Shown here piece by piece: positions 1 through 59,685 of a DNA stretch of 59,685 nt. The translations under genes were made by a program, and so were the position numbers. The notes under the pieces are model-generated. The model searched no databases. It was given only the letters and a program-made list of their open reading frames with translations, and had not been told where the DNA came from. Numbering within the stretch: position 1 is the first letter of the stretch; the number at the start of each line of letters is the position of its first letter. The stretch lies in NCBI GenBank assembly GCA_002423155.1, contig DIUV01000012.1, forward strand, positions 1-59,685, read 5' to 3'. The stretch is from Alphaproteobacteria bacterium UBA6149 (lineage in GTDB: Bacteria; Pseudomonadota; Alphaproteobacteria; Rickettsiales; UBA998).

Positions 1-494
1 GTTGCCGCCAAAGCGCCCATAGTCCGCCCATGAAAAGACCCCGTAAAGGTCAATATCTCTCTTTGTTCGGGCGCTCTGCCACTATCTGCGGCATATTTTC
101 TAATTAATTTTATTGCCGCTTCATTCGCTTCTGCTCCCGAATTAGCAAAATAAACGCCCCGCGCAAAAGGAGTGGCCTCCACCAGCGCACTTGCCAGATT
201 AATCGGCGCAGAAGTATAGAATATATTACTAGCATGCCAAATTTTATCCGCTGCTTCCAACAAGGCGGCTTTTAAATCCGCATCATTATAACCCAGACTA
301 TTAACCGCAATACCCGCACCTAAATCTATATATTCATTGCCATCCAAATCCCACACACGCGCACCAACTCCGCGCTCTAAAACCATTTCCCGCGGTTTAT
401 AATTTGCCAAAAACACCTGCTTCGCCTGCGCGATTAATTCTTTAGATTCTTCCGTTTTGGGAGTGGTGATTGGATAAGGGTAATTTTTGTACAT
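1..494 (-). CDS. argD: Acetylornithine/succinyldiaminopimelate aminotransferase (class III PLP), 5' part; runs off the window start
   Basis: Manual translation from ATG at 494: MYKNYPYP...ERGVGARVWDLDGNEYIDLGAGIAVNSLG...ANSGAEANEAAIKL...SFHGRTMGALAAT; typical class III aminotransferase motifs. Absent from the ORF track because it is truncated. Confidence 0.85.
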   Translation of the reverse strand, partial: MYKNYPYPITTPKTEESKELIAQAKQVFLANYKPREMVLERGVGARVWDLDGNEYIDLGAGIAVNSLGYNDADLKAALLEAADKIWHASNIFYTSAPINLASALVEATPFARGVYFANSGAEANEAAIKLIRKYAADSGRAPEQREILTFTGSFHGRTMGALAA

Positions 495-542
495 TTATCT
501 TCCTGTATTAATATATTAGGTTAGTTTTTTGTATCATATAAA

Positions 543-591
543 TTGCTAGAATATTTAGCAACTTGCAAGCCTTAACATATTTTGTTAGAAT
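543..591 (+). promoter_or_regulatory. Putative sigma70 promoter and operator palindromes of the parDE module
   Basis: TTGCAA(563-568)-N17-TAGAAT(586-591); inverted repeats TTGCTA-N7-TAGCAA (543-561) and TAACA-N5-TGTTA (573-587) flank or overlap it, as expected for RHH antitoxin autorepression. Confidence 0.5.
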
Positions 592-615
592 TAGGCTAGA
601 TGGGAGATTATAACA

Positions 616-861
616 ATGCAAATATCAATTACTCCTGAATTTGAGCCTTTCGTTAATGCTCAAATTCAAAATGGCTTATATAATTCTGCCAATGAATTGG
701 TAAACGATGCTCTACGACTGTTAGTAAGAAAAGACAAACTGCAAAAAGAAATACAAATTGGCCTGGATCAAATAGAAGCGGGAGAAATTACTTCTGCTGA
801 TAAACTTAAACAGCAAATGGCAGATTTCAAAAAACAATTTCTAAACAGCTCAAATGGCTGA
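616..861 (+). CDS. parD: ParD-family (ribbon-helix-helix) antitoxin
   Basis: MQISITPEFE...GLYNSANELVNDALRLL pattern of CC2985/ParD antitoxins; overlaps the downstream toxin start; GGGAG RBS. Confidence 0.8.
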   Translation: MQISITPEFEPFVNAQIQNGLYNSANELVNDALRLLVRKDKLQKEIQIGLDQIEAGEITSADKLKQQMADFKKQFLNSSNG

Positions 862-1147
862 ATCATATAGTTTATCCAATCAAGCTCTACATGATCTGCA
901 AGATATATGGCTATATATCGCAACAAACAATCCTACAGCGGCAGATAAAGTAGAAGCAGATTTATACAAAACATTTGATAAATTAACCCAACACCCAAAT
1001 ATCGGACATAAACGCAGCGATTTGACTGATAAGCCTGTGCTTTTTTGGAATATACACACTTATCAAGTCGTCTATACTTACACCGAAAAGTCATTATATA
1101 TTTTACGAATTCTCAGTGGGTATCGTGATATTACTCATATTCTTTGA
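854..1147 (+). CDS. parE: RelE/ParE-family toxin
   Basis: YSLSNQALHDLQDIWLYIA...HPNIGHKRSDL...YILRILSGYRDI, ParE-like; coupled to the antitoxin. Confidence 0.8.
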   Translation: MAESYSLSNQALHDLQDIWLYIATNNPTAADKVEADLYKTFDKLTQHPNIGHKRSDLTDKPVLFWNIHTYQVVYTYTEKSLYILRILSGYRDITHIL

Positions 1148-1238
1148 TGAATACCCTAATTCTTTTATTATGAAGGTTGCTGATTTCTATTCCAAGATGT
1201 AGTAAAGAGAATTAGCTTTCAAGAATTTTATACAAAAT

Positions 1239-2276
1239 ATGTACGACTTAGAACAAAAAAAATATAAAAAAGACGGAGTATATGCGGCCCTAGACCTCGG
1301 CACCAATAATTGTCGCCTGTTGGTTGCCCACCCTTATTTCCGTGAAACTCGCTATGGTTACTCCTTGCGCACTGCCGATAGCTTCTCACGCATTGTGCGT
1401 TTGGGCGAGGGTTTGAGCAATAGTGGTATTCTGTCCCAAGAGGCGATGGAACGCACGATTGAGGCATTATACGCCTGTCAGCGCAAGTTAGAGAATCATA
1501 ATATCGCCAATTTTCGCTATGTCGCCACCGAGGCTTGTCGGCGCGCTCGCAATGCGCCCGAATTTATGGAAAGAATTGTGCGCGAAACTGGTTTAAATGT
1601 CGAAGTTATCTCTAACGAGGAAGAGGCGCATCTAGCATTGTTAGGTTGTTGCTCATTATTAAAGCGCGATGCGGGCAAAGCATTGGCGTTTGATATTGGC
1701 GGCGGCAGCACCGAAGTGATGTGGGTAGAAGCAGAGCCATTACGCAATGATGGCAGCCCAGAATTTCCCTTTCGCCCCCGCATCAAAGACTGGATTTCCA
1801 CACCTTTTGGGGTAATGAACTTATCTGAAAATCTCAGCACCCCTAATTATGCGGATCTTTATTTTGAAGAGATTGTGCACAAAGTGGAACAAGTCCTCCG
1901 CCCCTTTGACGAAAAGCACGGCATAGCAGAATCCTTAAAACATGAACCAGCACAATTGCTTTCCACTTCGGGCACCGTCACTACCTTAGCGGCAATTTTT
2001 CTGGATTTAGCCCGCTATGATCGCAACCGTATTGATGGCATCACCCTGCCGGTTTCTTCGATTACCGACTCTATCAATCGTTTATTAAAAATGCGTCCCT
2101 TTGAGCGTTTCAACCATCCGTGTATTGGCGCGGATCGTAGTGATTATATTCTCGCAGGCTGTGCAATTTTTTCCGCCATTGCAAGAATCTGGCCGTTTTC
2201 GCATATTACTATCGCGGATCGCGGCGTGCGCGAGGGGATTATTCTCTCGCTGATTTTAGAAGGACAAGGCGCATGA
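1239..2276 (+). CDS. ppx: Ppx/GppA family exopolyphosphatase
   Basis: AALDLGTNNCRLL, SRIVRLGEG, ATEACR, DIGGGSTE, ADRGVREG motifs; conserved ppx-rlmE synteny in alphaproteobacteria. Confidence 0.9.
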   Translation: MYDLEQKKYKKDGVYAALDLGTNNCRLLVAHPYFRETRYGYSLRTADSFSRIVRLGEGLSNSGILSQEAMERTIEALYACQRKLENHNIANFRYVATEACRRARNAPEFMERIVRETGLNVEVISNEEEAHLALLGCCSLLKRDAGKALAFDIGGGSTEVMWVEAEPLRNDGSPEFPFRPRIKDWISTPFGVMNLSENLSTPNYADLYFEEIVHKVEQVLRPFDEKHGIAESLKHEPAQLLSTSGTVTTLAAIFLDLARYDRNRIDGITLPVSSITDSINRLLKMRPFERFNHPCIGADRSDYILAGCAIFSAIARIWPFSHITIADRGVREGIILSLILEGQGA

Positions 2277-3001
2277 GCAAAAATTCTGGCAATGGGGGCA
2301 GCGAAGGGCGCAGAGGGCTAACCGTGCGGGTAAAAACCGCCCGTCGGCGCACCACATCTTCCGCCCGTTGGCTACAACGCCAATTAAACGACCCCTATGT
2401 TGCGAAGGCAAAATTTGAGGGCTATCGCTCACGCGCCGCCTTTAAACTAATTGAATTAGACGATAAATTTCATTTTCTAAAACCGGGATTACGCGTTTTA
2501 GATCTCGGCGCCGCCCCCGGTGGGTGGACGCAGGTAGCCGCCAAACGCACGGGCGCAGAAAACGGCACCAGCCCCCCAGTTTTAGGGATTGATTTAAAAG
2601 AAATCTCCACACTACCCGGCGCCATTTTCATGGTAATGGATTTTATGGAAAATGATGCCCCCGATAAAATCCGCGCCGCTTTGGGTGGGGATGTAGATTT
2701 AGTAATTTCTGACATGGCGCCCAACTCTATGGGACACGCGGCAACCGACCACATGCGCATTATGGCAATGTGCGAAACCGCCTATTTATTCGCCACCGAA
2801 ATCTTAAATACTGGGGGCGTATTTCTTTGCAAAGTATTGCGCGGTGGCACCGAAAATAAATTACTCGCCCAGATAAAAAAAGATTTTACCTCAGTACACC
2901 ACGCCAAGCCCGATGCCAGCCGCAAAGATTCTTCGGAAGCCTATGTGGTGGCGCTTGGTTTTAAAGGCAGAAATAATTTATCAACTCAAGGGGACCTCTA
3001 A
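2273..3001 (+). CDS. rlmE: 23S rRNA Um2552 methyltransferase RlmE/FtsJ
   Basis: WLQRQLNDPYV, YRSRAAFKL, LDLGAAPGGW, SDMAPN, KPDASRKDSSE motifs. Confidence 0.95.
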   Translation: MSKNSGNGGSEGRRGLTVRVKTARRRTTSSARWLQRQLNDPYVAKAKFEGYRSRAAFKLIELDDKFHFLKPGLRVLDLGAAPGGWTQVAAKRTGAENGTSPPVLGIDLKEISTLPGAIFMVMDFMENDAPDKIRAALGGDVDLVISDMAPNSMGHAATDHMRIMAMCETAYLFATEILNTGGVFLCKVLRGGTENKLLAQIKKDFTSVHHAKPDASRKDSSEAYVVALGFKGRNNLSTQGDL

Positions 3002-3134
3002 AAATTCATTATGGCGAGCAAAATGCTTAGGCATGCAAGTGGCGCAACCGCAGCGTAGCGGCGCTACGTGAGGATGGAGGCGTTGCTTCATTGCAAGCAA
3101 GTTTGCTGACCAGTTTGGATTTTTAGAGGTCCCC
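2990..3134. repeat. 145-bp RPE-like palindromic element (family 1, copy A)
   Basis: Perfect 16-bp terminal inverted repeat GGGGACCTCTAAAAAT; core AACCGCAGCGTAGCGGCGCTACGTGAGG shared with the copy at 29.7 kb and, in variant form, with those at 26.4 and 34.6 kb; resembles Rickettsia palindromic elements. Confidence 0.75.
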
Positions 3135-3157
3135 GCAACTAGAAACGGAGATATAAA

Positions 3158-3733
3158 ATGAAGACCACCAGCAAATTAACCCTTCTAGCTCTAGCCATTT
3201 TTTCGCTAAGTGCTTGTGAGCGTAATCTTAAGTCCGACACCTACACCAGCTCTTCTTCAACTGGCTTGGTGCTTGAAGGCGTAATTGTTTCTTCACGTCC
3301 TGTAACCATCAAAGAATCAGACAAATTACAAGATAACGGCGCAGGGCTATTAGCGGGTGGAGTTGGTGGAGCCGCGGTGGGCAATACTATTGGTGGTGGA
3401 CGTGGGCGTACAGTTTCCACCGTAGGCGGAGCAATTGCAGGCGCGGTACTCGGAGCCGTAATTCAAGACCAATTAAGCACCAGCCAAGGGTTTGAATATA
3501 TTGTCCGCGTAAATGAAGAGAATGCCGCAGATGAGAAAAAGAACAGTGAGCTAACCAGCACCAGACTAAAAGACCCCAGCATTAACGAACGCATGAAAAA
3601 TTCTATTCACACTAAAATGAAAACCAAAATGATTTCGGTAGTGCAAGGGCAAGATGTTGTATTTGCCACAGGACAAAAAGTTTATGTAATTTATTCGGAT
3701 GATCGCCCAAGATTAGTCGCCGCAGAAAAATAA
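3158..3733 (+). CDS. Glycine-zipper outer membrane lipoprotein (SlyB/Pcp/17-kDa antigen-like)
   Basis: Lipobox LSAC after a signal peptide; GLLAGGVGGAAVGNTIGGGRG...GGAIAGAVLG glycine zipper; GFEYIVR and SVVQG motifs. Confidence 0.8.
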   Translation: MKTTSKLTLLALAIFSLSACERNLKSDTYTSSSSTGLVLEGVIVSSRPVTIKESDKLQDNGAGLLAGGVGGAAVGNTIGGGRGRTVSTVGGAIAGAVLGAVIQDQLSTSQGFEYIVRVNEENAADEKKNSELTSTRLKDPSINERMKNSIHTKMKTKMISVVQGQDVVFATGQKVYVIYSDDRPRLVAAEK

Positions 3734-3749
3734 TTACGAGCAAACAATT

Positions 3750-5333
3750 ATGTACTTGCTAAAAATTGACAATCTATCAATAAAATTTACGGGAGCAAAA
3801 TTGCCGACCGTAAAAAATCTTTCCTTATCAATTAAAGCAGGTGAAGTGTTAGCGTTGGTGGGCGAGTCTGGCTCGGGCAAATCGCTCACCGCGCAGGCAA
3901 TTATGCGGCTTTTACCAGAAGATTTGTTAAGTTATCCTACGGGTTCTATCAAATTAGAAGATACTGAAATATTAAAATTAAACGCTCGCCAATTACAAAA
4001 TATTCGTGGAAATCGGGTGGGCATGGTTTTTCAAGAACCAATGTCGGCGCTCAACCCTTTGCATAATATTGGGCGGCAAATTATGGAAGCCGTCCGCACC
4101 CATCAACCAGTCAGCAAATTTCAGGCGCAAGCACAAACCTTGCAATTATTAGATGATGTAGGTCTTAGCTATCTAAAACAACGACTTAATGCCTATCCAC
4201 ATCAATTATCTGGTGGAGAACGCCAACGCATTGTACTCGCCATCGCCATCGCCAATCGCCCCGCCTTATTAATTGCCGACGAACCGACCACCGCTTTAGA
4301 TGTATCTATTCAAGCGCAGATTCTTGCACTACTAGATGAATTACGGCAAAAATATAAATTATCTATGCTGCTGATTACTCATGATTTACATCTGGCAAAA
4401 AGAATAGCCGATAATATCGCTATTATGTATCAAGGTGAAATTGTAGAGCAACAGGCAACCGCGCAAATATTTGCGCATCCCCAACATGCTTACACGCAAA
4501 AATTACTGGCAGACGCGAAACCCCATCTATTAGCGCCTGCGCCCAATAATGCTTTGGAAATATTATCCTGCCAAAATTTACAGGTAAGCTATAAAATAGA
4601 AAATGGCTTTTGGGACTTCAAAAAAAACAGAAAATTGGTGCTGAACAACATCTCACTCAGCATAAAAAAAGGCGAAACCTTAGCAATAGTGGGAGAATCA
4701 GGCTCGGGCAAAACTACCCTTGGGCTAGCAATTTTGCGCCTAATAAAATCTGAAGGTAAGATTTCCCTCCATGGCAAAGATTTTCGCAAACTTAATTCGG
4801 AACAATTACGCCTAGCACGTGCCAAAATACAATTTGTATTCCAAGACCCCTTCTCTAGCCTCAATCCACGCATGAACATTGCCGAAATAATTGGCGAGGG
4901 ACTAAATATCCATCAACCATTATTAAGCACCGCACAAAAAGAAGAAAAAATAAAAACAATATTGGCAGAAGTCGGGCTAAACGGCGATATGTTAAACCGT
5001 TATCCGCATGAGTTCAGCGGCGGACAAAGACAGCGCATTGCCATTGCCCGCGCGATTATCTTAGAACCAGATTTAATCGTTATGGATGAGCCAACCTCCG
5101 CCCTTGATTTAAGCCTGCAAGCCCAAATCATCAAGATACTTAAAGATTTACAAATAAAATATGGCAGCTCATATATTTTTATCACCCATGATTTACGCGT
5201 GGTAAAATCGCTAGCCCATCGCGTAATCGTATTATGCGGCGGTAAAGAAGTAGAGCATGGCAACACCGAACAAGTCTTCACCCACCCTCAACATAAATAT
5301 ACCATCCAACTTATGCAAGCAGCGCAATTATAA
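3750..5333 (+). CDS. Duplicated-domain peptide/nickel ABC transporter ATP-binding protein (YejF-like)
   Basis: Two Walker A motifs GESGSGK; LSGGERQR and FSGGQRQR signatures; DEPT Walker B. Confidence 0.88.
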   Translation: MYLLKIDNLSIKFTGAKLPTVKNLSLSIKAGEVLALVGESGSGKSLTAQAIMRLLPEDLLSYPTGSIKLEDTEILKLNARQLQNIRGNRVGMVFQEPMSALNPLHNIGRQIMEAVRTHQPVSKFQAQAQTLQLLDDVGLSYLKQRLNAYPHQLSGGERQRIVLAIAIANRPALLIADEPTTALDVSIQAQILALLDELRQKYKLSMLLITHDLHLAKRIADNIAIMYQGEIVEQQATAQIFAHPQHAYTQKLLADAKPHLLAPAPNNALEILSCQNLQVSYKIENGFWDFKKNRKLVLNNISLSIKKGETLAIVGESGSGKTTLGLAILRLIKSEGKISLHGKDFRKLNSEQLRLARAKIQFVFQDPFSSLNPRMNIAEIIGEGLNIHQPLLSTAQKEEKIKTILAEVGLNGDMLNRYPHEFSGGQRQRIAIARAIILEPDLIVMDEPTSALDLSLQAQIIKILKDLQIKYGSSYIFITHDLRVVKSLAHRVIVLCGGKEVEHGNTEQVFTHPQHKYTIQLMQAAQL

Positions 5334-5351
5334 TAATAACTAATCTATAAA

Positions 5352-6890
5352 TTACAGCGGCAAATTATCATGCTTTTTCCACGGGGTTTCCACCTGTTTA
5401 GTGCGTAACACGCCCAGCGCACGGCATAAGCGCCAGCGAGTATTTTGCGGGCGGATTACGTCGTCCACATAGCCGCGCGAGGCGGCAACGAAGGGGCTAG
5501 CGAAAGCGTCGCGATATTCAGACACTTTGCGTTCGCGCTCGGCCGCATTGCCAATCGAGCCACGGAAGACGATTTCCACCGCACCTTCGGGACCCATCAC
5601 GGCAATTTCGGCACTCGGCCAAGCATAGTTTAAATCGCCACGTAAATGTTTAGAATTCATCACAATATACGCTCCGCCGTAAGCTTTGCGGATGATGACG
5701 CTGATTTTGGGCACCGTAGCTTCGGCATAGGCATGAATTAGTTTGGCGCCGTGTTTGATGATGCCGTTATGCTCTTGCGCCGTACCAGGAAGGAATCCCG
5801 GAACGTCCACGAAAGTGATGATGGGGATGTTAAAAGCATCGCAAAAACGGATAAATCTTGCGGCTTTGCGTGATGCGTCGATGTCTAGGCAACCTGCTAG
5901 TTCCATCGGTTGATTAGCGACGAAACCGACGGTGTAGCCTTCCATCCGCCCAAAGCCGACGATGATGTTTTTAGCATATTCAGGTTGAATCTCGAAGAAA
6001 TCGCCCTCATCAACGGTGCGGAATAATAATTCCTTCATGTCGTATGGTTTGTTGGTATTGTCGGGCACTAGCGTGTTTAGCGACATATCTAAACGATCCG
6101 CGGGGTCCGAAGTGGGGCGTGAGGGTACACCGGAGCGGTTAGATAGGGGTAAGAAGTTAAACAGGCGCCGCGTTTGTACCAAGGCTTCGATGTCGTTCTC
6201 AAATGCCAAATCAGCTACGCCCGTTACGCGCGTATGGGTATCTGCGCCGCCTAAATCTTCTTGGGTAACAATCTCGTGGGTTACGGTTTTTACTACATCT
6301 GGTCCAGTTACGAACATGTAAGATGAGCCTTCAACCATGAAGGTGAAATCGGTCAAAGCCGGAGAATAAACCGCACCACCAGCACACGGTCCCATAATCA
6401 GGGTGAGCTGGGGGATTACGCCTGATGCCATAACATTGCGCTGGAAAATTTCGCCGTAACCGCTGAGGGAATCAACCCCTTCTTGAATGCGCGCACCGCC
6501 TGAATCATTGATGCCAATTACAGGTGCACCTGCACGCATGGCCATATCCATGATTTTACAGATTTTTTTGGCGTTGCTCTCGCTAAGTGAGCCGCCATGC
6601 ACCGTGAAATCTTGCGAATAAACAAAAACTAAGCGGCCATTGATAGTGCCATGCCCAGTAACTACGCCGTCCCCGGGAATTTGCTTTTTTTCCATGCCAA
6701 AATGTTCGCAGCGATGCTCAACGAACATGTCCATCTCTTCAAAAGACTCGGGGTCTAACAGCACTTCCAGCCGTTCACGCGCAGTTAGTTTGCCGCCGCC
6801 ATGTTGGCGGTCAATCCTATCTTGTCCACCGCCGAGGCGAGCAAGATCGCGTTTTTTTTCTAATTCTCTAATGACATTATTCTGACGCAT
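5352..6890 (-). CDS. pccB: Propionyl-CoA carboxylase beta subunit (carboxyltransferase)
   Basis: [47 protein letters not shown]-terminal [10 protein letters not shown]. Confidence 0.93.
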
Positions 6891-7100
6891 AGGTCGTTTT
6901 TCTCCAAGAGATTATAAGAGCATAGCCGTTCCTTTTAGCAATATTTTGCAAAAATCCAAAGCTTTTTTAAATTTTCTTGTGGGCAAATGTCACATATTGG
7001 CGGAAATGCTGGGATTTTCTGTTTTATTGCGGAAATATATTTACGTCCCTGCTTACATATATTAGGTTTGGTAGTCTTGAGATATATAATGGAGAGTTTC

Positions 7101-7397
7101 ATGCGCGTTGTCATACATAAAATCACTAAAAATGCTATGCAGTCTGGTCGTGGCAAAGTGGGCATGTGGAAAATGGATTTGGAAAATGCGGGTAAATTTA
7201 TTGATCCGCTCATGGGCTGGGTGGGACAGTCCGACACTACTGCGCAATTGAAATTAGTTTTTGAAACAGCAGAACAAGCAGTGGCTTACGCGCAAAAACG
7301 CGGATTTGAATATGTGGTGAAAGAAGATAAGCCACGCAAGATTATCGGCAAGAATTATGCAGACAACTTTAGCTTTACTCGCGTGGCGCGCTCTTAA
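7101..7397 (+). CDS. Complex I accessory subunit NDUFS4-like protein
   Basis: KNAMQSGRG...DPLMGW...L.F...EQAVAYAQKRG...YADNF; start moved to ATG 7101 (GGAGAG RBS) from the ORF-track 6987. Confidence 0.85.
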   Translation: MRVVIHKITKNAMQSGRGKVGMWKMDLENAGKFIDPLMGWVGQSDTTAQLKLVFETAEQAVAYAQKRGFEYVVKEDKPRKIIGKNYADNFSFTRVARS

Positions 7398-8735
7398 TTA
7401 TCCTTTGTAATTCAATCGCTCTAGCGCCTTGTCGCGCCCTAATAATTGGAAAACCTGTGCCAAGTCTGGTCCGTCATGTCGCGCGGTTAGGGCTAGACGT
7501 AGGGGCATGAATAAATCTTTTCCTTTGCGCCCTGTGGCGGTCTTTACCGCATCGGTAAATTGTTTCCAGCTATTATTATCCCACTCACCTTCGGGCAACA
7601 AATTAGCGGCTTGCTGGCAATAATCGGCATCCAATATTTCTGGCTTTATAGGAGAATGTACGAGCTCCCACCAGATTTTTACTTCATCTAAATTATGAAT
7701 ATTTGCTCGAACCACTTCCCAAAAAGCTTGGTCAATATTGGGAAGATTTCTTTCTGCCAAAAGCGGTTGCGCCTCAGCGAAGGGCATTTTATGCAGCAAT
7801 CTCTCATTTAAACGGAATAATTCTTCTTCGTCATATTGGGCGGCAGCACGTCCGAATTTGCTAAAATCAAAATCCTGCACCAGTGAGTCTAAACTATCCG
7901 CTAGATCCACCGAGTCGGAAGTTCCTAAACGAGCAAGCATGCTGGTGATTGCCAAAGGAAACACGCCCTGTTCGCGTAAAGAGCGTATATCACCCCCACC
8001 CACGCGCTTGGAAAGCTCACCATCTTTGGTGCGCAACAAGGCCAAATGCGCAAATTCTGGAGGATTCTTACAGCCCAAAGCTTCAAAAATCTGAATTTGT
8101 ACCGCGGAATTACTCACATGATCTTCGCCGCGGATGATATGAGTGATGTTCATATCAATATCATCTACCACCGAACAAAAAGTATAAAGCGGAATACCAT
8201 CTGCACGGATTAATACCGGGTCACTCGCATGAGCGCCGTGAAAAACCACTTCGCCGCGGACTAAATCTTTCCAGGTCACATCTTTTTCATCCAACAAAAA
8301 GCGATAATGCGGCTTTCTGCCCATCTGCTCATATTCTTGCCTTTGCTCCGCAGTTAATTTTAAAGCTGCACGGTCATAAATGGGAGGCTTGCCGCGAGAA
8401 ACTTGCATTTTACGGCGAATATCTAATTCTTCAGGAGTTTCATAACAAGGATAGAGTCGCCCTGCTTTTAATAATTGTTCTTTTGCCTGCGCGTAGCGCT
8501 CTAAACGATCAGTCTGGCGAACTTCAGTTTCCCAATTTAGCCCCAGCCAACTTAAATCTTCACGAATTGCCGCTTCAAATCTCTCCTCCGAGCGGTCTTG
8601 ATCAGTATCATCCATCCGCAACCAGAATTCCCCATCATTTCGACGGGCAAACAACCAATTAACCAAGGCAGTACGAACATTTCCTACATGTAAAAATCCT
8701 GTAGGTGATGGAGCAAAGCGAACAATTTTTTTCAT
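7398..8735 (-). CDS. gltX: Glutamate--tRNA ligase (alphaproteobacterial second copy type)
   Basis: VRFAPSPTGFLHVGN, RGEDHVSN, LSKR (KMSKS-like) motifs. Confidence 0.93.
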   Translation of the reverse strand: MKKIVRFAPSPTGFLHVGNVRTALVNWLFARRNDGEFWLRMDDTDQDRSEERFEAAIREDLSWLGLNWETEVRQTDRLERYAQAKEQLLKAGRLYPCYETPEELDIRRKMQVSRGKPPIYDRAALKLTAEQRQEYEQMGRKPHYRFLLDEKDVTWKDLVRGEVVFHGAHASDPVLIRADGIPLYTFCSVVDDIDMNITHIIRGEDHVSNSAVQIQIFEALGCKNPPEFAHLALLRTKDGELSKRVGGGDIRSLREQGVFPLAITSMLARLGTSDSVDLADSLDSLVQDFDFSKFGRAAAQYDEEELFRLNERLLHKMPFAEAQPLLAERNLPNIDQAFWEVVRANIHNLDEVKIWWELVHSPIKPEILDADYCQQAANLLPEGEWDNNSWKQFTDAVKTATGRKGKDLFMPLRLALTARHDGPDLAQVFQLLGRDKALERLNYKG

Positions 8736-8823
8736 TTTCTTTCAGTTCTGTAACTTAAATTATTTTAAAGAGGAGGCAATATAGCAAAAATAATAAAATA
8801 ATCAAATGCACAGAATAAAAACC

Positions 8824-9020
8824 CAGGGCGATTTCACCAATCGTTAATTTTGTCTTTTTGCAATAAAACTCTCCATTGTCATGCAGCACGGAGAGCGGCA
8901 TCCATGCCAAACCATTGGCTAAGATGCTAGTTGATAGGCATGGATACCGCTCGTCAGCGGCATGACAAGAGATATTTTAGTGAAAAAATGTCAAAATTAA
9001 CGATTGGTGAAATCGCCCTG
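8824..9020. repeat. ~197-bp nested palindromic element (family 2, copy 1)
   Basis: Perfect 29-bp TIR CAGGGCGATTTCACCAATCGTTAATTTTG; inner REP-like pair GTCATGC..GGCATCCA / TGGATACCGC..GCGGCATGAC; related copies at 50488 and 58814. Confidence 0.8.
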
Positions 9021-9117
9021 ATAAAAGACCCCATTCCCGAGCAAAATTTTTGCTAACAGAAATGGGGTTGATATTTGGGGGTTGATATTTGGAGTCTATA
9101 TTTAAAGCAACAAAAGA

Positions 9118-9909
9118 CTAAGCGCCAAATGCAGTTTTGAATTTTTTAGAAGCTTCACTAACACGCTGATTAATTGGCTCCGCCGCATCAGATGCATATT
9201 TGAACAACATATCAGAAATTTGTGCCGCTTCGTTAAAGAAACCATCAACATTATTGCGGAATATTTTGCTTTGTAATTCCATAGCGTCTTTAGGGTTACG
9301 GCAAGCCATCAATTCTTTTGAGCTGCTAACATTCTGCGCAATCGCATCGCTAAGATAGCTAGTAACCTGCTCACCAATAGTTTTGGAAACACTAGCCGCA
9401 CGATTTCCGCATTCTACACAAGCTTCAAAATTGCTTTTGCTGGCAGAAACCGCATCTCCAAAAGCACGCGAAGCAGTTGCAACACTATCTTCTGCTGATT
9501 TAAAAGCTTGCGATGATTTTTTCATTTCTTCACCCGACATAAATTTACGCATCATGTCAGTTCCCAACTTAACTACGTTTTCTCCATTGCTAGCAAAATT
9601 AGTAGGAGCGTAAGAAATTTTTGCTGCTGGCTTAGCACGAGAAGAAGTTGCGCTCACAATAGAAGGCTTTTTATCTGATTTACGGTTAGCCGGAGCTTTT
9701 GCGGAAATTTTGGACACGCTGCCAGAAGTCACCTTAACCGAAGCAGATTTCTTAGCCGCAGCAATCTGTGATTTGGTAATGATTTTTTTAGATGGAGCCG
9801 CTTTAGCCGCAGATCCAGCCTTTGCGGCTGAACTAATTTTTGATGCCGAGCTAAGCTTGCCATAGACTGGCGCGCGTTTCGACGATGTAGATTTTTTCAA
9901 CTGTGCCAT
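9118..9909 (-). CDS. Phasin-domain protein with N-terminal Lys/Ala/Ser-rich (histone H1-like) region
   Basis: C-terminal half has the phasin pattern (NFEACVE...KELMACRNPKDAMELQSK...AAEPINQRV); N-terminal ~110 aa is low complexity (SAAKAGSAAKAAPSKK); likely start ATG 9909. Confidence 0.72.
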   Translation of the reverse strand: MAQLKKSTSSKRAPVYGKLSSASKISSAAKAGSAAKAAPSKKIITKSQIAAAKKSASVKVTSGSVSKISAKAPANRKSDKKPSIVSATSSRAKPAAKISYAPTNFASNGENVVKLGTDMMRKFMSGEEMKKSSQAFKSAEDSVATASRAFGDAVSASKSNFEACVECGNRAASVSKTIGEQVTSYLSDAIAQNVSSSKELMACRNPKDAMELQSKIFRNNVDGFFNEAAQISDMLFKYASDAAEPINQRVSEASKKFKTAFGA

Positions 9910-10044
9910 AACCTTTATGTCTCCCACTACTGCTTCGCCCTCGGGCAAAATAAAATTTGTTTTTCCAAATTCACGTTGTTTATTTAATGTTAGCGCATAT
10001 TTACTTGGCATATTACTAACATCACATCGTAAAACTTGTGTGTA

Positions 10045-10104
10045 ATTCTAATACAACCACAAGTACAATGTCAAGTAGAGTTACAATTTTTATTGTGCAG
10101 CGCA
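10045..10104 (-). promoter_or_regulatory. Putative phasin promoter with upstream PhaR-type operator
   Basis: Minus strand TTGACA(10074-10069)-N18-TAGAAT(10050-10045); TGCGCTGCACAA at 10104-10093 fits the TGC-rich alphaproteobacterial PhaR box (TGCRNYGCASMA). Confidence 0.55.
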
Positions 10105-10325
10105 ACTTATAAAAATTCTCCCCCATTATTGGGCACTAAAAAACATCCCATAAAAACGGATTAGAACGCAAAATTCCGCTAGCTTTAAGCAGGCACATTG
10201 TTTATAGTTGATGAATTATACGCATTAATTATCATCAGTGTTTTAGCAAGCTTTAAGCATAAAATATTTTGGCTAGTTAAACATAAAATTTTGTAACCTT
10301 AAAATACTTAGAATGGAGTTGAGGC

Positions 10326-11048
10326 ATGTTCCGTCGCAAAGAAGAAAATGGTGAATTTGAAAATGATTCAAACATCAATGAAGCATCCGAAAATGATGCT
10401 AACGAACAAAATATTTCCGCTATAAAATCCAACACTACTTCTATTGCTCAGGCAACTAGTTCACAAAATCAAACGGCATCAAATGCTGTGAAAGCTCCGG
10501 TAGCACCTACAAAAGCTCCTATCGCATCATCCGTTCCTGCATATCGCGCACCAGGAAGCGGAGCGGCTTTCTCTCCTGCCGCAGCTCAACAAGCTTTAGA
10601 AACCCGCATGCCGATTGGTAGCAACCAGTCACAACAGCAAGCGGCATCTAACCAACAAAATGCTGCCGCAAATATTGCTGGCAAAACCACTTCTAAACGT
10701 ATTTTGACGGTTGGAAATGATATTTTGCTAAAAGGTGAAATCTCTACTTGCGATCGTTTAGTTATTGAAGGCGCGGTAGATGCAACTTTAAAAGACGTGC
10801 ATACGGTTGAAATAACTGAAACTGGTTCTTTCAAAGGCACGGCTGAGATTGAAGATGCAGAAATCAGCGGTCTTTTCGAAGGTGACTTAATCGTTCGCAA
10901 TCGCCTGACTATCTATTCTACAGGAAAAGTGCGTGGTCGTATTTCTTACGGTGAAATCGAAATTGAACGTGGTGGTGAATTAACTGGCGAAATCAGCATC
11001 AATAATGCTTATGCTCAGGCTGCCAATAAAAGCAAACAAGCGGCTTAA
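10326..11048 (+). CDS. Bactofilin (polymer-forming cytoskeletal protein) with long disordered N-terminus
   Basis: LTVGNDILLKGEISTCDRLVIEGAV...G.F.G...AEISGLFEGDL...GKVRGRISYGEIEIERGGELTGEI beta-helix repeats. Confidence 0.88.
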   Translation: MFRRKEENGEFENDSNINEASENDANEQNISAIKSNTTSIAQATSSQNQTASNAVKAPVAPTKAPIASSVPAYRAPGSGAAFSPAAAQQALETRMPIGSNQSQQQAASNQQNAAANIAGKTTSKRILTVGNDILLKGEISTCDRLVIEGAVDATLKDVHTVEITETGSFKGTAEIEDAEISGLFEGDLIVRNRLTIYSTGKVRGRISYGEIEIERGGELTGEISINNAYAQAANKSKQAA

Positions 11049-11071
11049 TTAAGCGGATTTGTTTTAGGAAT

Positions 11072-11112
11072 AAAAAAAGCGGCGGACATATTATTATGTC
11101 CGCCGCTTTTTT
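11072..11112. terminator. Intrinsic terminator after the bactofilin gene
   Basis: AAAAAAAGCGGCGGACATA-loop-TATGTCCGCCGCTTTTTT. Confidence 0.85.
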
Positions 11113-11270
11113 GTGTAACAAAACCACAGCAATCTTAATATTTGTTTACAATTAAATTTATCTATTGTAACAGTAAAATGCTATTGAAATTCCGCACTCA
11201 GATTGCTGGGATAATATTAGATTTTTCTTTTTTTTCTACGATGAGTAGATTTTGTACGGGAGTACATTTT

Positions 11271-11984
11271 ATGTTAAAATACGACACTAAAACTGTGGTT
11301 AGCACGGGTATAACAGGTATTGTTTTAGGATTGTTAGTTATATGGCTTTGGAAATATCTACAGCAAGCAATTGGCTGGATGGTCACTCCAAATGTAGTGG
11401 AAATAGCAAGCTTTATAACTATCATTTCGGTTGTGGCGATGAATTATGCAAAATTTGGGGTTATTCCCATTAATGGGGTAATCAGAAACAGCGCGTATGT
11501 AATTAGTTGCCTATCTTTCTTGGTAACCTTGATTCGAGAAGAAAATACGGGTGCTATATTGCTACAGATTTTCTTGCTCTATATTACAGCTTGGGGAGCA
11601 GTTAAGGCAAAAATCACTCCGATTACGTTTCATACCAACCAAAGAAAATTTGTGCATGCAAGTTTGAAGCTGGTGGTTTTTTTGAGTGGAAGTCTGTTAT
11701 GCGCAAAATACTGGCCAGTTAATTCTGCGACTCAACTCGTAGGAGAATATTGGCAGTGGATAGCGTTACTAGGTGGCATTGGCAACGCAACCTCTTTATT
11801 CCTTCTGGAAATGAACTTTTTTAAAACTATTCAGCAATTTAGCAAATGCTATATATGCACCTGCTCAGTAGTTCTAATATCTTATCTGGGGGAATATAAT
11901 TATACAGGTGTTGTTTTACACTCTAGTACTTGGTTAATAGCGTTTTATGTGGCGTTTATTGAAACCAGGCTACGGAGTAAATGA
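11271..11984 (+). CDS. Hypothetical polytopic membrane protein with two ~3-TM internal repeats
   Basis: Many hydrophobic segments; similar motifs E-N-T-G-A-I-L-L-Q and Y-N-Y-T-G-V-V-L-H in the two halves; start ATG 11271 has a GGGAG RBS (track start 11142). Confidence 0.6.
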   Translation: MLKYDTKTVVSTGITGIVLGLLVIWLWKYLQQAIGWMVTPNVVEIASFITIISVVAMNYAKFGVIPINGVIRNSAYVISCLSFLVTLIREENTGAILLQIFLLYITAWGAVKAKITPITFHTNQRKFVHASLKLVVFLSGSLLCAKYWPVNSATQLVGEYWQWIALLGGIGNATSLFLLEMNFFKTIQQFSKCYICTCSVVLISYLGEYNYTGVVLHSSTWLIAFYVAFIETRLRSK

Positions 11985-11988
11985 AAAG

Positions 11989-12028
11989 AAAAGCCCTTGA
12001 GATTCTTTATATTCTCAAGGGCTTTTTT
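11989..12028. terminator. Bidirectional intrinsic terminator between the membrane protein and Nudix genes
   Basis: AAAAGCCCTTGAGA-loop-TCTCAAGGGCTTTTTT between convergent genes. Confidence 0.8.
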
Positions 12029-12142
12029 ATACCAATTTGCGAACAATATGCTGATAAACTTCTACGCAAATTGGAGAGCGCGACCGCGCGTCGCCGCCCG
12101 TGCGGCGTAACAATCAATCGCAGATTGATTGCAAAATAGTAT
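12029..12142. repeat. Degenerate palindromic element (family 4)
   Basis: Imperfect TIR ATACCAATTTGC / GCAAAATAGTAT; GCGCGACCGCGC hairpin similar to that at ~33.8 kb. Confidence 0.4.
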
Positions 12143-12146
12143 TAAA

Positions 12147-12782
12147 TCAACCAGCAAGATAAAGCGATTGCTTATTTCCCAATAATTTTTCATGCAAAGT
12201 CTTTAGCGCGGCAAATTCATGCGGATAGGCAAAATTTTGTTCGGGCATTTGCATAATCTCCGATATAGGTAAAATTTTGATGCCGCGTACTTCATTATGG
12301 GTAGCAACAAAGCTTGCTTGCTTATATTGTTCATCTCCAGTTAGTTTTTGCGCATGTTCTTGTAGTTGAACTAATTCTTCTGCGGTTAGCTCTAAAGCAT
12401 GACCATGATAACAAACTGGTAATGCAGGGTTTTTATAATCAATGCCGGCAGAAATAATTTGTAATCTTTGTGCGTCGGGAGCAATAATCGGCGTCCCTTC
12501 AGCATTCACAACTTCTTCGCGCAATTCGCGCACGGCACCTTCGGCTAATTGCTCTCCTGCGCTATTATTGCTACCTATATCTACATAGCCACCTGGTAAG
12601 CCGAGCCGTCCATCGCAGCGCTCTACTAACAATACAGATGGTTTAGCTTTGCGGCTTTGTATGCCATTACTAAGTGTAGGATTAAAATAACAAGCAACGA
12701 ACGAACCAACCGTCGCGGTTTTTACTGTATGCTCCATGGGTTCGGTTAAACTGGACCATGCGGGGAGTTTATTATCAGTCAT
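12147..12782 (-). CDS. Nudix hydrolase, probable ADP-ribose/NAD pyrophosphatase
   Basis: VLLVERCDGRLGLPGGYVD...GEQLAEGAVRELREEV Nudix box (with insertion); FAYPH resembles the LAFDH motif of ADPR-pyrophosphatase-type Nudix domains. Confidence 0.75.
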   Translation of the reverse strand: MTDNKLPAWSSLTEPMEHTVKTATVGSFVACYFNPTLSNGIQSRKAKPSVLLVERCDGRLGLPGGYVDIGSNNSAGEQLAEGAVRELREEVVNAEGTPIIAPDAQRLQIISAGIDYKNPALPVCYHGHALELTAEELVQLQEHAQKLTGDEQYKQASFVATHNEVRGIKILPISEIMQMPEQNFAYPHEFAALKTLHEKLLGNKQSLYLAG

Positions 12783-12797
12783 TTTTATTCTTTCTTT

Positions 12798-14402
12798 TTA
12801 AAAAAATTTTGATATTTCGTTGTAGAAAGGAGCAAACCCACCAAAAAAGTACTTTGACAATATTGATAAACCATAATAATTACTAATAATTGTTGTGATA
12901 ATTAACAATAATGATGGACATAAATGTATGTGATTTCTAAATGCTTTTAGAAATGAAAAATAAGGGTGGATTTTGATTAAAAATTGTGTTGGCGGGGGAT
13001 AAAAAGCTATTAACATCAACGGCATTAATGGCAGCATATAACGACCTTGAAAGCCATTAATATAATTATTTGTTAATGGATTCCATTGTATATGTAAGGC
13101 GAGTAATGTTAGAAAGAATGTTACTATAGTCACACATACTAATAGAATCCTTATTCTCATCAATAATAACAAGCCATATTTATCGTTATCTTCTTCAATG
13201 GGAGTGCGAGTAAATAATAATAAGAACGCCACAAACATAGCAATAATACTGGAAGTTTTGTTTACAGGTATTTTACTTTCTGTTAGCCCACCAATAGCTT
13301 GAAAAAAAACATCATCTGCCCAAAAGCTTTTATTGGTAAAAGTATTGTATAATATTTTTGCCGCCCGCATAGGTTGTGTTCTTAACAATAACATTTGTTG
13401 TTTAGGAGAGCTATGAATCATTTGATCTGTTTCATCATTCTTAATAAAATTATATTTACTTAGTCTGATTTGTTCGGCTTCTTTTATTTGTGGATCTAAG
13501 CTGTTTGATCTTTCTATTGCTGCTTGTAAAATCTTAACCGCTTCCATATTCCATACCATACCTACAGAGAATGAAATTATAAAAATTGTTGAAATAATAA
13601 TAGCTACCTGCTTGCTAGATTTTCTTATAATGTTAGGAATAAAAAGCAATGTTAGTGAAGTGAAATAAACTATTTTGCTTAAAGCAATAGCTATAGCTAA
13701 AGAAGATGTTATTAAATAATATTTACAAGAGAATACTTTATTTTCATTGTTTGGCGATAAATTTGTTCTTAATAAGAAAGAAACAAACAGCAAAATAAAT
13801 CCTATCGTCAAAGAATCAGCGCTTACCATAGAGCGCCCACACATTGCCATAGGCCACAACATCACGGCACAAATGCTCCATTGTGCGTAGGGAAGTTTCT
13901 TTATTGCATAAGCAATAAGCAACGTGCTTGATAACAATGATATTATGCGCAGCAGATAAAACAATACAAAAGGGGGTGTGTGTAAAGATTGAAAAATATA
14001 AGAAGATATTATAGTAGGAATATATGCGACTGGTGAATATAAATCAACCGTACCAAGATTATTTTGATATTTAACCAGTTCGTTTTTGGCAATATCATCA
14101 TTACCTGCATCTAAAATAGATTTCATAATATCGTAATTATACTGACCATTAAAGCCTATGCGAGGGCGAAAAGAGCTTCCTTTAATTAAAAAATCCACAT
14201 AAGATTTATTAATTTCATATTCTTGCCATATTTTACCTTTAGAATATCCAATAACCCTCATATAATGCCCATATTCATCGTGAGAGCGAAACGGTGGGGT
14301 AATAAATATATATGCAAAGCCTATTACAATGGATAATATAAAAAAAAGTTGATGAGGAAGAATAGGTGCGTTTCTTAGAAAAGAACTTTTATTTTTCAAC
14401 AT
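12798..14402 (-). CDS. GT-C fold integral membrane glycosyltransferase (DUF2142-like, GtrC role)
   Basis: TPPFRSHDEYGHY, LYSPVAYIP, GFQGRYMLP motifs; many TM segments; clustered with GT2 and GtrA genes. Confidence 0.72.
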   Translation of the reverse strand: MLKNKSSFLRNAPILPHQLFFILSIVIGFAYIFITPPFRSHDEYGHYMRVIGYSKGKIWQEYEINKSYVDFLIKGSSFRPRIGFNGQYNYDIMKSILDAGNDDIAKNELVKYQNNLGTVDLYSPVAYIPTIISSYIFQSLHTPPFVLFYLLRIISLLSSTLLIAYAIKKLPYAQWSICAVMLWPMAMCGRSMVSADSLTIGFILLFVSFLLRTNLSPNNENKVFSCKYYLITSSLAIAIALSKIVYFTSLTLLFIPNIIRKSSKQVAIIISTIFIISFSVGMVWNMEAVKILQAAIERSNSLDPQIKEAEQIRLSKYNFIKNDETDQMIHSSPKQQMLLLRTQPMRAAKILYNTFTNKSFWADDVFFQAIGGLTESKIPVNKTSSIIAMFVAFLLLFTRTPIEEDNDKYGLLLLMRIRILLVCVTIVTFFLTLLALHIQWNPLTNNYINGFQGRYMLPLMPLMLIAFYPPPTQFLIKIHPYFSFLKAFRNHIHLCPSLLLIITTIISNYYGLSILSKYFFGGFAPFYNEISKFF

Positions 14403-14414
14403 AAAGCACCAAAT

Positions 14415-15323
14415 TTATTGTGATAAATAATGTAACTGCTTCAATGACCTTCCCATTTTTGATACTGAATCTAAAATAAGTCCACAAGCCATAGAAATGG
14501 TTGAAATAATTGACAAACCTGTACACAATACCGCTGTTGGCAACCTTTCTACAGTTCCCACTGCTATAAAGTTGGCAATAATTGGAACGGCCAATACAAT
14601 CGAAACCAAGAATAAAAACAGAGAAATTGTACCATAAAATAATATGGGCTTGTTGTGCCGAGTAAAATAAACTATTGCAAGCAATATCTTAAGACCATCT
14701 CTATAGGTATTAAGTTTGCTTCTGGAGCCATTTGGACGAGGATAATATTCGGTTTCAATTTCTGCTATTGACAGATTCTGGTCTAGGGCATGTATTGCTA
14801 ACTCTGTTTCTATTTCAAAACTGGAGAAACTAACAGAAAAAGACTTAACAAATCTTCGTGATAACACCCTATATCCAGAAAAAACATCTTCAAAAGCCTG
14901 ACCAAACAATAATGAAATAAGAAATGTAAATAATTTGTTACCAGAAACATGACAAAATCTGTAGGCCATTCCAGCATCAACAGCAACTCTTCTTCCCACG
15001 ACCATGTCTAGTTTGTTGTTTATTAAGAAATCCAGCATTTGCGGTGCCTTACTTATTTGATAAGTTGCATCACCATCCGCCATTATGTAATAGTCTGCCT
15101 CAACATCACGAAACATTCTGCGGACAACACAACCCTTTCCTTGTTTTTTTTCTATCCGCACTATAGCTCCAGCTTTTTTAGCTATATCACCAGTTCCGTC
15201 ATTTGAATTATTATCGTAAACATATATCTTAGCTAAAGGCAAATATAGTTTAAAATCTGATATTACTTTCTCAATAGAGAGGGCTTCATTATAACAAGGA
15301 ATAATAACGGCTATTTCTGGCAT
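14415..15323 (-). CDS. GT2 polyprenyl-phosphate glycosyltransferase (GtrB/DPM1-like)
   Basis: IAVIIPCYNE, DNNSND, GKG, DGDATY, SGYR, FEIETEL; two C-terminal TM helices. Confidence 0.88.
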   Translation of the reverse strand: MPEIAVIIPCYNEALSIEKVISDFKLYLPLAKIYVYDNNSNDGTGDIAKKAGAIVRIEKKQGKGCVVRRMFRDVEADYYIMADGDATYQISKAPQMLDFLINNKLDMVVGRRVAVDAGMAYRFCHVSGNKLFTFLISLLFGQAFEDVFSGYRVLSRRFVKSFSVSFSSFEIETELAIHALDQNLSIAEIETEYYPRPNGSRSKLNTYRDGLKILLAIVYFTRHNKPILFYGTISLFLFLVSIVLAVPIIANFIAVGTVERLPTAVLCTGLSIISTISMACGLILDSVSKMGRSLKQLHYLSQ

Positions 15324-15352
15324 GATACTGCATTACATGTTTTAAATTTAAT

Positions 15353-15775
15353 TTAGATTGGTTTTTTAAATACAACAAAATTATAAAATACAAAGTTAAA
15401 TAATGCTGCAATAGCACTAGATAATAAAATTGAAATATCTCTATTTATAAGTGGGATTATGTATATAATCCCACAGAAAGCAAGGTAATTTATCACCCCA
15501 CCAAAAAGGCTTCCACTAAAATATAAGAAGAATTCTTTGGCTAATCCAACATAAGAAAATAATTCTCTATTTTGTTTGAAAGTTACCGTCCTGTTCCCAA
15601 TCCAAGTTACAAATATCGCAAAAAATATCGAAATTATACGAGAAAACGAATCATCAATGAGGTTTGAAAACATACGAAACACCGCAATATCTACAATCAT
15701 TCCGATAAAGCCAACGGTCAAAAATATTGCCATCTTTTGTTTATTTATCAACACATTCACCAAAGAAACAACCAA
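15353..15775 (-). CDS. gtrA: GtrA-family flippase-like protein
   Basis: FLTVGFIGMIVD, NRTVTF, NFVFYNFVVFK; four TMs. Confidence 0.8.
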   Translation of the reverse strand: MVVSLVNVLINKQKMAIFLTVGFIGMIVDIAVFRMFSNLIDDSFSRIISIFFAIFVTWIGNRTVTFKQNRELFSYVGLAKEFFLYFSGSLFGGVINYLAFCGIIYIIPLINRDISILLSSAIAALFNFVFYNFVVFKKPI

Positions 15776-15853
15776 GCTTTCACAATTTTTTACATATAAT
15801 TTTTTAATGTAGAACGCGTTGGTTTTAGTGTAAAGTTTTAAGTTGTGCTTAAA

Positions 15854-18800
15854 TTATGCTGCCAGTTGAAAACCTTGATCTAACTCATAAGTAGGGCTTT
15901 TTCTAACCTGTTCAGATAGTTCTTTTATGGAGTCCTGTAGTTTATCAAAATCTGCTTCTAGTAATCCAGTTTTGAACTCTTTATCAAAAATCGCCATTTT
16001 ATGGGCAGTTTGCAAACTCATGCCCGTTTTGGCTCTAAAGCCATGTTCACCTAGTTTTTCGTATAATACATCTAAGCTTAACTCTGCCATGTGGGTTTTG
16101 AAATGGTCGCCAATTTCGTGGGTGCGTACATCATCATGCGGAGTTACATTTTTGCCTGTATGCGGTGCGCGAGTGGCTGCGGTGCGCTTGAATTGTCCAC
16201 GCTCCCAAGCATTAGTGAACTTCAACATCATATTGCGTAAAGCCACTGAATCTTTGGGGAACAAATCATCTTGTTTTAAGATTTCAAACGCTTCGGTAGG
16301 CGTATTGCGATCTAACACGATGACATCCACCATTTTATCTCCTTGCGGATAGGTAAAGCCGAAATCTTTTTCGTCGGTTTGTTTTGCCTCGCCTGCTACT
16401 TCTTGGCGCAATTCTGCTGATGGAGCTTGTTGGTTGATGAGTGACAAAGCCTTAATTGGTTTTAACTCTGCCAAACCATTTGCTTCCATGTAAGCAAGGC
16501 CAGCAGTTATATCATGCTTTTGTATGCCCCCTATTGGGTTAGCACCGCCCATATGCATATCACCACCAATAGTAGTATATCCCAAAGCGGATTCAGAAGC
16601 GTTAGAGGTAACCAACGCAATTTTTTTCTGGATATTCCCCAAAGCTCCCGGAGTTATAACCCGAACGCGTGCCTGATAATTTTGCAATGCCACGTCAAAA
16701 GCAGGATCTGACCAAGTGGGTATTTCTTGTTTGCAAGCAGCAGATATATAATCTGGCAATTTAGGATGGCTACCCAAAGGAGCATAAATATAATTGGTAA
16801 TAATTTTCTTTATGCGTCCTTCAGATATATGTAACTGATCTTCTTCGGATAAATTTTCAGTATTTAATCCTTGTAAAGCTATATCTTTATTTTCTCTAGC
16901 AAACCGAGTTAAATCTAGTCCTGAAGAACCAATAATTGCTTCATCAACAATTCTTTGTTGGGGGGCAACGTAAAAATTTCCACCAATACCTTGAATATCG
17001 TGTTCTATGTTTACTATTTCATAGGTTTCTTTTTTATTGTCTTTTACCCATTTTGTTAGTTGATTATTTTCAATTTTATCTAATGTTTGATCAAAATAAA
17101 TCTTCTTGGTGATTGGCTGGTCATGTTCGTCTTTTAAAACATTTCCTTGCTCATCTTTAGCCAATACTTCAACTAAAGTTCCACCTTCAATCAAAAATCT
17201 TGCCGCATCTTGGGTTTCTTTAGAGCTAATATCGGTAGGCAAATAAACGCAGGTTAGAAGATTTTTCTTTATTGCTGCTATGGCTGCTTTTTCACCTTCT
17301 GCTTGTTCTATTTTTAGAGCTTCATCTTTGTATTCAAGTTTTGGAAAATGTTCAAAAAATCCTTTTATGCCATTTTCTTTAACTTCTAATTCCACCATGC
17401 TGGCAACTTCAACCGCACCATAAGCGGAATCTTTTCCACCAGATAATGATACTACAAACCCCTGACAAAAGGGCTGTTTCTGCATATAATCACGCATCCA
17501 CAAAGCAATAGAGCGAGCATATTCTTCATGTTTTAAATCTGACTTTTCAGCATATTCAAAAACATTTTCTGCCCCCGTTGCCTCGCCTACCACGTGCTTA
17601 TCGCTAAAATGATGTTTAATTTCCACATCGGGCTTATAATTGCGCTCCGCCAGAGGGATTTCGGCGACTAAACTACTGGTGGATACGTCTTTGAAACTAT
17701 AACGATCCCCATGATGGACGATTTTACCATTTTGGGCAAAAATCTGGCTACCTTCGGCCGCCATAGTGCCGGAATTGGTGCCTAAGAAATTGGTGTAAAT
17801 ATATGCTCCGCAATGTTGCGAGCCGGTTTCGCACAAACCCTTCGAGCGGATAGATTCTTTATCCAGGCTCGGCTGGGGTTTGCTGGCGCTGGGGTTTAGC
17901 ACCACACCTATATCGGTATCTTTCGATAATCTTGCTAAATAACGCGCCTGTTCTTTTTCGCGGTTATTAATGCTAGAATCATCACCCACGCCCGGCCAGC
18001 CTTCGGCGCAAATTTCGTGGAATAAGGTGATGTGCCGACCATCCGCCGCTTGCAGACCAACCACAGGTTTACCAAAGGGAACTTTTTTGCCGTTCGGTAA
18101 GGCAATTTCAATGGTGCCTTTGCTAACTGGCCAAGCGTTGAATTGGCGAGGTTCGTATTCAGCTGCTCCGTCTGCCAAAATAGACTTAGCAGAAATAGCG
18201 ACCACCTCTCCACCAGCAATGGTTATTTGCGTATTAAAGGGGCGGTTATTGATGTTATATTGTGGATCATCCGCAGGGAAACTTTTATCTGCATAATGCC
18301 AAGGCGCGCCTACGGAAATTACTAAATTGGGGTTTTTATCTTTGGCATATTTGGCGATTAATTGCAGCGCTTCCCACACATGGTCATTATTTTTATTCCA
18401 TTGATGATAATCATCCGCGCCATAGCCCACTAAGCCCATTTCTTCGAGCGCTAAAATATCCACATTGGCTTTTTCCGCTTTATCAATCGCCGCGCAGATA
18501 TTTTTTACGTTAGTAGCAAAATCATAAGAAGTCTGGTTACAACTGCCCGACATAATATTAACCGGAACAGTTGCTTTCACTTGCGTAGTTTTATTCAGCT
18601 CATCCGCTTTGTTTTTCAAACTATCAATAGTTAATTCCTGACCATCTGCTTGCAGCGCCGAAATTATTTGTGCGGTAGAAATATGTTTTTCTTTTGCCAA
18701 ACGGTCTAAACTCAAATCCAACATAGTAAGGGGAATATTTGCCGCTTCTAACGCCTCCGCACTCGGATTAGCGGCGCGTGCCTGCTTAGCCAAAAACACA

Positions 18801-19432
18801 ATATATTCCGGATCAGCAAAGGCAGATTTTTCTTTATCACTTAAATTACGCAAATCCTTCACCCGTAATTGGCTAGCGGCCATAGTGGGGGAGGTTGGTT
18901 GCTCTACCAATGCCGGGAAATTCATTTCCGTGAAAGTTTCTTCCCAGGAATATTGATGTTTTACGCTGCCATCTTCCAAAGTTCGTTGTGCTACGGCATC
19001 TTCAGGTTTGCCGACGAAATAATGCATAGTTTTGTCACGCAAATCTGGGTGCTTGCCGTCTATTTCTATTTCGCCATTTAGTTTGTTGACCAGATTCCGA
19101 CACCAAAGATTATTATTTCCCAAATCTTTATAGCCGACCAAAACATAATCTTTGCCTTCTTCTTTATCATGCAAAGCGCGGCGCAATTGTTCTTTTTGTT
19201 GCTCTAACGTCAACGGGTTTTTGAGCGGGCTAAACAGACCATCATCAAAGCCATTTTCTTTTACCGCTTCGTTGCAAGAACCAATCACAATAATGGGCAC
19301 CAGGCCTTGCTCCATATTCTTACGAATAGTTTTCAAATGCTCCTGATGCAAAGGCTGCCGCCGCCCGAATAAGAGCGAATATTCAATTCCTTGTTCGCGT
19401 GCTTGTTCAAAATTGGCAAAATTCTCAACCAT
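15854..19432 (-). CDS. nadE: Fusion protein: NadM-like NMN/NaMN adenylyltransferase domain + glutamine-dependent NAD+ synthetase (nitrilase + synthetase domains)
   Basis: N-term LFGRRQPLHQEH, IVIGS, KNPLT, MAASQLR (NadM-like); nitrilase triad in LEEMGLVGY / SAKSIL / EICAEGW; synthetase VVSLSGGKDSA, QNYQARVR, SNASESALGY, PSAEL, QTDE, QFKR. Confidence 0.85.
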   Translation of the reverse strand: MVENFANFEQAREQGIEYSLLFGRRQPLHQEHLKTIRKNMEQGLVPIIVIGSCNEAVKENGFDDGLFSPLKNPLTLEQQKEQLRRALHDKEEGKDYVLVGYKDLGNNNLWCRNLVNKLNGEIEIDGKHPDLRDKTMHYFVGKPEDAVAQRTLEDGSVKHQYSWEETFTEMNFPALVEQPTSPTMAASQLRVKDLRNLSDKEKSAFADPEYIVFLAKQARAANPSAEALEAANIPLTMLDLSLDRLAKEKHISTAQIISALQADGQELTIDSLKNKADELNKTTQVKATVPVNIMSGSCNQTSYDFATNVKNICAAIDKAEKANVDILALEEMGLVGYGADDYHQWNKNNDHVWEALQLIAKYAKDKNPNLVISVGAPWHYADKSFPADDPQYNINNRPFNTQITIAGGEVVAISAKSILADGAAEYEPRQFNAWPVSKGTIEIALPNGKKVPFGKPVVGLQAADGRHITLFHEICAEGWPGVGDDSSINNREKEQARYLARLSKDTDIGVVLNPSASKPQPSLDKESIRSKGLCETGSQHCGAYIYTNFLGTNSGTMAAEGSQIFAQNGKIVHHGDRYSFKDVSTSSLVAEIPLAERNYKPDVEIKHHFSDKHVVGEATGAENVFEYAEKSDLKHEEYARSIALWMRDYMQKQPFCQGFVVSLSGGKDSAYGAVEVASMVELEVKENGIKGFFEHFPKLEYKDEALKIEQAEGEKAAIAAIKKNLLTCVYLPTDISSKETQDAARFLIEGGTLVEVLAKDEQGNVLKDEHDQPITKKIYFDQTLDKIENNQLTKWVKDNKKETYEIVNIEHDIQGIGGNFYVAPQQRIVDEAIIGSSGLDLTRFARENKDIALQGLNTENLSEEDQLHISEGRIKKIITNYIYAPLGSHPKLPDYISAACKQEIPTWSDPAFDVALQNYQARVRVITPGALGNIQKKIALVTSNASESALGYTTIGGDMHMGGANPIGGIQKHDITAGLAYMEANGLAELKPIKALSLINQQAPSAELRQEVAGEAKQTDEKDFGFTYPQGDKMVDVIVLDRNTPTEAFEILKQDDLFPKDSVALRNMMLKFTNAWERGQFKRTAATRAPHTGKNVTPHDDVRTHEIGDHFKTHMAELSLDVLYEKLGEHGFRAKTGMSLQTAHKMAIFDKEFKTGLLEADFDKLQDSIKELSEQVRKSPTYELDQGFQLAA

Positions 19433-20060
19433 GGTAGTGTCCCTGTTTTTCGGCTTTAGTTAATTCAGCTGCTGATGTTTTTATTTTTATTGTTGGCTTA
19501 ATTATTTTGGGAGTTAGGGCTTGCTCAATAGTTTTTTCTAAAAATTCCACAGCAGTTTCCATGGTTTGCCGTCTATCCGCTGTGCGTTCTCCCTTAAAGT
19601 GAAATTCATCACACATAAAAACTTCCCCATTAACCGCCGAGGCAATACACACCGTACCCCCAGAAATTCCCCGCGCATCGTCACCATTAGGGCCTGCATA
19701 ACCAGTAACCGCTACCGAAATTTGTGCCCGGGAATTTTTTAATGCTCCCAAAGCCATTTCTCTGGCCACGGGCTGGCTTACTGCCTCATATTCAGCTAAA
19801 GTTTCTGCCTTTACTCCAAGCATATCCTGCTTAGCATCATTATTATATACTATATAAGCACGATCTAACATATTTGAAGATCCGCCCAAGCAGGTAAGCA
19901 AATTAGCAATGCCGCCCCCCGTAAGCGACTCTGCGGTTACGATTTTTATATGATGATTCTTGCACTTTTGCAGCAAACCATCTACGCGGCGCAATAAATC
20001 TGCCCCATAAATATTTAATAATTCAGGGTCGTAAATAGTACCCGAAAGATTATCGCTCAT
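19425..20060 (-). CDS. pncC: NMN deamidase (CinA C-terminal domain)
   Basis: TAESLTGG, YNNDAKQDMLGV, AVS...EMALGA, VTGYAGP, GTVCIA, GER..DR motifs; overlaps the nadE-fusion start. Confidence 0.88.
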   Translation of the reverse strand: MSDNLSGTIYDPELLNIYGADLLRRVDGLLQKCKNHHIKIVTAESLTGGGIANLLTCLGGSSNMLDRAYIVYNNDAKQDMLGVKAETLAEYEAVSQPVAREMALGALKNSRAQISVAVTGYAGPNGDDARGISGGTVCIASAVNGEVFMCDEFHFKGERTADRRQTMETAVEFLEKTIEQALTPKIIKPTIKIKTSAAELTKAEKQGHYHG

Positions 20061-20320
20061 AGCTTAAAACCATATTTGTCATGCATTTTCTGTAGCACAG
20101 ATTCATTAGGCGCATCTCCATAACCTGACTCAATCACTTCACCATATTCAATCAAATTAATCGCCCCCGTTTTGATTTTTTGTAAAAATGAGCGCAATTT
20201 CAGAGCTTCTACTTTCAAGAAAAACCACGCAGGGCGGCCAGTTTTATCCTTGCCACCTTGCACGAGATAAATATTTTGGCTTTCTCTGAAGTTAGAAATT
20301 TTCTGGGCGAAAGAGGTCAT
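20057..20320 (-). CDS. Small conserved hypothetical protein (87 aa)
   Basis: ATG 20320 lies 4 nt after the pncB stop and its stop overlaps the pncC start (ATGA); sequence IYLVQGGKDKTGRPAWFFLKV...YGEVIESGYGDAP looks like a folded domain. Confidence 0.75.
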   Translation of the reverse strand: MTSFAQKISNFRESQNIYLVQGGKDKTGRPAWFFLKVEALKLRSFLQKIKTGAINLIEYGEVIESGYGDAPNESVLQKMHDKYGFKL

Positions 20321-20324
20321 TCTA

Positions 20325-22190
20325 TTATGCTGCCATAGAAGGTGATTTTCCACCAGCTATTTCCAGCGAACCAGAAATATCAGTACCAGGTTTATTCATA
20401 GACGCCATAATTGCCTGACGTTGTTTTAAAACCAATGGGTCCATCAAAATTATTTGTGGTTTGGGGTCGTCTAGTCTTTTTATTTCCTCAGATAGGCTGG
20501 CTCGTTGAGCACGGGCGTAAGTTTTAATCTCATCTAAGTCAGTAACTTCTGGGCCGCCTTTATAAGCAGGTTTAGTTTTAGGCGCACCATGCTCATTATA
20601 AACATATTTAGAAGCAGCATCTTTTTGACGCACAAAGATAGGTTTCAACAAAGTTTCGGCTGACGCAACCTCGCCTACGTCTATTTTATTACCTGCGGTA
20701 TCTACGATACCATCTTGTAGCAATTCACGCCAGTTATCACCACGACGCAAAGACTCATCAATAATAACATCCGCCAATATTTTGCCATTAGCATCTTTTA
20801 AGCGCAGCGTATTTAGCTCTACTCCTGGCATAGAAGATTTAGGGCCAGGAAGCGAAGGATCATTTTTATCCACTCCCGCAACTTTCATAGTGCGTACCAT
20901 ATCTTTGGTAATCGGCACAACTTTCTGGTTAACTATAGCAGTTTTAACTTCGCCATTTTCTAAATTTGCTTCAAAATCTTCATGAATAATTTCACTCGCA
21001 GATATTTTGTAAACTCCTCCGCGTAATGGCCCTGGATTGCCTAATTCGGTGCCTACTCCGTAAACTTGGATAGGTAATTTTTCGCCTTTTTCTTCTATGC
21101 TACGTTTTTGCATCGCATGAATAGATTTTTCATCTAAACCATCAGTGGCAAAAATCTTGGTATTATTAAATAATTCAGGGTGGGTTTGGCGTGCTTCGTC
21201 TAGCAATGCTTTTGCTTCCCAGCTTAATGCATATAAATCACCCGAATCCAAACGCACACCGTCTAACTCTACGTTCATTTCTATGGCCGCACGAATAGCG
21301 TTTTTAACCCCCTGTACGGGATCAAAAGTATCAACTAACAATACTGAATTATTCGCCATGCTTTTTAAATAAGCTTTAAAAGCAATTAGTTCTAACTCGC
21401 TATTGCCAACATTAGGCCATGCGGCATCAACGGTTTGTTTTACATTATTTTCAAAAAATTCCCTGTCGTCACTGGTGTAATAAGGGCTTATCCATTCAAT
21501 CCCTGCTTTTTTAGCTTCTACATAGCCCTCAAAAGCGGCTTTAAAGCCCATAATCCAGCTATGCGCCATAGTTCCTGTGGGCGGAATACCCAATACACGC
21601 GCGGCATCAACATCCGCCGTAAAGGCGGCGCCACCAATATAAGAAGCACGAGAAACCCCAGCGTCTAAAGTGCCAGAACGGCGTAAAGAAAAATCGGCAA
21701 AGGGGCGACCTTGTCCTGCTTCATCAATCCGCGCACCACGAGTTGCAATAATTGAAGCAGAATTCATAATATTTAAAATAGCCGACTCGACTAATTGCGC
21801 CTGAACTAGAGAACCAGTAATCCGCAAAGCAGGCCCTTGCCCAAGCATAGCGGTTCCCTCGGGCACTGCATCTACTTGTAAATTAAGTTTAGAATTAGCT
21901 AGATAATTTAAAAATTCTTCAGAGAAAAGCCGCTCGCCTTTTTTCTCTAGGGTACGCAAATAGGCAATTTTTTCTTCATCAAATTTGAAATTATTTAAAA
22001 AATCAACTACACCCTCTAAACCAGCAGCAACCGTATAACCACCACCAAAGGGAGGATTGCGCCAATGCATGTAAAAAGTTGCTTCTTCTTCCTGCCGACC
22101 TTGGTCAAAATAACCTTGCGCCATGGTTAACTGGTACATATCGGTTTTAGTCGGGTTTAAATCCCGGTAGCTTTTTTCTAAATATCCCAT
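20325..22190 (-). CDS. pncB: Nicotinate phosphoribosyltransferase, with insertions and C-terminal extension
   Basis: TDMYQLTM, RNPPFGGGY, DFSLRR, GTMAHSW (phospho-His), LLVDTFD, GVRLDSGDL, GVGT; likely start ATG 22190 with AAAGGA RBS (track start 22250). Confidence 0.88.
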   Translation of the reverse strand: MGYLEKSYRDLNPTKTDMYQLTMAQGYFDQGRQEEEATFYMHWRNPPFGGGYTVAAGLEGVVDFLNNFKFDEEKIAYLRTLEKKGERLFSEEFLNYLANSKLNLQVDAVPEGTAMLGQGPALRITGSLVQAQLVESAILNIMNSASIIATRGARIDEAGQGRPFADFSLRRSGTLDAGVSRASYIGGAAFTADVDAARVLGIPPTGTMAHSWIMGFKAAFEGYVEAKKAGIEWISPYYTSDDREFFENNVKQTVDAAWPNVGNSELELIAFKAYLKSMANNSVLLVDTFDPVQGVKNAIRAAIEMNVELDGVRLDSGDLYALSWEAKALLDEARQTHPELFNNTKIFATDGLDEKSIHAMQKRSIEEKGEKLPIQVYGVGTELGNPGPLRGGVYKISASEIIHEDFEANLENGEVKTAIVNQKVVPITKDMVRTMKVAGVDKNDPSLPGPKSSMPGVELNTLRLKDANGKILADVIIDESLRRGDNWRELLQDGIVDTAGNKIDVGEVASAETLLKPIFVRQKDAASKYVYNEHGAPKTKPAYKGGPEVTDLDEIKTYARAQRASLSEEIKRLDDPKPQIILMDPLVLKQRQAIMASMNKPGTDISGSLEIAGGKSPSMAA

Positions 22191-22261
22191 GATTTTTCCT
22201 TTTTTGTTTTTATTTGGCAAAAAGTTTAATGATTTTTTATATCTTGTCAATTATTTATTAA

Positions 22262-23458
22262 CTAAATAGCAATATCTGCACGCTGCCAACTAGCCACACG
22301 ATTAGCAAAAGGCGAAGGCTTGGTGAGCGCTAATGGTATTTTCTGTTGCCGCGTCAACTCTTGCGCGATTAATTTCCCGGTCGATAAAATCGCCACGCGC
22401 TCTTTTAATTCAGGAGAATTTAGTTCCTTACGTTTTTGTTCTATTTCAAAAACCGAGTCGGTACAAACCACTTGGTCTATCAGATTTTTTCCTGCAAATT
22501 GCGGCTCTAGTAGATTTTCCAATGCGGATTTCCCGTCTTTGCCGATGCAAATTGCGTGGGTGAAATAAGTGGCAACCGATTTTGCTCCACGCTCTTTCAA
22601 AGCCTTAGCAGCATTAATCAAAGTACCACCACCATCGCTCATATCATCGATTATTACGCAATCTTTATCTGCAACATCCCCCTCGAACCCAGCAACAAAA
22701 GTTTCGTTAGCGGATTTATGCTCTTTGGCGATTTTAAATAAATGCACATCCGCCGCCTCTTCGCTGGTATCTTGCACGGCGGCGGCGAGTTTTCGTGCAC
22801 GGATTTGTCCGCGATCATTAGGTTTATCCGCCCCATCAGGAGCTCCAATAACCATATTGTTTAAATTAGGAAAACGGGTTTTTATATCCTGCGCAAAAAG
22901 TTCGGTGCTAGATAAATAGTTATAATTTTCACCAAACTCATCTTTCCAGAATTTTACCGTTCCTTCGGAATGCGGTTCGATAGTAATGATTTTATCCGCC
23001 CCATCTGCGCGTAAATCACGAGCAAAACGTTTGGCATTTACTGAACAAATACGCCCTTGTTCGCTAAAAGGTCTATCTTGGCGGTCGTATGCGCAATTGG
23101 GCATCGCTACCGTAACTTCTTTTACCCCATGGTCTTTTAAGGTGGTAATAGTCGAACGAACGCGCTCTATACTATCACTTACTATATCTGGTTGTTCACC
23201 AGTTGATTCAACGATTGTAACTTTAGCATGACGTAATTTCGCCAAATTTTCCTGATAACGTTTCTGGGCGTCCGCATGGCTGGTAAGCTCACGCTCATCC
23301 CGCAAAAAAGGAAATAATTCACAATGGACTGCACCGCTATTAAAGGGTCCAAAACTGACATCAATTTTCTCCCCTTTAAAATTTTTAAGAATTTCCTCTC
23401 GGCTTTCCTTCGTAACTCGCGGACCAAAGATAATGTAATTTTTATTATTATTTTGCAC
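22262..23458 (-). CDS. prs: Divergent ribose-phosphate pyrophosphokinase (PRPP synthetase family)
   Basis: AYDRQDR, GADKIITIEPH, APDG, KDCVIIDDMSDGGGTL, LKERGAKSV...THA motifs; likely GTG start at 23458 with GGAG RBS. Confidence 0.8.
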   Translation of the reverse strand: MQNNNKNYIIFGPRVTKESREEILKNFKGEKIDVSFGPFNSGAVHCELFPFLRDERELTSHADAQKRYQENLAKLRHAKVTIVESTGEQPDIVSDSIERVRSTITTLKDHGVKEVTVAMPNCAYDRQDRPFSEQGRICSVNAKRFARDLRADGADKIITIEPHSEGTVKFWKDEFGENYNYLSSTELFAQDIKTRFPNLNNMVIGAPDGADKPNDRGQIRARKLAAAVQDTSEEAADVHLFKIAKEHKSANETFVAGFEGDVADKDCVIIDDMSDGGGTLINAAKALKERGAKSVATYFTHAICIGKDGKSALENLLEPQFAGKNLIDQVVCTDSVFEIEQKRKELNSPELKERVAILSTGKLIAQELTRQQKIPLALTKPSPFANRVASWQRADIAI

Positions 23459-23506
23459 GTAAATCACTCCGTTTTTAAATTGCGGAGGATTTAAACATGG
23501 GAAATA

Positions 23507-23522
23507 GTAAACGTCACGTTAA
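23507..23522 (-). promoter_or_regulatory. Possible CtrA-type box upstream of the NAD operon
   Basis: Minus strand TTAA-CGTGACG-TTTAC, one mismatch from TTAA-N7-TTAAC. Confidence 0.35.
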
Positions 23523-23531
23523 GATTTGATG

Positions 23532-23789
23532 ACAATTGTCACCCTACACGACAGTACCGTTAATATTACGAAGCTATTGAATGGTAAGTATTTATTTCTT
23601 AAAATCGCTCTCTCCGTCGTCATTCCTGCTGCGGCTAAGAATCTCTTTTTCCGCTTGTGAGTGCCTCGTTTAGGGCGAAAGAGATTCTTAGCCGCAGCAG
23701 GAATGACGACGGAGAGAGCGAACTTTTTTATTGTATTTCAATATATAAATGCCTTGTTAATACTACTGTCGTGTAGGGTGGACAATTGT
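23532..23789. repeat. Nested palindromic element (family 3)
   Basis: Outer IR ACCCTACACGACAGTA / TACTGTCGTGTAGGGT; perfect 44-bp inner arms 23605-23648 and 23678-23721 containing GTCATTCC..GGAATGAC REP-type ends. Confidence 0.8.
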
Positions 23790-23800
23790 GGAGAAAAATT

Positions 23801-24000
23801 ACGCTGTAGCTGAATTTTTGGTCTTTAGCCAATTAGATAATAGCTAAGCTCGGGTGTTTGGCAAGCAGCCCGCTTACGCTCTACGAGCTACAGCGAGGCA
23901 TCCGCTTTCTATTTTCCCTCGTGGACAAAGTACACGCTGGTAGCAACGTGGCACCCAGTCACGCTGTAGCTATTTTGCTTCGCAAAATAGCGAAAGCGGA
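23801..24000. repeat. Cluster of CGCTGTAGC...GCG(A/T)AAGCGG hairpin units abutting the tRNA 3' end
   Basis: Units at 23801-23854 (+), 23869-23895 (-) and 23961-24000 (+), with variable internal hairpins; a degenerate fourth unit at ~23901-23950. Confidence 0.55.
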
Positions 24001-24077
24001 TGGTGCACCCAGAGCGATTCGAACGCCCGACCTTCTGATTCGTAGTCAGATGCTCTATCCAGCTGAGCTATGGGTGC
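24001..24077 (-). tRNA. tRNA-Arg (anticodon ACG)
   Basis: GCACCCA acceptor stem, TAGCTCAGCTGGATAGAGC D-arm, CTGACT-ACG-AATCAG anticodon arm, GTTCGAATC T-loop, encoded CCA end. Confidence 0.97.
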
Positions 24078-24173
24078 ATTGTCGTACAAAAAACCCTATA
24101 TGGGCGACAAGAGCAGGATGTTTAATGCAAAATCCATTAAGATGCAAGCATTTTTAACAGCTGGCAAAAAATA

Positions 24174-25961
24174 TTACGAATATATCTCCTGCACCTTCTG
24201 CAAAACATCTCGCGCTATAGGAGCCGCAGCGGAAGCACCCCCGCCGCCATGTTCTACCAATACCGAAATAGCGTATTTGGGCGCTTCTATCGGCGCATAA
24301 CCCACAAATAATGCATGATGACGATCTAACCAAGGCAAACGTGATTGATCTACCCCTTGTTGAATAATCCGCCGTACTTGTGAGGTTCCTGTTTTTCCAG
24401 CCATTAAAAAATCTTCATCATTTATACGCTGCGCATAGGCGGTGCCTGATGGTTGGTTACATACTGCCTCCATACCTTTTTGAATAATCGCCAGATTATC
24501 TGGGCTCACATCAATTTCAGGAAATTCTCCTAGCCTCTCCTTATGCATTATTAGATTGGGAGATACGGCTATTCCACCATTTGCAATCCGCGCAGTCATT
24601 ACCGCTAATTGTAGAGGGGTGGATAATACATAGCCCTGCCCGATTCCGGCGTTGATACTATCACCTGTTCGCCAGGCATCTTTATAATTTTTTATTTTCC
24701 ATTCGGGCGAAGGAATTAAACCAGATTTTTCACCCGTTAGTCCGAGTCCCGGCGGAACCCCCAAGCCAAATTTACGCGCCATTTTAGCAATCGCCTCAAT
24801 CCCCAATGCTTGGGCGGTGCTATAAAAGAAAGTATCGCACGACCCAGCCAAAGCCCCCACCAAATCAACGGAGCCATGCCCACCTTGCTTCCAACATTTA
24901 AACATATGCGTACCTAAGAAAAAATGCCCAGGACAAAATACGCTACTATCAGGGGCAATAATTCCCGCCTCTAAACCAGCCAGACCAACCATCATTTTAA
25001 AAGTTGAACCGGGGGGATATTGCCCAGAAATACTCTTATTCATCAAAGGATTTTTAGGGTTGTCATTTAATTCTTTCCAATAATTATTAGAAATCCCCCC
25101 ACTGAATAAATTAGAATCATAGGCAGGCATGGCAACCATTGTTAGTATATCGCCATTATTTACATCCATCACCACAATAGAACCACTTTCTTCGCCTAAT
25201 CTTTCAGCGCTGAATCTTTGTAGTTCATCGTCAATGGTCAGGTGCACCGCTTCACCTTTGATACTGGGTTCACGCGCTAATTCACGCAATAAAAGCCCAT
25301 GCGCATTTACCTCAAACTGACGCATCCCCGCTCTGCCGCGCAAGCGATCTTCCAATAATTTTTCTGCTCCTGCTTTACCTACTTTAAATCCCGGAGTTTT
25401 AAGTAAAGCATCCGCTTCGGTTTCTGCCGCATCTGGCGCCCCAACATAGCCTAACAAATGCGCGGCATCTTCTCCCAATGGATAATGCCTAACCTGCCCA
25501 GCTTCAATCCCCACACCGGGTAAACTGGGCGCATGAAATTCTATAATCGCCATTTCATCTCTAGTTATCGGCTCTTTGATCGTAAGCGCCCGACTGGGCT
25601 GTAATTGTGATAATTGCGTGCGTAATTGCTTGGTCTTGTCTGCGGGCAATGCTAATATAGTTGCCAAACGCTCAAGGGAAAACAAACTATCATCCTTTAT
25701 ACCGCGCTCGATAACTATGCGATAAAATGGCTGATTATCCACAAGTTTAGCACCTTTACGATCTAAAATAACTCCTCGTTCGGGCGGCGATAATTGCACA
25801 TTAATGCGATTATCTTCTGCTTGTACTTTATATAACTCACTCTTAATAAATTGCAGATAATATAACCGACCCAACAAAGCCGAAATGGCGGTCAACTGGA
25901 TACCCCCCAGAATAACCGTACGCCGCGTGAAAGATAAAATTTGAACATTCTTACGATTCAT
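24174..25961 (-). CDS. mrdA: Penicillin-binding protein 2
   Basis: YPPGSTFK (SxxK), SCD (SxN variant), KTGTSQ; N-terminal TM; follows mreD. Confidence 0.93.
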   Translation of the reverse strand: MNRKNVQILSFTRRTVILGGIQLTAISALLGRLYYLQFIKSELYKVQAEDNRINVQLSPPERGVILDRKGAKLVDNQPFYRIVIERGIKDDSLFSLERLATILALPADKTKQLRTQLSQLQPSRALTIKEPITRDEMAIIEFHAPSLPGVGIEAGQVRHYPLGEDAAHLLGYVGAPDAAETEADALLKTPGFKVGKAGAEKLLEDRLRGRAGMRQFEVNAHGLLLRELAREPSIKGEAVHLTIDDELQRFSAERLGEESGSIVVMDVNNGDILTMVAMPAYDSNLFSGGISNNYWKELNDNPKNPLMNKSISGQYPPGSTFKMMVGLAGLEAGIIAPDSSVFCPGHFFLGTHMFKCWKQGGHGSVDLVGALAGSCDTFFYSTAQALGIEAIAKMARKFGLGVPPGLGLTGEKSGLIPSPEWKIKNYKDAWRTGDSINAGIGQGYVLSTPLQLAVMTARIANGGIAVSPNLIMHKERLGEFPEIDVSPDNLAIIQKGMEAVCNQPSGTAYAQRINDEDFLMAGKTGTSQVRRIIQQGVDQSRLPWLDRHHALFVGYAPIEAPKYAISVLVEHGGGGASAAAPIARDVLQKVQEIYS

Positions 25962-26440
25962 CAGCCAACCTCAGTCAATTTGGCGTCGATTATCTGAAAT
26001 ATCCAATATAATATCGGATAAAAAATAGCGGTAATCAACCATTGCCCCACCATATCTTCGAAAGGCAAACGATATTGCAGATAAAAAGAAAATATTGACC
26101 AGAAACTCAACCAAAAACCCAATGAAAACAAACTAAATCCCAACCAAAGATAAGAAAAACGCGAAAAATCTATTTTACGTAAATTGGGAAGAAAAAGCAC
26201 AAACACCATATAAAGCAAGGCATAAAGCCCCAAAGGAGTACCCGCCAAAACATCTCGCGCCAAACCAATAATAAAAACTCCCCATAAAGGCAGATTACTC
26301 GGACGCGCCTGCCCCCAGTAAAACAAAGAAATCAACACCATATCAGGAGAAGTAAGCAAAGACAAAAACGGCAAGGGTATTTGCGATAATAACACACAAA
26401 CCAAGCTGATAAGCATAGGCACAAGTTTTACAGCCGACAT
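25961..26440 (-). CDS. mreD: Rod shape-determining protein MreD
   Basis: Hydrophobic; YW...RP, GLARDVLAGTPLG motif; lies between mreC and mrdA. Confidence 0.85.
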   Translation of the reverse strand: MSAVKLVPMLISLVCVLLSQIPLPFLSLLTSPDMVLISLFYWGQARPSNLPLWGVFIIGLARDVLAGTPLGLYALLYMVFVLFLPNLRKIDFSRFSYLWLGFSLFSLGFWLSFWSIFSFYLQYRLPFEDMVGQWLITAIFYPILYWIFQIIDAKLTEVG

Positions 26441-26443
26441 ATT

Positions 26444-26588
26444 AGGCTTACCTCTTTTCTTGATGTAGTGATTGCGCTTCAGTCGTTTCTTTCTGATAAA
26501 TAACCGCAGCGTAGCGGCTTCGCCTACGGATTATGAAGAAGAAAAAACGGCGCAGATGCATTGCTACAACGAGAAAAGAGGTAAGTCT
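26444..26588. repeat. 145-bp RPE-like element (family 1, copy B) between mreC and mreD
   Basis: TIR AGGCTTACCTCTTTTCT / AGAAAAGAGGTAAGTCT; core CCGCAGCGTAGCGGC; flanked by ATT on both sides. Confidence 0.8.
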
Positions 26589-26590
26589 AT

Positions 26591-27424
26591 TCAAAAGCCA
26601 GAAACAACCTGCACATACTCCAATCTGCGCCAGTCAATATAGGGCTGAACTCGTGCATCGACCTTATTAATTGAGCTAACTTCGCCCACCACAATGCCCA
26701 CAGGAACCACTTGCCCATCACCAGATGTTACCATCCGCTCACCAATTTTAAGAGTGGAATTTCCTTCTAAAAAGCGCAAAATAGGTTGAGCAGAATTATC
26801 CCCCGTTAAAATAGCCTTCTCGCGAGAAATTTCTCCTATCACAGGAATGCGCGAATTAATGTCCGTAACTGCTAAAACTCGTGCAGAATGAGGGTAAGCC
26901 TCAATAACTCTCCCCACCAAACCTTCGGGAGTTGTTACAATCTGGTCTTTTTTTATCCCATCATTCAACCCACTACTTAATAATAATCCCCGCTGATAAG
27001 TGCCCCCAAATCCGCCGGCTACTCTTGCCGTCAAAAAATTCAATTCAGGATTTGGATTTAAATTTAATATCCGCCGTAATTCGATATTTTCGGCATTCAT
27101 CCGCAAAGAAGCCGCCTGCCATTGCAACAAACGCTGATTATCCAAGCGCAGCCGGGCGTTTTCTTCCATAACAAAACGCCAATTGTGGGCATTATGCACC
27201 GCAGAATCAATAAATTTAGCTGGTTGTGATAAAACATCGACCAAAGGCAGTAAAAGCTCGGTAAAAGCTAAACGGGTACGATAAACAAAACCACTATCCG
27301 AACGATTAGCCGCCAACAGAGCCAAAGCCAGAAAAATCAATGCCACACTACTAAGTTTAGTAGCCCAAGCTTTGACAGGCATAGCTATAGTATTAGAACT
27401 TGGTTTGAAAGGTGAATAACGCAT
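26591..27424 (-). CDS. mreC: Rod shape-determining protein MreC
   Basis: EENARLR coiled coil, GLVGRV, TDINSRIPV, VTSGDG...PVGIVVG. Confidence 0.92.
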   Translation of the reverse strand: MRYSPFKPSSNTIAMPVKAWATKLSSVALIFLALALLAANRSDSGFVYRTRLAFTELLLPLVDVLSQPAKFIDSAVHNAHNWRFVMEENARLRLDNQRLLQWQAASLRMNAENIELRRILNLNPNPELNFLTARVAGGFGGTYQRGLLLSSGLNDGIKKDQIVTTPEGLVGRVIEAYPHSARVLAVTDINSRIPVIGEISREKAILTGDNSAQPILRFLEGNSTLKIGERMVTSGDGQVVPVGIVVGEVSSINKVDARVQPYIDWRRLEYVQVVSGF

Positions 27425-27514
27425 ATTTATTTCTGATATTTTATAGACTTAGACAGTCCATTTTTAACGAATTATATCAAAAAATGCAATTGGTTTTATA
27501 GCTTTATTAAAGCA

Positions 27515-28852
27515 TTAAGATTTAAGCCATTCAGGATTAGTCTCTGGTCTACCAAAATAATAACCTTGCATATATTCCACGCCCATTTCCATCAACATTT
27601 TGGCAACATCACCTGTTTCTACAAATTCCGCTACGGCTTTAAGACCAATAGCTTTAGTAAAATCTAATAAAGTTTTTACGAAGAAACGATTGTCACTATT
27701 TTCCACCAAATCACGGATAAAGGCTCCGTCAATCTTAACCATATCAATCGACAAAGTTTTTAGTTGGCGGAAAGAAGTATAGCCCGAACCGAAATCATCC
27801 AAGGCAACCTGCACGCCCAGGGATTGAATCATAGCAACAAAATAAGCAGTGCTGCTTAAATCACGATGTATCGCGGTTTCGGTTATTTCTACAATTAAAC
27901 GCCGCGCCAATTCATTATCATCACCAATTAATTCCTGCATTTTGCTAACCCAACCGAAATTATCAGTAGTTAGGTTCGACACATTAAAAGCAATCGTAAC
28001 TTCAGGATTTTTACGCGCAACATTAACAGACATTTCCATCACCAAAGCATCAATTTCATGAATCAAGCCCATACGCTCGGCAATAGGTATCAATGCACCC
28101 GCCGAACCAATACTACCATCATCACCAATTATGCGCAGCAACGCCTCATAATGACTCACACTACCATCCATACTATCAATCACTGGCTGATAGGCTAAGA
28201 GCAGGCGTTTTTCTCGAATGGCGCGGTTAAAACAATGCGCCAATTCCATTTCCTGCCGTGAAAATGCTGGAGTATTTTGCACGCTTTCCAATGGCTTGCC
28301 CACAACATCATGTCGTCCACGCAATGCTATATATAAATTATCCAATGCGGCAACCGCATTCATGCAAGGATCCGGCATCATCACATAAAGAACGGAGGAA
28401 ATAATATGTATTTGTTTTTGCTCAAACCCATAACCAAAATGCTGAATCACCGAGTGAATCCGCTCAGCAATATAAGGAGCTTCATCTTTGGAGGTCTCTG
28501 CCAATAAAATTCCGAACTGGTCTTTTTGAATTCTCGCCACGGAATCTTTAGATCCCAGTATATTACGAATATCTTCTTGCAATAGGGCGAGAATATTTTC
28601 TGCCATTTCATGCCCATGCCCATTTAACAACATCCCCAGATTATCAATGGAAACCATCAGCAAAGAAGAAGATTTATTATGTGCACGGCAATCATCAATC
28701 AAAGCCTGCAAACTAGCGACAAAGCCACTCGGATAGCCGCACCATTCTCCTTTTAAGGAAATAACTTTAGCCTCACCTTCCTTAATGGGCACCAAAACAG
28801 GTGCCACACCAAAGGCAGAGTTAAAAATAGTCGCTTTACTTGTATCTGTCAT
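27515..28852 (-). CDS. c-di-GMP phosphodiesterase: degenerate GGDEF + intact EAL domain
   Basis: ARIQKDQF replaces GGDEF; YQP, YEALLR, EITET, LDDFGSGY, KIDG, VAEFVE, QGYYFGRP all present. Confidence 0.88.
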   Translation of the reverse strand: MTDTSKATIFNSAFGVAPVLVPIKEGEAKVISLKGEWCGYPSGFVASLQALIDDCRAHNKSSSLLMVSIDNLGMLLNGHGHEMAENILALLQEDIRNILGSKDSVARIQKDQFGILLAETSKDEAPYIAERIHSVIQHFGYGFEQKQIHIISSVLYVMMPDPCMNAVAALDNLYIALRGRHDVVGKPLESVQNTPAFSRQEMELAHCFNRAIREKRLLLAYQPVIDSMDGSVSHYEALLRIIGDDGSIGSAGALIPIAERMGLIHEIDALVMEMSVNVARKNPEVTIAFNVSNLTTDNFGWVSKMQELIGDDNELARRLIVEITETAIHRDLSSTAYFVAMIQSLGVQVALDDFGSGYTSFRQLKTLSIDMVKIDGAFIRDLVENSDNRFFVKTLLDFTKAIGLKAVAEFVETGDVAKMLMEMGVEYMQGYYFGRPETNPEWLKS

Positions 28853-28978
28853 AAAACCGCAATCAGAATAATAGACTAACTAAGGTTCACCTTAACAAGT
28901 AATCGTAAACAATTGATAAATTTTACGGTGATTATTGAAAAAAATGCTTTTTAATAGATTTTTATTAAAATTATCTAC

Positions 28979-29611
28979 CTAAGGCAAACGCAATAAAGTT
29001 GGCAGGACATTGCTCGCATGCAGATAGGCTAATAACAAAAAGCACGGATAAGGCAAAAAGAACATGGCAGCATCTCGCATGGTTTTACGCACCAAACGGG
29101 GGGTGGTTTCTATTTGCTCGGGCTCACTATATTGCGACAGCCGAGGAAACCAACGCGGAACTTCCGCTTGATATTCCTTATAAGTATCGCCAAATTTATG
29201 TAATAAAAATTCTTCCTCACGGGCAACCACTAAAGGATAATAAAAACAAAAAGCAGCTCCTAATAAAAAAGTCAGGCTGAACATACCACTCATCAAGCCC
29301 ACTCCAACCGTACCCAAAAAAGAAAATACATAAAGCGGATTACGCACCACAGAAAAAGGCCCTTGGCGCACCACTTCATCATTCTTACGCCCACCAATAA
29401 ATAATGATGCGTAGCTACGCCCAAAAACACAAATTATGCACAAGGCATAGCCCAGCACGACCATCACCATCCGACTAAGACTATCCATCGGCAGCAAAGG
29501 AGCGGCAAAGGCAATTAAACAAACTACAACCGCCACAAAAATTTGGCTATGTTTTCTCCGCGCACGCAAAAGTTTGGGAGCTGTATCATTTTCCATAAAT
29601 TGTTTTTCCAT
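28979..29611 (-). CDS. ICMT/PEMT-family integral membrane methyltransferase
   Basis: GGRKN...GPFSVVRNPLY, EEEFLLHKFG..Y..Y...VPRW motifs. Confidence 0.82.
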   Translation of the reverse strand: MEKQFMENDTAPKLLRARRKHSQIFVAVVVCLIAFAAPLLPMDSLSRMVMVVLGYALCIICVFGRSYASLFIGGRKNDEVVRQGPFSVVRNPLYVFSFLGTVGVGLMSGMFSLTFLLGAAFCFYYPLVVAREEEFLLHKFGDTYKEYQAEVPRWFPRLSQYSEPEQIETTPRLVRKTMRDAAMFFLPYPCFLLLAYLHASNVLPTLLRLP

Positions 29612-29659
29612 AAATTATTTACAAAGTTAATCTGCCGTTTTTTTAGATTAGCATTACTA

Positions 29660-29844
29660 AGACCTCTTCATAAACTAAATATGTTGAGGCGGATGAGTCG
29701 TTTGTTTCTGATGAAGAACCGCAGCGTAGCGGCGCTACGTGAGGGTGTGAGCGTTAAAGAAACATGCTGGGGGCATGTTTCTAGCGAACACGAAGAAGAA
29801 AAAACGGCGCATACGTCCAACAGATTTAGTTTATGAAGAGGGCT
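29660..29844. repeat. 185-bp RPE-like element (family 1, copy C) with internal hairpin insert
   Basis: TIR AGACCTCTTCATAAACTAAAT / ATTTAGTTTATGAAGAGGGCT; core AGAACCGCAGCGTAGCGGCGCTACGTGAGG; insert AGAAACATGC-TGGGG-GCATGTTTCT. Confidence 0.8.
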
Positions 29845-29981
29845 ACTGTGTTAAATTAGTATCGCAAACTAATACGCCAGATAATCTTATGGGTCAAAGC
29901 TAAAAAAAGATTGGATAATTATAGTTATGCTATAATAATGGCTAATTATGTTTTGGTATAAGCCAATAAATTGAGGAAGAC

Positions 29982-31721
29982 ATGCAAGTAAAACACAAAG
30001 TATTATTACAATTAGGCATTATTTTGCTGATGTTTGGCTGCTGCTCTATTTTTGCAGTTTATGAAATATCTCTATTATCTCCCATACTAAAACAATCCAG
30101 CTCTTTAGCAAAAAATGCGGCGGAAAAAGATATTGTATTATTAAATTCAATCAAAGACCTGAAATTGAACGTAGTGCAGGTGCAACAATTTTTAACCGAC
30201 ATTTCTGCCACTCGCGGATTAGACGGGTTGGATGACGGAACAAAAAAAGCCGAAGAACAGGCAGCTAAATTTAATGAAAACATCAAGATAGCTACTAAAA
30301 TAGCGCAAGAGCAACAATATAAAGAAATTTATGATTTATTAGAACAAACAAAAAAAGCTTTTCCTGATTATTATGTTGCAGGAAAGAAAATGTCCGCGGC
30401 CTATATAGAAAATGGTCCCGAAATGGGCAATAAAATGATGGCAGGTTTTGATACTGCCTCCGAAAAAATTACCGCCCTTAGCGACGATTTGGTGCTAAAA
30501 AGCACCAAGCTTACCAATGAAAATCTGCATAACGTATTAACAGCGCTTAGCACTGCCAGTGCCGATGAAGAACATCTGATTAATATTATTATCACAGTAT
30601 CTGCTATCGCCGTGTTATTGGCGATAATTGGAGCAATTTATATAACCACATTAATTTCCCGAGGATTTGAAAATATAAAAGCCGATTTACAAGCAATTGA
30701 AAACCGCAATTATAATACTCCCCCTAAACTAAATGAAAAATCTTTAGATGAATTTGGCAGCATTGCCCGCTCTTTAGCTGGCTTTAGAAACAAACTAATC
30801 GCCGCCGAAACCGCGGAAGAAACGCGGAAAAGGGCGGAAAAACAAGCAATTATCGACAAAGCAAAAGCGATGGAGGATTTGGCAAATTTATTTGAAGAAA
30901 AAATACAATCTATTATTAATAACGTTTCTACTTCTGCTACACAGCTTTGTTCATCATCAGAAAACATGATTACGATAGTAAGAGCAGTGAGCGATAAAGC
31001 CGATGGCGCTTTATATGCTTCTGAATCAACCGCCCGTAACGTACAAAGTGTTGCCGCCGCGTCAGAGGAAATGTCGGCATCGGTACGAGAAATATCTTCA
31101 CAAATATCTCGCTCTACCATGGTGGTGCGTTCAGCGGTTACCGCAGCAGACAGCGCGGAAGAAATTTCCCAATCGCTAGAAGTAGCCGCAGTTCGGGTTG
31201 GCAAAGTAGTAGATTTAATCAAAGGAATTGCCGAACAAATTAACTTGCTCGCTTTAAATGCCACCATAGAATCCGCACGTGCGGGCGAAGCAGGCAAAGG
31301 CTTTGCCGTAGTTGCGGGCGAGGTAAAAAACTTAGCCGGGCAAACCACCAAAGCCACCGAAGAAATTTCTGGTCAGGTTAGCAGCATCCAAGAAGTATCG
31401 CGCGGTGTTATCAACACTTTAGCCAATATTCGTAGCGCCATTTTAAACGTAGATGAATATTCCGCCGCCATTTCTTCGGCAGTAGAAGAACAATCCGCGG
31501 TTACCAATGAAATAGCCGCGAATATGGGAACCGCCGCCTCGGGCACTAGTCAAATATCGCATGATATTGCAGATGTCCAATCCTCCTCACAAAGCGCTGG
31601 AGATTCTTCGCAAGAGGTAAAAACCGCCGCGCAAACGCTGTTTACCAATGCCAAGCGCCTAGATGATGAAGTACATGATTTCTTAGAGGAATTAAGAAAC
31701 CGCGGAAAGCATGTTGCCTGA
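29982..31721 (+). CDS. Methyl-accepting chemotaxis protein
   Basis: Two TMs around a periplasmic domain, HAMP-like DEFGSIA, signalling hairpin [34 protein letters not shown]. Confidence 0.93.
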
Positions 31722-32229
31722 TAGAAAGCATCAAATAAAGCATCCCAGCAGCTTACTAGCTTTAGCCCTATTGGAATATTTACCTCCCAATATATCTCCC
31801 TGTTCTGCTTTGGAGGTTGGCTGTGGAGATGGATTATTATCCATTTCGGCAGCACAATTAGGCATAGAGAAGATACTTGCAACGGATATTTCAGCCCAAG
31901 CAGTGAAAGCCGCACAACAAAACATAGGAGCAAATAATCTTTCTGATATTATTAGCACATTAAGGGCGGATGGAATAAAACATCCCCTCATTAAGACTTC
32001 CGCCCCTTACGGGCTAATAATTTGCAATTTACTGGCGGAAGAACTGATAGACTGGTCAAAAGATTTTTATAATTTATTACCCCCCAATGGCTTCGTAATT
32101 ATTTCTGGCATTTTACGCTGGAAAACTGTTGCGGTTCGCGAAATATATCAGCAAATAGGTCTGGAATTAATCGCCGCAGCAAATGACCAAAACTGGGAAG
32201 CGTTCTTATTTTTTCGAGCCAGAAATTAA
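31711..32229 (+). CDS. PrmA-like SAM methyltransferase, catalytic domain only (N-terminally truncated)
   Basis: [43 protein letters not shown], ending W; lacks the PrmA N-terminal domain and the AFGTG motif. Confidence 0.7.
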
Positions 32230-33746
32230 GACAGATAACGGCGCAATAGATGTTGCTTGTAATAATTAACATCCAGCTCTTTACCTGTGGCGGCGCGTAA
32301 TATCTCATTAGTGCTTAAATGCGAAGCCTGCATGTGGATATTGTTTTTCAACCACTGATTTACATTGGAGAAATTACCTTTTTGCAAATCTGTTTCTAAA
32401 TTGGGAAGCTCAGCTCTCGTGGCGGCGAATAATTGTGCGGCAATCATTGCGCCCAAGCTATAAGTGGGGAAATAGCCAATTGACCCCATCGGCCAGTGAA
32501 TATCTTGCATACAACCATTGGCATGACAATCTGGCGTGATGCCTAATAATTTCTTGCTATTTTCTGCCCAGGCAAGGGGCAGATCATCCACGGGCAAATC
32601 ACCGGACAGCAAGGCTTTTTCTAGTTTATAACGTAATAAAATATGCGCGGGATAAGTAACTTCATCAGCTTCTACACGAATATGACTAGGCTGCACACGG
32701 CTTATATTCGCCCGCAGCGCATCCACCGATAAATCCAGCCCCAAAATTCTTGCTATATGTGGCGTGGCAAATTCTAAAAAATTCTCATTTTGACAAATTT
32801 GCATTTCCATAAATAATGACTGGCTCTCATGCAAGCTCATCCCTCGCGCCTGCCCCACCGGCTGGAAACGCCATTCTCGCGGCAAATTAGCTTCATAAAG
32901 TGCATGTCCGGTTTCATGAGCTACACCATAAAAAGCACTAGTAAAATCCGCCGCATCATAACGAGTGGTAATACGAATATCACCCGCCGTTCCACCACAA
33001 AAAGGATGCGTGCTAGTATCTAGGCGCCCATAGTTAAAGTCAAACCCCATAGTTTTGGTTAACCAGCGAGCAAGCTCTTCTTGTTTATGCACCGAACTAG
33101 CGAGATTAAGGGGGGCGAGATTAAGGGGGGCGAGATTAAGACTTTCGGGCAATTCAGCTTGATGTGCCAAGACTTCGGCAATAAATTCGGGCAAGAATTT
33201 TTCTAAATCCGTAAAAATCACGTCCAGACTCGCAGAATTAGTGCCGGGGTCATAGCCATCTAACAACGCATCATACGCCAAACATTGCAAAGTTTCTGCT
33301 TTAGCGGCGGCAGTTTCCTGCACCAATTTTATGATGTTTTTTAAATATGGTGCAAAGCCCACAAAATCATTTTCTTTCCGTGCGCTACGCCAGAAATGCT
33401 CACTCTCTGCCGCCGCTTGCGCTAATTCAGACGCTAATGAAACGGGCACTCCCACGGCATGATTTAAGCGATGGCGCATTTCTCTTAGATTTGCTTGCTG
33501 CCATGAATTTAAATTCTGGCGGGCTAAATCTTCCTGCTCGGCGGCAAAAATTAAATCGGGTATTTCCAAAGAACAAATTTTTTCGTGGGTGATGGTAGCA
33601 ATTATGCCCATTTGCTCAGCGCGTTGCGCCGCTCCACCCGCAGGCATTACCGTAGCACTATCCCAATCCAGCAGCCCATTTACGCTTTCTAACAGCAAAA
33701 TTTCGCGGAAAATATTTTCTAATTTTTGATATGGTTGGTTTGTCAT
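32226..33746 (-). CDS. M32 family carboxypeptidase
   Basis: HPFCGG, DIRITTRY, HETGHALYE, HESQSL, IRVEADEVTY, GCMQDIHW, GYFPTY. Confidence 0.93.
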   Translation of the reverse strand: MTNQPYQKLENIFREILLLESVNGLLDWDSATVMPAGGAAQRAEQMGIIATITHEKICSLEIPDLIFAAEQEDLARQNLNSWQQANLREMRHRLNHAVGVPVSLASELAQAAAESEHFWRSARKENDFVGFAPYLKNIIKLVQETAAAKAETLQCLAYDALLDGYDPGTNSASLDVIFTDLEKFLPEFIAEVLAHQAELPESLNLAPLNLAPLNLASSVHKQEELARWLTKTMGFDFNYGRLDTSTHPFCGGTAGDIRITTRYDAADFTSAFYGVAHETGHALYEANLPREWRFQPVGQARGMSLHESQSLFMEMQICQNENFLEFATPHIARILGLDLSVDALRANISRVQPSHIRVEADEVTYPAHILLRYKLEKALLSGDLPVDDLPLAWAENSKKLLGITPDCHANGCMQDIHWPMGSIGYFPTYSLGAMIAAQLFAATRAELPNLETDLQKGNFSNVNQWLKNNIHMQASHLSTNEILRAATGKELDVNYYKQHLLRRYLS

Positions 33747-33747
33747 A

Positions 33748-33850
33748 TACTAATTCCACTTTAAAATTCCCCATACCAAATTGGAATTAGTATAGGGTTG
33801 CGACCGCAACCCCGCGGCCAATCTTATTTAAAAAAGGTGGGCCGCGTGAG
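33748..33850. repeat. Short palindromic element remnant (family 4)
   Basis: ATACTAATTCCA...TGGAATTAGTAT inverted repeat followed by a GGGTTGCG-ACC-GCAACCC hairpin. Confidence 0.45.
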
Positions 33851-33860
33851 CCTTAATATA

Positions 33861-34574
33861 TTATGAACTCTTAGTACGCCAATGATAAAAGAAAAAGATT
33901 ACTAAAGCGGAAAGACCAATGGCAAACCAAGTAATTGCATAGCCCAAATGATCATTACGCAACAAAATATCTCCATCCGTTGGAATCGGTAATATTTTAG
34001 GCTCCGCTTTACCCAAAACATCTCCCGTCACGGGCAATAAATTTAATTGGCTGACTTGCGACATATTAGCAATATCGCGCCAAAACCAAATGTTTTTCTC
34101 AACCGTTTGATGGGGAGTAAAAAAATTATGATCGCGATCGGTGCGCAACATCGCCACTAATGTTTGCTCATCCTCAGGATGTGCTGCCTGATTTTTTTGT
34201 TCACTCGCAACCCAACCTCGATTGAGCAAAATAATCCGCGCATCAGGCTTTGCTAATAAAAAGGGAGTTAATATATGATAGCCTAATTTGCCTTTATAAT
34301 AACGCGCTGCCAGATGAAATTCTTTATCATGCAGAAATCTTCCTTTTAGTGCAAAGGTACGAAATCCTAAACTGGATAAATCTTCGGTTTTTGGCAATCC
34401 ATCCGCAGGTTTTGCCTGCTTAGCTGCATCCAGACTAGCAATTAATGCTTCTTTTTGAAACAAACGTTGCATCTGCCAAGCACTAAGAAAACTTAGTAAC
34501 AAAAAAGCAAAAATCGTAGCAATAATTGCCATGCTCGAAGGTTTATGCCAACTTCTTTTGCTCAACCCATTCAT
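33861..34574 (-). CDS. surf1: SURF1/Shy1 cytochrome oxidase assembly protein
   Basis: WQMQRL..K, GYHILTP, LNRGWV, NDHLGYAITWF. Confidence 0.92.
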   Translation of the reverse strand: MNGLSKRSWHKPSSMAIIATIFAFLLLSFLSAWQMQRLFQKEALIASLDAAKQAKPADGLPKTEDLSSLGFRTFALKGRFLHDKEFHLAARYYKGKLGYHILTPFLLAKPDARIILLNRGWVASEQKNQAAHPEDEQTLVAMLRTDRDHNFFTPHQTVEKNIWFWRDIANMSQVSQLNLLPVTGDVLGKAEPKILPIPTDGDILLRNDHLGYAITWFAIGLSALVIFFFYHWRTKSS

Positions 34575-34575
34575 T

Positions 34576-34759
34576 AGACTTACCTATTTTTTATTGTAGT
34601 GATGTAGATGACTCGTTTCTTATCTATGAAAACCACAGCGTAGCGGCTTCGTTGAGGGTGTGAGCGTTAAAGAAACATGCTGGGTGGCATGTTTCTAGCG
34701 AGCACGAAGAAGAAAAAACGGCGCAGATGCATTGCTACAATGAAAAAATAGATAAGTCT
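34576..34759. repeat. 184-bp RPE-like element (family 1, copy D) filling the DUF983-surf1 junction
   Basis: TIR AGACTTACCTATTTTT / AAAAATAGATAAGTCT; same insert as copy C, same arms as copy B; ATT on both flanks. Confidence 0.8.
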
Positions 34760-34760
34760 A

Positions 34761-35102
34761 TTAGAAGCGACTCCTATATTCCATATTAAGCAACAATGCT
34801 TTAAAAAATCTTGATAATCCTAAAGAACCAATAGTAATAATTGGCAACCATAACAGCGCATGCACCCACAAAGCAGGCTCATATTTAAATTCCACATAAG
34901 TTGCCAAACCAGCAACCAACGAACCAATTGTAATAATTACAAAGTAGATATGCCCATCACCCACTTCTAACTTAGTAAAATCAAAATTACAATTGGCGCA
35001 GTTAGATGCCGTATCTAATAAACCGCAGAAAAGCCTGCCCTTGCCACAACAAGGACAGACTCCTTTCAGGGAAGTTGTTATTAACGATTTAATGATTGCC
35101 AC
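34761..35102 (-). CDS. DUF983 family membrane protein
   Basis: CPCCGKGRLF...C.NC, GDG, PALWVH, KALL...EY; typical position after coxC; likely GTG start at 35102 (track start 35183 overlaps coxC). Confidence 0.82.
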   Translation of the reverse strand: MAIIKSLITTSLKGVCPCCGKGRLFCGLLDTASNCANCNFDFTKLEVGDGHIYFVIITIGSLVAGLATYVEFKYEPALWVHALLWLPIITIGSLGLSRFFKALLLNMEYRSRF

Positions 35103-35916
35103 CCCACCAATAAACAAACACGAACAAGAACAACCATACCGCATCAACAAAATGCCAATACCAAGCAGCGAACTCAAATCCAAGATGCCCTTTAGGCGTT
35201 AAAGTGCCCCGGATTGAACGCACTAAATTAACCCCTAGAAAGAGAGTACCAATCAGAACATGCACGCCATGAAAACCTGTTGCCATATAAAAAGTAGAAG
35301 CAAAAACGCCGTCAGTAAATTTAAAAGTAGCGTGATGATATTCGTACGCCTGACACGCACTAAAAATCACTCCTAAGGCAACCGTAATTGCCAAGGCTTT
35401 AATTACTGATTTGCGGTCATTAGCTAATAAAGCATGATGTGCCCAAGTTACCGTAGTGCCAGATAGCAATAAAATCAGTGTATTAATGAACGGCAAATCC
35501 CAAGCATCCATGGTTTGAATGCCCTTAGGCGGCCAAACGCCCGGCCCCATTGCCCATATATCTTCTAATGGAAGTTTAGGAAAAAGGCTGGAATTAAAAA
35601 ACGCCCAGAAAAACGCTACGAAAAACATTACTTCCGAGGCAATAAATAAACCCATACCAATACGCAAACCATGTTGCACAGCAGGAGTATGCGCTTTATC
35701 CGCAATGCCTTCTCTAATAACGCTCCGCCACCAAACAAACATGCAGCTAAGAATAGATAAAGTTCCAACCGCCAATATAAATTTTCCAATGACATAATCA
35801 TGGAAAGCTAAAGCCGAACCAACCGTTATTAAAAATAAGCTCAACGAACTAAGCAAAGGCAACGCGCTGGGGTTTACCAAATGATAGGGATGGGTAGGTG
35901 TAGTTGCATGTGCCAT
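35089..35916 (-). CDS. coxC: Cytochrome c oxidase subunit III
   Basis: HPYHLV, SEVMFF, WPP, NTLILLLSG, TGFHGVHV, AAWYWHFVD. Confidence 0.96.
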   Translation of the reverse strand: MAHATTPTHPYHLVNPSALPLLSSLSLFLITVGSALAFHDYVIGKFILAVGTLSILSCMFVWWRSVIREGIADKAHTPAVQHGLRIGMGLFIASEVMFFVAFFWAFFNSSLFPKLPLEDIWAMGPGVWPPKGIQTMDAWDLPFINTLILLLSGTTVTWAHHALLANDRKSVIKALAITVALGVIFSACQAYEYHHATFKFTDGVFASTFYMATGFHGVHVLIGTLFLGVNLVRSIRGTLTPKGHLGFEFAAWYWHFVDAVWLFLFVFVYWWGGNH

Positions 35917-35959
35917 ATAAAATCCTCGTAACTAAATTTATGCTTACTTTAATTTGTGC

Positions 35960-36520
35960 TTACTTTACCGAAACTGATTTAAAAAAGGTATAAGATAAAG
36001 TGATATTCTCAACATCATCTAACTGTTTATCATCCATAATTGCTGGGTCGATATAGAAAGATACCGGCATTTGCACCTTTTCATGCGCTTTTAGAATTTG
36101 TTCTTTAAAACAAAAACATTCTGTTTTTACAAAATATTGCCCAACTTTATGGGGAGTTACATTAAAAGTAGCATGTCCTGATACCGCTTTATCAGATAAA
36201 TTCTGCGCTTCATAAAACACCAGATTTTGCGCCCCCACCTGAACTGACAAATTTGCCTGAGTGGGACTAAAATGCCACGGTAATTTGGGATCAATGTCAG
36301 AATTAAAATGAATTTTTATTTTCCGTGCAAATATTGGTCGGGATTCCACAGAATTTACCACAGAATTAACAGAAGCCTCGCGGGTAGTCCCACCGAACCC
36401 CGTAACTTGACAAAACATCCGATAAAGCGGAACCGCAGCATAAGAAAGCAACAACATACCCAGCACCGAAGCAAGCAGCCCCATGCTTAAATTACGGTTA
36501 CGTTGTGCAAGACTGCTCAT
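35960..36520 (-). CDS. ctaG: Cytochrome c oxidase copper chaperone CtaG/Cox11
   Basis: YAAVPLYRMFCQVTGFGGT, CFCF, TLSYTF. Confidence 0.95.
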   Translation of the reverse strand: MSSLAQRNRNLSMGLLASVLGMLLLSYAAVPLYRMFCQVTGFGGTTREASVNSVVNSVESRPIFARKIKIHFNSDIDPKLPWHFSPTQANLSVQVGAQNLVFYEAQNLSDKAVSGHATFNVTPHKVGQYFVKTECFCFKEQILKAHEKVQMPVSFYIDPAIMDDKQLDDVENITLSYTFFKSVSVK

Positions 36521-36627
36521 ATAAATTTCACCAAAGTTATGCCATAGACAATCGCCACTAACCCTAACAAAATTGCCAGCAAAACCAGATTTTTGCTTTT
36601 TTGTTTTTTCTGAAAATCGGTAGTCAT
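36517..36627 (-). CDS. 36-aa single-TM protein of the cox operon (below the ORF-track cutoff)
   Basis: MTTDFQKKQKSKNLVLLAILLGLVAIVYGITLVKFI; ATGA overlaps with both neighbours; matches the small basic+TM gene usually found between ctaB and ctaG in alphaproteobacteria. Confidence 0.75.
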   Translation of the reverse strand: MTTDFQKKQKSKNLVLLAILLGLVAIVYGITLVKFI

Positions 36628-36845
36628 TTTTTTTCTTCCGTGTTACGACGCATGAAATCTAACAATAACAATACTAATACGGTAAATAACACGCCCAAAA
36701 TAAAGCTGGTTCCCATCATATAAATAGTACCAGAAACTAAATTCTGACTCACCTCGACCGAAGTACTCGCCGCAATCTCGCCACTGACCTGATTATTTAA
36801 CTTATCATTATCTAACTTATCATTATCTACATGTTGTTGTGCCAT
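36624..36845 (-). CDS. 73-aa single-TM hypothetical protein
   Basis: In-operon position and ATGA coupling to the next gene; C-terminal TM followed by DFMRRN. Confidence 0.6.
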   Translation of the reverse strand: MAQQHVDNDKLDNDKLNNQVSGEIAASTSVEVSQNLVSGTIYMMGTSFILGVLFTVLVLLLLDFMRRNTEEKK

Positions 36846-36860
36846 ATATGCGCTCTTACT

Positions 36861-37873
36861 CTATAAATTAAAATTGTTAAGCGCCTGATAAATAATCTGC
36901 GAAGGAAAATTCACCATCCGATCCACCACCAAACCAGCAAATAATATAAAAAGATAAACTATAGAATATTTGAATAATCCCAACGCCACTTCCGGAGCAT
37001 CACTTTTTAATACCGCAAAAGCGCGAAGTATAAAATAAGCCCCCAAACCACTCGACAAAAACAAATATAAAAACCCTGATTGTCCAAAAACCGACGGCAA
37101 AACCGATACCGCAACTAATAAAAATGAATAAAATAATATATGTTTTTTGGTAGAAGCCACACCAGCGATTACTGGTAACATTGGCACTCCCGCATCGCGG
37201 TAATCCTGATTACGATATAATGCTAAAGCCCAAAAATGCGGTGGCGTCCACAGAAAAGTAATTAAAAAATAAATAATTGGCTCAACCGACAAAGTCCCCG
37301 TAACCGCCAACCAACCAATTACTGGCGGAAAAGCTCCCGCAGCTCCGCCAATGACGATATTTTGCGGAGTGCGGCGTTTTAAAATCATCGTATAAAACAC
37401 CGAATAAAACCAAATAGCAAAGGCAAGCATTGAAGCAGCCTGCCAATTGGTGGCTAAAGCGAGAATAAGCACCGAGCCAACCGCCAATATCAACCCCAAC
37501 ATTAAGGCGTTACTTGCCTCTACTCTACCTGCGGGTATTGGGCGGTTGCGCGTGCGGCGCATCAACAAATCAATATCTCGATCATACCACATATTTATAG
37601 CAGCGCCCGCACCCGAACCTAAAGCGATACATAAAATAGTAACAAAGGCTAAAAAAGGATGCAAATTCCCCGGCGCCATCAGCAAACCTACCCAGCCAGT
37701 AAACACCACTAAAGACATGACCCCCGGTTTCAACAGGCGAAAATAATCCCCTACCTCAGATTCAAAAATCTTCGACTCAAAAACACTAACATCTCCATCC
37801 AAGGCAAAAGCAGCTAACTCTGGGGAAGAACTCCCCAGAACTTGCATATTTTGTTCAGTAATAACTGCGGACA

Positions 37874-37874
<1 letters not shown>
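36861..37874 (-). CDS. ctaB: Protoheme IX farnesyltransferase (heme O synthase)
   Basis: LKPGVMSLVVFT, NMWYDRDID..M.RT..RP, QNIVIGGAAGA, WTPPHFWAL. Confidence 0.95.
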
Positions 37875-39454
<1,580 letters not shown>

Positions 39455-39465
39455 TTAAGACCTCG

Positions 39466-40287
39466 TTATTTAGAATTATTTTCTGCGTTGAAAGACACTT
39501 TGCCCGCCTTAGCACTAATCGCCCAAGCATCAAAAACTGATTGTTCAACCGCGTGAATTTCAATGGGCATAAATCCGTGCTTTATTCCACAAAGCTCCGA
39601 ACATTGCCCATAATAAACGCCCGGTTTTTTAACTTGAAACCAAGTCTCATTCAAACGTCCGGGAACCGCATCCACCTTCAAACCAAAAGAAGGAACAGCC
39701 CAGCTATGAATCACATCCGCCGCTGATAATAAAATCCGCACCTTTGCACCAACAGGCACCACCACGGGATTATCCACACTCAACAAATGCACATCCCCTG
39801 CACGCAAATCCTTTTTTTCCTTGATATTGCTCAGATAAGAAAAACCCCCATTATCAGGATATTCATACTCCCAATACCATTGGTGTCCTGTAACTTTAAT
39901 AGTCATATCGGGAGCTACCGCTTTATCCATATAATAATGGATTTTTATCGAGGGGATAAAAATAGAAATCAAAATCATGGTGGGAATAATTGTCCAGATA
40001 ACCTCAATCATGGTATTATGCGTAGTTTTGCTAGGCGTTGCATTATTGGAATGATGAAACTTCACCCCTACATAAATCAACAAAGCCGTAACAAATGCCA
40101 CCACCAAAGCCACAATAACCATCAGATAATTATGCAGCCCAATCAATTTCTCCATCACGGGAGTTGCCGCTTGCTGAAAATTAATTTGCCAAGGAACTGC
40201 ATTACCGACCTCGTCAGCTTGCGCGGAAAAGCCAAATAGCATCAATAAAGAAAATGCAGATAGCAACTTCATCAGTAGATTTTTCAT
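39466..40287 (-). CDS. coxB: Cytochrome c oxidase subunit II
   Basis: GHQWYWEY, DVIHSW, CSELCGIKHGFM CuA motif. Confidence 0.97.
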   Translation of the reverse strand: MKNLLMKLLSAFSLLMLFGFSAQADEVGNAVPWQINFQQAATPVMEKLIGLHNYLMVIVALVVAFVTALLIYVGVKFHHSNNATPSKTTHNTMIEVIWTIIPTMILISIFIPSIKIHYYMDKAVAPDMTIKVTGHQWYWEYEYPDNGGFSYLSNIKEKKDLRAGDVHLLSVDNPVVVPVGAKVRILLSAADVIHSWAVPSFGLKVDAVPGRLNETWFQVKKPGVYYGQCSELCGIKHGFMPIEIHAVEQSVFDAWAISAKAGKVSFNAENNSK

Positions 40288-40423
40288 ATTTTTAAATCCA
40301 TATTTTTAAATAAACTAGTGTAACTTGCTCCAATGACGAGTTAGAACTTTAAGCATATTTATTAGTTTAGAATAATTATTAAATGCATTAGAACAATTTT
40401 TTTGGCATTAAAACAATTTTTTT

Positions 40424-41875
40424 GTGGAGAGCAAGTTGAATTTAGATACATCTTTATCAAAAAGTGGGCTTTTTGAACACGCTAATATGAATCAATCGCA
40501 GGTACAGGCTCAAATAGATGACGCTTTACACCAGATGGATGATGGCGAATTATTTTTAGAATATGCACAAAGTGAGAGCATTGTTTTTGATGATGGTCGG
40601 GTAAAAAGCGCCAGCTTCAATATTGCGCAAGGTTTTGGCTTGCGTGCAGTACAAGGCGAAGCAAGTGGTTTTGCCCACTCTACCCAGTTAGATATAGATG
40701 CTATAAAACGTGCCACACAAACTGTCCGCGCACTGGCAGGACAAGGCAAAAGCGGCAAAGTTAATCTAGCGCATCAGCGCCCCAGCTTAAAACTATACAA
40801 TCAGGAAAATCCCATAAATTCAGTAGAATTTTTTGACAAAATCAAACTAATGGAAGCAATAAACCATTATTTGCGCAGCAAGGATGACCGCGTGCGACAG
40901 GTAAGTATTTCCTTGTTTGGCGAATGGCAACTAGTAGAAATCCTCCGCGCAGGCGGCGAGCATCTGCGCGATGTGCGCCCCTTAGTGCGGCTGAATATAT
41001 CCGCAGTGGTAGAAAAAGACGGCCGTATGGAAAGCGGCTCTTCCGGCGTGGGTGGGCGCTTAAATTACCTTGGCTATATCACTCCCGAGGCTTGGCAAGC
41101 CCAAGCGGACGAAGCCCTCCGCCAAGCCTTAGTAAATTTAGAAGCGCGCCCCGCCCCCGCAGGCGAAATGCCCGTAGTGCTAGGCGCAGGCTGGTGCGGA
41201 GTGTTACTGCACGAAGCAGTTGGGCATGGCTTGGAGGGGGATTTCAACCGCAAAGGTACTTCGGCATTTTCCAACAAAATTGGTCAACAAGTCGCTGCCA
41301 AAGGTGTTACCGTAGTAGATGATGGCACGCTGGAAGGACGGCGCGGCTCTATTCAAATCGATGATGAGGGAACCCCCAGTGGGCGCACGGTTTTAATTGA
41401 AGATGGAATTTTAAAAAATTACCTGCAAGACCGCCTCAATGCACGACTAATGGGCATGACTCCTACGGGCAATGGACGACGCGAGAGCTTTTCTTGCCAA
41501 CCCATGCCCCGTATGACCAATACTTTTATGTTAGCTGGCAATGCGGTACGCGAAGAAATGATTGCATCAGTAAAAAACGGCGTCTATGCGGCTAATTTCG
41601 GCGGTGGGCAGGTGGATATAACTTCAGGAAAATTCGTATTTTCTGCCTCGGAAGCTTATAAAATAGAAGACGGCAAAATAACTTATCCGCTCAAAGGCGT
41701 AACCCTGATTGGCAGCGGTCCCGAAATCATGCAAAGAATTTCCGCCATTGGTAATGATTTGGAGCTTGATAAAGGCATTGGCACTTGTGGAAAAGCCGGG
41801 CAGAGCGTGCCTGTGGGCGTGGGTCAGCCATCTTTGTTGATTGATAAAATTACCGTGGGTGGCACGGAAGTTTAA
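40424..41875 (+). CDS. tldD: Metalloprotease TldD
   Basis: HEAVGHGLEGD, PMPRMTNT, GTCGKAGQSVPVGVGQP; divergent from coxB as commonly seen. Confidence 0.95.
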   Translation: MESKLNLDTSLSKSGLFEHANMNQSQVQAQIDDALHQMDDGELFLEYAQSESIVFDDGRVKSASFNIAQGFGLRAVQGEASGFAHSTQLDIDAIKRATQTVRALAGQGKSGKVNLAHQRPSLKLYNQENPINSVEFFDKIKLMEAINHYLRSKDDRVRQVSISLFGEWQLVEILRAGGEHLRDVRPLVRLNISAVVEKDGRMESGSSGVGGRLNYLGYITPEAWQAQADEALRQALVNLEARPAPAGEMPVVLGAGWCGVLLHEAVGHGLEGDFNRKGTSAFSNKIGQQVAAKGVTVVDDGTLEGRRGSIQIDDEGTPSGRTVLIEDGILKNYLQDRLNARLMGMTPTGNGRRESFSCQPMPRMTNTFMLAGNAVREEMIASVKNGVYAANFGGGQVDITSGKFVFSASEAYKIEDGKITYPLKGVTLIGSGPEIMQRISAIGNDLELDKGIGTCGKAGQSVPVGVGQPSLLIDKITVGGTEV

Positions 41876-41953
41876 AAATAGCGGAAGTTTTATATTGAAA
41901 ATAGCGGGGATTTGATTTATAAAATAGCGGGAACTTTTTTTATAAAATCGCGA
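41875..41953 (+). repeat. Four 23-bp-periodic direct repeats overlapping the promoter of the AAA ATPase gene
   Basis: AAAATAGCGG at 41875, 41898 and 41921; AAAATCGCGA at 41944; TTGAAA(41895)-N17-TATAAA(41918) inside the array. Confidence 0.7.
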
Positions 41954-43197
41954 TGATTAGCTTCAACAATTATGCCAGATGGCAAGTCAAAAACATAGAA
42001 TCGGCATTAAGAACTCGGCGGGTTTTGTTGCTGGCAGGTCCGCGGCAATGCGGCAAAACCACACTAGCCAGAAATTTAGGCATTGAGAATAGTTTTTACC
42101 GCACTTTAGACGATGCAACTATATTAGCTGCAGCCGTAAATGACCCTAACGGATTTATTCGCCATGCGGATAATTTGATGATTATTGACGAAATTCAGCG
42201 CGCGAGCCTACTTCTAACCGCGATAAAGCAGGATGTAGATGAAAATCAGGCAATGGGACGGTTTTTGCTTACTGGTTCTGCAAATATTCAGTCTTTGCCC
42301 AATGCTACAGAATCATTAGCAGGTCGCGTACATAAAATCCGCCTGCGCCCATTATCTATGGGAGAAATATGCGGAAAATCTGCGGATTTCATTGACAATG
42401 CCTTTGCAGAAAATTTTTCAGATGCCCAAAATACTTCTGCAGATAAAAATTATTATCTCGAGCTAGCTTTACGAGGCGGCTATCCAGAAATATTAAGATT
42501 TAACAACCATCGAGAAGTTCGCAAGTGGCATCGCGATTATTTAGACAGTCTTATGGAGAGAGATTTAAAAGACATCGCCAATATAAAACGCAAAGACAGC
42601 ATGTTAAAACTACTGGAAGTGCTGGCGGCTTGGTCGTCTAAATTTATGGACGTCTCCGCAATCGGCAGCAGCTTAAGCCTCTCTCGCCCAACGTTAGAAA
42701 CTTATATAAATGCATTAGAAACCTTATTTTTAATTGAACGGGTAAGACCGTGGAGCAAAACAGATTATGATCGCGTCAGTCGTCAGGATAAATTATTCAT
42801 GACGGATACTGGTTTAATCGCTTCCATTCTCAACTGGAATTTGGAAAAAGTGCAATTAAATGGTGAATTAAACGGCAAATTACTCGAAAGTTTTGTCTTC
42901 ACCCAACTTGCTGCCATTATAGATGCCCGCGAAAATAATTATCAGCTTTATCATTATCGTGACCGCGAAAAACGGGAAATAGATTTTATCGTCGAAGATG
43001 AAGATGGCAATATTTTAGGCATAGAAGTAAAAGCAGGCTCGGCTATCAATAAAAAACATTTTCAACATTTGGAATGGTTTAAAAACAACCTCATAAAAAA
43101 TCATAAATTTACAGGAATAATCCTTTATACTGGCGATAAATCTCTATCTTTTGGCAATAATTTATGGGCAGTTCCTATGAATAATTTATGGGCTTAA
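41953..43197 (+). CDS. AAA_14-type ATPase with DUF4143-like C-terminus (wHTH + PD-(D/E)xK-like)
   Basis: GPRQCGKTT, IIDEIQR, LTGS, LAGR, GGYP, KLFMTDTG, EIDFIVE...IEVK. Confidence 0.88.
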   Translation: MISFNNYARWQVKNIESALRTRRVLLLAGPRQCGKTTLARNLGIENSFYRTLDDATILAAAVNDPNGFIRHADNLMIIDEIQRASLLLTAIKQDVDENQAMGRFLLTGSANIQSLPNATESLAGRVHKIRLRPLSMGEICGKSADFIDNAFAENFSDAQNTSADKNYYLELALRGGYPEILRFNNHREVRKWHRDYLDSLMERDLKDIANIKRKDSMLKLLEVLAAWSSKFMDVSAIGSSLSLSRPTLETYINALETLFLIERVRPWSKTDYDRVSRQDKLFMTDTGLIASILNWNLEKVQLNGELNGKLLESFVFTQLAAIIDARENNYQLYHYRDREKREIDFIVEDEDGNILGIEVKAGSAINKKHFQHLEWFKNNLIKNHKFTGIILYTGDKSLSFGNNLWAVPMNNLWA

Positions 43198-43298
43198 ATC
43201 TTCACATAATCTTCACACAACCAACTAAATCTTTGTGTTAGTGTCTAGTTCAATAATAATTTTACTAAATACACATAATACGACAAAGGTAATTTAAA

Positions 43299-44537
43299 AT
43301 GTCTCAAGCAACCCCTTATAGCGCCGCGGCGGAGTCTTTGCGTCAGTTTATTGCTGGACATAATTCCAATAGCGACGCGGGTTTTCCTATTCCGCTGAGT
43401 GAAGTTAAGGTTAGCATGCATCCAAGTCATGATTCTGACAGTAAAAAAGAATCTTTGGCTATTCGCATCACCCTACCTAAAGATACGCAAGATTTAATTG
43501 GTCCGCGGCATGTAGAAAACGCCTTGCGTGCCATATTAGCAAAAATCCCGGCATTTGAGCCCTACGCAGATTTTAATGCCCCATTAGATACGATTGATAG
43601 TAAAGCCATTATTGCTAATTTGATGGCGCAACATCCTGATCGTTTCCCGCCAGCCGAAAAAGCGAAAATTCTTAATTGGAGCGGCTTTGAAACAGTTGAT
43701 GCGGAAGGGAATAAGATTGATCATTATAACAATGGCGACAAACCCAAAGCAGAAAATGATAATGGCAGAGTGTCCTTTACTTTTAGAAGCATACATACCG
43801 CAAAAGATGGGGAAATATGCACTTCTGAATTGCTTGCCCACCATTTACAACAACAAAAACAAGCCATAAAAGCCGAAATAATTCAGCAGGCTTGCGCTTA
43901 TAATGCCGCTTATCAACAACAACATGGCACGCCGTTATTTAATAATGCTGATTTGAATCTGATAGATATTCTCGCCACTAATAACGCAGGGCTATATCGT
44001 GATGGGGTTTCTATTAATATTGGCATTCCCAAAAGCCCTGCTTTGCCTAATTATGCGCGTCCAGAAGATGCTCTTGGAGAATCTACCTTAGCAAAACTGG
44101 ATGTGACTGTGCTTGGCTCCATCATTGAACATGCGGTACTTAAAACCTGCTCACCCGAATTATTCTCTCGCATTGCGCCAGAAGATGCCATCAAACAGGA
44201 ATTGCAAGCTCGGTTAGCTGGTACTGGCAGTGATGCTACTTTAGAAAATTTATTTCATCATTCAGAATTATTTTCCAGTCGCTGGAGTAACAAAGAAAAT
44301 GAAAAAGACAAAATAAGCTTTTCTGACCATTGTTATAGAGATGCTCCCGACAAAGAAGGAGAGGGATCTGTGTCATTAACCATACAATTTCCACGCGGAG
44401 TAAGTGCTATGAATGTAGTGAACAGCATGGTTCCCCAAACGCAACATCCGCAACCACAAGTTAATAATGCACAACCGCAAGGAACAGTTAATATGTTCCA
44501 AGCGGCGGCTAATAAATTTGGTGGATTATTCCACTAA
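43299..44537 (+). CDS. Hypothetical protein (orphan, possible secreted effector)
   Basis: 412-aa open frame with AAAGGT RBS; no recognisable family; Pro/Gln-rich C-terminal tail. Confidence 0.7.
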   Translation: MSQATPYSAAAESLRQFIAGHNSNSDAGFPIPLSEVKVSMHPSHDSDSKKESLAIRITLPKDTQDLIGPRHVENALRAILAKIPAFEPYADFNAPLDTIDSKAIIANLMAQHPDRFPPAEKAKILNWSGFETVDAEGNKIDHYNNGDKPKAENDNGRVSFTFRSIHTAKDGEICTSELLAHHLQQQKQAIKAEIIQQACAYNAAYQQQHGTPLFNNADLNLIDILATNNAGLYRDGVSINIGIPKSPALPNYARPEDALGESTLAKLDVTVLGSIIEHAVLKTCSPELFSRIAPEDAIKQELQARLAGTGSDATLENLFHHSELFSSRWSNKENEKDKISFSDHCYRDAPDKEGEGSVSLTIQFPRGVSAMNVVNSMVPQTQHPQPQVNNAQPQGTVNMFQAAANKFGGLFH

Positions 44538-45802
44538 CCAAAGCGTGCTTGCATGGCAGCAAAAGACTCCAAACCGCCACCATTACCTAAACAAGTAAAG
44601 GTCAGTGCAGAGGTTTTGGCAATTTTTTCGGCTTGCGCGGTAATTTCGCTTAAAGTTACGGCTTCTATTTCCGCAATTAATTCTTCACAAGTGCGATAGC
44701 GATTATAGACTAATAAATGCCGCCCAATCCACTCACTCACCGAGGCACTATTTTCGCGCGCCATAAGCAAGCCTGCTTTATATTGTTTTTTTGCACGCAA
44801 CAATTCTTCTTCGCGGGCATCGAGGGCGAGTTTTTGTACTTGTTCGCAGATTACGGGGATTAATTCTGCTGCATGTTCTTCCCCAGTTGCCGCATAAATG
44901 GCAAATAATCCTACATCTCGATAAGCAGAAAGATTGGAAGAAACATGATAAGCTAATCCGCGTTTTTCGCGCACTTCTTGAAACAAGCGTGAGGACATCC
45001 CGCCCCCCAAAATGGTAGAAAACAGCTGAAATGCGTGATATTCTGGGTCATAAATCGCGGGCGCAGGCATGCCAAGGGCAACATGTAATTGCTCTAAATC
45101 ATGAGCAATTCGACAATCTCCACCCGAATAAGCCGCATTAGTCGCAATTCCCCCCAAACCTAAAGCCGCATCGGCAGGAAAACTAAAAGCATTACCCACT
45201 AACTCAACGAATTCTTCATGCTCCACAGCTCCCGCAGCACTTACCACCATGCGCTTCGGGTGATAATGTTTTGCCATGTAGTTTTGCACGTCACTTCGGC
45301 TAAAACCCTCAATATTTTCTATCGTTCCGAGTATGGAACGACCCAAAGGCTGGTCGGGATAAGCGGTAGCTTGGAAATAATCAAAAATCAAATCTTCGGG
45401 CGAATCATGATGCATGGCGATTTCTTGCAAAATCACTCCCCGTTCGCGCTCTAATTCCTGCTCATCAAACAAGCTATTGCAAAGAATATCGCCGAGAATA
45501 TCTACCACTAAAGGCAAATCCGCCGATAACCCTTTGGCATAATAAACCGTTTGTTCGGAAGCGGTATAAGCATTGCCGGTGCCACCAATATCATCAAAGC
45601 TTTCGGCTAATTGCTTGGCATTGCGGCGGGTGGTTCCTTTAAATGCCATGTGCTCTAAAAAATGCGACAAACCATTTTCCGATTTATCTTCATAACGCGC
45701 GCCCACATCCACTGAGACCGACACTGAAGCGCTATTCATACTCGGCAAAAACTCGCTAGCTACTCGTAATCCACTGGCTAGCGTAGTGCAATTATAACTC
45801 AT
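44534..45802 (-). CDS. M16B family zinc peptidase (MPP-like)
   Basis: GLSHFLEHMAFKGT (HxxEH), LGGGMSSRLFQEVREKRGLAY. Confidence 0.93.
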   Translation of the reverse strand: MSYNCTTLASGLRVASEFLPSMNSASVSVSVDVGARYEDKSENGLSHFLEHMAFKGTTRRNAKQLAESFDDIGGTGNAYTASEQTVYYAKGLSADLPLVVDILGDILCNSLFDEQELERERGVILQEIAMHHDSPEDLIFDYFQATAYPDQPLGRSILGTIENIEGFSRSDVQNYMAKHYHPKRMVVSAAGAVEHEEFVELVGNAFSFPADAALGLGGIATNAAYSGGDCRIAHDLEQLHVALGMPAPAIYDPEYHAFQLFSTILGGGMSSRLFQEVREKRGLAYHVSSNLSAYRDVGLFAIYAATGEEHAAELIPVICEQVQKLALDAREEELLRAKKQYKAGLLMARENSASVSEWIGRHLLVYNRYRTCEELIAEIEAVTLSEITAQAEKIAKTSALTFTCLGNGGGLESFAAMQARFG

Positions 45803-47229
45803 TTAGGAAGACCATTCACAAAAGCTTTTACCGCTCCAGCATCCGCGGGCATTTTAGTGATGCGCTCTTCTAAGCTAAATAAATCCTGCAAATGTTTCGG
45901 CAAAGTGGGAGTAACTCCGCTGGCTTTTAATACCGCATCAGGAAATTTTGCGGGATGGGCGGTTGCCAGCGCAATAACCGGCACTGCTTGGGGTAAGTTC
46001 ATTTTTTGAGCAGCATACACAGCAATAGCACTATGCGGATCTAATAATTCCCCCGTTTTTTGGTAGATCTCGCCAATGCACTGCAAAGTAGCATTATCAT
46101 CAACTGCTTGGGCAGAAAAACCCGCCCGCAAAGCAGCATGTTGCGCCGATTCCAGCGAGAAACTATTTTTAGCTTTTAGCTCAAGCATTTTAGTTTGCAC
46201 CATTGCGGAATTATTGCCATATAATTCAAACAATAAGCGCTCAAAATTACTGGAAATCTGAATATCCATACTTGGGCTATAGCTAGGCTCAACATTTTGC
46301 ATATTATATTCACCCGAAGCAATACAACGCGCCAAAATATCATTGCGGTTGGTGGCAACCATTAAATTTTCTATTGGCAAGCCCATACGCCGCGCCAAAT
46401 GCCCCGCATAAACATCCCCAAAATTGCCCGTGGGCACCGAGAAAGCTACTTTACGCGCGGGCGCACCCACCGCCAATGCGGCGTAAAAATAATAAACCAC
46501 CTGCGCCAGAATCCGCGCCCAATTGATAGAATTAACTGCCGCCAATGGATGTGATGCTTGCAACTCACTATCAACAAACAAGGTTTTTACAATATTCTGG
46601 CAATCATCAAAATTACCCTCTATCGCCAGACAATGTACATTCTTATCGGTAATGGTGCTCATTTGCCGCCGCTGCACTTCGGATACGCGTCCATGGGGAA
46701 ATAATATCACAATATCCATACTCGCCCGACCACGACAACCCGCAATCGCCGCCGACCCCGTATCTCCCGAGGTAGCTCCTAAAACCACCAGTTTTTTGCC
46801 CGAACGCGTAAGAAAGAAATCCATTAAACGCCCAAGAAACTGCAAAGCAAAATCTTTAAACGCTAAAGTTGGTCCATGAAATAATTCTAATAACCATAAA
46901 TTATTTTCTAATTGTTTCAAAGGCGCAATGGCAGGGTGCGAAAACCCTGCATAAGTTTCCGCCAATATTTTACGCAAATCTGCATCAGCGATAGCGCCCC
47001 CACTAAGCGGTTGAATTATATTAAAAGCCAATTCATCATAAGGCAGACCAACCCAACTAGCAAGCTGGGCAGGAGAAAAATGCGGCAACTCTTCAGGCAC
47101 ATAAAGCCCCCCATCAGGCGCAAGACCTGCCAATACCGCCGCTTCAAAATCTAAAGCAGGCACACCAATATTACCCCGTGTGGATATATATTTTATGGGC
47201 GAATTATTATGCATCTGTGCAGCCAGCAT
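45799..47229 (-). CDS. thrC: Threonine synthase
   Basis: YISTRG, GLAPDGGLY, ELFHGPTLAFKD, ATSGDTG, NSINWAR, PTGNFG, TAHPAKF. Confidence 0.96.
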   Translation of the reverse strand: MLAAQMHNNSPIKYISTRGNIGVPALDFEAAVLAGLAPDGGLYVPEELPHFSPAQLASWVGLPYDELAFNIIQPLSGGAIADADLRKILAETYAGFSHPAIAPLKQLENNLWLLELFHGPTLAFKDFALQFLGRLMDFFLTRSGKKLVVLGATSGDTGSAAIAGCRGRASMDIVILFPHGRVSEVQRRQMSTITDKNVHCLAIEGNFDDCQNIVKTLFVDSELQASHPLAAVNSINWARILAQVVYYFYAALAVGAPARKVAFSVPTGNFGDVYAGHLARRMGLPIENLMVATNRNDILARCIASGEYNMQNVEPSYSPSMDIQISSNFERLLFELYGNNSAMVQTKMLELKAKNSFSLESAQHAALRAGFSAQAVDDNATLQCIGEIYQKTGELLDPHSAIAVYAAQKMNLPQAVPVIALATAHPAKFPDAVLKASGVTPTLPKHLQDLFSLEERITKMPADAGAVKAFVNGLPK

Positions 47230-47232
47230 AAA

Positions 47233-48639
47233 TTATTTTTCTCTAAATGAGTGATTCATATAATCTGAGATTGGGCTCACCAGATAAGATAACATAGTGC
47301 GCTCCCCCGTAACAATCAACACGTCAACCGGCATCCCAGGATATAATTCCACTTTCATCGGCATTTTCTTCAATTCTGACTTAGGTATGCCAATTCGTGC
47401 CAGATAATAAGATTCGTTCGCCCGATCATTGGTGATTCTATCCGCGGAAACCGTACGCACCACACCTTCAATTGGCGGAACCTTACGGCTTTTGTAAACC
47501 GTTAAGACCACGCGAGCAGTCAGACCGGCACGCACAGAATCAATATCTTGGGGCGAAACTTTGGCCTCAACAATCAATAAATCATCGCGCGGAACTATAT
47601 CCATCAATTGCTCACCAGGAGTTATTACCCCACCGATTGTATGAACTTTTAAGCCCGTAACCGTGCCCGTAATAGGAGCGATAATATCAATTCGATTCAT
47701 CATATCTGCGGCAGCGCGGATTTTTTCCTCTAAATCAGTAATTTGCACCTGAGCATCACGCAATTCGGTCACCACATCATTGAGAAATTTATTGCGCAAA
47801 TTAATCATATTCAATTCAGCTTCGCCAATGGCTTGTTCAGCGCGTGAAATCATTGCCACATGATCACCATGTGCGCCGCCTAATTCGGCAGATTGGCGCT
47901 GCAAAGCTAACAATCTCGGCTTCATGGCATTGCCACTTTGCAAAAGTTTTTTCACCACATTAATTTCTTCGTTCAATAAAGAAAGCTGCCGATTTGCGGC
48001 GGAAACTTGTGAACGCAAACCCACTATTTCATTACGCTTTTGAGCAATCTGTTGATTTAGAATATTCACTTGCCCTTCAATATTCTTGCGGCGCGAATCA
48101 AATAAACGTTGTTGCGCATCCAAATTGGCGGCTACGGCAACATCTTCTTTTTTGGCTTTTAATAAATCATCAGGAAAAGTAATGGTGGGTGCACTATCAC
48201 GCTCCGCCACCAAACGCGCAGCGCTCGCACGATAAGCCATGCTTTGTGAACGCAACATATCTAAACGCGCTTTGGTTGAAGTTTCATCCAGACGAATTAA
48301 TACATCCCCAGCATTTACCACCCCCCCCTCTTTAGCGCGTAATTCCTTAACTATCCCGCCTTCTAAATGCTGAATGGTTTTTTTGTTAGAATCTAAGGTA
48401 ACTTGCCCCTGAGCAACCGCAGCCGTACTGATAGGAGCAATCGCCGCCCAAATGCCAAATATGAAGAATAATATAAACATCCCCCACAAACCAATCACCA
48501 CCGCATTACGCGAAAGTGATAAAGGTGTATCTCCAAGCTCGGCATCCCTCGGGCACAAAACATCACTAGTCTTATCTAACAAGCCCAACAATTGTTGTCC
48601 CTGGCGTAACATTTTTTTATTAAATACCAGCTGGCTCAT
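47233..48639 (-). CDS. Type I secretion membrane fusion protein (HlyD/AprE family)
   Basis: IQHLEGGIV, APITGTV, HTIGGVI, PGMPVDV, YLVSPI, C-terminal FRE. Confidence 0.92.
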   Translation of the reverse strand: MSQLVFNKKMLRQGQQLLGLLDKTSDVLCPRDAELGDTPLSLSRNAVVIGLWGMFILFFIFGIWAAIAPISTAAVAQGQVTLDSNKKTIQHLEGGIVKELRAKEGGVVNAGDVLIRLDETSTKARLDMLRSQSMAYRASAARLVAERDSAPTITFPDDLLKAKKEDVAVAANLDAQQRLFDSRRKNIEGQVNILNQQIAQKRNEIVGLRSQVSAANRQLSLLNEEINVVKKLLQSGNAMKPRLLALQRQSAELGGAHGDHVAMISRAEQAIGEAELNMINLRNKFLNDVVTELRDAQVQITDLEEKIRAAADMMNRIDIIAPITGTVTGLKVHTIGGVITPGEQLMDIVPRDDLLIVEAKVSPQDIDSVRAGLTARVVLTVYKSRKVPPIEGVVRTVSADRITNDRANESYYLARIGIPKSELKKMPMKVELYPGMPVDVLIVTGERTMLSYLVSPISDYMNHSFREK

Positions 48640-50405
48640 TATTCTCCTCCAACTGCTTTAACCGCAGTATTATTATCTGGTTGATTCTGGGCTGATTGGC
48701 TTTGGGCTGACTGATTCTGGGCTGATTGATTGGCATAATGCCGCAAAACATCATCACGCGCACCGAAATTTTCAATAGTTCCTGCGCGCATTACCAGAAT
48801 TTTATCCACCGTAGATACAATGGTGGGGCGATGGGCAACCACGACATGAGAAATTTTATGTGCACGAAGACGGGCAAGTGCTTCTACCAACATGCGCTCA
48901 CCATCTCCATCCAAGTTCAAATTTGGTTCATCCAACACCACGAAACGAGGATTTCCATAAAGCGCTCGCGCCATACCAATACGTTGACGTTGCCCCGGAG
49001 ACAGACCTAAATTACCATCCCCACATTCAGTTTCATAACCTTTCGGCAAACGCAGCACCATATCGTGCACTCCTGCTGCCATTGCCGCTTCCAGCACTTT
49101 TTCCATCGGCGCATTTACATCTAAACGTGCGATATTATCCTTAATAGTTCCACTGAACAAATCCACCTGCTGCGGCAAATATCCCACATATTGTCCAAAA
49201 TCTTTGCGATTCCATTTAAAAGTTTCCACCCCATCTAAACGCACAGTTCCATGCGTAGGCGGCAACAAACCAATAATTAACTTAGCTAAAGTAGATTTAC
49301 CCGCCGCACTTGGCCCAATAATCCCCAAGCCCTCTCCCGGAGCCAAAGAAAAATTAATCCCCTTAATAATCGGAGCAGATTGAGACGGAGTATAAACCAG
49401 ACTTTCCACCGTCAACAATCCCTTCGGCGCGGGCAGAGCAACACTTCCACGATGCAATGCCTGCTTAACTTCAAAATGTTTATTCAAACGATGCCAAGAA
49501 TCCCGGGTAGAAATCCAGCTTTTCCACAAATTAATTGCCGCTTCAAAGGGAGCCAAAGCCCGACCAGCCAAAGTAGATGAAGCAATCATCCCGCCCATAG
49601 TCAACTCATTACGAATTACCAGATAAGCCCCCACCCCCGTCATCGCCACTTGAATAATCATGCGCAAAAACCGTGAGATAGATTGAATTAACGTAGCACG
49701 ACCACTGGCAATATCTTGTTCGGCACAAGCAGATTTATGCGTAGCTTCCCAATTAGCAATAACCGCATGCATCATTCCCATAGATTCAACCGCCTCGGAA
49801 TTTCTTCCCGCCGTATCCGCCATTATTTGTGCTTTAGTACTGTGTTTAGCCGCACGCTCAACAATTTTTTTAGTTGCCAACTCATTAACCACCCCAAAAA
49901 CCAGCATTATCAGGATACCAACCACCGTAACCAGACCAAGAATGGGGTTGATGGCATAAATAACAAATAAAAATATCAAAGACCAAGGAATATCCAACAA
50001 TGCAGCCGCCCCCTGCCCCCCGACAAATCCGCGCACAACCGCCAAATCTCGTTGCATACTAGCGGCACTAGTCATCCCCCCACCTGCCGAAGAACGGGTA
50101 ATCGCATAAGATAACAACTCTGGCGCTAAAGAGCGATCCATCCACTCGGCAATGCTCGACAAAATCATGCCGCGCACCGCAGAAAAAAAACTATAAAAAG
50201 CGAAAAAAACCACCACAATCACGGTTAGCATAATCAAAGTTTCTAAGCTGTGACTAGAAAAAACCTTATCCATCACCAACATAGAATACATCGGCAATGC
50301 CAACATCATAACATTAGACGCCAAACTAAAAATTGATGCGTAAACCAAACTACGCTTCATTTTCTGCAAAGCAGCCTGTAGGGGGGTCTCTTTATCTTGA
50401 GCCAT
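48639..50405 (-). CDS. Type I secretion ABC ATPase/permease (PrtD/AprD family)
   Basis: TM domain, GPSAAGKST, GYLPQ, LSPGQRQR, LDEPNLNLD. Confidence 0.92.
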   Translation of the reverse strand: MAQDKETPLQAALQKMKRSLVYASIFSLASNVMMLALPMYSMLVMDKVFSSHSLETLIMLTVIVVVFFAFYSFFSAVRGMILSSIAEWMDRSLAPELLSYAITRSSAGGGMTSAASMQRDLAVVRGFVGGQGAAALLDIPWSLIFLFVIYAINPILGLVTVVGILIMLVFGVVNELATKKIVERAAKHSTKAQIMADTAGRNSEAVESMGMMHAVIANWEATHKSACAEQDIASGRATLIQSISRFLRMIIQVAMTGVGAYLVIRNELTMGGMIASSTLAGRALAPFEAAINLWKSWISTRDSWHRLNKHFEVKQALHRGSVALPAPKGLLTVESLVYTPSQSAPIIKGINFSLAPGEGLGIIGPSAAGKSTLAKLIIGLLPPTHGTVRLDGVETFKWNRKDFGQYVGYLPQQVDLFSGTIKDNIARLDVNAPMEKVLEAAMAAGVHDMVLRLPKGYETECGDGNLGLSPGQRQRIGMARALYGNPRFVVLDEPNLNLDGDGERMLVEALARLRAHKISHVVVAHRPTIVSTVDKILVMRAGTIENFGARDDVLRHYANQSAQNQSAQSQSAQNQPDNNTAVKAVGGE

Positions 50406-50487
50406 AATTTTACACTTCGGGTTTTTTATAATAGCATTTGCAATTATTCCCTTTTAGCAATTATTGCAATATATGTTTTTCTTTTGC

Positions 50488-50680
50488 ATGGCTATTTCAC
50501 CAATCGTTAGTTTCGTCTTTTTTCACTAAAATATCTCTTGTCATACCGCCGTAGGGCGGTATCCATGCCCATCAACTAGCATATAAGCCAATGGTTTGGC
50601 ATGGATGCCGCTCTACAGCGGCATGACGACGGAGAGTTTTATTACAAAAAGACGAAATTAACGATTGGTGAAATCACCCT
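50488..50680. repeat. Family 2 nested palindromic element (copy 2, inverted relative to 8824)
   Basis: ATTTCACCAATCGTTA TIR; inner GTCATACCGCC..GGCGGTATCCA / TGGATGCCGC..GCGGCATGAC; spacer is the approximate reverse complement of copy 1. Confidence 0.8.
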
Positions 50681-50782
50681 ATTCATTTGCCTTTAATATT
50701 GAAGTGCTAATATTTTTTATCCTTGCTCCATATCTAAATTTAAGTATAAAAAACCTAATTATAATAATTAAGAAGATAAATA

Positions 50783-51340
50783 ATGAGCATAATGCCCGAC
50801 CATTGGATTCGCAAAATGGCGAATAATGAACAAATGATTGAACCATTTGTCGAAGAACTTTCTCGAGAAGGGGTGATTTCTTATGGAGTTTCTTCTTATG
50901 GTTATGATGCACGCGTATCAGATGAATTCAAGATTTTTACCAATGTAGATTCAGCAATTGTGGATCCCAAAGCTTTTCCAGACACAGGATTTGTTGACCG
51001 CAAAACCCCCGTATGCACCATTCCGCCCAATAGTTTTGTTCTGGCACGCACAGTAGAATATTTCCGCATCCCCAAAGATGTATTGGTTATTTGTGTAGGA
51101 AAATCAACCTATGCACGTTGTGGCATTATTGTCAATGTTACGCCCTTAGAACCGGGATGGGAAGGACATGTAACTTTAGAGTTTTCTAACACCACCCCTC
51201 TACCTGCAAGAATTTATGCTTTTGAGGGAGCTTGTCAGTTTTTATTTTTCAAAGGTGATTCCCCCTGCGAAGTCGCTTATAGCGACCGCAAGGGTAAATA
51301 TATGAATCAAACAGGAGTAGTGCTACCCCGTATTGATTAG
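50783..51340 (+). CDS. dcd: dCTP deaminase
   Basis: [34 protein letters not shown]. Confidence 0.95.
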
Positions 51341-51366
51341 TTGGGGCATTGATTAGCCGAAATTGA

Positions 51367-52104
51367 TTAATTACCCTTGGCTATAAATCCAGGATTTAAA
51401 AAATTGGGCTTGGCATAATCAAAGACGCTGCCGTCAATTTTCGTTAAACTTCCACCTGCTGCCAACAATATTGCATGACCTGCGGCGGTATCCCATTCCA
51501 TAGTTGGACCTAAGCGTGGATATATATCCGCGCTACCTTCTGCCACTTTACAGAATTTCAAAGAGCTAGAGGCAGAAACCGCCACATAATCAGGATAATC
51601 TTTTAATATATAATTCAACTCCCCCTCTGCATGACGCTGACTGAGAATAATTTTTGCTGGGTGCGATATTGTTTGCTTGGTTTGTATCGGATTTTCTCCA
51701 CAAAGAGCACCAAAACCAACTGCGCCCGTATATAATTCATTAGTGGCTGGCAAGAATATCACGCCCAATTGCGGGACTCCTCGGACAATCAGCCCAATAT
51801 TAACCGTAAAGTCATTATCTCCTCTGATAAAAGCGCGTGTGCCATCAAGCGGATCCACCAACCAAAATTCATCCCCTAATTGCCGAGAATCAGGCAGATT
51901 TCCCTCTTCAGAAACCACGGGAATATCTGGGAAATTTGCCAACAAAGCGGCGACAATCAGCGCATTTGCCTCCTCATCCGCCGCGGTTACTGGCGAATTA
52001 TCCGCCTTTTTAACCACCGATATACCGCCCAAATCACGATGGCGCATAATAGCAGCACCTGCGGCAATAGAAATTTCTGATAATAATTTTAATTTTTTGT
52101 GCAT
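51367..52104 (-). CDS. cysQ: 3'(2'),5'-bisphosphate nucleotidase CysQ
   Basis: SPVTAAD, SEE, WLVDPLDGT, SSLKFC, PTMEWDTAAG. Confidence 0.92.
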   Translation of the reverse strand: MHKKLKLLSEISIAAGAAIMRHRDLGGISVVKKADNSPVTAADEEANALIVAALLANFPDIPVVSEEGNLPDSRQLGDEFWLVDPLDGTRAFIRGDNDFTVNIGLIVRGVPQLGVIFLPATNELYTGAVGFGALCGENPIQTKQTISHPAKIILSQRHAEGELNYILKDYPDYVAVSASSSLKFCKVAEGSADIYPRLGPTMEWDTAAGHAILLAAGGSLTKIDGSVFDYAKPNFLNPGFIAKGN

Positions 52105-52142
52105 GAAAAATATTTAGAACTTTTTGTGCTTGAAGCAATATA

Positions 52143-52357
52143 CCACACTACAACGCTATATATTGAAATATAACAAAAGAGGACATATTCTCCGCCGTCA
52201 TTCCCGTGCAGACGGGAATCTCTGTCGCCAATAATTAATCACTCGCAAGTGGAAAAAGGGATTCCCGTCTGCACGGGAATGACGATGGAGAATGTGACTT
52301 CAACAAAAGATGCTTTTCTTTCAATAAATTTGCAATATTAACAATAATTCAGTGTAG
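52143..52357. repeat. Family 3 REP-type palindromic element
   Basis: GTCATTCCCGTGCAGACGGGAATC / GATTCCCGTCTGCACGGGAATGAC; bracketed by a 20-bp direct repeat at 52112-52131 and 52370-52389. Confidence 0.75.
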
Positions 52358-52469
52358 CCTAGCCTAGCAATTTAGAACTTTTTGTGCTTAGCACAAGCAA
52401 ATTGTTTTGACCGTAAGGCGATAGCGTTCTATGTGAGAAGCCAGATAGAACATCTTTTGGGGACTATAA

Positions 52470-55400
52470 ATGTTGGATAATTATCAAAAATTATTTGAAG
52501 AAAAAATCACTGCCATACTTGCTAAAACAAATAATGCGGCAAGCACACCTTCTATCAGCCTGTTTACAAAGCAGTTTTACAACAAACTGCCGATTGCGGA
52601 CTTAAAAAAGATAGATAATCATCTCGCTGGGCAAATTGCCCTTTCTGCGTATGATTTTTTGCAAACGCGCACCCCCAATGAACCAAAAATTCGGGTGTTT
52701 AATCTACCCTCATCCTCTGAAAATTCGGCACGTGGGCTAACGATTATTGAAATAATCAATAATGACATGGCGTTTTTAGTTGATTCTATTTCCGCCACCT
52801 TAGTGCAGCAAGGTTTCACTATTTTAGAGACTATTCATCCCATTCTTCGCCTTAAGCGTGATAAATTAGGCAAATTAGAGCATCTAAGTGAAGATGCCAA
52901 CGAAACTTACCAAGAAGAATCCTTTATTCATCTACAAATTTCTCCTTTACCTGCCAATATCTCTGCTGAACAATTAGTAGAGAAACTGCAATTCACCCTT
53001 AAAAATGTCTATGCTTGTGTGCATGATTGGCAAGATTTAATGACCAAGGCAAATCAGGTTCGCCAAGAAATTGCGAGCATAAAGCAAGGGTTTGAACCAG
53101 CAGAAATCAATGAAGTGGCAGACTTCATGGGTTGGTTAATTGATAAAAACTTCGTTTTCTTAGGCTATATTGAATATGATTTCTTTGATAAAGATGGCAA
53201 AGAGAACTTAAGCATCGTAGAGAATTCCGCGAGCGGAATATTCAAAATAGAAGGCAATGGGCTAAAACAACGGGGCTTAGCCGCCCTGCCCGTAGAATTA
53301 CAACGTTTTGCAACGGAGCCTAATCTGATTGAAATTACCAAAGCATTGGTAAAATCTCCCGTTCATCGCATGGTGCCCATGGATTATATTGGCATTAAAC
53401 GTTTTGACAAAACAGGCAAAGTAATTGGTGAAAGCCGCTTTTTGGGGCTATTCACTTCGGTAGTATATTATCAAGGCGCCGATTCAATTCCCTTTATCCG
53501 CCGCAAAATCGCCCGCATCTTAGAACGCTCAGGATATGAATTAGCCAGCCATAGCGGAAAATCTCTCCGCGCCATTTTAGAATTTTTCCCTCGCGATGAA
53601 TTATTCCAAATATCCGAAGATGATTTATTTGATATATCCATTGGGGTAATGTCTTTAGAAGCAAAGCCAGAAATAAAAGTTTTTGCTCGCAAAGATCGTT
53701 ATGAGCGTTTTGTAAGCATATTTGTTTATATGCCGCGTGATCGTTTCAGCACCTTTGTGCGTGAACAAGTAATCAAGCTACTAGAAGAAGCTTATGAAGG
53801 CGCGATTTCTGATTTTTATACCCAATTGACAGATTCTCCCTTGGCGCGTTTGCAAGTTATTTTGCGCACCACTCCTAATCAGGTTGCCAACCCAGATTTA
53901 GAGCTCCTTTCCGACAAAATCACCGGATTAGTCCATTTTTGGGATGATTCTTTGCGCGAAGAATTAGGCAAAAACAAAGGCGAAGCGCAAGCGGAAGAAT
54001 TAATGCGCATTTTCCAAAATGCTTTTCCTAAGACTTATGTAAATTTCTATACTGCACCAGCCGCCGCACAAGACATTGAAAACATTTTAGAAACTATTGA
54101 TAGCCAACAACCATCGGTGTACTTGGAAGCTGGCGAAGCTAATAATTTCCATTTAAAAATAGCTACCACCGAGCAAAACACTGCTTTGTCGGATATGTTG
54201 CCGATTTTAGAAAATCTCGGTTGCCGCGTTTTAGATGTAAATCCCTTCACCATCACGCCCAATAATTGCCAACCCGTAATATTGCGCGACTTCACCTTAG
54301 CACTGCGCACAGGCGAAAAATTAGATATTGCCGCTTGCGCCGAGAATTTCCAGATAGCTTTGAAAAAAATCTGGTGCAAGCAAGTAGAAAATGATGGCTA
54401 TAACACACTAATTTTACGCGCCGGGCTAACTTGGCGCCAAGCAATGTTGTTGCGAGCTTATGGTAAATACATCAAACAAGTGGGCCTGCCCTATAACGAG
54501 GCTTATGTTGCGGCAGCACTAGAAGCACACCCCCAAATTGCGCATTTATTGGTAAAATTATTCGAAACGCGTTTTTCCATCAGCGAGAATGCTCAACGGG
54601 CAGAATTAGAAAAAGCTATCTTGAGCGAAATTGATACGGCTTTAGCTCGAGTAAGCAATCTAGCGGAAGACCGTATCTTGCGCCAATTCTCCGCCACGAT
54701 TATGGCGAGTTTACGCAGTAATTACTTCCAAACCGACGCGGACAATCAGCCCAAAACGTACTTGTCGATTAAATTAGACTCACAAAAAGTGCCGGAGCTA
54801 CCTTTGCCGCGCCCATTATACGAAATTTTCGTTTATTCCATCCGCACCGAAGGCATTCACTTACGCGGCGGCACGGTGGCGCGTGGAGGATTACGCTGGT
54901 CCGATCGCAACGAAGATTTCCGTACCGAAGTTTTAGGCTTGATGAAAGCGCAGATGGTAAAAAATTCGGTGATTGTTCCCGTGGGTTCCAAAGGTGGTTT
55001 TGTACTCAAACAAGCCACCAACAGCCGCGAAGCCCTCATGGAAGAAGGCATTTTTTGTTATAAACAATATCTCGCTGGTTTATTAGATATTACCGATAAT
55101 ATCATCGCCGGAAAAATTGTTCCCCCAGCCCAAGTGGTGCGCCATGATAATGACGATCCCTATCTGGTAGTCGCCGCCGACAAAGGCACGGCGAGTTTCT
55201 CCGACATTGCTAATTCTGTGTCCATAGAATACGGCTTTTGGCTGGGAGATGCCTTCGCCTCTGGCGGTTCTGCGGGTTATGACCATAAAAAAATGGCGAT
55301 TACCGCACGGGGCGCTTGGGTCTCCGTCGCGCGGCATTTTCGCGAAATGGGTATTGATATTCAAACGCAAGATTTCACCGTGGCAGGCATTGGCGATATG

Positions 55401-57266
55401 TCGGGCGATGTGTTTGGTAACGGCATGTTACTCTCGCGGCATATTCGCTTAGTGGCGGCCTTTAACCACCGACATATTTTCTTTGACCCGAAACCTGAAG
55501 CAGAAAAATCTTTTATTGAGCGCGAGCGTTTGTTTAACTTACCCCGTTCAGGCTGGGATGATTATGACCAAACACTAATTTCTGCTGGCGGTGGCATCTT
55601 TGACCGCAGCGCGAAAACCATTAAGTTAAGCCCCGAAATTCAAGCCATACTGGGCACGAATGAAAAAACTCTCTCGCCTGACCAATGCATCAATCTTATC
55701 CTCAAAGCCCCAGTAGATTTACTGTGGAATGGTGGAATTGGCACTTATGTGAAAGCCGCAGATGAATCGCATGAAAGTGTGGGGGACCGTACCAATAATA
55801 ATTTGCGCATCAATGCCGACGAACTACGCTGCAAAGTAATTGGTGAAGGCGGAAACCTTGGATTTACCCAAAAAGGACGCATTGCTTATGCCAAAAATGC
55901 TGGGCGCATCAATACCGACTTTATTGATAATTCCGCGGGCGTAGATTGCTCCGACCATGAAGTAAACATCAAAATCGCCCTGAGCGCCTCTGAAAGCGCA
56001 GGCACCTTAACTCGGGAAAACCGCGATATATTACTAGCATCCATGACCGATGATGTGGCGCATTTAGTGCTGCGTGACAATGTCTTGCAAAGCCAAGCCA
56101 TCACCATCGCCCAGCGCCAAGGCTATGATTTACTGGAATCACAAACCCAGCTAATGCGTTCTTTGGAGCAAGAACATCTGCTCCATCGAGGCATTGAGTT
56201 CTTGCCGACTGATAAAGAAATCGCCGTGCGTGCCAGCGAGCATGAGGGCTTAACCCGTCCAGAATTGGCGGTGTTGCTTTCTTACACCAAAATTTCCGTA
56301 TATAATAACCTGCTCGCTTCTGAATTACCCGATGCGCCTTATTATGAACAGGAATTACTTGATTATTTCCCGCAGGCCATGCGCCAGAATTATGGCGAGG
56401 AAATTCGCGCGCATCGTCTGCGCCGCGAAATTATCGCCACGATAATTACCAATAATCTGGTTAATTATGCCGGGCTAACCTTCTTCCACTCGGCATTAAC
56501 CGAAACCGGGCGTTTAGGCTGTGATATTGCCCGTGCTTATACTTTGGCACGTGATGTATTCGGCTTAAAAAACCTCTGGGCAGGAGTGGAAGCGCAAGAC
56601 GGAAAAGTAGCAGTAAATGTGCAAGTGGAAATGTTTAAAGAAATTTCCAAATTCTTAGAACGTGCCGCTTTCTGGTTCTTACATAATTGCCCTCAACCGC
56701 TAGATATTAGCCAAGTAATGCAAAATTACGCTGAAGGAATTGCCGAATATAACCAAAATTTCCACGAGATGATAACCGATGGGATTAAACGCAGTTTCAG
56801 CAATAAAGAAAATTCTTTAGTCAGTAATGGCGTCCCCAAAGAATTAGCGGCAAACATCGCCCAGTTAGATTTATTAGCCGCCGCTTTAGATATCGTCCAA
56901 GTTGCTAAAGAAGCAAAACTATCGGTACAAATCGTAGGCAAAATCTATTACCGGATTGGCAAAATACTACAATTAGGCTGGATGCGCCGCGCCTGTTCTG
57001 CCATCCATGCGGAAGATCATTGGGCACATCAAGCGATTAAAGCTTTGGCAAATGAGCTCTATGACGAACAACGCCGCCTAACTCAAGCGGCAATCAATCA
57101 TATCGCTCATGATAAAGATTATGATAATATCGCCCATAATTGGCAAAAAGCTAACGCCCAGCCCGTAGAACGCTTCCGCAAATTAGTAGGTGAATTAAAA
57201 GCAGTTTCTGGGCATGATATTTCCATGCTGGTAGTGGCGTTACGGCATTTACGCGGAATTGGTTGA
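52470..57266 (+). CDS. gdhB: Large NAD-specific glutamate dehydrogenase
   Basis: DMAFLVDS, EGIHLRGG.VARGGLRWSDR, VIVPVGSKGGF, YLVVAADKGTA, GIGDMSGDVFGNG, DNSAGVDCSDHEVNIKI. Confidence 0.95.
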   Translation: MLDNYQKLFEEKITAILAKTNNAASTPSISLFTKQFYNKLPIADLKKIDNHLAGQIALSAYDFLQTRTPNEPKIRVFNLPSSSENSARGLTIIEIINNDMAFLVDSISATLVQQGFTILETIHPILRLKRDKLGKLEHLSEDANETYQEESFIHLQISPLPANISAEQLVEKLQFTLKNVYACVHDWQDLMTKANQVRQEIASIKQGFEPAEINEVADFMGWLIDKNFVFLGYIEYDFFDKDGKENLSIVENSASGIFKIEGNGLKQRGLAALPVELQRFATEPNLIEITKALVKSPVHRMVPMDYIGIKRFDKTGKVIGESRFLGLFTSVVYYQGADSIPFIRRKIARILERSGYELASHSGKSLRAILEFFPRDELFQISEDDLFDISIGVMSLEAKPEIKVFARKDRYERFVSIFVYMPRDRFSTFVREQVIKLLEEAYEGAISDFYTQLTDSPLARLQVILRTTPNQVANPDLELLSDKITGLVHFWDDSLREELGKNKGEAQAEELMRIFQNAFPKTYVNFYTAPAAAQDIENILETIDSQQPSVYLEAGEANNFHLKIATTEQNTALSDMLPILENLGCRVLDVNPFTITPNNCQPVILRDFTLALRTGEKLDIAACAENFQIALKKIWCKQVENDGYNTLILRAGLTWRQAMLLRAYGKYIKQVGLPYNEAYVAAALEAHPQIAHLLVKLFETRFSISENAQRAELEKAILSEIDTALARVSNLAEDRILRQFSATIMASLRSNYFQTDADNQPKTYLSIKLDSQKVPELPLPRPLYEIFVYSIRTEGIHLRGGTVARGGLRWSDRNEDFRTEVLGLMKAQMVKNSVIVPVGSKGGFVLKQATNSREALMEEGIFCYKQYLAGLLDITDNIIAGKIVPPAQVVRHDNDDPYLVVAADKGTASFSDIANSVSIEYGFWLGDAFASGGSAGYDHKKMAITARGAWVSVARHFREMGIDIQTQDFTVAGIGDMSGDVFGNGMLLSRHIRLVAAFNHRHIFFDPKPEAEKSFIERERLFNLPRSGWDDYDQTLISAGGGIFDRSAKTIKLSPEIQAILGTNEKTLSPDQCINLILKAPVDLLWNGGIGTYVKAADESHESVGDRTNNNLRINADELRCKVIGEGGNLGFTQKGRIAYAKNAGRINTDFIDNSAGVDCSDHEVNIKIALSASESAGTLTRENRDILLASMTDDVAHLVLRDNVLQSQAITIAQRQGYDLLESQTQLMRSLEQEHLLHRGIEFLPTDKEIAVRASEHEGLTRPELAVLLSYTKISVYNNLLASELPDAPYYEQELLDYFPQAMRQNYGEEIRAHRLRREIIATIITNNLVNYAGLTFFHSALTETGRLGCDIARAYTLARDVFGLKNLWAGVEAQDGKVAVNVQVEMFKEISKFLERAAFWFLHNCPQPLDISQVMQNYAEGIAEYNQNFHEMITDGIKRSFSNKENSLVSNGVPKELAANIAQLDLLAAALDIVQVAKEAKLSVQIVGKIYYRIGKILQLGWMRRACSAIHAEDHWAHQAIKALANELYDEQRRLTQAAINHIAHDKDYDNIAHNWQKANAQPVERFRKLVGELKAVSGHDISMLVVALRHLRGIG

Positions 57267-57275
57267 GAGAAAGAT

Positions 57276-57710
57276 ATGGACAAAAAACCGACAAAAGAAA
57301 CCCCTCGCTGGAAATATCGCTTTGATAATTACCGCCGTGCGTTTTCTTTGCTGCGTGAGGCAATAGAACTAAAACAAGAACGCGAATTAACCCAACTAGA
57401 ACAAGAAGGTATTATCCAACGTTTTGAATATACTTGGGAGCTCGCATGGAAATTGCTCAAAGATTATCTTGAATATAACGGCATAAATCTGGCAACCATT
57501 ACCCCCAGCGCTACGATTAAAGCTGCTTTTGCCGCAAAAATCATTGCTAATGGTGAAGGTTGGATGCAGGCTTTAGATGCACGCAATAAAATGTCACATA
57601 CTTATGATTTTAAAGTTTTTTCACAGATAATTACTGATATTGAACAAAATTATCTGCATTTATTTGACCAATTATACATGAAGTTACTGGATAAATTATT
57701 GGAGGTATGA
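57276..57710 (+). CDS. HI0074-like HEPN protein (putative toxin)
   Basis: GIIQRFEYTWELAWK, RNKMSHTY (RxxxxH). Confidence 0.87.
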   Translation: MDKKPTKETPRWKYRFDNYRRAFSLLREAIELKQERELTQLEQEGIIQRFEYTWELAWKLLKDYLEYNGINLATITPSATIKAAFAAKIIANGEGWMQALDARNKMSHTYDFKVFSQIITDIEQNYLHLFDQLYMKLLDKLLEV

Positions 57711-57711
57711 C

Positions 57712-58014
57712 ATGTCGCAACATGGCTTAACTACCAGCCAACTGGAAATCATCGGCAAGATACTAAAACCATACGCAGACAAAATAGAAAAAGTCGGCTT
57801 TTTTGGTTCACGAGCTACGGGGAGATACACTCCCAGCTCCGACATTGATTTAGTGCTTTATGGCGATTTAGACACGAAAACCATCGACCATCTATGGACG
57901 CTTTTCGATGAAAGCAGCCTACCCTTCAAAGTAGATGTGCTCGCCTACCAATTAATCAACCATAAAGCTCTTAAACAACATATAGATGAAGTGCTATTAC
58001 CCATTAAGTTCTAA
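57712..58014 (+). CDS. Minimal nucleotidyltransferase (MNT, putative antitoxin)
   Basis: FGSRATG....SDIDL (GSx10DxD), LPFKVD; paired with the HEPN gene. Confidence 0.87.
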   Translation: MSQHGLTTSQLEIIGKILKPYADKIEKVGFFGSRATGRYTPSSDIDLVLYGDLDTKTIDHLWTLFDESSLPFKVDVLAYQLINHKALKQHIDEVLLPIKF

Positions 58015-58772
58015 AACCGAAATTCATACTCCAACTGCAACACCGCATCGCCATTACTCGCTGCCTTAGAAGCACCGAATAAATAACCTACGCGATATTT
58101 AAGCGCATCATTATCATTTGCCCAATGAAGCGGAATTTTACCATAAGCAGTGGGACCAATATAATGCTGCTGGTCGTCAAAATTACCTGCGTGTTTTAAT
58201 TCACCAAAATTACTGCTAATCTCAAATCCCGGCTCAAAATAAGGATTTAAATTATACCGGCTGCTCCATAATATGGCAGATTCCAGGCTGGCCTGAGCAT
58301 CCGCTCCCACTTCTTTTTCAAAATTCAAATTTAAAACATGAGAAGTCTTGGCAATATCTTTTGCCAATAACAAGCCCCACTCTAATTTATCGCTATGCCC
58401 ATTTTGGGGCGTATATTCATAGGCTAACGAAGCACCAACATCGAGCAAATACTCGCCGCGCTCCGTAAATTGAAAAATATTCTCCCATTCCCAAGCATCA
58501 AATTTATTGCTGGTGCCATAAGAATTTTTGAATTTACCATAAAATTCAGTGTGCCACCAATCATTCACCCCATAACCTAAGGCAAATTGATGTTTTTGCA
58601 AATTATTCTTGGCTGAGTCATTGTCATCGGTACGACTAGTGAAATATTCAACCTCCACCTCGCCCTTTTCCACATAAGGAGAATAAATTTTTTGCGCCGC
58701 TTGTGCGCCGTAATTCAATGCCACACTAAAAACCACAGCCGAAGCCGCTACACTTATTTTATTTTTCAACAT
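58011..58772 (-). CDS. Putative outer-membrane beta-barrel protein, metal-uptake associated
   Basis: Signal peptide (AQA), IYSPYVEKGEVEVEY start, alternating beta-strand pattern, C-terminal LEYEFRF. Confidence 0.65.
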   Translation of the reverse strand: MLKNKISVAASAVVFSVALNYGAQAAQKIYSPYVEKGEVEVEYFTSRTDDNDSAKNNLQKHQFALGYGVNDWWHTEFYGKFKNSYGTSNKFDAWEWENIFQFTERGEYLLDVGASLAYEYTPQNGHSDKLEWGLLLAKDIAKTSHVLNLNFEKEVGADAQASLESAILWSSRYNLNPYFEPGFEISSNFGELKHAGNFDDQQHYIGPTAYGKIPLHWANDNDALKYRVGYLFGASKAASNGDAVLQLEYEFRF

Positions 58773-58813
58773 TTTCTTATAACCAATATAAAGAATGAAC
58801 CCGATAATTTAAC

Positions 58814-59008
58814 CGCGGCGATTTCATCAATCGTTAATTTTAGCTTTTTTCCCCATTTTCTCCATTATCATGCAGCACGTAGAGCGGCATCCATGTTTAT
58901 CCTCTAGCTCTACAGACAATGGTTTGACATGGATACCGCCCTGCGGCGGTATGACAATGGATGGTTTTTCAATAAAACATAAAATTAACGCTTGATGAAA
59001 TCGCCGTG
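58814..59008. repeat. Family 2 nested palindromic element (copy 3)
   Basis: GGCGATTTCATCAATCGTTAATTTTA / TAAAATTAACGCTTGATGAAATCGCC TIR, with the same inner REP pair. Confidence 0.8.
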
Positions 59009-59030
59009 TAGTTTAGCCGTATTTTAAATC

Positions 59031-59357
59031 TTATTTAACGAGCAAAGTACCCTTCGTAGTATCTTGATGAAACTCATCAAAATAGCTGTATTTGCCCGCT
59101 TTTAGAGGTCCAACAAAGATAACCGCTTCGCTATTACCACCAATTATTTTTTCGCGCTTCAAATCATAACTTTCAAATTCTGCTGGTGTTGCATCTAAGT
59201 TTTTTACAATTAGTTTAACTTTCTTATCGACCGGAACCACTAATTCCTGCGGAGAAAATTGATTGTTTTTTAGAGTAAGAACATAATCTTCCGCATGAGC
59301 CATCGCCGCCCAATTTAACCCGAATAAACTAGTCAGAATAAAAACTGATTTTTTCAT
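59031..59357 (-). CDS. Periplasmic cupredoxin-domain protein (FtrB/EfeO-cupredoxin type)
   Basis: Signal peptide AHA; F.P.EL.VP, AEFES..L.REK, GPLKAGKY.YFDEFH; start ATG 59357 with AAAGGA RBS. Confidence 0.85.
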   Translation of the reverse strand: MKKSVFILTSLFGLNWAAMAHAEDYVLTLKNNQFSPQELVVPVDKKVKLIVKNLDATPAEFESYDLKREKIIGGNSEAVIFVGPLKAGKYSYFDEFHQDTTKGTLLVK

Positions 59358-59380
59358 AAACAATCCTTTTACACACAATA

Positions 59381-59428
59381 AATGCGAACAATTCGCAACA
59401 ACCCTGCTATTAATAATCGTTCGCAATT
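59381..59428. promoter_or_regulatory. Two Fur/Mur-like boxes upstream of the cupredoxin gene
   Basis: AATGCGAACAATTCGCAA (TGCGAA-N3-TTCGCA palindrome) at 59381-59398 and TAATAATCGTTCGCAATT at 59411-59428. Confidence 0.55.
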
Positions 59429-59483
59429 GCTTCGTCAACCATAAACATCAATTATCACACTACCCAACACTTTTTGTTTTTCT

Positions 59484-59685
59484 TCGTGCTCTCCATCGCC
59501 ATCCCCGCCCAACCTTTGTTTGAGAAAGAGTGGCGGGGATATCAGGTCTCAAATTCTGTCTTTTTTGTGTCCTAAGATCCCCGCACAAGGCGCACTACTG
59601 TCCAATTAAAATTAAAAAGGTTTATATTGTATATCTATCTGTATTAAAACAACTCTCCGTCGTCATCCCCGCCTTGCGCGGGGAT
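59484..59685. repeat. Interrupted or nested REP-type elements, truncated by the window end
   Basis: CTCTCCATCGCCATCCCCGCC...GGCGGGGAT, GATCCCCGCACAAGGCGC, then CTCTCCGTCGTCATCCCCGCCTTGCGCGGGGAT. Confidence 0.55.

Follow-up and report, generated by a model that had tools for sequence, protein, structure and literature searches.

NAD rebuilding as a counter-defence has already been described for phages, whose NARP1, NARP2 and NARP3 pathways resemble the cluster described here in that NAD is rebuilt from breakdown products and a Prs-like gene lies beside a phosphoribosyltransferase (10.1101/2024.02.11.579819; PMC13586617; PMC13464706; here and below, statements on cited papers refer to the available portions of their text). 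In bacteria, NrtR-type NAD salvage operons show arrangements such as pncB-nadD-nrtR-nadE, pncA-pncB-nadE and prs-nadV (PMC2330246), and NadM acts with NadE in archaea, Acinetobacter and Francisella (PMC3376133). Effectors of the rvh type IV system bear VirD4-binding C-terminal tails (PMC11077975), and the giant proteins of Omnitrophota, which are presumed predators, place cytoplasmic-type enzymes behind a signal peptide (10.1101/2023.11.21.568195; 10.64898/2026.06.07.730766). The available main texts on the giant proteins make no mention of nicotinate or nicotinamide enzymes, and neither an NAD enzyme nor a chaperone is named in the available text of the rvh effector paper, where the terms "NAD" and "chaperone" occur 0 times; secretion of the enzymes described here is a proposal of our own. 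In the literature searched, we found no description of a cellular predator or symbiont that exports an NAD-rebuilding pathway.

An ORF check of the window (the whole stretch of DNA analysed, 59,685 nucleotides) recovered nine ORFs, all on the minus strand and in the order originally predicted, for which Pfam and NCBIfam name the families Prs, PncB, PncC, Gln-dependent NadE, GtrA, GT2, DUF2142 and Nudix (Table 1). The predicted abutting or overlapping of the genes from pncB through nadE is borne out by distances of +4 (pncB to the small gene), -4 (small gene to pncC) and -8 (pncC to nadME), with 71 bp between prs and pncB, and the catalytic motifs are intact in 5/5 enzymes of the cluster. A tRNA-Arg(ACG) does lie upstream, not directly adjoining as had been stated but about 540 bp away across a palindromic repeat that occurs genome-wide. 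We considered and rejected an island at this tRNA, as its 3' end is not duplicated, the codon usage of the cluster is native, and 0/15 related loci have a tRNA-Arg. Like NrtR-type operons, the cluster gathers salvage enzymes, among them a second prs gene that serves salvage (PMC2330246). It differs from them in its catalytic-type Nudix, its NadM-NadE fusion and the lack of any HTH regulator seen, and in that the cluster and its relatives carry a tag, a small partner protein, and lineage-specific tails or signal-peptide-like starts. The predicted absence of NrtR and NadR holds across the nine cluster proteins, since the Nudix (211 aa) gave no HTH match and NadR gave no match at all.

Table 1. 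Features of the NAD cluster and its upstream flank, in window coordinates
Feature	Position	Strand	Remark
Nudix hydrolase, Nudix box intact	12147..12782	-	nearest solved relative NUDT16
gtrA-gtrB-DUF2142 glycosylation cassette	12798..15775	-	GC3 3rd to 8th percentile
NadM-type adenylyltransferase (about 18686-19384) fused to glutamine-dependent NAD synthetase	15854..19432	-	
PncC, NMN deamidase, ~30 additional C-terminal residues, sole copy found	19425..20060	-	
87-aa protein, unnamed multi-copy family occurring throughout the order; adaptor or chaperone predicted to bind the tag	20057..20320	-	
PncB C-terminal tag, residues 599-615, NKPGTDISGSLEIAGGK, predicted docking site for the 87-aa protein	20346..20396	-	
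PncB, nicotinate phosphoribosyltransferase, 621 aa counted from ATG	20325..22190	-	above TIGR01513 cut-off
Second Prs (PRPP synthetase), loop DDMSDGGGTL, SPFANRV in tail	22262..23458	-	
Palindromic repeat, dozens of genomic copies	23533..23787	.	
tRNA-Arg(ACG)	24001..24077	-	neighbour; no integration-site sign

In the 1192-aa protein, the N-terminal domain gave weak NadM profile matches (E 5.6e-6). NadM is also the best match to its predicted structure (pLDDT 90; Z 14.4, rmsd 3.4, 178 aligned), the best PPAT match reaching Z 12.8, and GRxQPxHxxH and SxS-like motifs lie on the predicted NadM fold. The NadE part carries the Glu-Lys-Cys glutaminase triad and SGGxDS synthetase motif of the Gln-dependent type (type F), and the fusion that had been read from the sequence stands on these matches. 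NadM takes the place of NadD as in the described NadM systems (PMC3376133), but is here fused to a Gln-dependent NadE. The presence of PncC in the operon favours the NaAD route over the NMN route of Francisella, as does the fact that 5 of 15 loci with a NadE of this clade have NadD next to it. By known enzymology, NaMN would be supplied by NadB/NadA/NadC, by PncB from nicotinate and PRPP, and by PncC from NMN; the NadM domain, whose use of NaMN we infer from the missing nadD, would convert it to NaAD and NadE would convert NaAD to NAD, while ADP-ribose, the putative Nudix substrate, would be returned to PRPP by the Nudix and Prs. The enzymes of the closed NAD loop originally envisaged were identified, but they do not close the loop when NAD is split into ADPR and nicotinamide, because no nicotinamidase (PncA) was found in the genome, which agrees with what had been noted for the cluster; the lack of nicotinamide recycling here also speaks against the export reading given below.

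The suggested kinship with phage NARP pathways did not survive closer comparison. The Prs loop (DDMSDGGGTLIN) resembles that of E. coli Prs, with Ser, Leu and Asn at the Adps positions Cys215, Phe221 and Phe223, so that identity with Adps of NARP1 was rejected. A Namat (Nampt/NadV family) beside prs was likewise rejected, as the neighbour clears the PncB equivalog TIGR01513 (331 bits against a cut-off of 297) and NadV models are absent from its listed matches. No Nampt, PnuC or NadR family matched any of the nine proteins; the pairs Nampt + Nmnat and PnuC + NadR are thus missing from the cluster, and the NMNAT-type domain is the only one of these components shared with NARP2 and NARP3. Phage Prs-like matches are all below 60% identity (24-30% among the 12 matches listed). 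A phage origin was rejected since no relative of this NadE was found in viral contigs and the locus is chromosomal, among core genes, and a defence system was rejected since PADLOC gave one weak PRTase match only. In contrast to NARP, the cluster uses the deamidated route (PncB, PncC, NadE) and is cellular rather than phage-borne; it may nonetheless serve the same purpose, in another cell.

A tag of the form P-x-x-x-I-x-G is found at the C-terminus of unrelated enzymes in five clusters; the 10 tails concerned, which belong to PncB, PncA, Prs and NadM proteins of 5 genomes, all keep its P and G. It co-occurs with the gene for the 87-aa protein: the 4 of 15 related loci with the small gene are the tagged ones, none of the 32 enzymes in the other 11 loci is tagged, and the small gene adjoins enzyme genes in 5/5 clusters. 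When scored out of sample, 5/6 close PncBs but 0/129 generic PncBs exceeded the 99th percentile set by 269 conserved proteins. No NadE is tagged (0/49), and in this cluster PncB alone is. A model of full-length PncB in complex with the 87-aa protein received a mark of 0.63 (runs 0.64, 0.63 and 0.29; best control 0.00), in a calibration where the mark was reached by 116 of 157 solved pairs and 2 of 215 mismatched pairs. The modelled interface is confined to PncB residues 599-615, which is exactly the tag; contacts were at least 90% alike between runs, and the partner had a pLDDT of at least 75. The 87-aa protein therefore has a precise candidate ligand, and the modelling indicates that it probably binds the PncB tag. 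The original view that the tails of these enzymes matter is supported. The small protein itself, which has an SFAQK stretch at its N-terminus, matches no Pfam or NCBIfam family. Its best fold match among 48,161 chains has Z 3.6 (rmsd 3.9, 57 aligned), and the lack of a Foldseek match at E 0.001 shows neither fold novelty nor its absence. The family is present in 51/61 genomes of the order.

Paralogues of the small gene often lie beside orphan genes, as 20 of 28 close upstream neighbours have no homologue in genome G000, versus roughly one in four for bulk DNA. A Pfam family is lacking in 18/18 neighbours tested, and both results hint at export. Tag scores of orphans are like those of conserved proteins (3/28 paralogue neighbours pass), and 0/51 orphan proteins of genome G070 carry the tag pattern. 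A tag profile run on 5 genomes returned its training genes and one chance match inside glyA, in a search weakened by so short a motif. A tail classifier was weak (AUC 0.74): it placed canonical NadEs high and did not set this PncB and NadME apart from ordinary proteins. An SFAxR-like motif occurred in the last 30 residues of 17/1495 proteins versus 5 to 7 in control windows, by a pattern that missed this Prs. With loose patterns not enriched, the classifier weak and the tag profile confined to its training genes, we found no clear support for a genome-wide secretion signal.

The genome (99% complete, 60 contigs) has nadA, nadC and likely nadB, and profile searches of its contigs found no canonical nadD, nadE or pncC anywhere. 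No NadE, pyridine-nucleotide adenylyltransferase, PncB or PncC was found outside the cluster, which is thus very probably the route by which this cell makes its own NAD and not a spare anti-defence module; on this sequence evidence we regard its in-house role as highly probable. The search for canonical copies that had been proposed thus turned up none for these three genes, the cluster Prs being the second Prs of the genome. By comparison, nadD is present in 17/17 kin of the family. The enzymes must here function in the producer's cytoplasm, an observation that speaks against export.

Among the 15 related loci compared, 11 have PncB and 10 have PncA. Nudix-Prs and PncB-PncA fusions also occur; the NadM-NadE fusion itself is found in 3/61 kin genomes and PncB in 5/61. 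In a FastTree tree, NadE groups in an apparent clade of patchy distribution among Rickettsiales and some further alphaproteobacteria, far from the canonical NadE of its kin; the placement of Prs, PncB and PncC rests on score gaps and tails. Canonical NadE is kept beside the clade NadE in 8/14 genomes, a hint at export, and the other 6/14 are without it, a point against export. At the least, these comparisons describe the displacement of nadD, nadE and pncC, all three, by one mobile operon; a likely history would be the lateral spread of an export-type module, which in this genome rendered three native genes unnecessary.

Our preferred reading, to which we give a probability of roughly 0.45, is that this is the cell's own NAD operon, with a PncB tag that docks on the 87-aa protein, a likely secretion chaperone, and that it delivers the pathway into a host or prey cell. 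The small protein would dock on the tag and act as chaperone, a type IV system would export the enzymes, and NAD would be repaired in the target cell. Taken alone, such export is a little short of an even chance as judged from the sequences. The likeness to rvh effectors lies in the same order, the same machine and variable C-terminal tails (PMC11077975). VirD4 is present in this genome (C58:13056-14954) and in the four tagged ones, but also in 61/61 kin, and is therefore not discriminating; its co-occurrence with the small gene was rejected as evidence. DotA is present in 5/5 untagged genomes tested. Signal-peptide-like starts, as judged by hydrophobicity, occur on three NadEs and one PncB of the clade, one such NadE being split in two, and canonical nadD/nadE are missing from two genomes with these starts, which encode TLC nucleotide importers. 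In three distant polyproteins a signal-peptide-like start precedes PncA, PncB and NadE in a single chain, two with a Nudix as well and one with NadD; these polyproteins are presumably akin in design to the signal-peptide giant proteins of Omnitrophota. The NAD enzymes of the window are encoded separately and lack signal peptides. More tentatively, and somewhat below even odds, predatory or endosymbiotic bacteria may inject a whole NAD-rebuilding pathway against NAD-depleting suicide defences or for host-made NAD, with export solved in three ways: a tag and a new chaperone family for rvh, different tails for Dot/Icm, and either signal peptides or single polyproteins. On that view, the Rickettsiales type IV system would gain in the 87-aa family its first general effector chaperone. 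If export is true, metabolic repair of the victim becomes an effector strategy; irrespective of export, an unnamed family gains a predicted ligand that bears on rvh substrate recognition.

An operon acting purely inside the cell, moving horizontally for NAD salvage, with tag and small protein serving to assemble, stabilise or inhibit the enzyme or to time its turnover, is a possible alternative at well under even odds. It accords with the sole nadD, nadE and pncC function residing here, with native codon usage, with a tag confined to the cluster and with the commonness of comparable salvage operons that have a second prs (PMC2330246). It leaves unexplained, however, why enzymes that depend on ATP and PRPP should have signal-peptide-like starts, why 8/14 genomes are redundant and why small-gene paralogues lie beside orphan genes. 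Self-protection, NARP-like in purpose, in which the producer's NAD is restored after attack by an NADase toxin or defence, seems improbable. Nudix, Prs, PncA, PncB, adenylyltransferase and NadE could jointly rebuild NAD from ADPR and nicotinamide, and the frequency of PncA and PncB in related loci and the two kinds of fusion fit this idea, but this genome has no PncA found, Adps and Namat features and viral relatives are lacking, PADLOC gave no real match, and the tag and signal peptides are assigned no role.

The two remaining alternatives concern the in-house role. Canonical nadD and nadE could be hidden in assembly gaps, leaving the cluster purely accessory as the original prediction had it: the assembly is in 60 contigs, and contig C51 ends in a high-copy repeat 115 bp past proA, where kin have nadD. 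Against this, and making it very improbable, stand the 99% completeness, rsfS alone without nadD beside it, etfA and gltX (the nadE flanks in two kin) present without nadE, and the missing pncC on an unbroken contig where ispDF-pgpA is followed by pncC in 8/11 kin loci; moreover, a related genome that is 100% complete (G043) carries the fusion and likewise lacks canonical nadD and nadE. That these are vertically inherited housekeeping genes gathered by chance can be given hardly any credence. Native codon usage agrees with it, as does the finding of only copies, which holds for all enzymes except Prs, whereas vertical descent fails in the NadE tree and is at odds with the rarity of the fusion and of PncB among kin. 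The original prediction is supported in that these are not vertically inherited housekeeping orthologues, and the role in a host or prey cell that it raised may still apply, but a "dedicated" rather than housekeeping module is not supported, as the cluster holds the only copies found downstream of the de novo path.

Promoter and terminator scans were at chance level (46 vs 36.6 and 12 vs 11.9), and Rfam returned the tRNA, hairpin look-alikes under the gathering score and nothing else. The gtrA-gtrB-DUF2142 cassette is likely a later insertion, judging from its composition and from the related loci L033 and L036, where the Nudix directly adjoins nadE. The N-terminus of the Nudix is about 35-50 aa shorter here than in kin.

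The cluster comprises nine ORFs on the minus strand in the order first described; family profiles (Pfam/NCBIfam) confirm the named identities, and neighbouring genes abut or overlap from pncB through nadME (the NadM-NadE fusion), as the original prediction had it. The NadM domain of the fusion is weak by sequence and firm by fold, and in the available text of PMC3376133 NadM accepts NMN or NaMN. The NadE glutaminase triad and synthetase loop are intact, as are the motifs of PncB, Prs, PncC and Nudix. The proposed closed NAD loop would leave out nicotinamide: neither PncA (whose absence from the cluster was noted originally) nor a TLC importer was found in the genome carrying the window (G000), and nicotinamide released by NADases would therefore not be reusable by the cluster, unless PncB takes nicotinamide. 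The surface-glycosylation cassette sits between nadE and Nudix, genes that adjoin in two related loci (L033 and L036), and because it splits this pair and has low GC3, it is likely a later insertion; the Nudix gene may have lost part of its 5' end to it. No integration signature was found at the tRNA-Arg beside the operon. A 280-aa membrane protein without Pfam or PADLOC family is encoded convergently with the operon end, and a palindromic repeat of ~260 bp, with dozens of genome copies, breaks the G000 assembly.

Coordinates of features in the window, in other G000 contigs (C) and in related or paralogue loci (L)
Feature	Position	Strand	Remark
prs start	window 23458	-	ATG; likely, from homologue starts
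pncB start	window 22190	-	ATG; likely, from homologue starts
87-aa gene start	window 20320	-	ATG; likely, from homologue starts
gtrA-gtrB-DUF2142 cassette	window 12798-15775	-	low GC and GC3; inside operon
280-aa membrane protein	window 11142-11984
Palindromic repeat	window 23533-23787		also at end of C51
87-aa paralogues	C13:58718-59026, C3:93608-93880, C21:4805-5143, C51:552-908, C26:19886-20164
Paralogues after dehydrogenases	L075:1855-3261, L076:3004-4660, L088:1914-3232
Inositol-monophosphatase-NadM fusion	L036:9101-10813		tagged
CoaD-CoaE and M23-Nudix fusions	L033:2848-6150		both long-tailed
Stand-alone NadM domains of this clade	L025:7535-8221, L026:9504-10193		two genomes without clear nadD
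Signal-peptide-type NadE	L205:6159-8842		728 + 135 aa frames

The cluster is very likely the NAD pathway of G000 itself. This genome (2.1 Mb, 60 contigs, 99% complete) has nadA, nadC, a full-length nadB match scoring under the family cut-off, and a virB8-virD4 gene run. A search for canonical copies, as originally proposed, found Prs on contig C50, and no nadD, nadE or pncC. All 17 family kin have nadD; in G000, rsfS has no nadD beside it, and of the two adenylyltransferase-like matches one is a CoaD-like protein of 172 aa and the other a frame of 498 aa. The remaining gap is contig C51, which stops in the repeat after proA. Five canonical kin NadEs used as queries matched the cluster gene only, and the order pgpA then pncC, seen in 8 of 11 kin loci, does not occur in G000. 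A further fusion-bearing genome (G043, 100% complete) likewise lacks both canonical nadD and nadE, and in G025, a genome that has the NadM domain without the fusion, nadD was not found. The operon is likely a variant of a known salvage operon and has taken the place of three housekeeping genes in G000; NrtR-type salvage operons have a similar enzyme set and also carry a second prs, according to the available parts of PMC2330246. The suggested likeness to phage NAD-rebuilding pathways did not hold, as the cluster failed the tests for NARP1 (against the accessible portions of PMC13586617 and 10.1101/2024.02.11.579819) and NARP3 was rejected on what is available of PMC13464706.

The wider family is mobile and often redundant with canonical genes. 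Among 61 genomes, the fusion occurs in three and PncB in five, G000 included in both. In a FastTree phylogeny of NadE (66 rows), 51 clade NadEs, which group with the fusion's NadE domain, separate from five canonical ones and adjoin generic 660-aa enzymes. The 15 related loci, a count that leaves out five further metagenome loci, vary in content (PncB 11, PncA 10, Prs 5, NadD 5, NadM 4, Nudix 4), with nadE alone in four and with PncB-PncA, Nudix-Prs and NadE-NAD kinase fusions among relatives. Canonical NadE is kept in 8 of the 14 genomes holding these loci, and nadD exceeds the cut-off in 11, some being cluster copies. The view that these are not ordinary housekeeping copies therefore stands for the separate, patchy NadE clade, but not for the cluster's role in G000; the original observation is confirmed and its interpretation partly supported. 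No relative was found in the viral contigs searched. The family's range is taxonomically narrow, perhaps because of how far the pattern scan could reach. Just upstream of the NAD cluster in L033 lie CoaD-CoaE and M23-Nudix fusions, possibly a parallel CoA module.

Several enzymes end in a C-terminal tag, P-x-x-x-I-x-G, whose P and G are invariant in ten aligned tails (PncB, PncA, Prs and NadM; five genomes); L036 carries it on four unrelated enzymes, and the tagged NadM domain there is fused to an inositol-monophosphatase domain. A weight matrix built from these tails recovered 8 of 10 on leave-one-out; of six other close PncBs it passed five, of 76 clade Prs eight (four strongly, one a training row), and of 129 generic PncBs none. 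The gene for the 87-aa protein is present in the four tagged loci among the 15 (this positive side being by construction), always directly after a tagged gene, and absent from the remaining 11 loci, where none of the 32 enzymes has the tag. In a complex model with full-length PncB, the protein is predicted to contact PncB residues 599-615 only. The score was 0.63 (best control 0.00), runs shared at least 90% of contacts, and partner pLDDT was at least 75; the score mark, reached by 116 of 157 solved versus 2 of 215 mismatched pairs, is approximate here because our own alignments were used. The model supports binding of the 87-aa protein to the PncB tag, and the two would form a new tag-partner pair.

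The 87-aa family, with no Pfam family and no clear fold match, occurs in 51 of the 61 genomes (1 to 11 copies each). We surveyed 40 hand-picked paralogue loci from 12 genomes, finding 40 copies. With a 102-aa ORF in L068 left out, 28 neighbouring genes lie close upstream in the same orientation; 20 of them have no G000 homologue, compared with 74/281 and 77/279 bulk DNA proteins at a slightly different threshold, and none of 18 tested has a Pfam family. The C26 paralogue and the end of an uncharacterised 202-aa gene overlap. Three paralogues directly follow 2-hydroxyacid dehydrogenases, and other metabolic enzymes may therefore be handled likewise.

Export of the NAD enzymes is our leading guess, and we put the probability that the operon is an exported NAD-repair system at roughly 0.4. 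In its favour, the C-termini of these enzymes vary from lineage to lineage (tag, SFAxR-like tail, or Pro/Lys/Arg-rich end), DotA is present in 5 of 5 untagged genomes tested, a basic-hydrophobic start precedes the enzyme domain in three clade NadEs and one PncB (which carries no tag), and two genomes with signal-peptide-like enzymes have TLC importers and lack canonical nadD/nadE. Against it, the enzymes are needed in the producer cell in G000; searches for the tag on other proteins found none, clade NadEs never carry it (0/49), and only 3 of the 28 paralogue neighbours pass the matrix; a classifier for orphan-like tails was weak and ranked the window PncB and NadME as ordinary; and one signal-peptide-type NadE (L205) is split into two frames. 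As an adaptor, the 87-aa protein would lend tagged cargo its own signal, an SFAxK-like stretch at its N-terminal start in 23 of 30 rows. Among the best 20 Prs relatives, six have such a motif, five the tag and none both, too few for significance, which leaves the adaptor as a lead only. Literature searches found no report of an exported NAD pathway or such a chaperone, and neither is described in the available parts of PMC11077975, PMC9503650 and PMC9803151 or of the Omnitrophota preprints 10.1101/2023.11.21.568195 and 10.64898/2026.06.07.730766.

A further hint of export is that the 150 best PncB relatives include polyproteins of 2,432 to 2,927 aa. Three (P0173, P0228 and P0257) join PncA, PncB and NadE; two of these also contain Nudix and one contains NadD. 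All three have a signal-peptide-like start with no membrane segments after it; P0170 has an additional weak Prs match. Together with P0217, these proteins span 2,400-5,000 aa and contain a large part of the loop for NAD salvage; signal-peptide-like starts occur in four of the five.

Follow-up and report, generated by a model that had tools for sequence, protein, structure and literature searches.

A tailed NAD-salvage gene cluster with a small co-encoded protein in a Rickettsiales genome: candidate address tags for type IV export

NAD-salvage operons of the NrtR regulon bring together pncA-pncB-nadD/nadM-nadE and prs-nadV, according to the available text of the study that describes them (PMC2330246). 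Phages encode NAD reconstitution pathways, named NARP1-3 in the accessible parts of the two reports (bioRxiv 10.1101/2024.02.11.579819; PMC13464706). On the secretion side, the Rickettsia rvh substrates RalF and RARP-2 bind RvhD4 through their C-terminal tails, as stated in the available portion of PMC11077975, and none of the verified effectors was found in free-living Rickettsiales, as far as the accessible text of PMC9352585 goes. What the rvh machine of the free-living members carries, and how it chooses its substrates, are the questions on which the locus described here bears. We found no report of a translocated NAD-salvage pathway, nor of the small protein family described below, in a literature search from which subscription journals were mostly absent.

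The cluster lies in the genome of UBA6149, an uncultured relative of the rickettsiae, on contig DIUV01000012.1, whose 59,685 nucleotides are the window (the whole stretch of DNA analysed). Its features are collected in Table 1. The original prediction had placed the cluster at 12147..22330; prs lies mostly beyond the end of that range. A single cluster that combines domains of PncB, an adenylyltransferase and NAD synthetase fits a Preiss-Handler NAD salvage operon. In NadM-NadE the residues E331, K416, C475, S664-G666, D668 and S669 are invariant across 19 sequences, as is PncB H220 across 22, and we take these to be the glutaminase Glu-Lys-Cys, the SGGxDS loop and the PncB His. The NadM part (about residues 1-285 of the fusion) has weak profile matches, the best at E 5.6e-6 being below the cut-off, and a single-sequence structure model of the fusion was unusable (pLDDT 34). 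The genome also contains a tail-less housekeeping prs (contig C50:80992-81924). We found no homologue in the genome of the PncA-like protein found in other clusters; a distant isochorismatase-like candidate, with no Pfam match, is present on contig C20. The GtrA/GT2/DUF2142 block has a GC content of 0.30-0.35 compared to 0.39-0.43 in the NAD genes, was not seen in the homologous loci, and is an insertion between nadM-nadE and the nudix gene that lies outside the NAD set. The tRNA-Arg(ACG) gene is a possible integration site.

Table 1. Features of the NAD cluster and its surroundings in the window.
Feature	Position	Strand	Basis or remark
Nudix hydrolase, 211 aa, presumed ADP-ribose pyrophosphatase	12147..12782	-	substrate inferred from gene context
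Low-GC block: GtrA, GT2 glycosyltransferase, DUF2142 membrane protein	12798..15775	-	Pfam
Fusion of NadM-like adenylyltransferase and divergent glutamine-dependent NAD synthetase (NadM-NadE)	15854..19432	-	21-aa tail at 15857-15919
NMN deamidase PncC, 211 aa	19425..20060	-	28-aa tail at 19428-19511; domain profiles
87-aa gene, candidate tail-binding adaptor, overlapping the pncC start	20057..20320	-	sequence comparison
Nicotinate phosphoribosyltransferase PncB, 621-641 aa depending on start codon	20325..22250	-	TIGR01513 above cut-off
PncB tail, 21 aa, with P-G-x-x-[IT]-x-G-x-L	20328-20390	-	alignment of 113 homologues
Second, divergent ribose-phosphate pyrophosphokinase Prs, 401 aa	22262..23467	-	Pfam/NCBIfam
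Prs tail, about 27 aa, of a type unlike the PncB tail	22265-22345	-	tails of 47 homologues
Nested inverted repeats upstream of prs	23540..23780	.	44-nt perfect arms (23605-23648, 23678-23721) within 24-nt arms
tRNA-Arg(ACG), just upstream of the cluster	24001..24077	-	

Compared to the NrtR-type operons, as the available text of PMC2330246 presents them, the enzyme set is the same and includes a second prs committed to salvage. The UBA6149 cluster adds C-terminal tails, large insertions in the NadM-NadE fusion and the small gene, and its Nudix protein has no NrtR-type domain by Pfam. The likeness to the phage pathways, to the extent that the accessible parts of the NARP reports cover them, is that of an attacker-encoded set, including a Prs-fold enzyme, that would serve to rebuild NAD out of ADP-ribose and fragments derived from nicotinamide. 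The cluster differs from them in being bacterial and of Preiss-Handler type (PncB, NadM, NadE), and in that proteins rather than genes would be delivered. We rejected an identification as phage NARP1, 2 or 3 (Adps and Namat, NadV and NadM, or PnuC and NadR on a phage genome), since the cluster is chromosomal and has PncB and NadE instead; neither Namat nor NadV was seen in it. The Prs protein is 24-30% identical to phage proteins among the matches listed.

The five C-termini quoted in the original prediction are all present in the sequence, and the claim that four of the enzymes end in extra tails held up, with PncB, PncC, Prs and NadM-NadE some 21-28 residues longer than shorter homologues. 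PncB continues for 21 aa past the last core column compared to a median of 0 in 81 ordinary PncBs (one of which reaches 19 aa or more), PncC has an extension of 28 aa where the median of 117 ordinary homologues is 0, Prs continues for about 27 aa past its last NCBIfam-matched residue (374 of 401), and NadM-NadE extends 21 aa beyond the point where the shortest family member stops. Ordinary PncB and PncC homologues do not have such tails, so this check did not refute the original proposal. The Nudix protein, which had been described as having only a short end, has a C-terminus as long as those of its cluster homologues, the group covered by this comparison (26 aa after the last conserved motif, compared to 23-37 in 8 of them). 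For comparison, 5 of the genome's 390 conserved proteins are at least 18 aa longer than their orthologue, and 34 of 390 have at least 18 unaligned C-terminal residues. The KP or KSP element reported near the end of four enzymes is there, 19, 22, 24 and 15 aa from the C-terminus. This is unlikely to be chance because the pattern is found in just 89 of the 1659 proteins of the genome (P about 4e-5 for four of five, with a criterion picked after seeing the data). The net charges of the last 25 aa of the five enzymes are +2, 0, +3, -1 and +1. By hydropathy, none of the five has a membrane segment or signal peptide, and four of them have the C-terminal extension as well.

To describe the PncB tail we used a profile trained on 17 PncB tails from other genomes, with UBA6149 held out. 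This profile ranks the UBA6149 PncB first of 1659 proteins, and Prs, PncC, NadM-NadE and Nudix at 367, 403, 1005 and 1437; the tails of the UBA6149 cluster enzymes therefore share no single motif, and the motif P-G-x-x-[IT]-x-G-x-L is in PncB only. An orphan at 43299, said to have a comparable tail, ranks 486 of 1659 and gains no support for a tie to the cluster. In other Rickettsiales the motif also ends unrelated cluster enzymes, namely PncA-like proteins, Prs, PncC and a NadM fusion. Five of six PncA-like proteins score 11.5-32 bits, one Prs 14 bits and one NadM-IMPase fusion 26 bits, and the motif is also found on 5 of 47 Prs homologues and on the nearest PncC homologue. Scores of 10 bits or more in the background sets number 0/352, 0/530, 0/390, 2/1269 and 2/2191. 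The Prs orthologues carry either the PncB-type motif or another tail type, which indicates that the tails are swappable. In all 6 PncB-PncA fusions the PncB tail has gone from the join between the two parts and the fused protein bears a tail at its own end, with low profile scores in the two such tails tested.

One possible explanation is that this is an ordinary horizontally acquired NAD-salvage operon, whose tails are neutral read-through extensions or ClpXP-type protease tags that local recombination spread between neighbours and whose small gene is a passenger. The gene content does resemble known salvage operons, which can include a second prs (PMC2330246, available text). Acquisition from elsewhere is also in line with the patchy distribution of PncB, which 12 of the order's 400 genomes contain, and with the tRNA and repeats upstream of the cluster. 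The PncB and NadM-NadE C-termini are Ala-Ala, which presumably resembles the degrons of ClpXP-type protease tags, but the homologous tails do not end in this way, and a Pro and a Gly are invariant across tails whose enzymes are only 45-65% identical. A passenger gene would also fit poorly with the retention of the small gene described below, and we consider this explanation improbable.

The idea that the tail motif is a genome-wide secretion signal was not sustained, since the conserved motif is confined to the NAD cluster. When five whole genomes were searched, 12 of the 13 matches were training tails and the remaining one had an E-value of 0.375, so the motif was not found outside the cluster in these genomes. 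Motif discovery on 352 orphan C-termini gave no sharp motif, and on unselected cluster C-termini it locked onto the Nudix core. Class-pattern counting on orphan tails did not carry over to UBA6149 (37-48 of 874 lay beyond the 95th percentile set by conserved proteins), and orphans adjoining other copies of the small gene are not enriched in the motif (40 vs 228, p 0.17). The Prs-type tail is weakly enriched among other candidate substrates of the genome. Tail-like ends picked by eye in UBA6149 gave 19 proteins, a selected set, of which 15 have no Pfam match. A broad tail signal across the genome may nevertheless exist. A 400-kb sample of one Dot/Icm genome offered few orphan tails to set against its cluster tails.

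The 87-aa gene between pncB and pncC was absent from the original prediction. It is present in all 8 rickettsial clusters that include nadE, across several families. The UBA6149 gene, which is intact, shares 36-49% identity with the copies in other clusters. Cluster copies group on the tree, with 2 label changes where shuffling gives 7.5 and none of 500 shuffles is as low. No family member was found in the 10 non-rickettsial genomes that carry the cluster, or in two genomes with an ordinary tail-less PncB. Of 121 genomes of the order, 91 have the family; it usually occurs as a free protein, with several copies and up to 11 in one genome, most of them remote from NAD genes. In long proteins that contain the domain it lies within 25 aa of the C-terminus in 27 of 30. 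It is C-terminal once on a VirD4-family coupling protein (1 of these 30, and 24% identical to rvh VirD4) and once on SecA; other fusion partners are TIR, caspase, NACHT and kinase-TPR proteins, because of which the domain may be a general adaptor. The 87-aa protein has no Pfam, NCBIfam, PDB or fold match. Its model (pLDDT 81.8) has VIA as the best hit, with Z 3.8 and rmsd 3.6 over 71 aligned residues, and gave no Foldseek match at E 0.001. The UBA6149 Prs tail is similar to the motif at the N-terminus of the 87-aa protein, ranking 18 of 1659, and none of 390 conserved proteins scores as high as 8 bits with that motif. We rejected an identity with cREM-3/DUF2671 (PF10877), as there was no match in 13 aligned members and DUF2671 is a separate gene (contig C10:12976-13143). 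We also rejected the idea that the tail is a missing piece of the small domain, since a motif-like score occurs just upstream of the domain in 1 of 30 fused proteins.

Small adaptors or chaperones are encoded beside their cargo in other secretion systems, as with IcmS/IcmW of Dot/Icm and the type III class I chaperones. Recognition domains at the C-terminus are known as well, such as Xanthomonas XVIPCD and Bartonella BID. The 87-aa gene resembles the former in its place beside candidate cargo and the family domain resembles the latter in being C-terminal when fused, but it has no sequence or fold match that we found and usually occurs on its own, in several copies per genome. Encapsulin cargo-loading peptides are likewise short Gly/Leu-containing C-terminal peptides on unrelated enzymes. 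We rejected this identity for the tails, as a family-1 encapsulin shell (PF04454) was found in 0 of 5 genomes searched. In the reading that we favor, the 87-aa protein is the likely partner that would read the cluster tails and link the enzymes to the type IV machine.

The NadM-NadE fusion complicates matters. No ordinary nadD or nadE was found in the UBA6149 genome, which is 99% complete, and no NAD synthetase other than the fusion was found there; nadA and nadC are present. It follows that NadM-NadE must work in the cell's own cytoplasm, and on this gene content it must have replaced nadD and nadE and keep the internal NAD pool. By comparison nadD is present in 17 of 17 family relatives, and both genes are missing from genome G043 as well. 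No nucleotide translocase (TLC) was found in 11 of 12 genomes, UBA6149 included, so nothing points to host nucleotides being imported by this carrier. NadE copies with a second copy beside them have 12-40 extra residues (11 of 11), and sole or standalone copies about 8 or fewer (5 of 7), with at least 3 label changes for tail loss on a quick fallback tree; UBA6149 and G043 each have a single NadE copy and nevertheless retain its tail. The loss of a tail cannot be separated in these data from departure from the cluster. These observations could mean that the cluster is a relic, exported in donors or relatives and domesticated in UBA6149 as an ordinary cytoplasmic NAD pathway with decaying tails. 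The missing nadD and nadE in both genomes, the motif kept by PncB alone in UBA6149, the absent PncA-like partner, the foreign genes inserted into the cluster and the tail-less domesticated copies elsewhere would all agree with this. However, UBA6149 has kept an intact small gene, a PncB tail that ranks first and a redundant Prs with its tail, and we regard a relic as unlikely.

The main alternative is that the tails are docking peptides, by which the small protein or NadE gathers PncA, PncB, PncC, Prs and NadM into a cytoplasmic complex that channels labile intermediates with no export. This would account for a motif confined to the NAD cluster, for a single tail per polypeptide that is gone at fusion junctions, for the motif that NadM acquires once split from NadE in genome G228, for the loss of tails by standalone NadE copies, and for a fusion that is, by sequence, the only NadD/NadE activity found in UBA6149. 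It is harder to reconcile with Prs orthologues that exchange the motif for unrelated tails, with Dot/Icm-lineage clusters, whose long tails are of a different style and which lack the small gene, with the tail-less PncB of genome G044 despite a pncB beside nadE, and with a small family whose copies lie mostly far from NAD genes. Such a complex is the most serious competitor, if a doubtful one.

We favor the reading in which the tails are address tags, putatively read by the 87-aa protein for rvh type IV export, with a probability of a little under 0.4. A type IV system, the absence of which would have spoken against export, is present and of rvh type (VirD4, at contig C58:13056-14954, VirB8-11 and two VirB4). 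Of the 14 other genomes with this NadE family, 12 have a strong match to rvh VirD4 (4) or Dot/Icm DotH (8), but co-occurrence with rvh is weak evidence because nearly all Rickettsiales have it. Like RalF and RARP-2, in the available account of them (PMC11077975), the NAD enzymes combine a C-terminal extension with no signal peptide and rvh genes in the genome; they differ in that the cargo would be a metabolic pathway, with a cluster-specific motif and a putative co-encoded small partner. The proposal of an exported NAD pathway stands in part: the rvh genes, the tails absent from ordinary homologues and the comparative data agree with it, but export of the whole pathway is not the full story in UBA6149, because NadM-NadE must act in the cytoplasm. 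To be exported, this oligomeric enzyme of 1192 aa would also have to be unfolded, which is demanding.

By known chemistry, the enzymes would form a recycling route. Nudix would turn ADP-ribose into ribose-5-phosphate and Prs would convert this to PRPP; NaMN would come from nicotinate and PRPP through PncB, or from NMN through PncC, and NadM and NadE would carry it to NaAD and then NAD. If the tags do serve export, the 87-aa protein would bind the enzyme tails and contact VirD4, thereby linking the tagged enzymes to the rvh machine, which would deliver them into a contacted cell, possibly to sustain the NAD of prey or host against NAD-destroying defences. In its fullest form, which we hold to be rather unlikely, free-living Rickettsiales would inject a complete NAD-rebuilding pathway through rvh with a dedicated tag-reading adaptor from an undescribed order-wide family. 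This would be a counterpart of phage NARP that is delivered as proteins, and the adaptor would be the long-sought rvh substrate-recognition factor.

The locus supplies a concrete tag, a candidate reader and a cargo set, all of which can be tested in vitro. If the export reading is false, the locus would still present a new assembly tag, in the form of a swappable peptide for docking and a small partner whose fold has no match. If it is true, bacteria as well as phages would counter NAD-depleting defences by rebuilding NAD in the cell under attack.

The NAD cluster lies in a genome of 2.1 Mb that is 99% complete (the window is C3:1-59685), downstream of a tRNA-Arg and nested inverted repeats. 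Its nearest homologue is in a Rickettsiales bacterium of the same family, and its PncB is rare in the order, with matches in 12 of 400 genomes. The available text of PMC2330246 describes NAD salvage operons that resemble the cluster in gene set and can carry a second prs. The catalytic residues of NadE and PncB are invariant in their respective alignments.

Coordinates of the features discussed (G000, UBA6149; other G numbers, other genomes; C, contigs; L, loci)
Feature	Location	Strand	Remarks
ParD/ParE pair	window 616-1147		
87-aa ORF	window 20057-20320		between pncB and pncC
prs	window 22262-23467	minus	NAD cluster
NAD cluster		minus	prs, pncB, pncC, nadM-nadE fusion, low-GC GtrA/GT2/DUF2142 block, Nudix gene
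43299 orphan	window 43299-44537		412 aa; no Pfam or NCBIfam match; no paralogue
Large NAD-dependent glutamate dehydrogenase	window 52470-57266		
Nucleotidyltransferase with substrate-binding partner	window 57276-58014		toxin-antitoxin-like pair
Four-gene block	G000:C20:49520-53964 (L151); L027:1397-5990		isochorismatase-like, vWA-like, PP2C phosphatase, kinase-like
Deaminase and 928-aa Ham1/LOG fusion	G000:C55:24967-29092 (L149); L064:5889-8765		fusion with tail-like end
Split coaBC and coaD-coaE fusion	L033:366-6150 (G047, Dot/Icm genome)		tail-like ends; directly upstream of NAD cluster
1014-aa protein	G000:C21:9708-12752 (L137)		subtilase; weak sub-cut-off N-terminal asparagine amidohydrolase match; tail-like end
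VirD4 match	G043:C10:43019-44344		inside 955-aa open frame, ~330 aa longer than relatives'
NAD synthetase, only one found in G044	L030:9944-12627		interrupted by in-frame TAG

The C-terminal ends quoted in the original prediction are correct in the sequence, as is the short end of the Nudix protein, whose terminus matches its 8 cluster homologues. PncB extends 21 aa in alignment (median 0 in 81 ordinary PncBs), PncC 28 aa (median 0 among 117 homologues) and NadM-NadE 21 aa; Prs ends about 27 aa beyond its profile match, and the housekeeping Prs paralogue at C50 has no tail. With 6 fusion proteins left out of the alignment, 23 of the 32 members of the PncB clade shorter than 700 aa have at least 19 extra residues and 7, one a fragment, have none. 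In this genome only 5 of 390 conserved proteins exceed their orthologue by at least 18 aa.

The KP or KSP element that the original prediction noted near four of the ends occurs at such a distance in 89 of the genome's 1659 proteins. The real motif, seen when homologous clusters were compared (15 loci in 14 genomes, plus 10 loci of which 2 are repeats), is P-G-x-x-[IT]-x-G-x-L, about 20 aa before the C-terminus. A PncB tail profile, built on the 17 of 30 non-self tails matching a loose pattern, ranks the window PncB first of 1659 and also scores 5 of 6 PncA-like proteins of the clusters (isochorismatase-family homologues), one Prs and one NadM-IMPase fusion. The motif is found in 5 of 47 Prs homologues and in the closest PncC homologue, and the tail is absent at the junction of PncB-PncA fusions (n=6). 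By profile scoring it is absent from the window Prs, PncC, NadM-NadE, Nudix and 43299 orphan; the tail of this orphan, earlier likened to those of the cluster, fits neither profile tested. An HMM of the 17 tails returned, from 5 whole genomes, the cluster's own tails and one match at E 0.375, and unbiased searches of C-termini found no genome-wide tail signal. The motif is thus specific to the cluster, suggesting that its reader is too.

We think it most probable that the tails serve as tags for a co-encoded 87-aa protein, overlooked in the original prediction, which would read them. Its gene has homologues inside all 8 rickettsial clusters containing nadE, and these copies form a group on the tree; three more rickettsial pncB loci, on contigs of only 3-8 kb, are without it, with the family elsewhere in those genomes. 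Of 121 genomes in the order, 91 hold the family, with as many as 11 copies (6-7 in UBA6149); no member turned up in the 10 non-rickettsial genomes that carry the NadE family, nor in 2 rickettsial genomes with ordinary tail-less PncB. Searches with the protein against Pfam, NCBIfam and PDB gave no match, and its model, a confident small alpha/beta (pLDDT 81.8), gave no clear match in fold comparison. It is distinct from cREM-3/DUF2671, a candidate identity that we rejected; the accessible sections of PMC11077975 describe the latter as a small RvhD4-interacting protein, and the unnamed C-terminal domains mentioned there (also Fig. S7) might include the small domain.

A profile of the small protein's N-terminal motif places the window Prs tail at rank 18 of 1659 and gives at least 8 bits in 4 of 18 Prs homologues (background: 0/390 conserved proteins, 11/874 others, 20/2738 interior windows), which hints, modestly, at mimicry of an end of the putative adaptor by some tails. 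Other copies of the gene often adjoin orphans with, by eye, Pro/Gly-patterned ends, in which the PncB-type profile is not enriched (p 0.17). In genomes of one family, arrays of 90-140-aa orphans with such ends (L204, L205, L211) lie next to a copy of the gene, by gltX.

UBA6149 does have type IV secretion genes (virB8-11, virD4, two virB4), and the small protein may hand the tailed enzymes to the rvh system, a reading that we favour with a probability of a little under 0.4. It is favoured on three grounds: the tails are swappable, they are kept where the cytoplasm has a second copy to spare, and the domain acts like an adaptor at the C-terminus, with secretion ATPases among its fusion partners. 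Among the best 150 of 2366 representative matches, 30 proteins of at least 200 aa carry the domain, C-terminally in 27; partners are kinase-TPR, TIR, caspase, NACHT/STAND and unknown proteins, SecA once and a VirD4-family protein of non-rvh type once. P0290, P0334, P0359, P0374, P0389 and P0408 are the kinase-TPR-ZZ, TIR, caspase, NACHT and SecA fusions, one of them from Nostoc. Of 14 other genomes with the NadE family, 8 also encode an ordinary NadE, as do all of 5 additional rickettsial genomes. Where a second NadE accompanies the family copy (11 of 11), the copy has 12-40 extra residues; of the 7 that are sole or standalone, 5 have about 8 or fewer. In these counts related copies are not independent, and loss of the tail is confounded with departure from the cluster. 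G049 has one tailed NadE in its cluster and one tail-less standalone, and the label changes at least 3 times on a quick NadE tree. A strong rvh-like VirD4 was matched in 4 of the 14 genomes, Dot/Icm DotH in 8, and neither in G044 and G054 (completeness not given).

Family search and tblastn with the NadE loci of 12 relatives found no second NAD synthetase in UBA6149, where etfA and gltX, frequently flanking nadE in relatives, lie apart, each internal to its contig. Nor was nadD found; it is present in 17 of 17 family relatives and unmatched in only one other of 37 genomes, G043, which likewise carries the fusion and lacks an ordinary NadE. Since the genome has nadA and nadC, and a search of it for a TLC translocase was negative, NadM-NadE must serve the cell itself, and this own-cell role is, on gene content, the main fact against pure export. 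Such a role would suit tails that serve a cytoplasmic enzyme complex, which we hold to be somewhat unlikely. That the cluster is a domesticated relic seems to us unlikely, and neutral tails, or tails for degradation, are in our view quite improbable.

The four-gene block, which presumably holds a TerY-P-type triad, lies immediately upstream of the cluster in G008 but on another contig in UBA6149. A homologue of the Ham1/LOG fusion adjoins the cluster in G312, and with its deaminase this fusion is possibly a second tailed nucleotide-salvage set. The subtilase protein is an effector candidate.

Basal Rickettsiales have been proposed, in the accessible part of PMC9352585, to turn rvh against other microbes. 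If the NAD enzymes are exported, their purpose would parallel that of phage NARP systems as outlined in the available text (bioRxiv 10.1101/2024.02.11.579819; PMC13464706). The fusions of the small domain suggest that it may act more broadly as an adaptor in conflict systems.

Follow-up and report, generated by a model that had tools for sequence, protein, structure and literature searches.

The stretch of DNA analysed here (the window, 59,685 nucleotides) contains an open reading frame in which a NadM-like region precedes a glutaminase and an NAD synthetase (Table 1), raising the question of whether one chain could take NaMN all the way to NAD, and whether its N-terminal domain, in which the HxGH motif reads HQEH, is an active adenylyltransferase. 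The translation runs for 1192 residues with no internal stops, and the motifs named in a preliminary description of this DNA (NadM-type motifs, an E-K-C triad and SGGKDS) all lie where that description had placed them, with IVIGS at residues 48-52, KNPLT at 71-75, MAASQLR at 184-190 and SGGKDS at 664-669. Pfam reports CN_hydrolase (298-433) and NAD_synthase (906-1068), both above their cut-offs, and no match in the N-terminus. An assembly chimera could be ruled out because six further proteins of 1138-1222 residues, recovered by protein search, share the whole architecture, and the fusion is present in independent records. The large insertions that had been noted in the synthetase proved to be of two kinds: the segment at residues 755-812 is peculiar to this protein, being gapped in at least six of eight homologues, whereas the remaining extra length is common to the clade. 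The fusion is real and conserved, and it is probably functional.

Table 1. Features of the fusion gene and its surroundings, in window coordinates
Feature	Position	Strand	Details
Three-domain fusion gene (NadM-like + glutaminase + NAD synthetase)	15854..19432	-	1192 aa
Predicted NadM-like nucleotidyltransferase domain, divergent, helical C-terminal cap	18587..19432	-	residues 1-282
GRRQPLHQEH	19337..19366	-	residues 23-32; aligned to GRMQPFHRGH of M. thermoautotrophicum NMNAT
Nitrilase-type glutaminase domain	17597..18571	-	residues ~288-612; E331-K416-C475
NAD synthetase domain	15854..17545	-	residues ~630-1192; SGGKDS, NYQARVR, PSAEL, QTDE, QFKR
Insertion peculiar to the 1192-aa fusion	16997..17170	-	residues 755-812; predicted beta-rich extension
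pncC, CinA domain, likely NMN deamidase	19425..20060	-	stop overlaps fusion start by 8 nt
98-aa ORF	20057..20353	-	two paralogues in genome; homologue before fusion in L065
pncB, nicotinate phosphoribosyltransferase	20325..22250	-	TIGR01513 331 bits vs cut-off 297
prs, PRPP synthetase	22262..23467	-	second copy; other copy on contig C50
Nudix hydrolase	12147..12782	-	homologous to Nudix of G008 and L133 cassettes

In NCBIfam, NadM matches at residues 16-127 fell below the cut-off (best E 5.6e-6), and the curated thresholds of TIGR01527, PRK01153, PRK05379 and PRK13793 were not reached, PRK01153 scoring 26-30 bits against 127 and the others lying further off; the NadD model TIGR00482 gave no match to the fusion gene at E values up to 1. 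A profile of 19 family sequences reached the archaeal NMNAT 1ej2 at E 4.8e-10, and all 13 of the PDB sequences that it matched are NMN adenylyltransferases. In addition, PRK01153 was matched by 19/19 family rows, with no CoaD model listed. On its sequence, the N-terminal domain is filed as NadM-like, outside the curated NadM families. As the preliminary description had supposed, the region models as a Rossmann-fold nucleotidyltransferase: for the predicted structure of residues 1-282 (pLDDT 91), Foldseek and VIA-align agree in placing NadM on top, with the 16 best Foldseek ranks all NadM/NMNAT (best E 3.3e-6) and a VIA-align Z of 13.6 against NadM 2qjo (rmsd 3.5, 177 aligned). PPAT/CoaD folds followed at Z 12.6, about 1 below; with the folds so nearly tied, it is sequence and context that decide the family.

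The domain has the marks of the HIGH superfamily, namely a Rossmann-like nucleotidyltransferase fold and (H/T)xxH after the first strand (H29-Q-E-H32). Residues R24, H29, H32, S52, D103 and W110 align with R11, H16, H19, S39, D80 and W87 of 1ej2, and H32, S52, D103 and W110 are invariant across 19/19 family rows. The last three correspond to S39, D80 and W87, which we take to have active-site roles in 1ej2. PDB titles record mutants of NMNAT R11, H19 and R136, and R190 would be the counterpart of R136, going by its motif only. The domain thus has in common with NadM (1ej2, and the NadM-Nudix proteins 2qjo, 2qjt and 2r5w) the fold, the R-H-H ATP motif, the S/D/W positions, an SxxxxR-type motif and the ability, as predicted here, to stand in for NadD. 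It differs in reading GRR where NadM has GRF/GRM, in the free residue within HxGH, in some 80 extra residues, in scoring below every curated cut-off, and in its partner, which is NadE here and Nudix in NadM-Nudix. A quick tree places 33 family rows apart from 12 classic NadM-like rows found locally (support 99); the family makes up a divergent subfamily that is new, although the pathway to which it belongs is well known.

The preliminary description had taken HQEH as a possible sign of altered specificity or of a nucleotide-sensing module. Neither reading is borne out by the family, in which the position is variable: it is occupied by G9 M8 I6 V5 A3 E1 R1 in 33 family rows and by M16 V10 G10 A6 I2 E1 L1 R1 in 47 library representatives, these being the ones showing the motif among the top 53 from the library. 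Gly is therefore a minority state (10/47), and the mark of the family is the second Arg of GRR, present in 46/47 representatives. Forms without Gly are, moreover, the sole candidate adenylyltransferase in several genomes, a sensing role is unlikely, and the published NMNAT motif GxFxPx[H/T]xxH leaves this position free in the available text of PMC5889475. Glu31 itself is rare (1/33 rows and 1/47 representatives), so the domain in this fusion may have lower activity than other family members, at a cost that would be local to this protein.

For the remainder of the chain, PF00795 scored 33.3 bits in the glutaminase domain (cut-off 23.2), and PF02540 and TIGR00552 scored 75.4 and 71.8 in the synthetase domain (cut-offs 21 and 63.65); the full-length models PRK13981 and PRK02628 placed the fusion below cut-off. 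Cytophaga 3ilv was matched at E 1.7e-48 by sequence and 2.1e-26 by fold, and the triad residues E331, K416 and C475, together with the loop residues, are invariant in 9/9 aligned fusions. A nitrilase-like glutaminase with an E-K-C triad followed by a synthetase with an SGGxDS loop is the layout of type F NadE (Cytophaga 3ilv, human 6ofb), and the NadE part is accordingly predicted, from such features, to be a glutamine-dependent NAD synthetase of type F. Unlike those enzymes, it is preceded by an extra N-terminal enzyme domain and is itself longer by about 270 residues, and its clade is separate from that of the NadE inherited within its order. A quick tree built without metagenome loci, two duplicates, the split copy L071 and the broken copy G180 separates 33 cassette NadEs from 7 NadEs inherited in the order, with long branches between them.

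The fusion closes a run of genes on one strand, prs, pncB, the 98-aa ORF, pncC and the fusion itself. Of the sequence blocks that the available text of PMC3855486 gives for active enzymes, PncC retains S, YxNxxK and R and deviates in two others; the 98-aa ORF matched nothing in Pfam or NCBIfam. The Nudix gene is separated from the fusion by three inserted glycosylation genes of low GC and low GC3. The cassette itself has GC3 and codon use ordinary for the genome, so its composition does not support a recent transfer, no attachment repeat was found for an integration at tRNA-Arg, and promoter and terminator scans gave matches near chance level. Elsewhere, pncB and pncA lie just upstream in 11/11 fused loci of the genome scan, genome G043 likewise having both in this place, and a nicotinamidase-like pncA is upstream in 4/4 fused metagenome loci. 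At L069 the genes run nadD-pncB-pncA-nadE-nadK; the NadE there is unfused, falls in the same subclade as the one studied here and is 48% identical to it, and a canonical NadD gene stands in for the N-terminal domain. In G194, the domain and NadE are split into adjacent genes.

The genome that carries the window (G000, 99% complete) yielded no nadD when searched with the NadD model, compared with 17/17 family relatives that have the gene. Five of the relatives' NadD sequences, and a profile made of them, found nothing significant in it, and the site next to rsfS, which lies mid-contig, holds no nadD. In this genome CTP_transf_like matched only CoaD-like and RfaE-like proteins, CoaD being separately present. 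No NadE other than the fusion was found; the genome has NadA and NadC, searches for pncA and a clear nadB returned neither, and no other gene able to make NAD was found in either G000 or G043. The assembly is a draft of 60 contigs with some N runs, and proA, whose neighbour in one relative is nadD, stops 118 bases short of the end of contig C51, where a repeat shared by contig ends is reached. Across the fusion-carrying genomes tested, nadD is kept in 9/13, and the domain must therefore often be redundant. Genomes with only an unfused NadE have nadD in 10/10 cases and the domain in none of the 10; for these tests 21 of the 27 scan loci were taken, loci in genomes already covered being left out. 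By comparison, nadD was not found in 11/15 strong carriers of the domain versus 7/53 non-carriers, although the 11 comprise six lineages, with six genomes from one genus, and such kin are not independent. A 214-aa nucleotidyltransferase of G661, considered as a NadD, reads by motif as a second CoaD.

The fusion was found in 2/60 relatives searched. Among 251 genomes of the order, strong domain matches numbered 15 and weak classic NadM-type matches 11, and 400 other genomes of the class gave no domain match at E 1e-20. Scans by short patterns, in which the locus counts are non-exhaustive, returned 27 loci from genomes (11 fused, 2 fusions of the domain to Prs and 14 with NadE only) and 19 from metagenomes (4 fused). 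The loci from genomes fall in Rickettsiales, Micavibrio, Rhodospirillaceae and other, mostly alphaproteobacterial, bins, and the organism of the window is itself likely Rickettsiales-like. A protein-cluster library held 52 domain clusters at E 1e-30 or better; in the 20 matches scanned, the partners were NadE (2), Prs (4), the inositol-monophosphatase family (3) and methyltransferase (2), and the domain also occurs alone. At L080 and L081 the Prs fusion lies beside a PRK09198-type phosphoribosyltransferase. In five genomes with the domain alone, neither nadD nor nadE was found; searches of these genomes found a PnuC-type uptake gene in none of the five, and a PRK09198-type gene was not found in four and is in pieces in the fifth. 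From these lone and Prs-fused members, dual use of NMN and NaMN by the family is plausible. The fusion cassette has a patchy distribution and, where present, is mostly an accessory.

Phages offer a parallel, in that NadV with NadM-Nudix and the pncB-nadD-nadE clusters of jumbo phages (available text of PMC9503650 and PMC11662467) and the NAD-rebuilding pathways NARP1-3 (available text of PMC13464706) are likewise compact, patchy sets that remake NAD from breakdown products. The fusion cassette, in contrast, is cellular and would take the deamidated route. NARP2 pairs a phage-encoded nicotinamide phosphoribosyltransferase with an NMN adenylyltransferase on the amidated route, whereas the neighbour here is PncB-type and sits among chromosomal genes. 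A viral origin found no confirmation: a relative was confirmed in 0/25 candidate viral stretches, and phage matches to the domain were weak and partial. Plasmid matches cover the NadE part only. One database label gives the three domains for a fusion homologue, indicating that automatic annotation has already seen the architecture. In keeping with the preliminary description, which knew of no characterised NadM-NadE(Gln) fusion, a literature search that placed most subscription papers and supplements outside its scope returned no paper describing a NadM-like-NadE fusion, although the genome table of PMC3376133 may include some. The predicted chemistry is likely to be familiar and the packaging a new arrangement.

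Taken together, we consider it quite likely that this one chain of 1192 residues makes NAD from NaMN in two steps and is the sole NaMN-to-NAD route here. The N-terminal domain would adenylylate NaMN with ATP to give NaAD, the glutaminase would free ammonia from glutamine, and the synthetase would amidate NaAD to NAD, as the intact motifs and fold suggest. NaMN would be supplied by PncB, from nicotinate and the PRPP made by Prs, and by PncC through deamidation of NMN, and possibly also by NadA and NadC encoded elsewhere in the genome. The order NaMN to NaAD to NAD, already proposed in the preliminary description, is supported by the fold, the conserved residues, the operon context and the absence of nadD in the genome. 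A comparable network is that of Acinetobacter, in which, according to the available text of PMC3376133, a bifunctional NadM works with a type F NadE; the enzyme pair and the inferred step order are the same, with two enzymes there and one chain here. In this lineage the cassette has likely taken over from both nadD and the inherited nadE, and the benefit of fusion would most likely be co-expression and co-inheritance, for which NaAD need not pass directly from one site to the other.

The reverse order would have NMN made first, by amidation of NaMN in the NadE part, and then adenylylated to NAD by the NadM-like domain. It has a precedent in F. tularensis, where NadM replaces NadD alongside an NMN synthetase (available text of PMC3376133). 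The family probably accepts NMN as well, judging from the Prs fusions beside a PRK09198-type gene and the five lone-domain genomes. However, the Francisella chain has 249 aa and a single domain, whereas the best matches of the fusion are two-domain NAD synthetases, and the neighbouring PncC would undo NMN synthesis. The gene context also argues against an NMN synthetase of that type: NadD prefers NaMN, and sister NadEs work with NadD, without the domain, in 10/10 genomes, one of them with nadD in the operon. We regard the reverse order as highly unlikely. Hardly more probable is an N-terminal domain with little or no catalytic activity that instead gives NadE a nucleotide sensor or scaffold: HQEH for HxGH, an Arg where NadM has Phe/Met, and the retention of nadD in most fusion genomes would all fit, but Gly is the exception in the family and the published motif leaves its position free, the substrate-side residues are invariant, and no other candidate NAD maker was found in G000 or G043. 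Transfer of the nucleotide to some other substrate, as in CoaD, cytidylyltransferases or FAD synthetase, strikes us as the most improbable of all. The close Z score of the PPAT folds, the fusions to methyltransferase and inositol-monophosphatase-family domains, and an Atlas search with the domain in which all matches were <0.9 and belonged to generic cytidylyltransferase-like clusters point that way; against them stand the PRK01153 and NMN adenylyltransferase matches of the family, the separately encoded CoaD and a context of NAD salvage.

An addition to the two-step NaMN-to-NAD reading, that NaAD is channelled directly between the two active sites, is unlikely in our estimation. The fusion has been kept, with a short linker, among proteins that are mutually 34-66% identical. 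Nevertheless, the NadE tree mixes fused with unfused forms (6-7 changes, of which at least 3-4 are forced by well-supported branches), the domain is joined to the glutaminase and not to the synthetase, the two parts are separate genes in G194, and the full-length model (pLDDT 74, pTM 0.59) fixes no interface. The NaAD site requires a synthetase dimer. Tight channelling is somewhat disfavoured because the domain has repeatedly been lost or re-fused, occurring alone or with Prs, the inositol-monophosphatase family or methyltransferase. We are equally doubtful of the fullest version, a single oligomeric enzyme that would convert NaMN, ATP and glutamine to NAD with NaAD channelled, stand at the centre of a mobile, cellular set of NAD-rebuilding genes (Nudix, Prs, PncA or PncC, PncB) and be essential in lineages that have lost nadD and nadE.

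For the organism, the two-step reading means that a genome apparently without the near-universal nadD contains a domain that likely replaces it and that standard Pfam annotation misses. The GRRxPMHxxH family as a whole is a candidate adenylyltransferase for the 11/15 carrier genomes, from six lineages, in which no nadD was found. Five of these 11 also yielded no nadE; they may import a ready-made precursor and complete NAD from it. An enzyme that makes NAD from NaMN in one chain would also be a convenient system in which to test channelling, and it might serve as a component in cofactor engineering.

The NadM-like domain recurs with several other partners and gene orders. In genome G008 (L021:837-9146), the fusion gene is preceded by a gene for a 935-aa PncB-PncA fusion, and its upstream side carries a Nudix gene, a PP2C phosphatase gene, and genes resembling vWA and kinase genes; the latter three we take to be a TerY-P-like triad. 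Two of these upstream genes have homologues on contig C20 of the UBA6149 genome. Two further loci (L080:7320-13647 and L081:7326-13694) share the order PRK09198-type phosphoribosyltransferase, NadM-like domain/Prs fusion, and separate NadE. The split cassette of G194 (L059:2654-12872) reads prs-pncB-pncA, a fusion of an inositol-monophosphatase-family domain with the NadM-like domain, nadE, and Nudix; at a guess, the substrate of the phosphatase-family domain could be NADP. A highly divergent member in G165 (L062:7616-9373), with the motif HRFQPFSERH, is fused to a methyltransferase domain and probably has an altered role. Remoter nucleotidyltransferase domains (P0075 and P0090) have NAD-kinase-like domains as fusion partners.

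Within the UBA6149 window, the gtrA, glycosyltransferase, and DUF2142 genes are likely a later insertion. The palindrome is a member of an interspersed repeat family, with 179 blastn hits across 45 of the 60 contigs of this genome, and no attachment repeat was found for the tRNA gene. A search of the same genome revealed no clear nadB; a second SdhA-like flavoprotein (C45:7015-8856) is encoded ~1.2 kb away from nadC.

Features surrounding the fusion gene and its cassette
Feature	Window position	Location	GC
gtrA, family 2 glycosyltransferase, DUF2142 membrane gene	12798-15775	between fusion gene and Nudix gene	near 30-35%
Nested palindrome, perfect 44-nt arms	23540-23780	upstream of prs	
tRNA-Arg(ACG)	24001-24077	~530 bases upstream of cassette	

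The NadM-like domain also occurs unfused, in G053, G125, G097, G079, and G147 (loci L032, L034, L035, L038, and L041), and neither nadD nor nadE was found in these five genomes. The G053 assembly is a single contig, 99% complete, in which the sole further match is CoaD-sized. PnuC was searched for in four of the five genomes, and none was found. The lone domain may adenylylate NMN obtained from a host.
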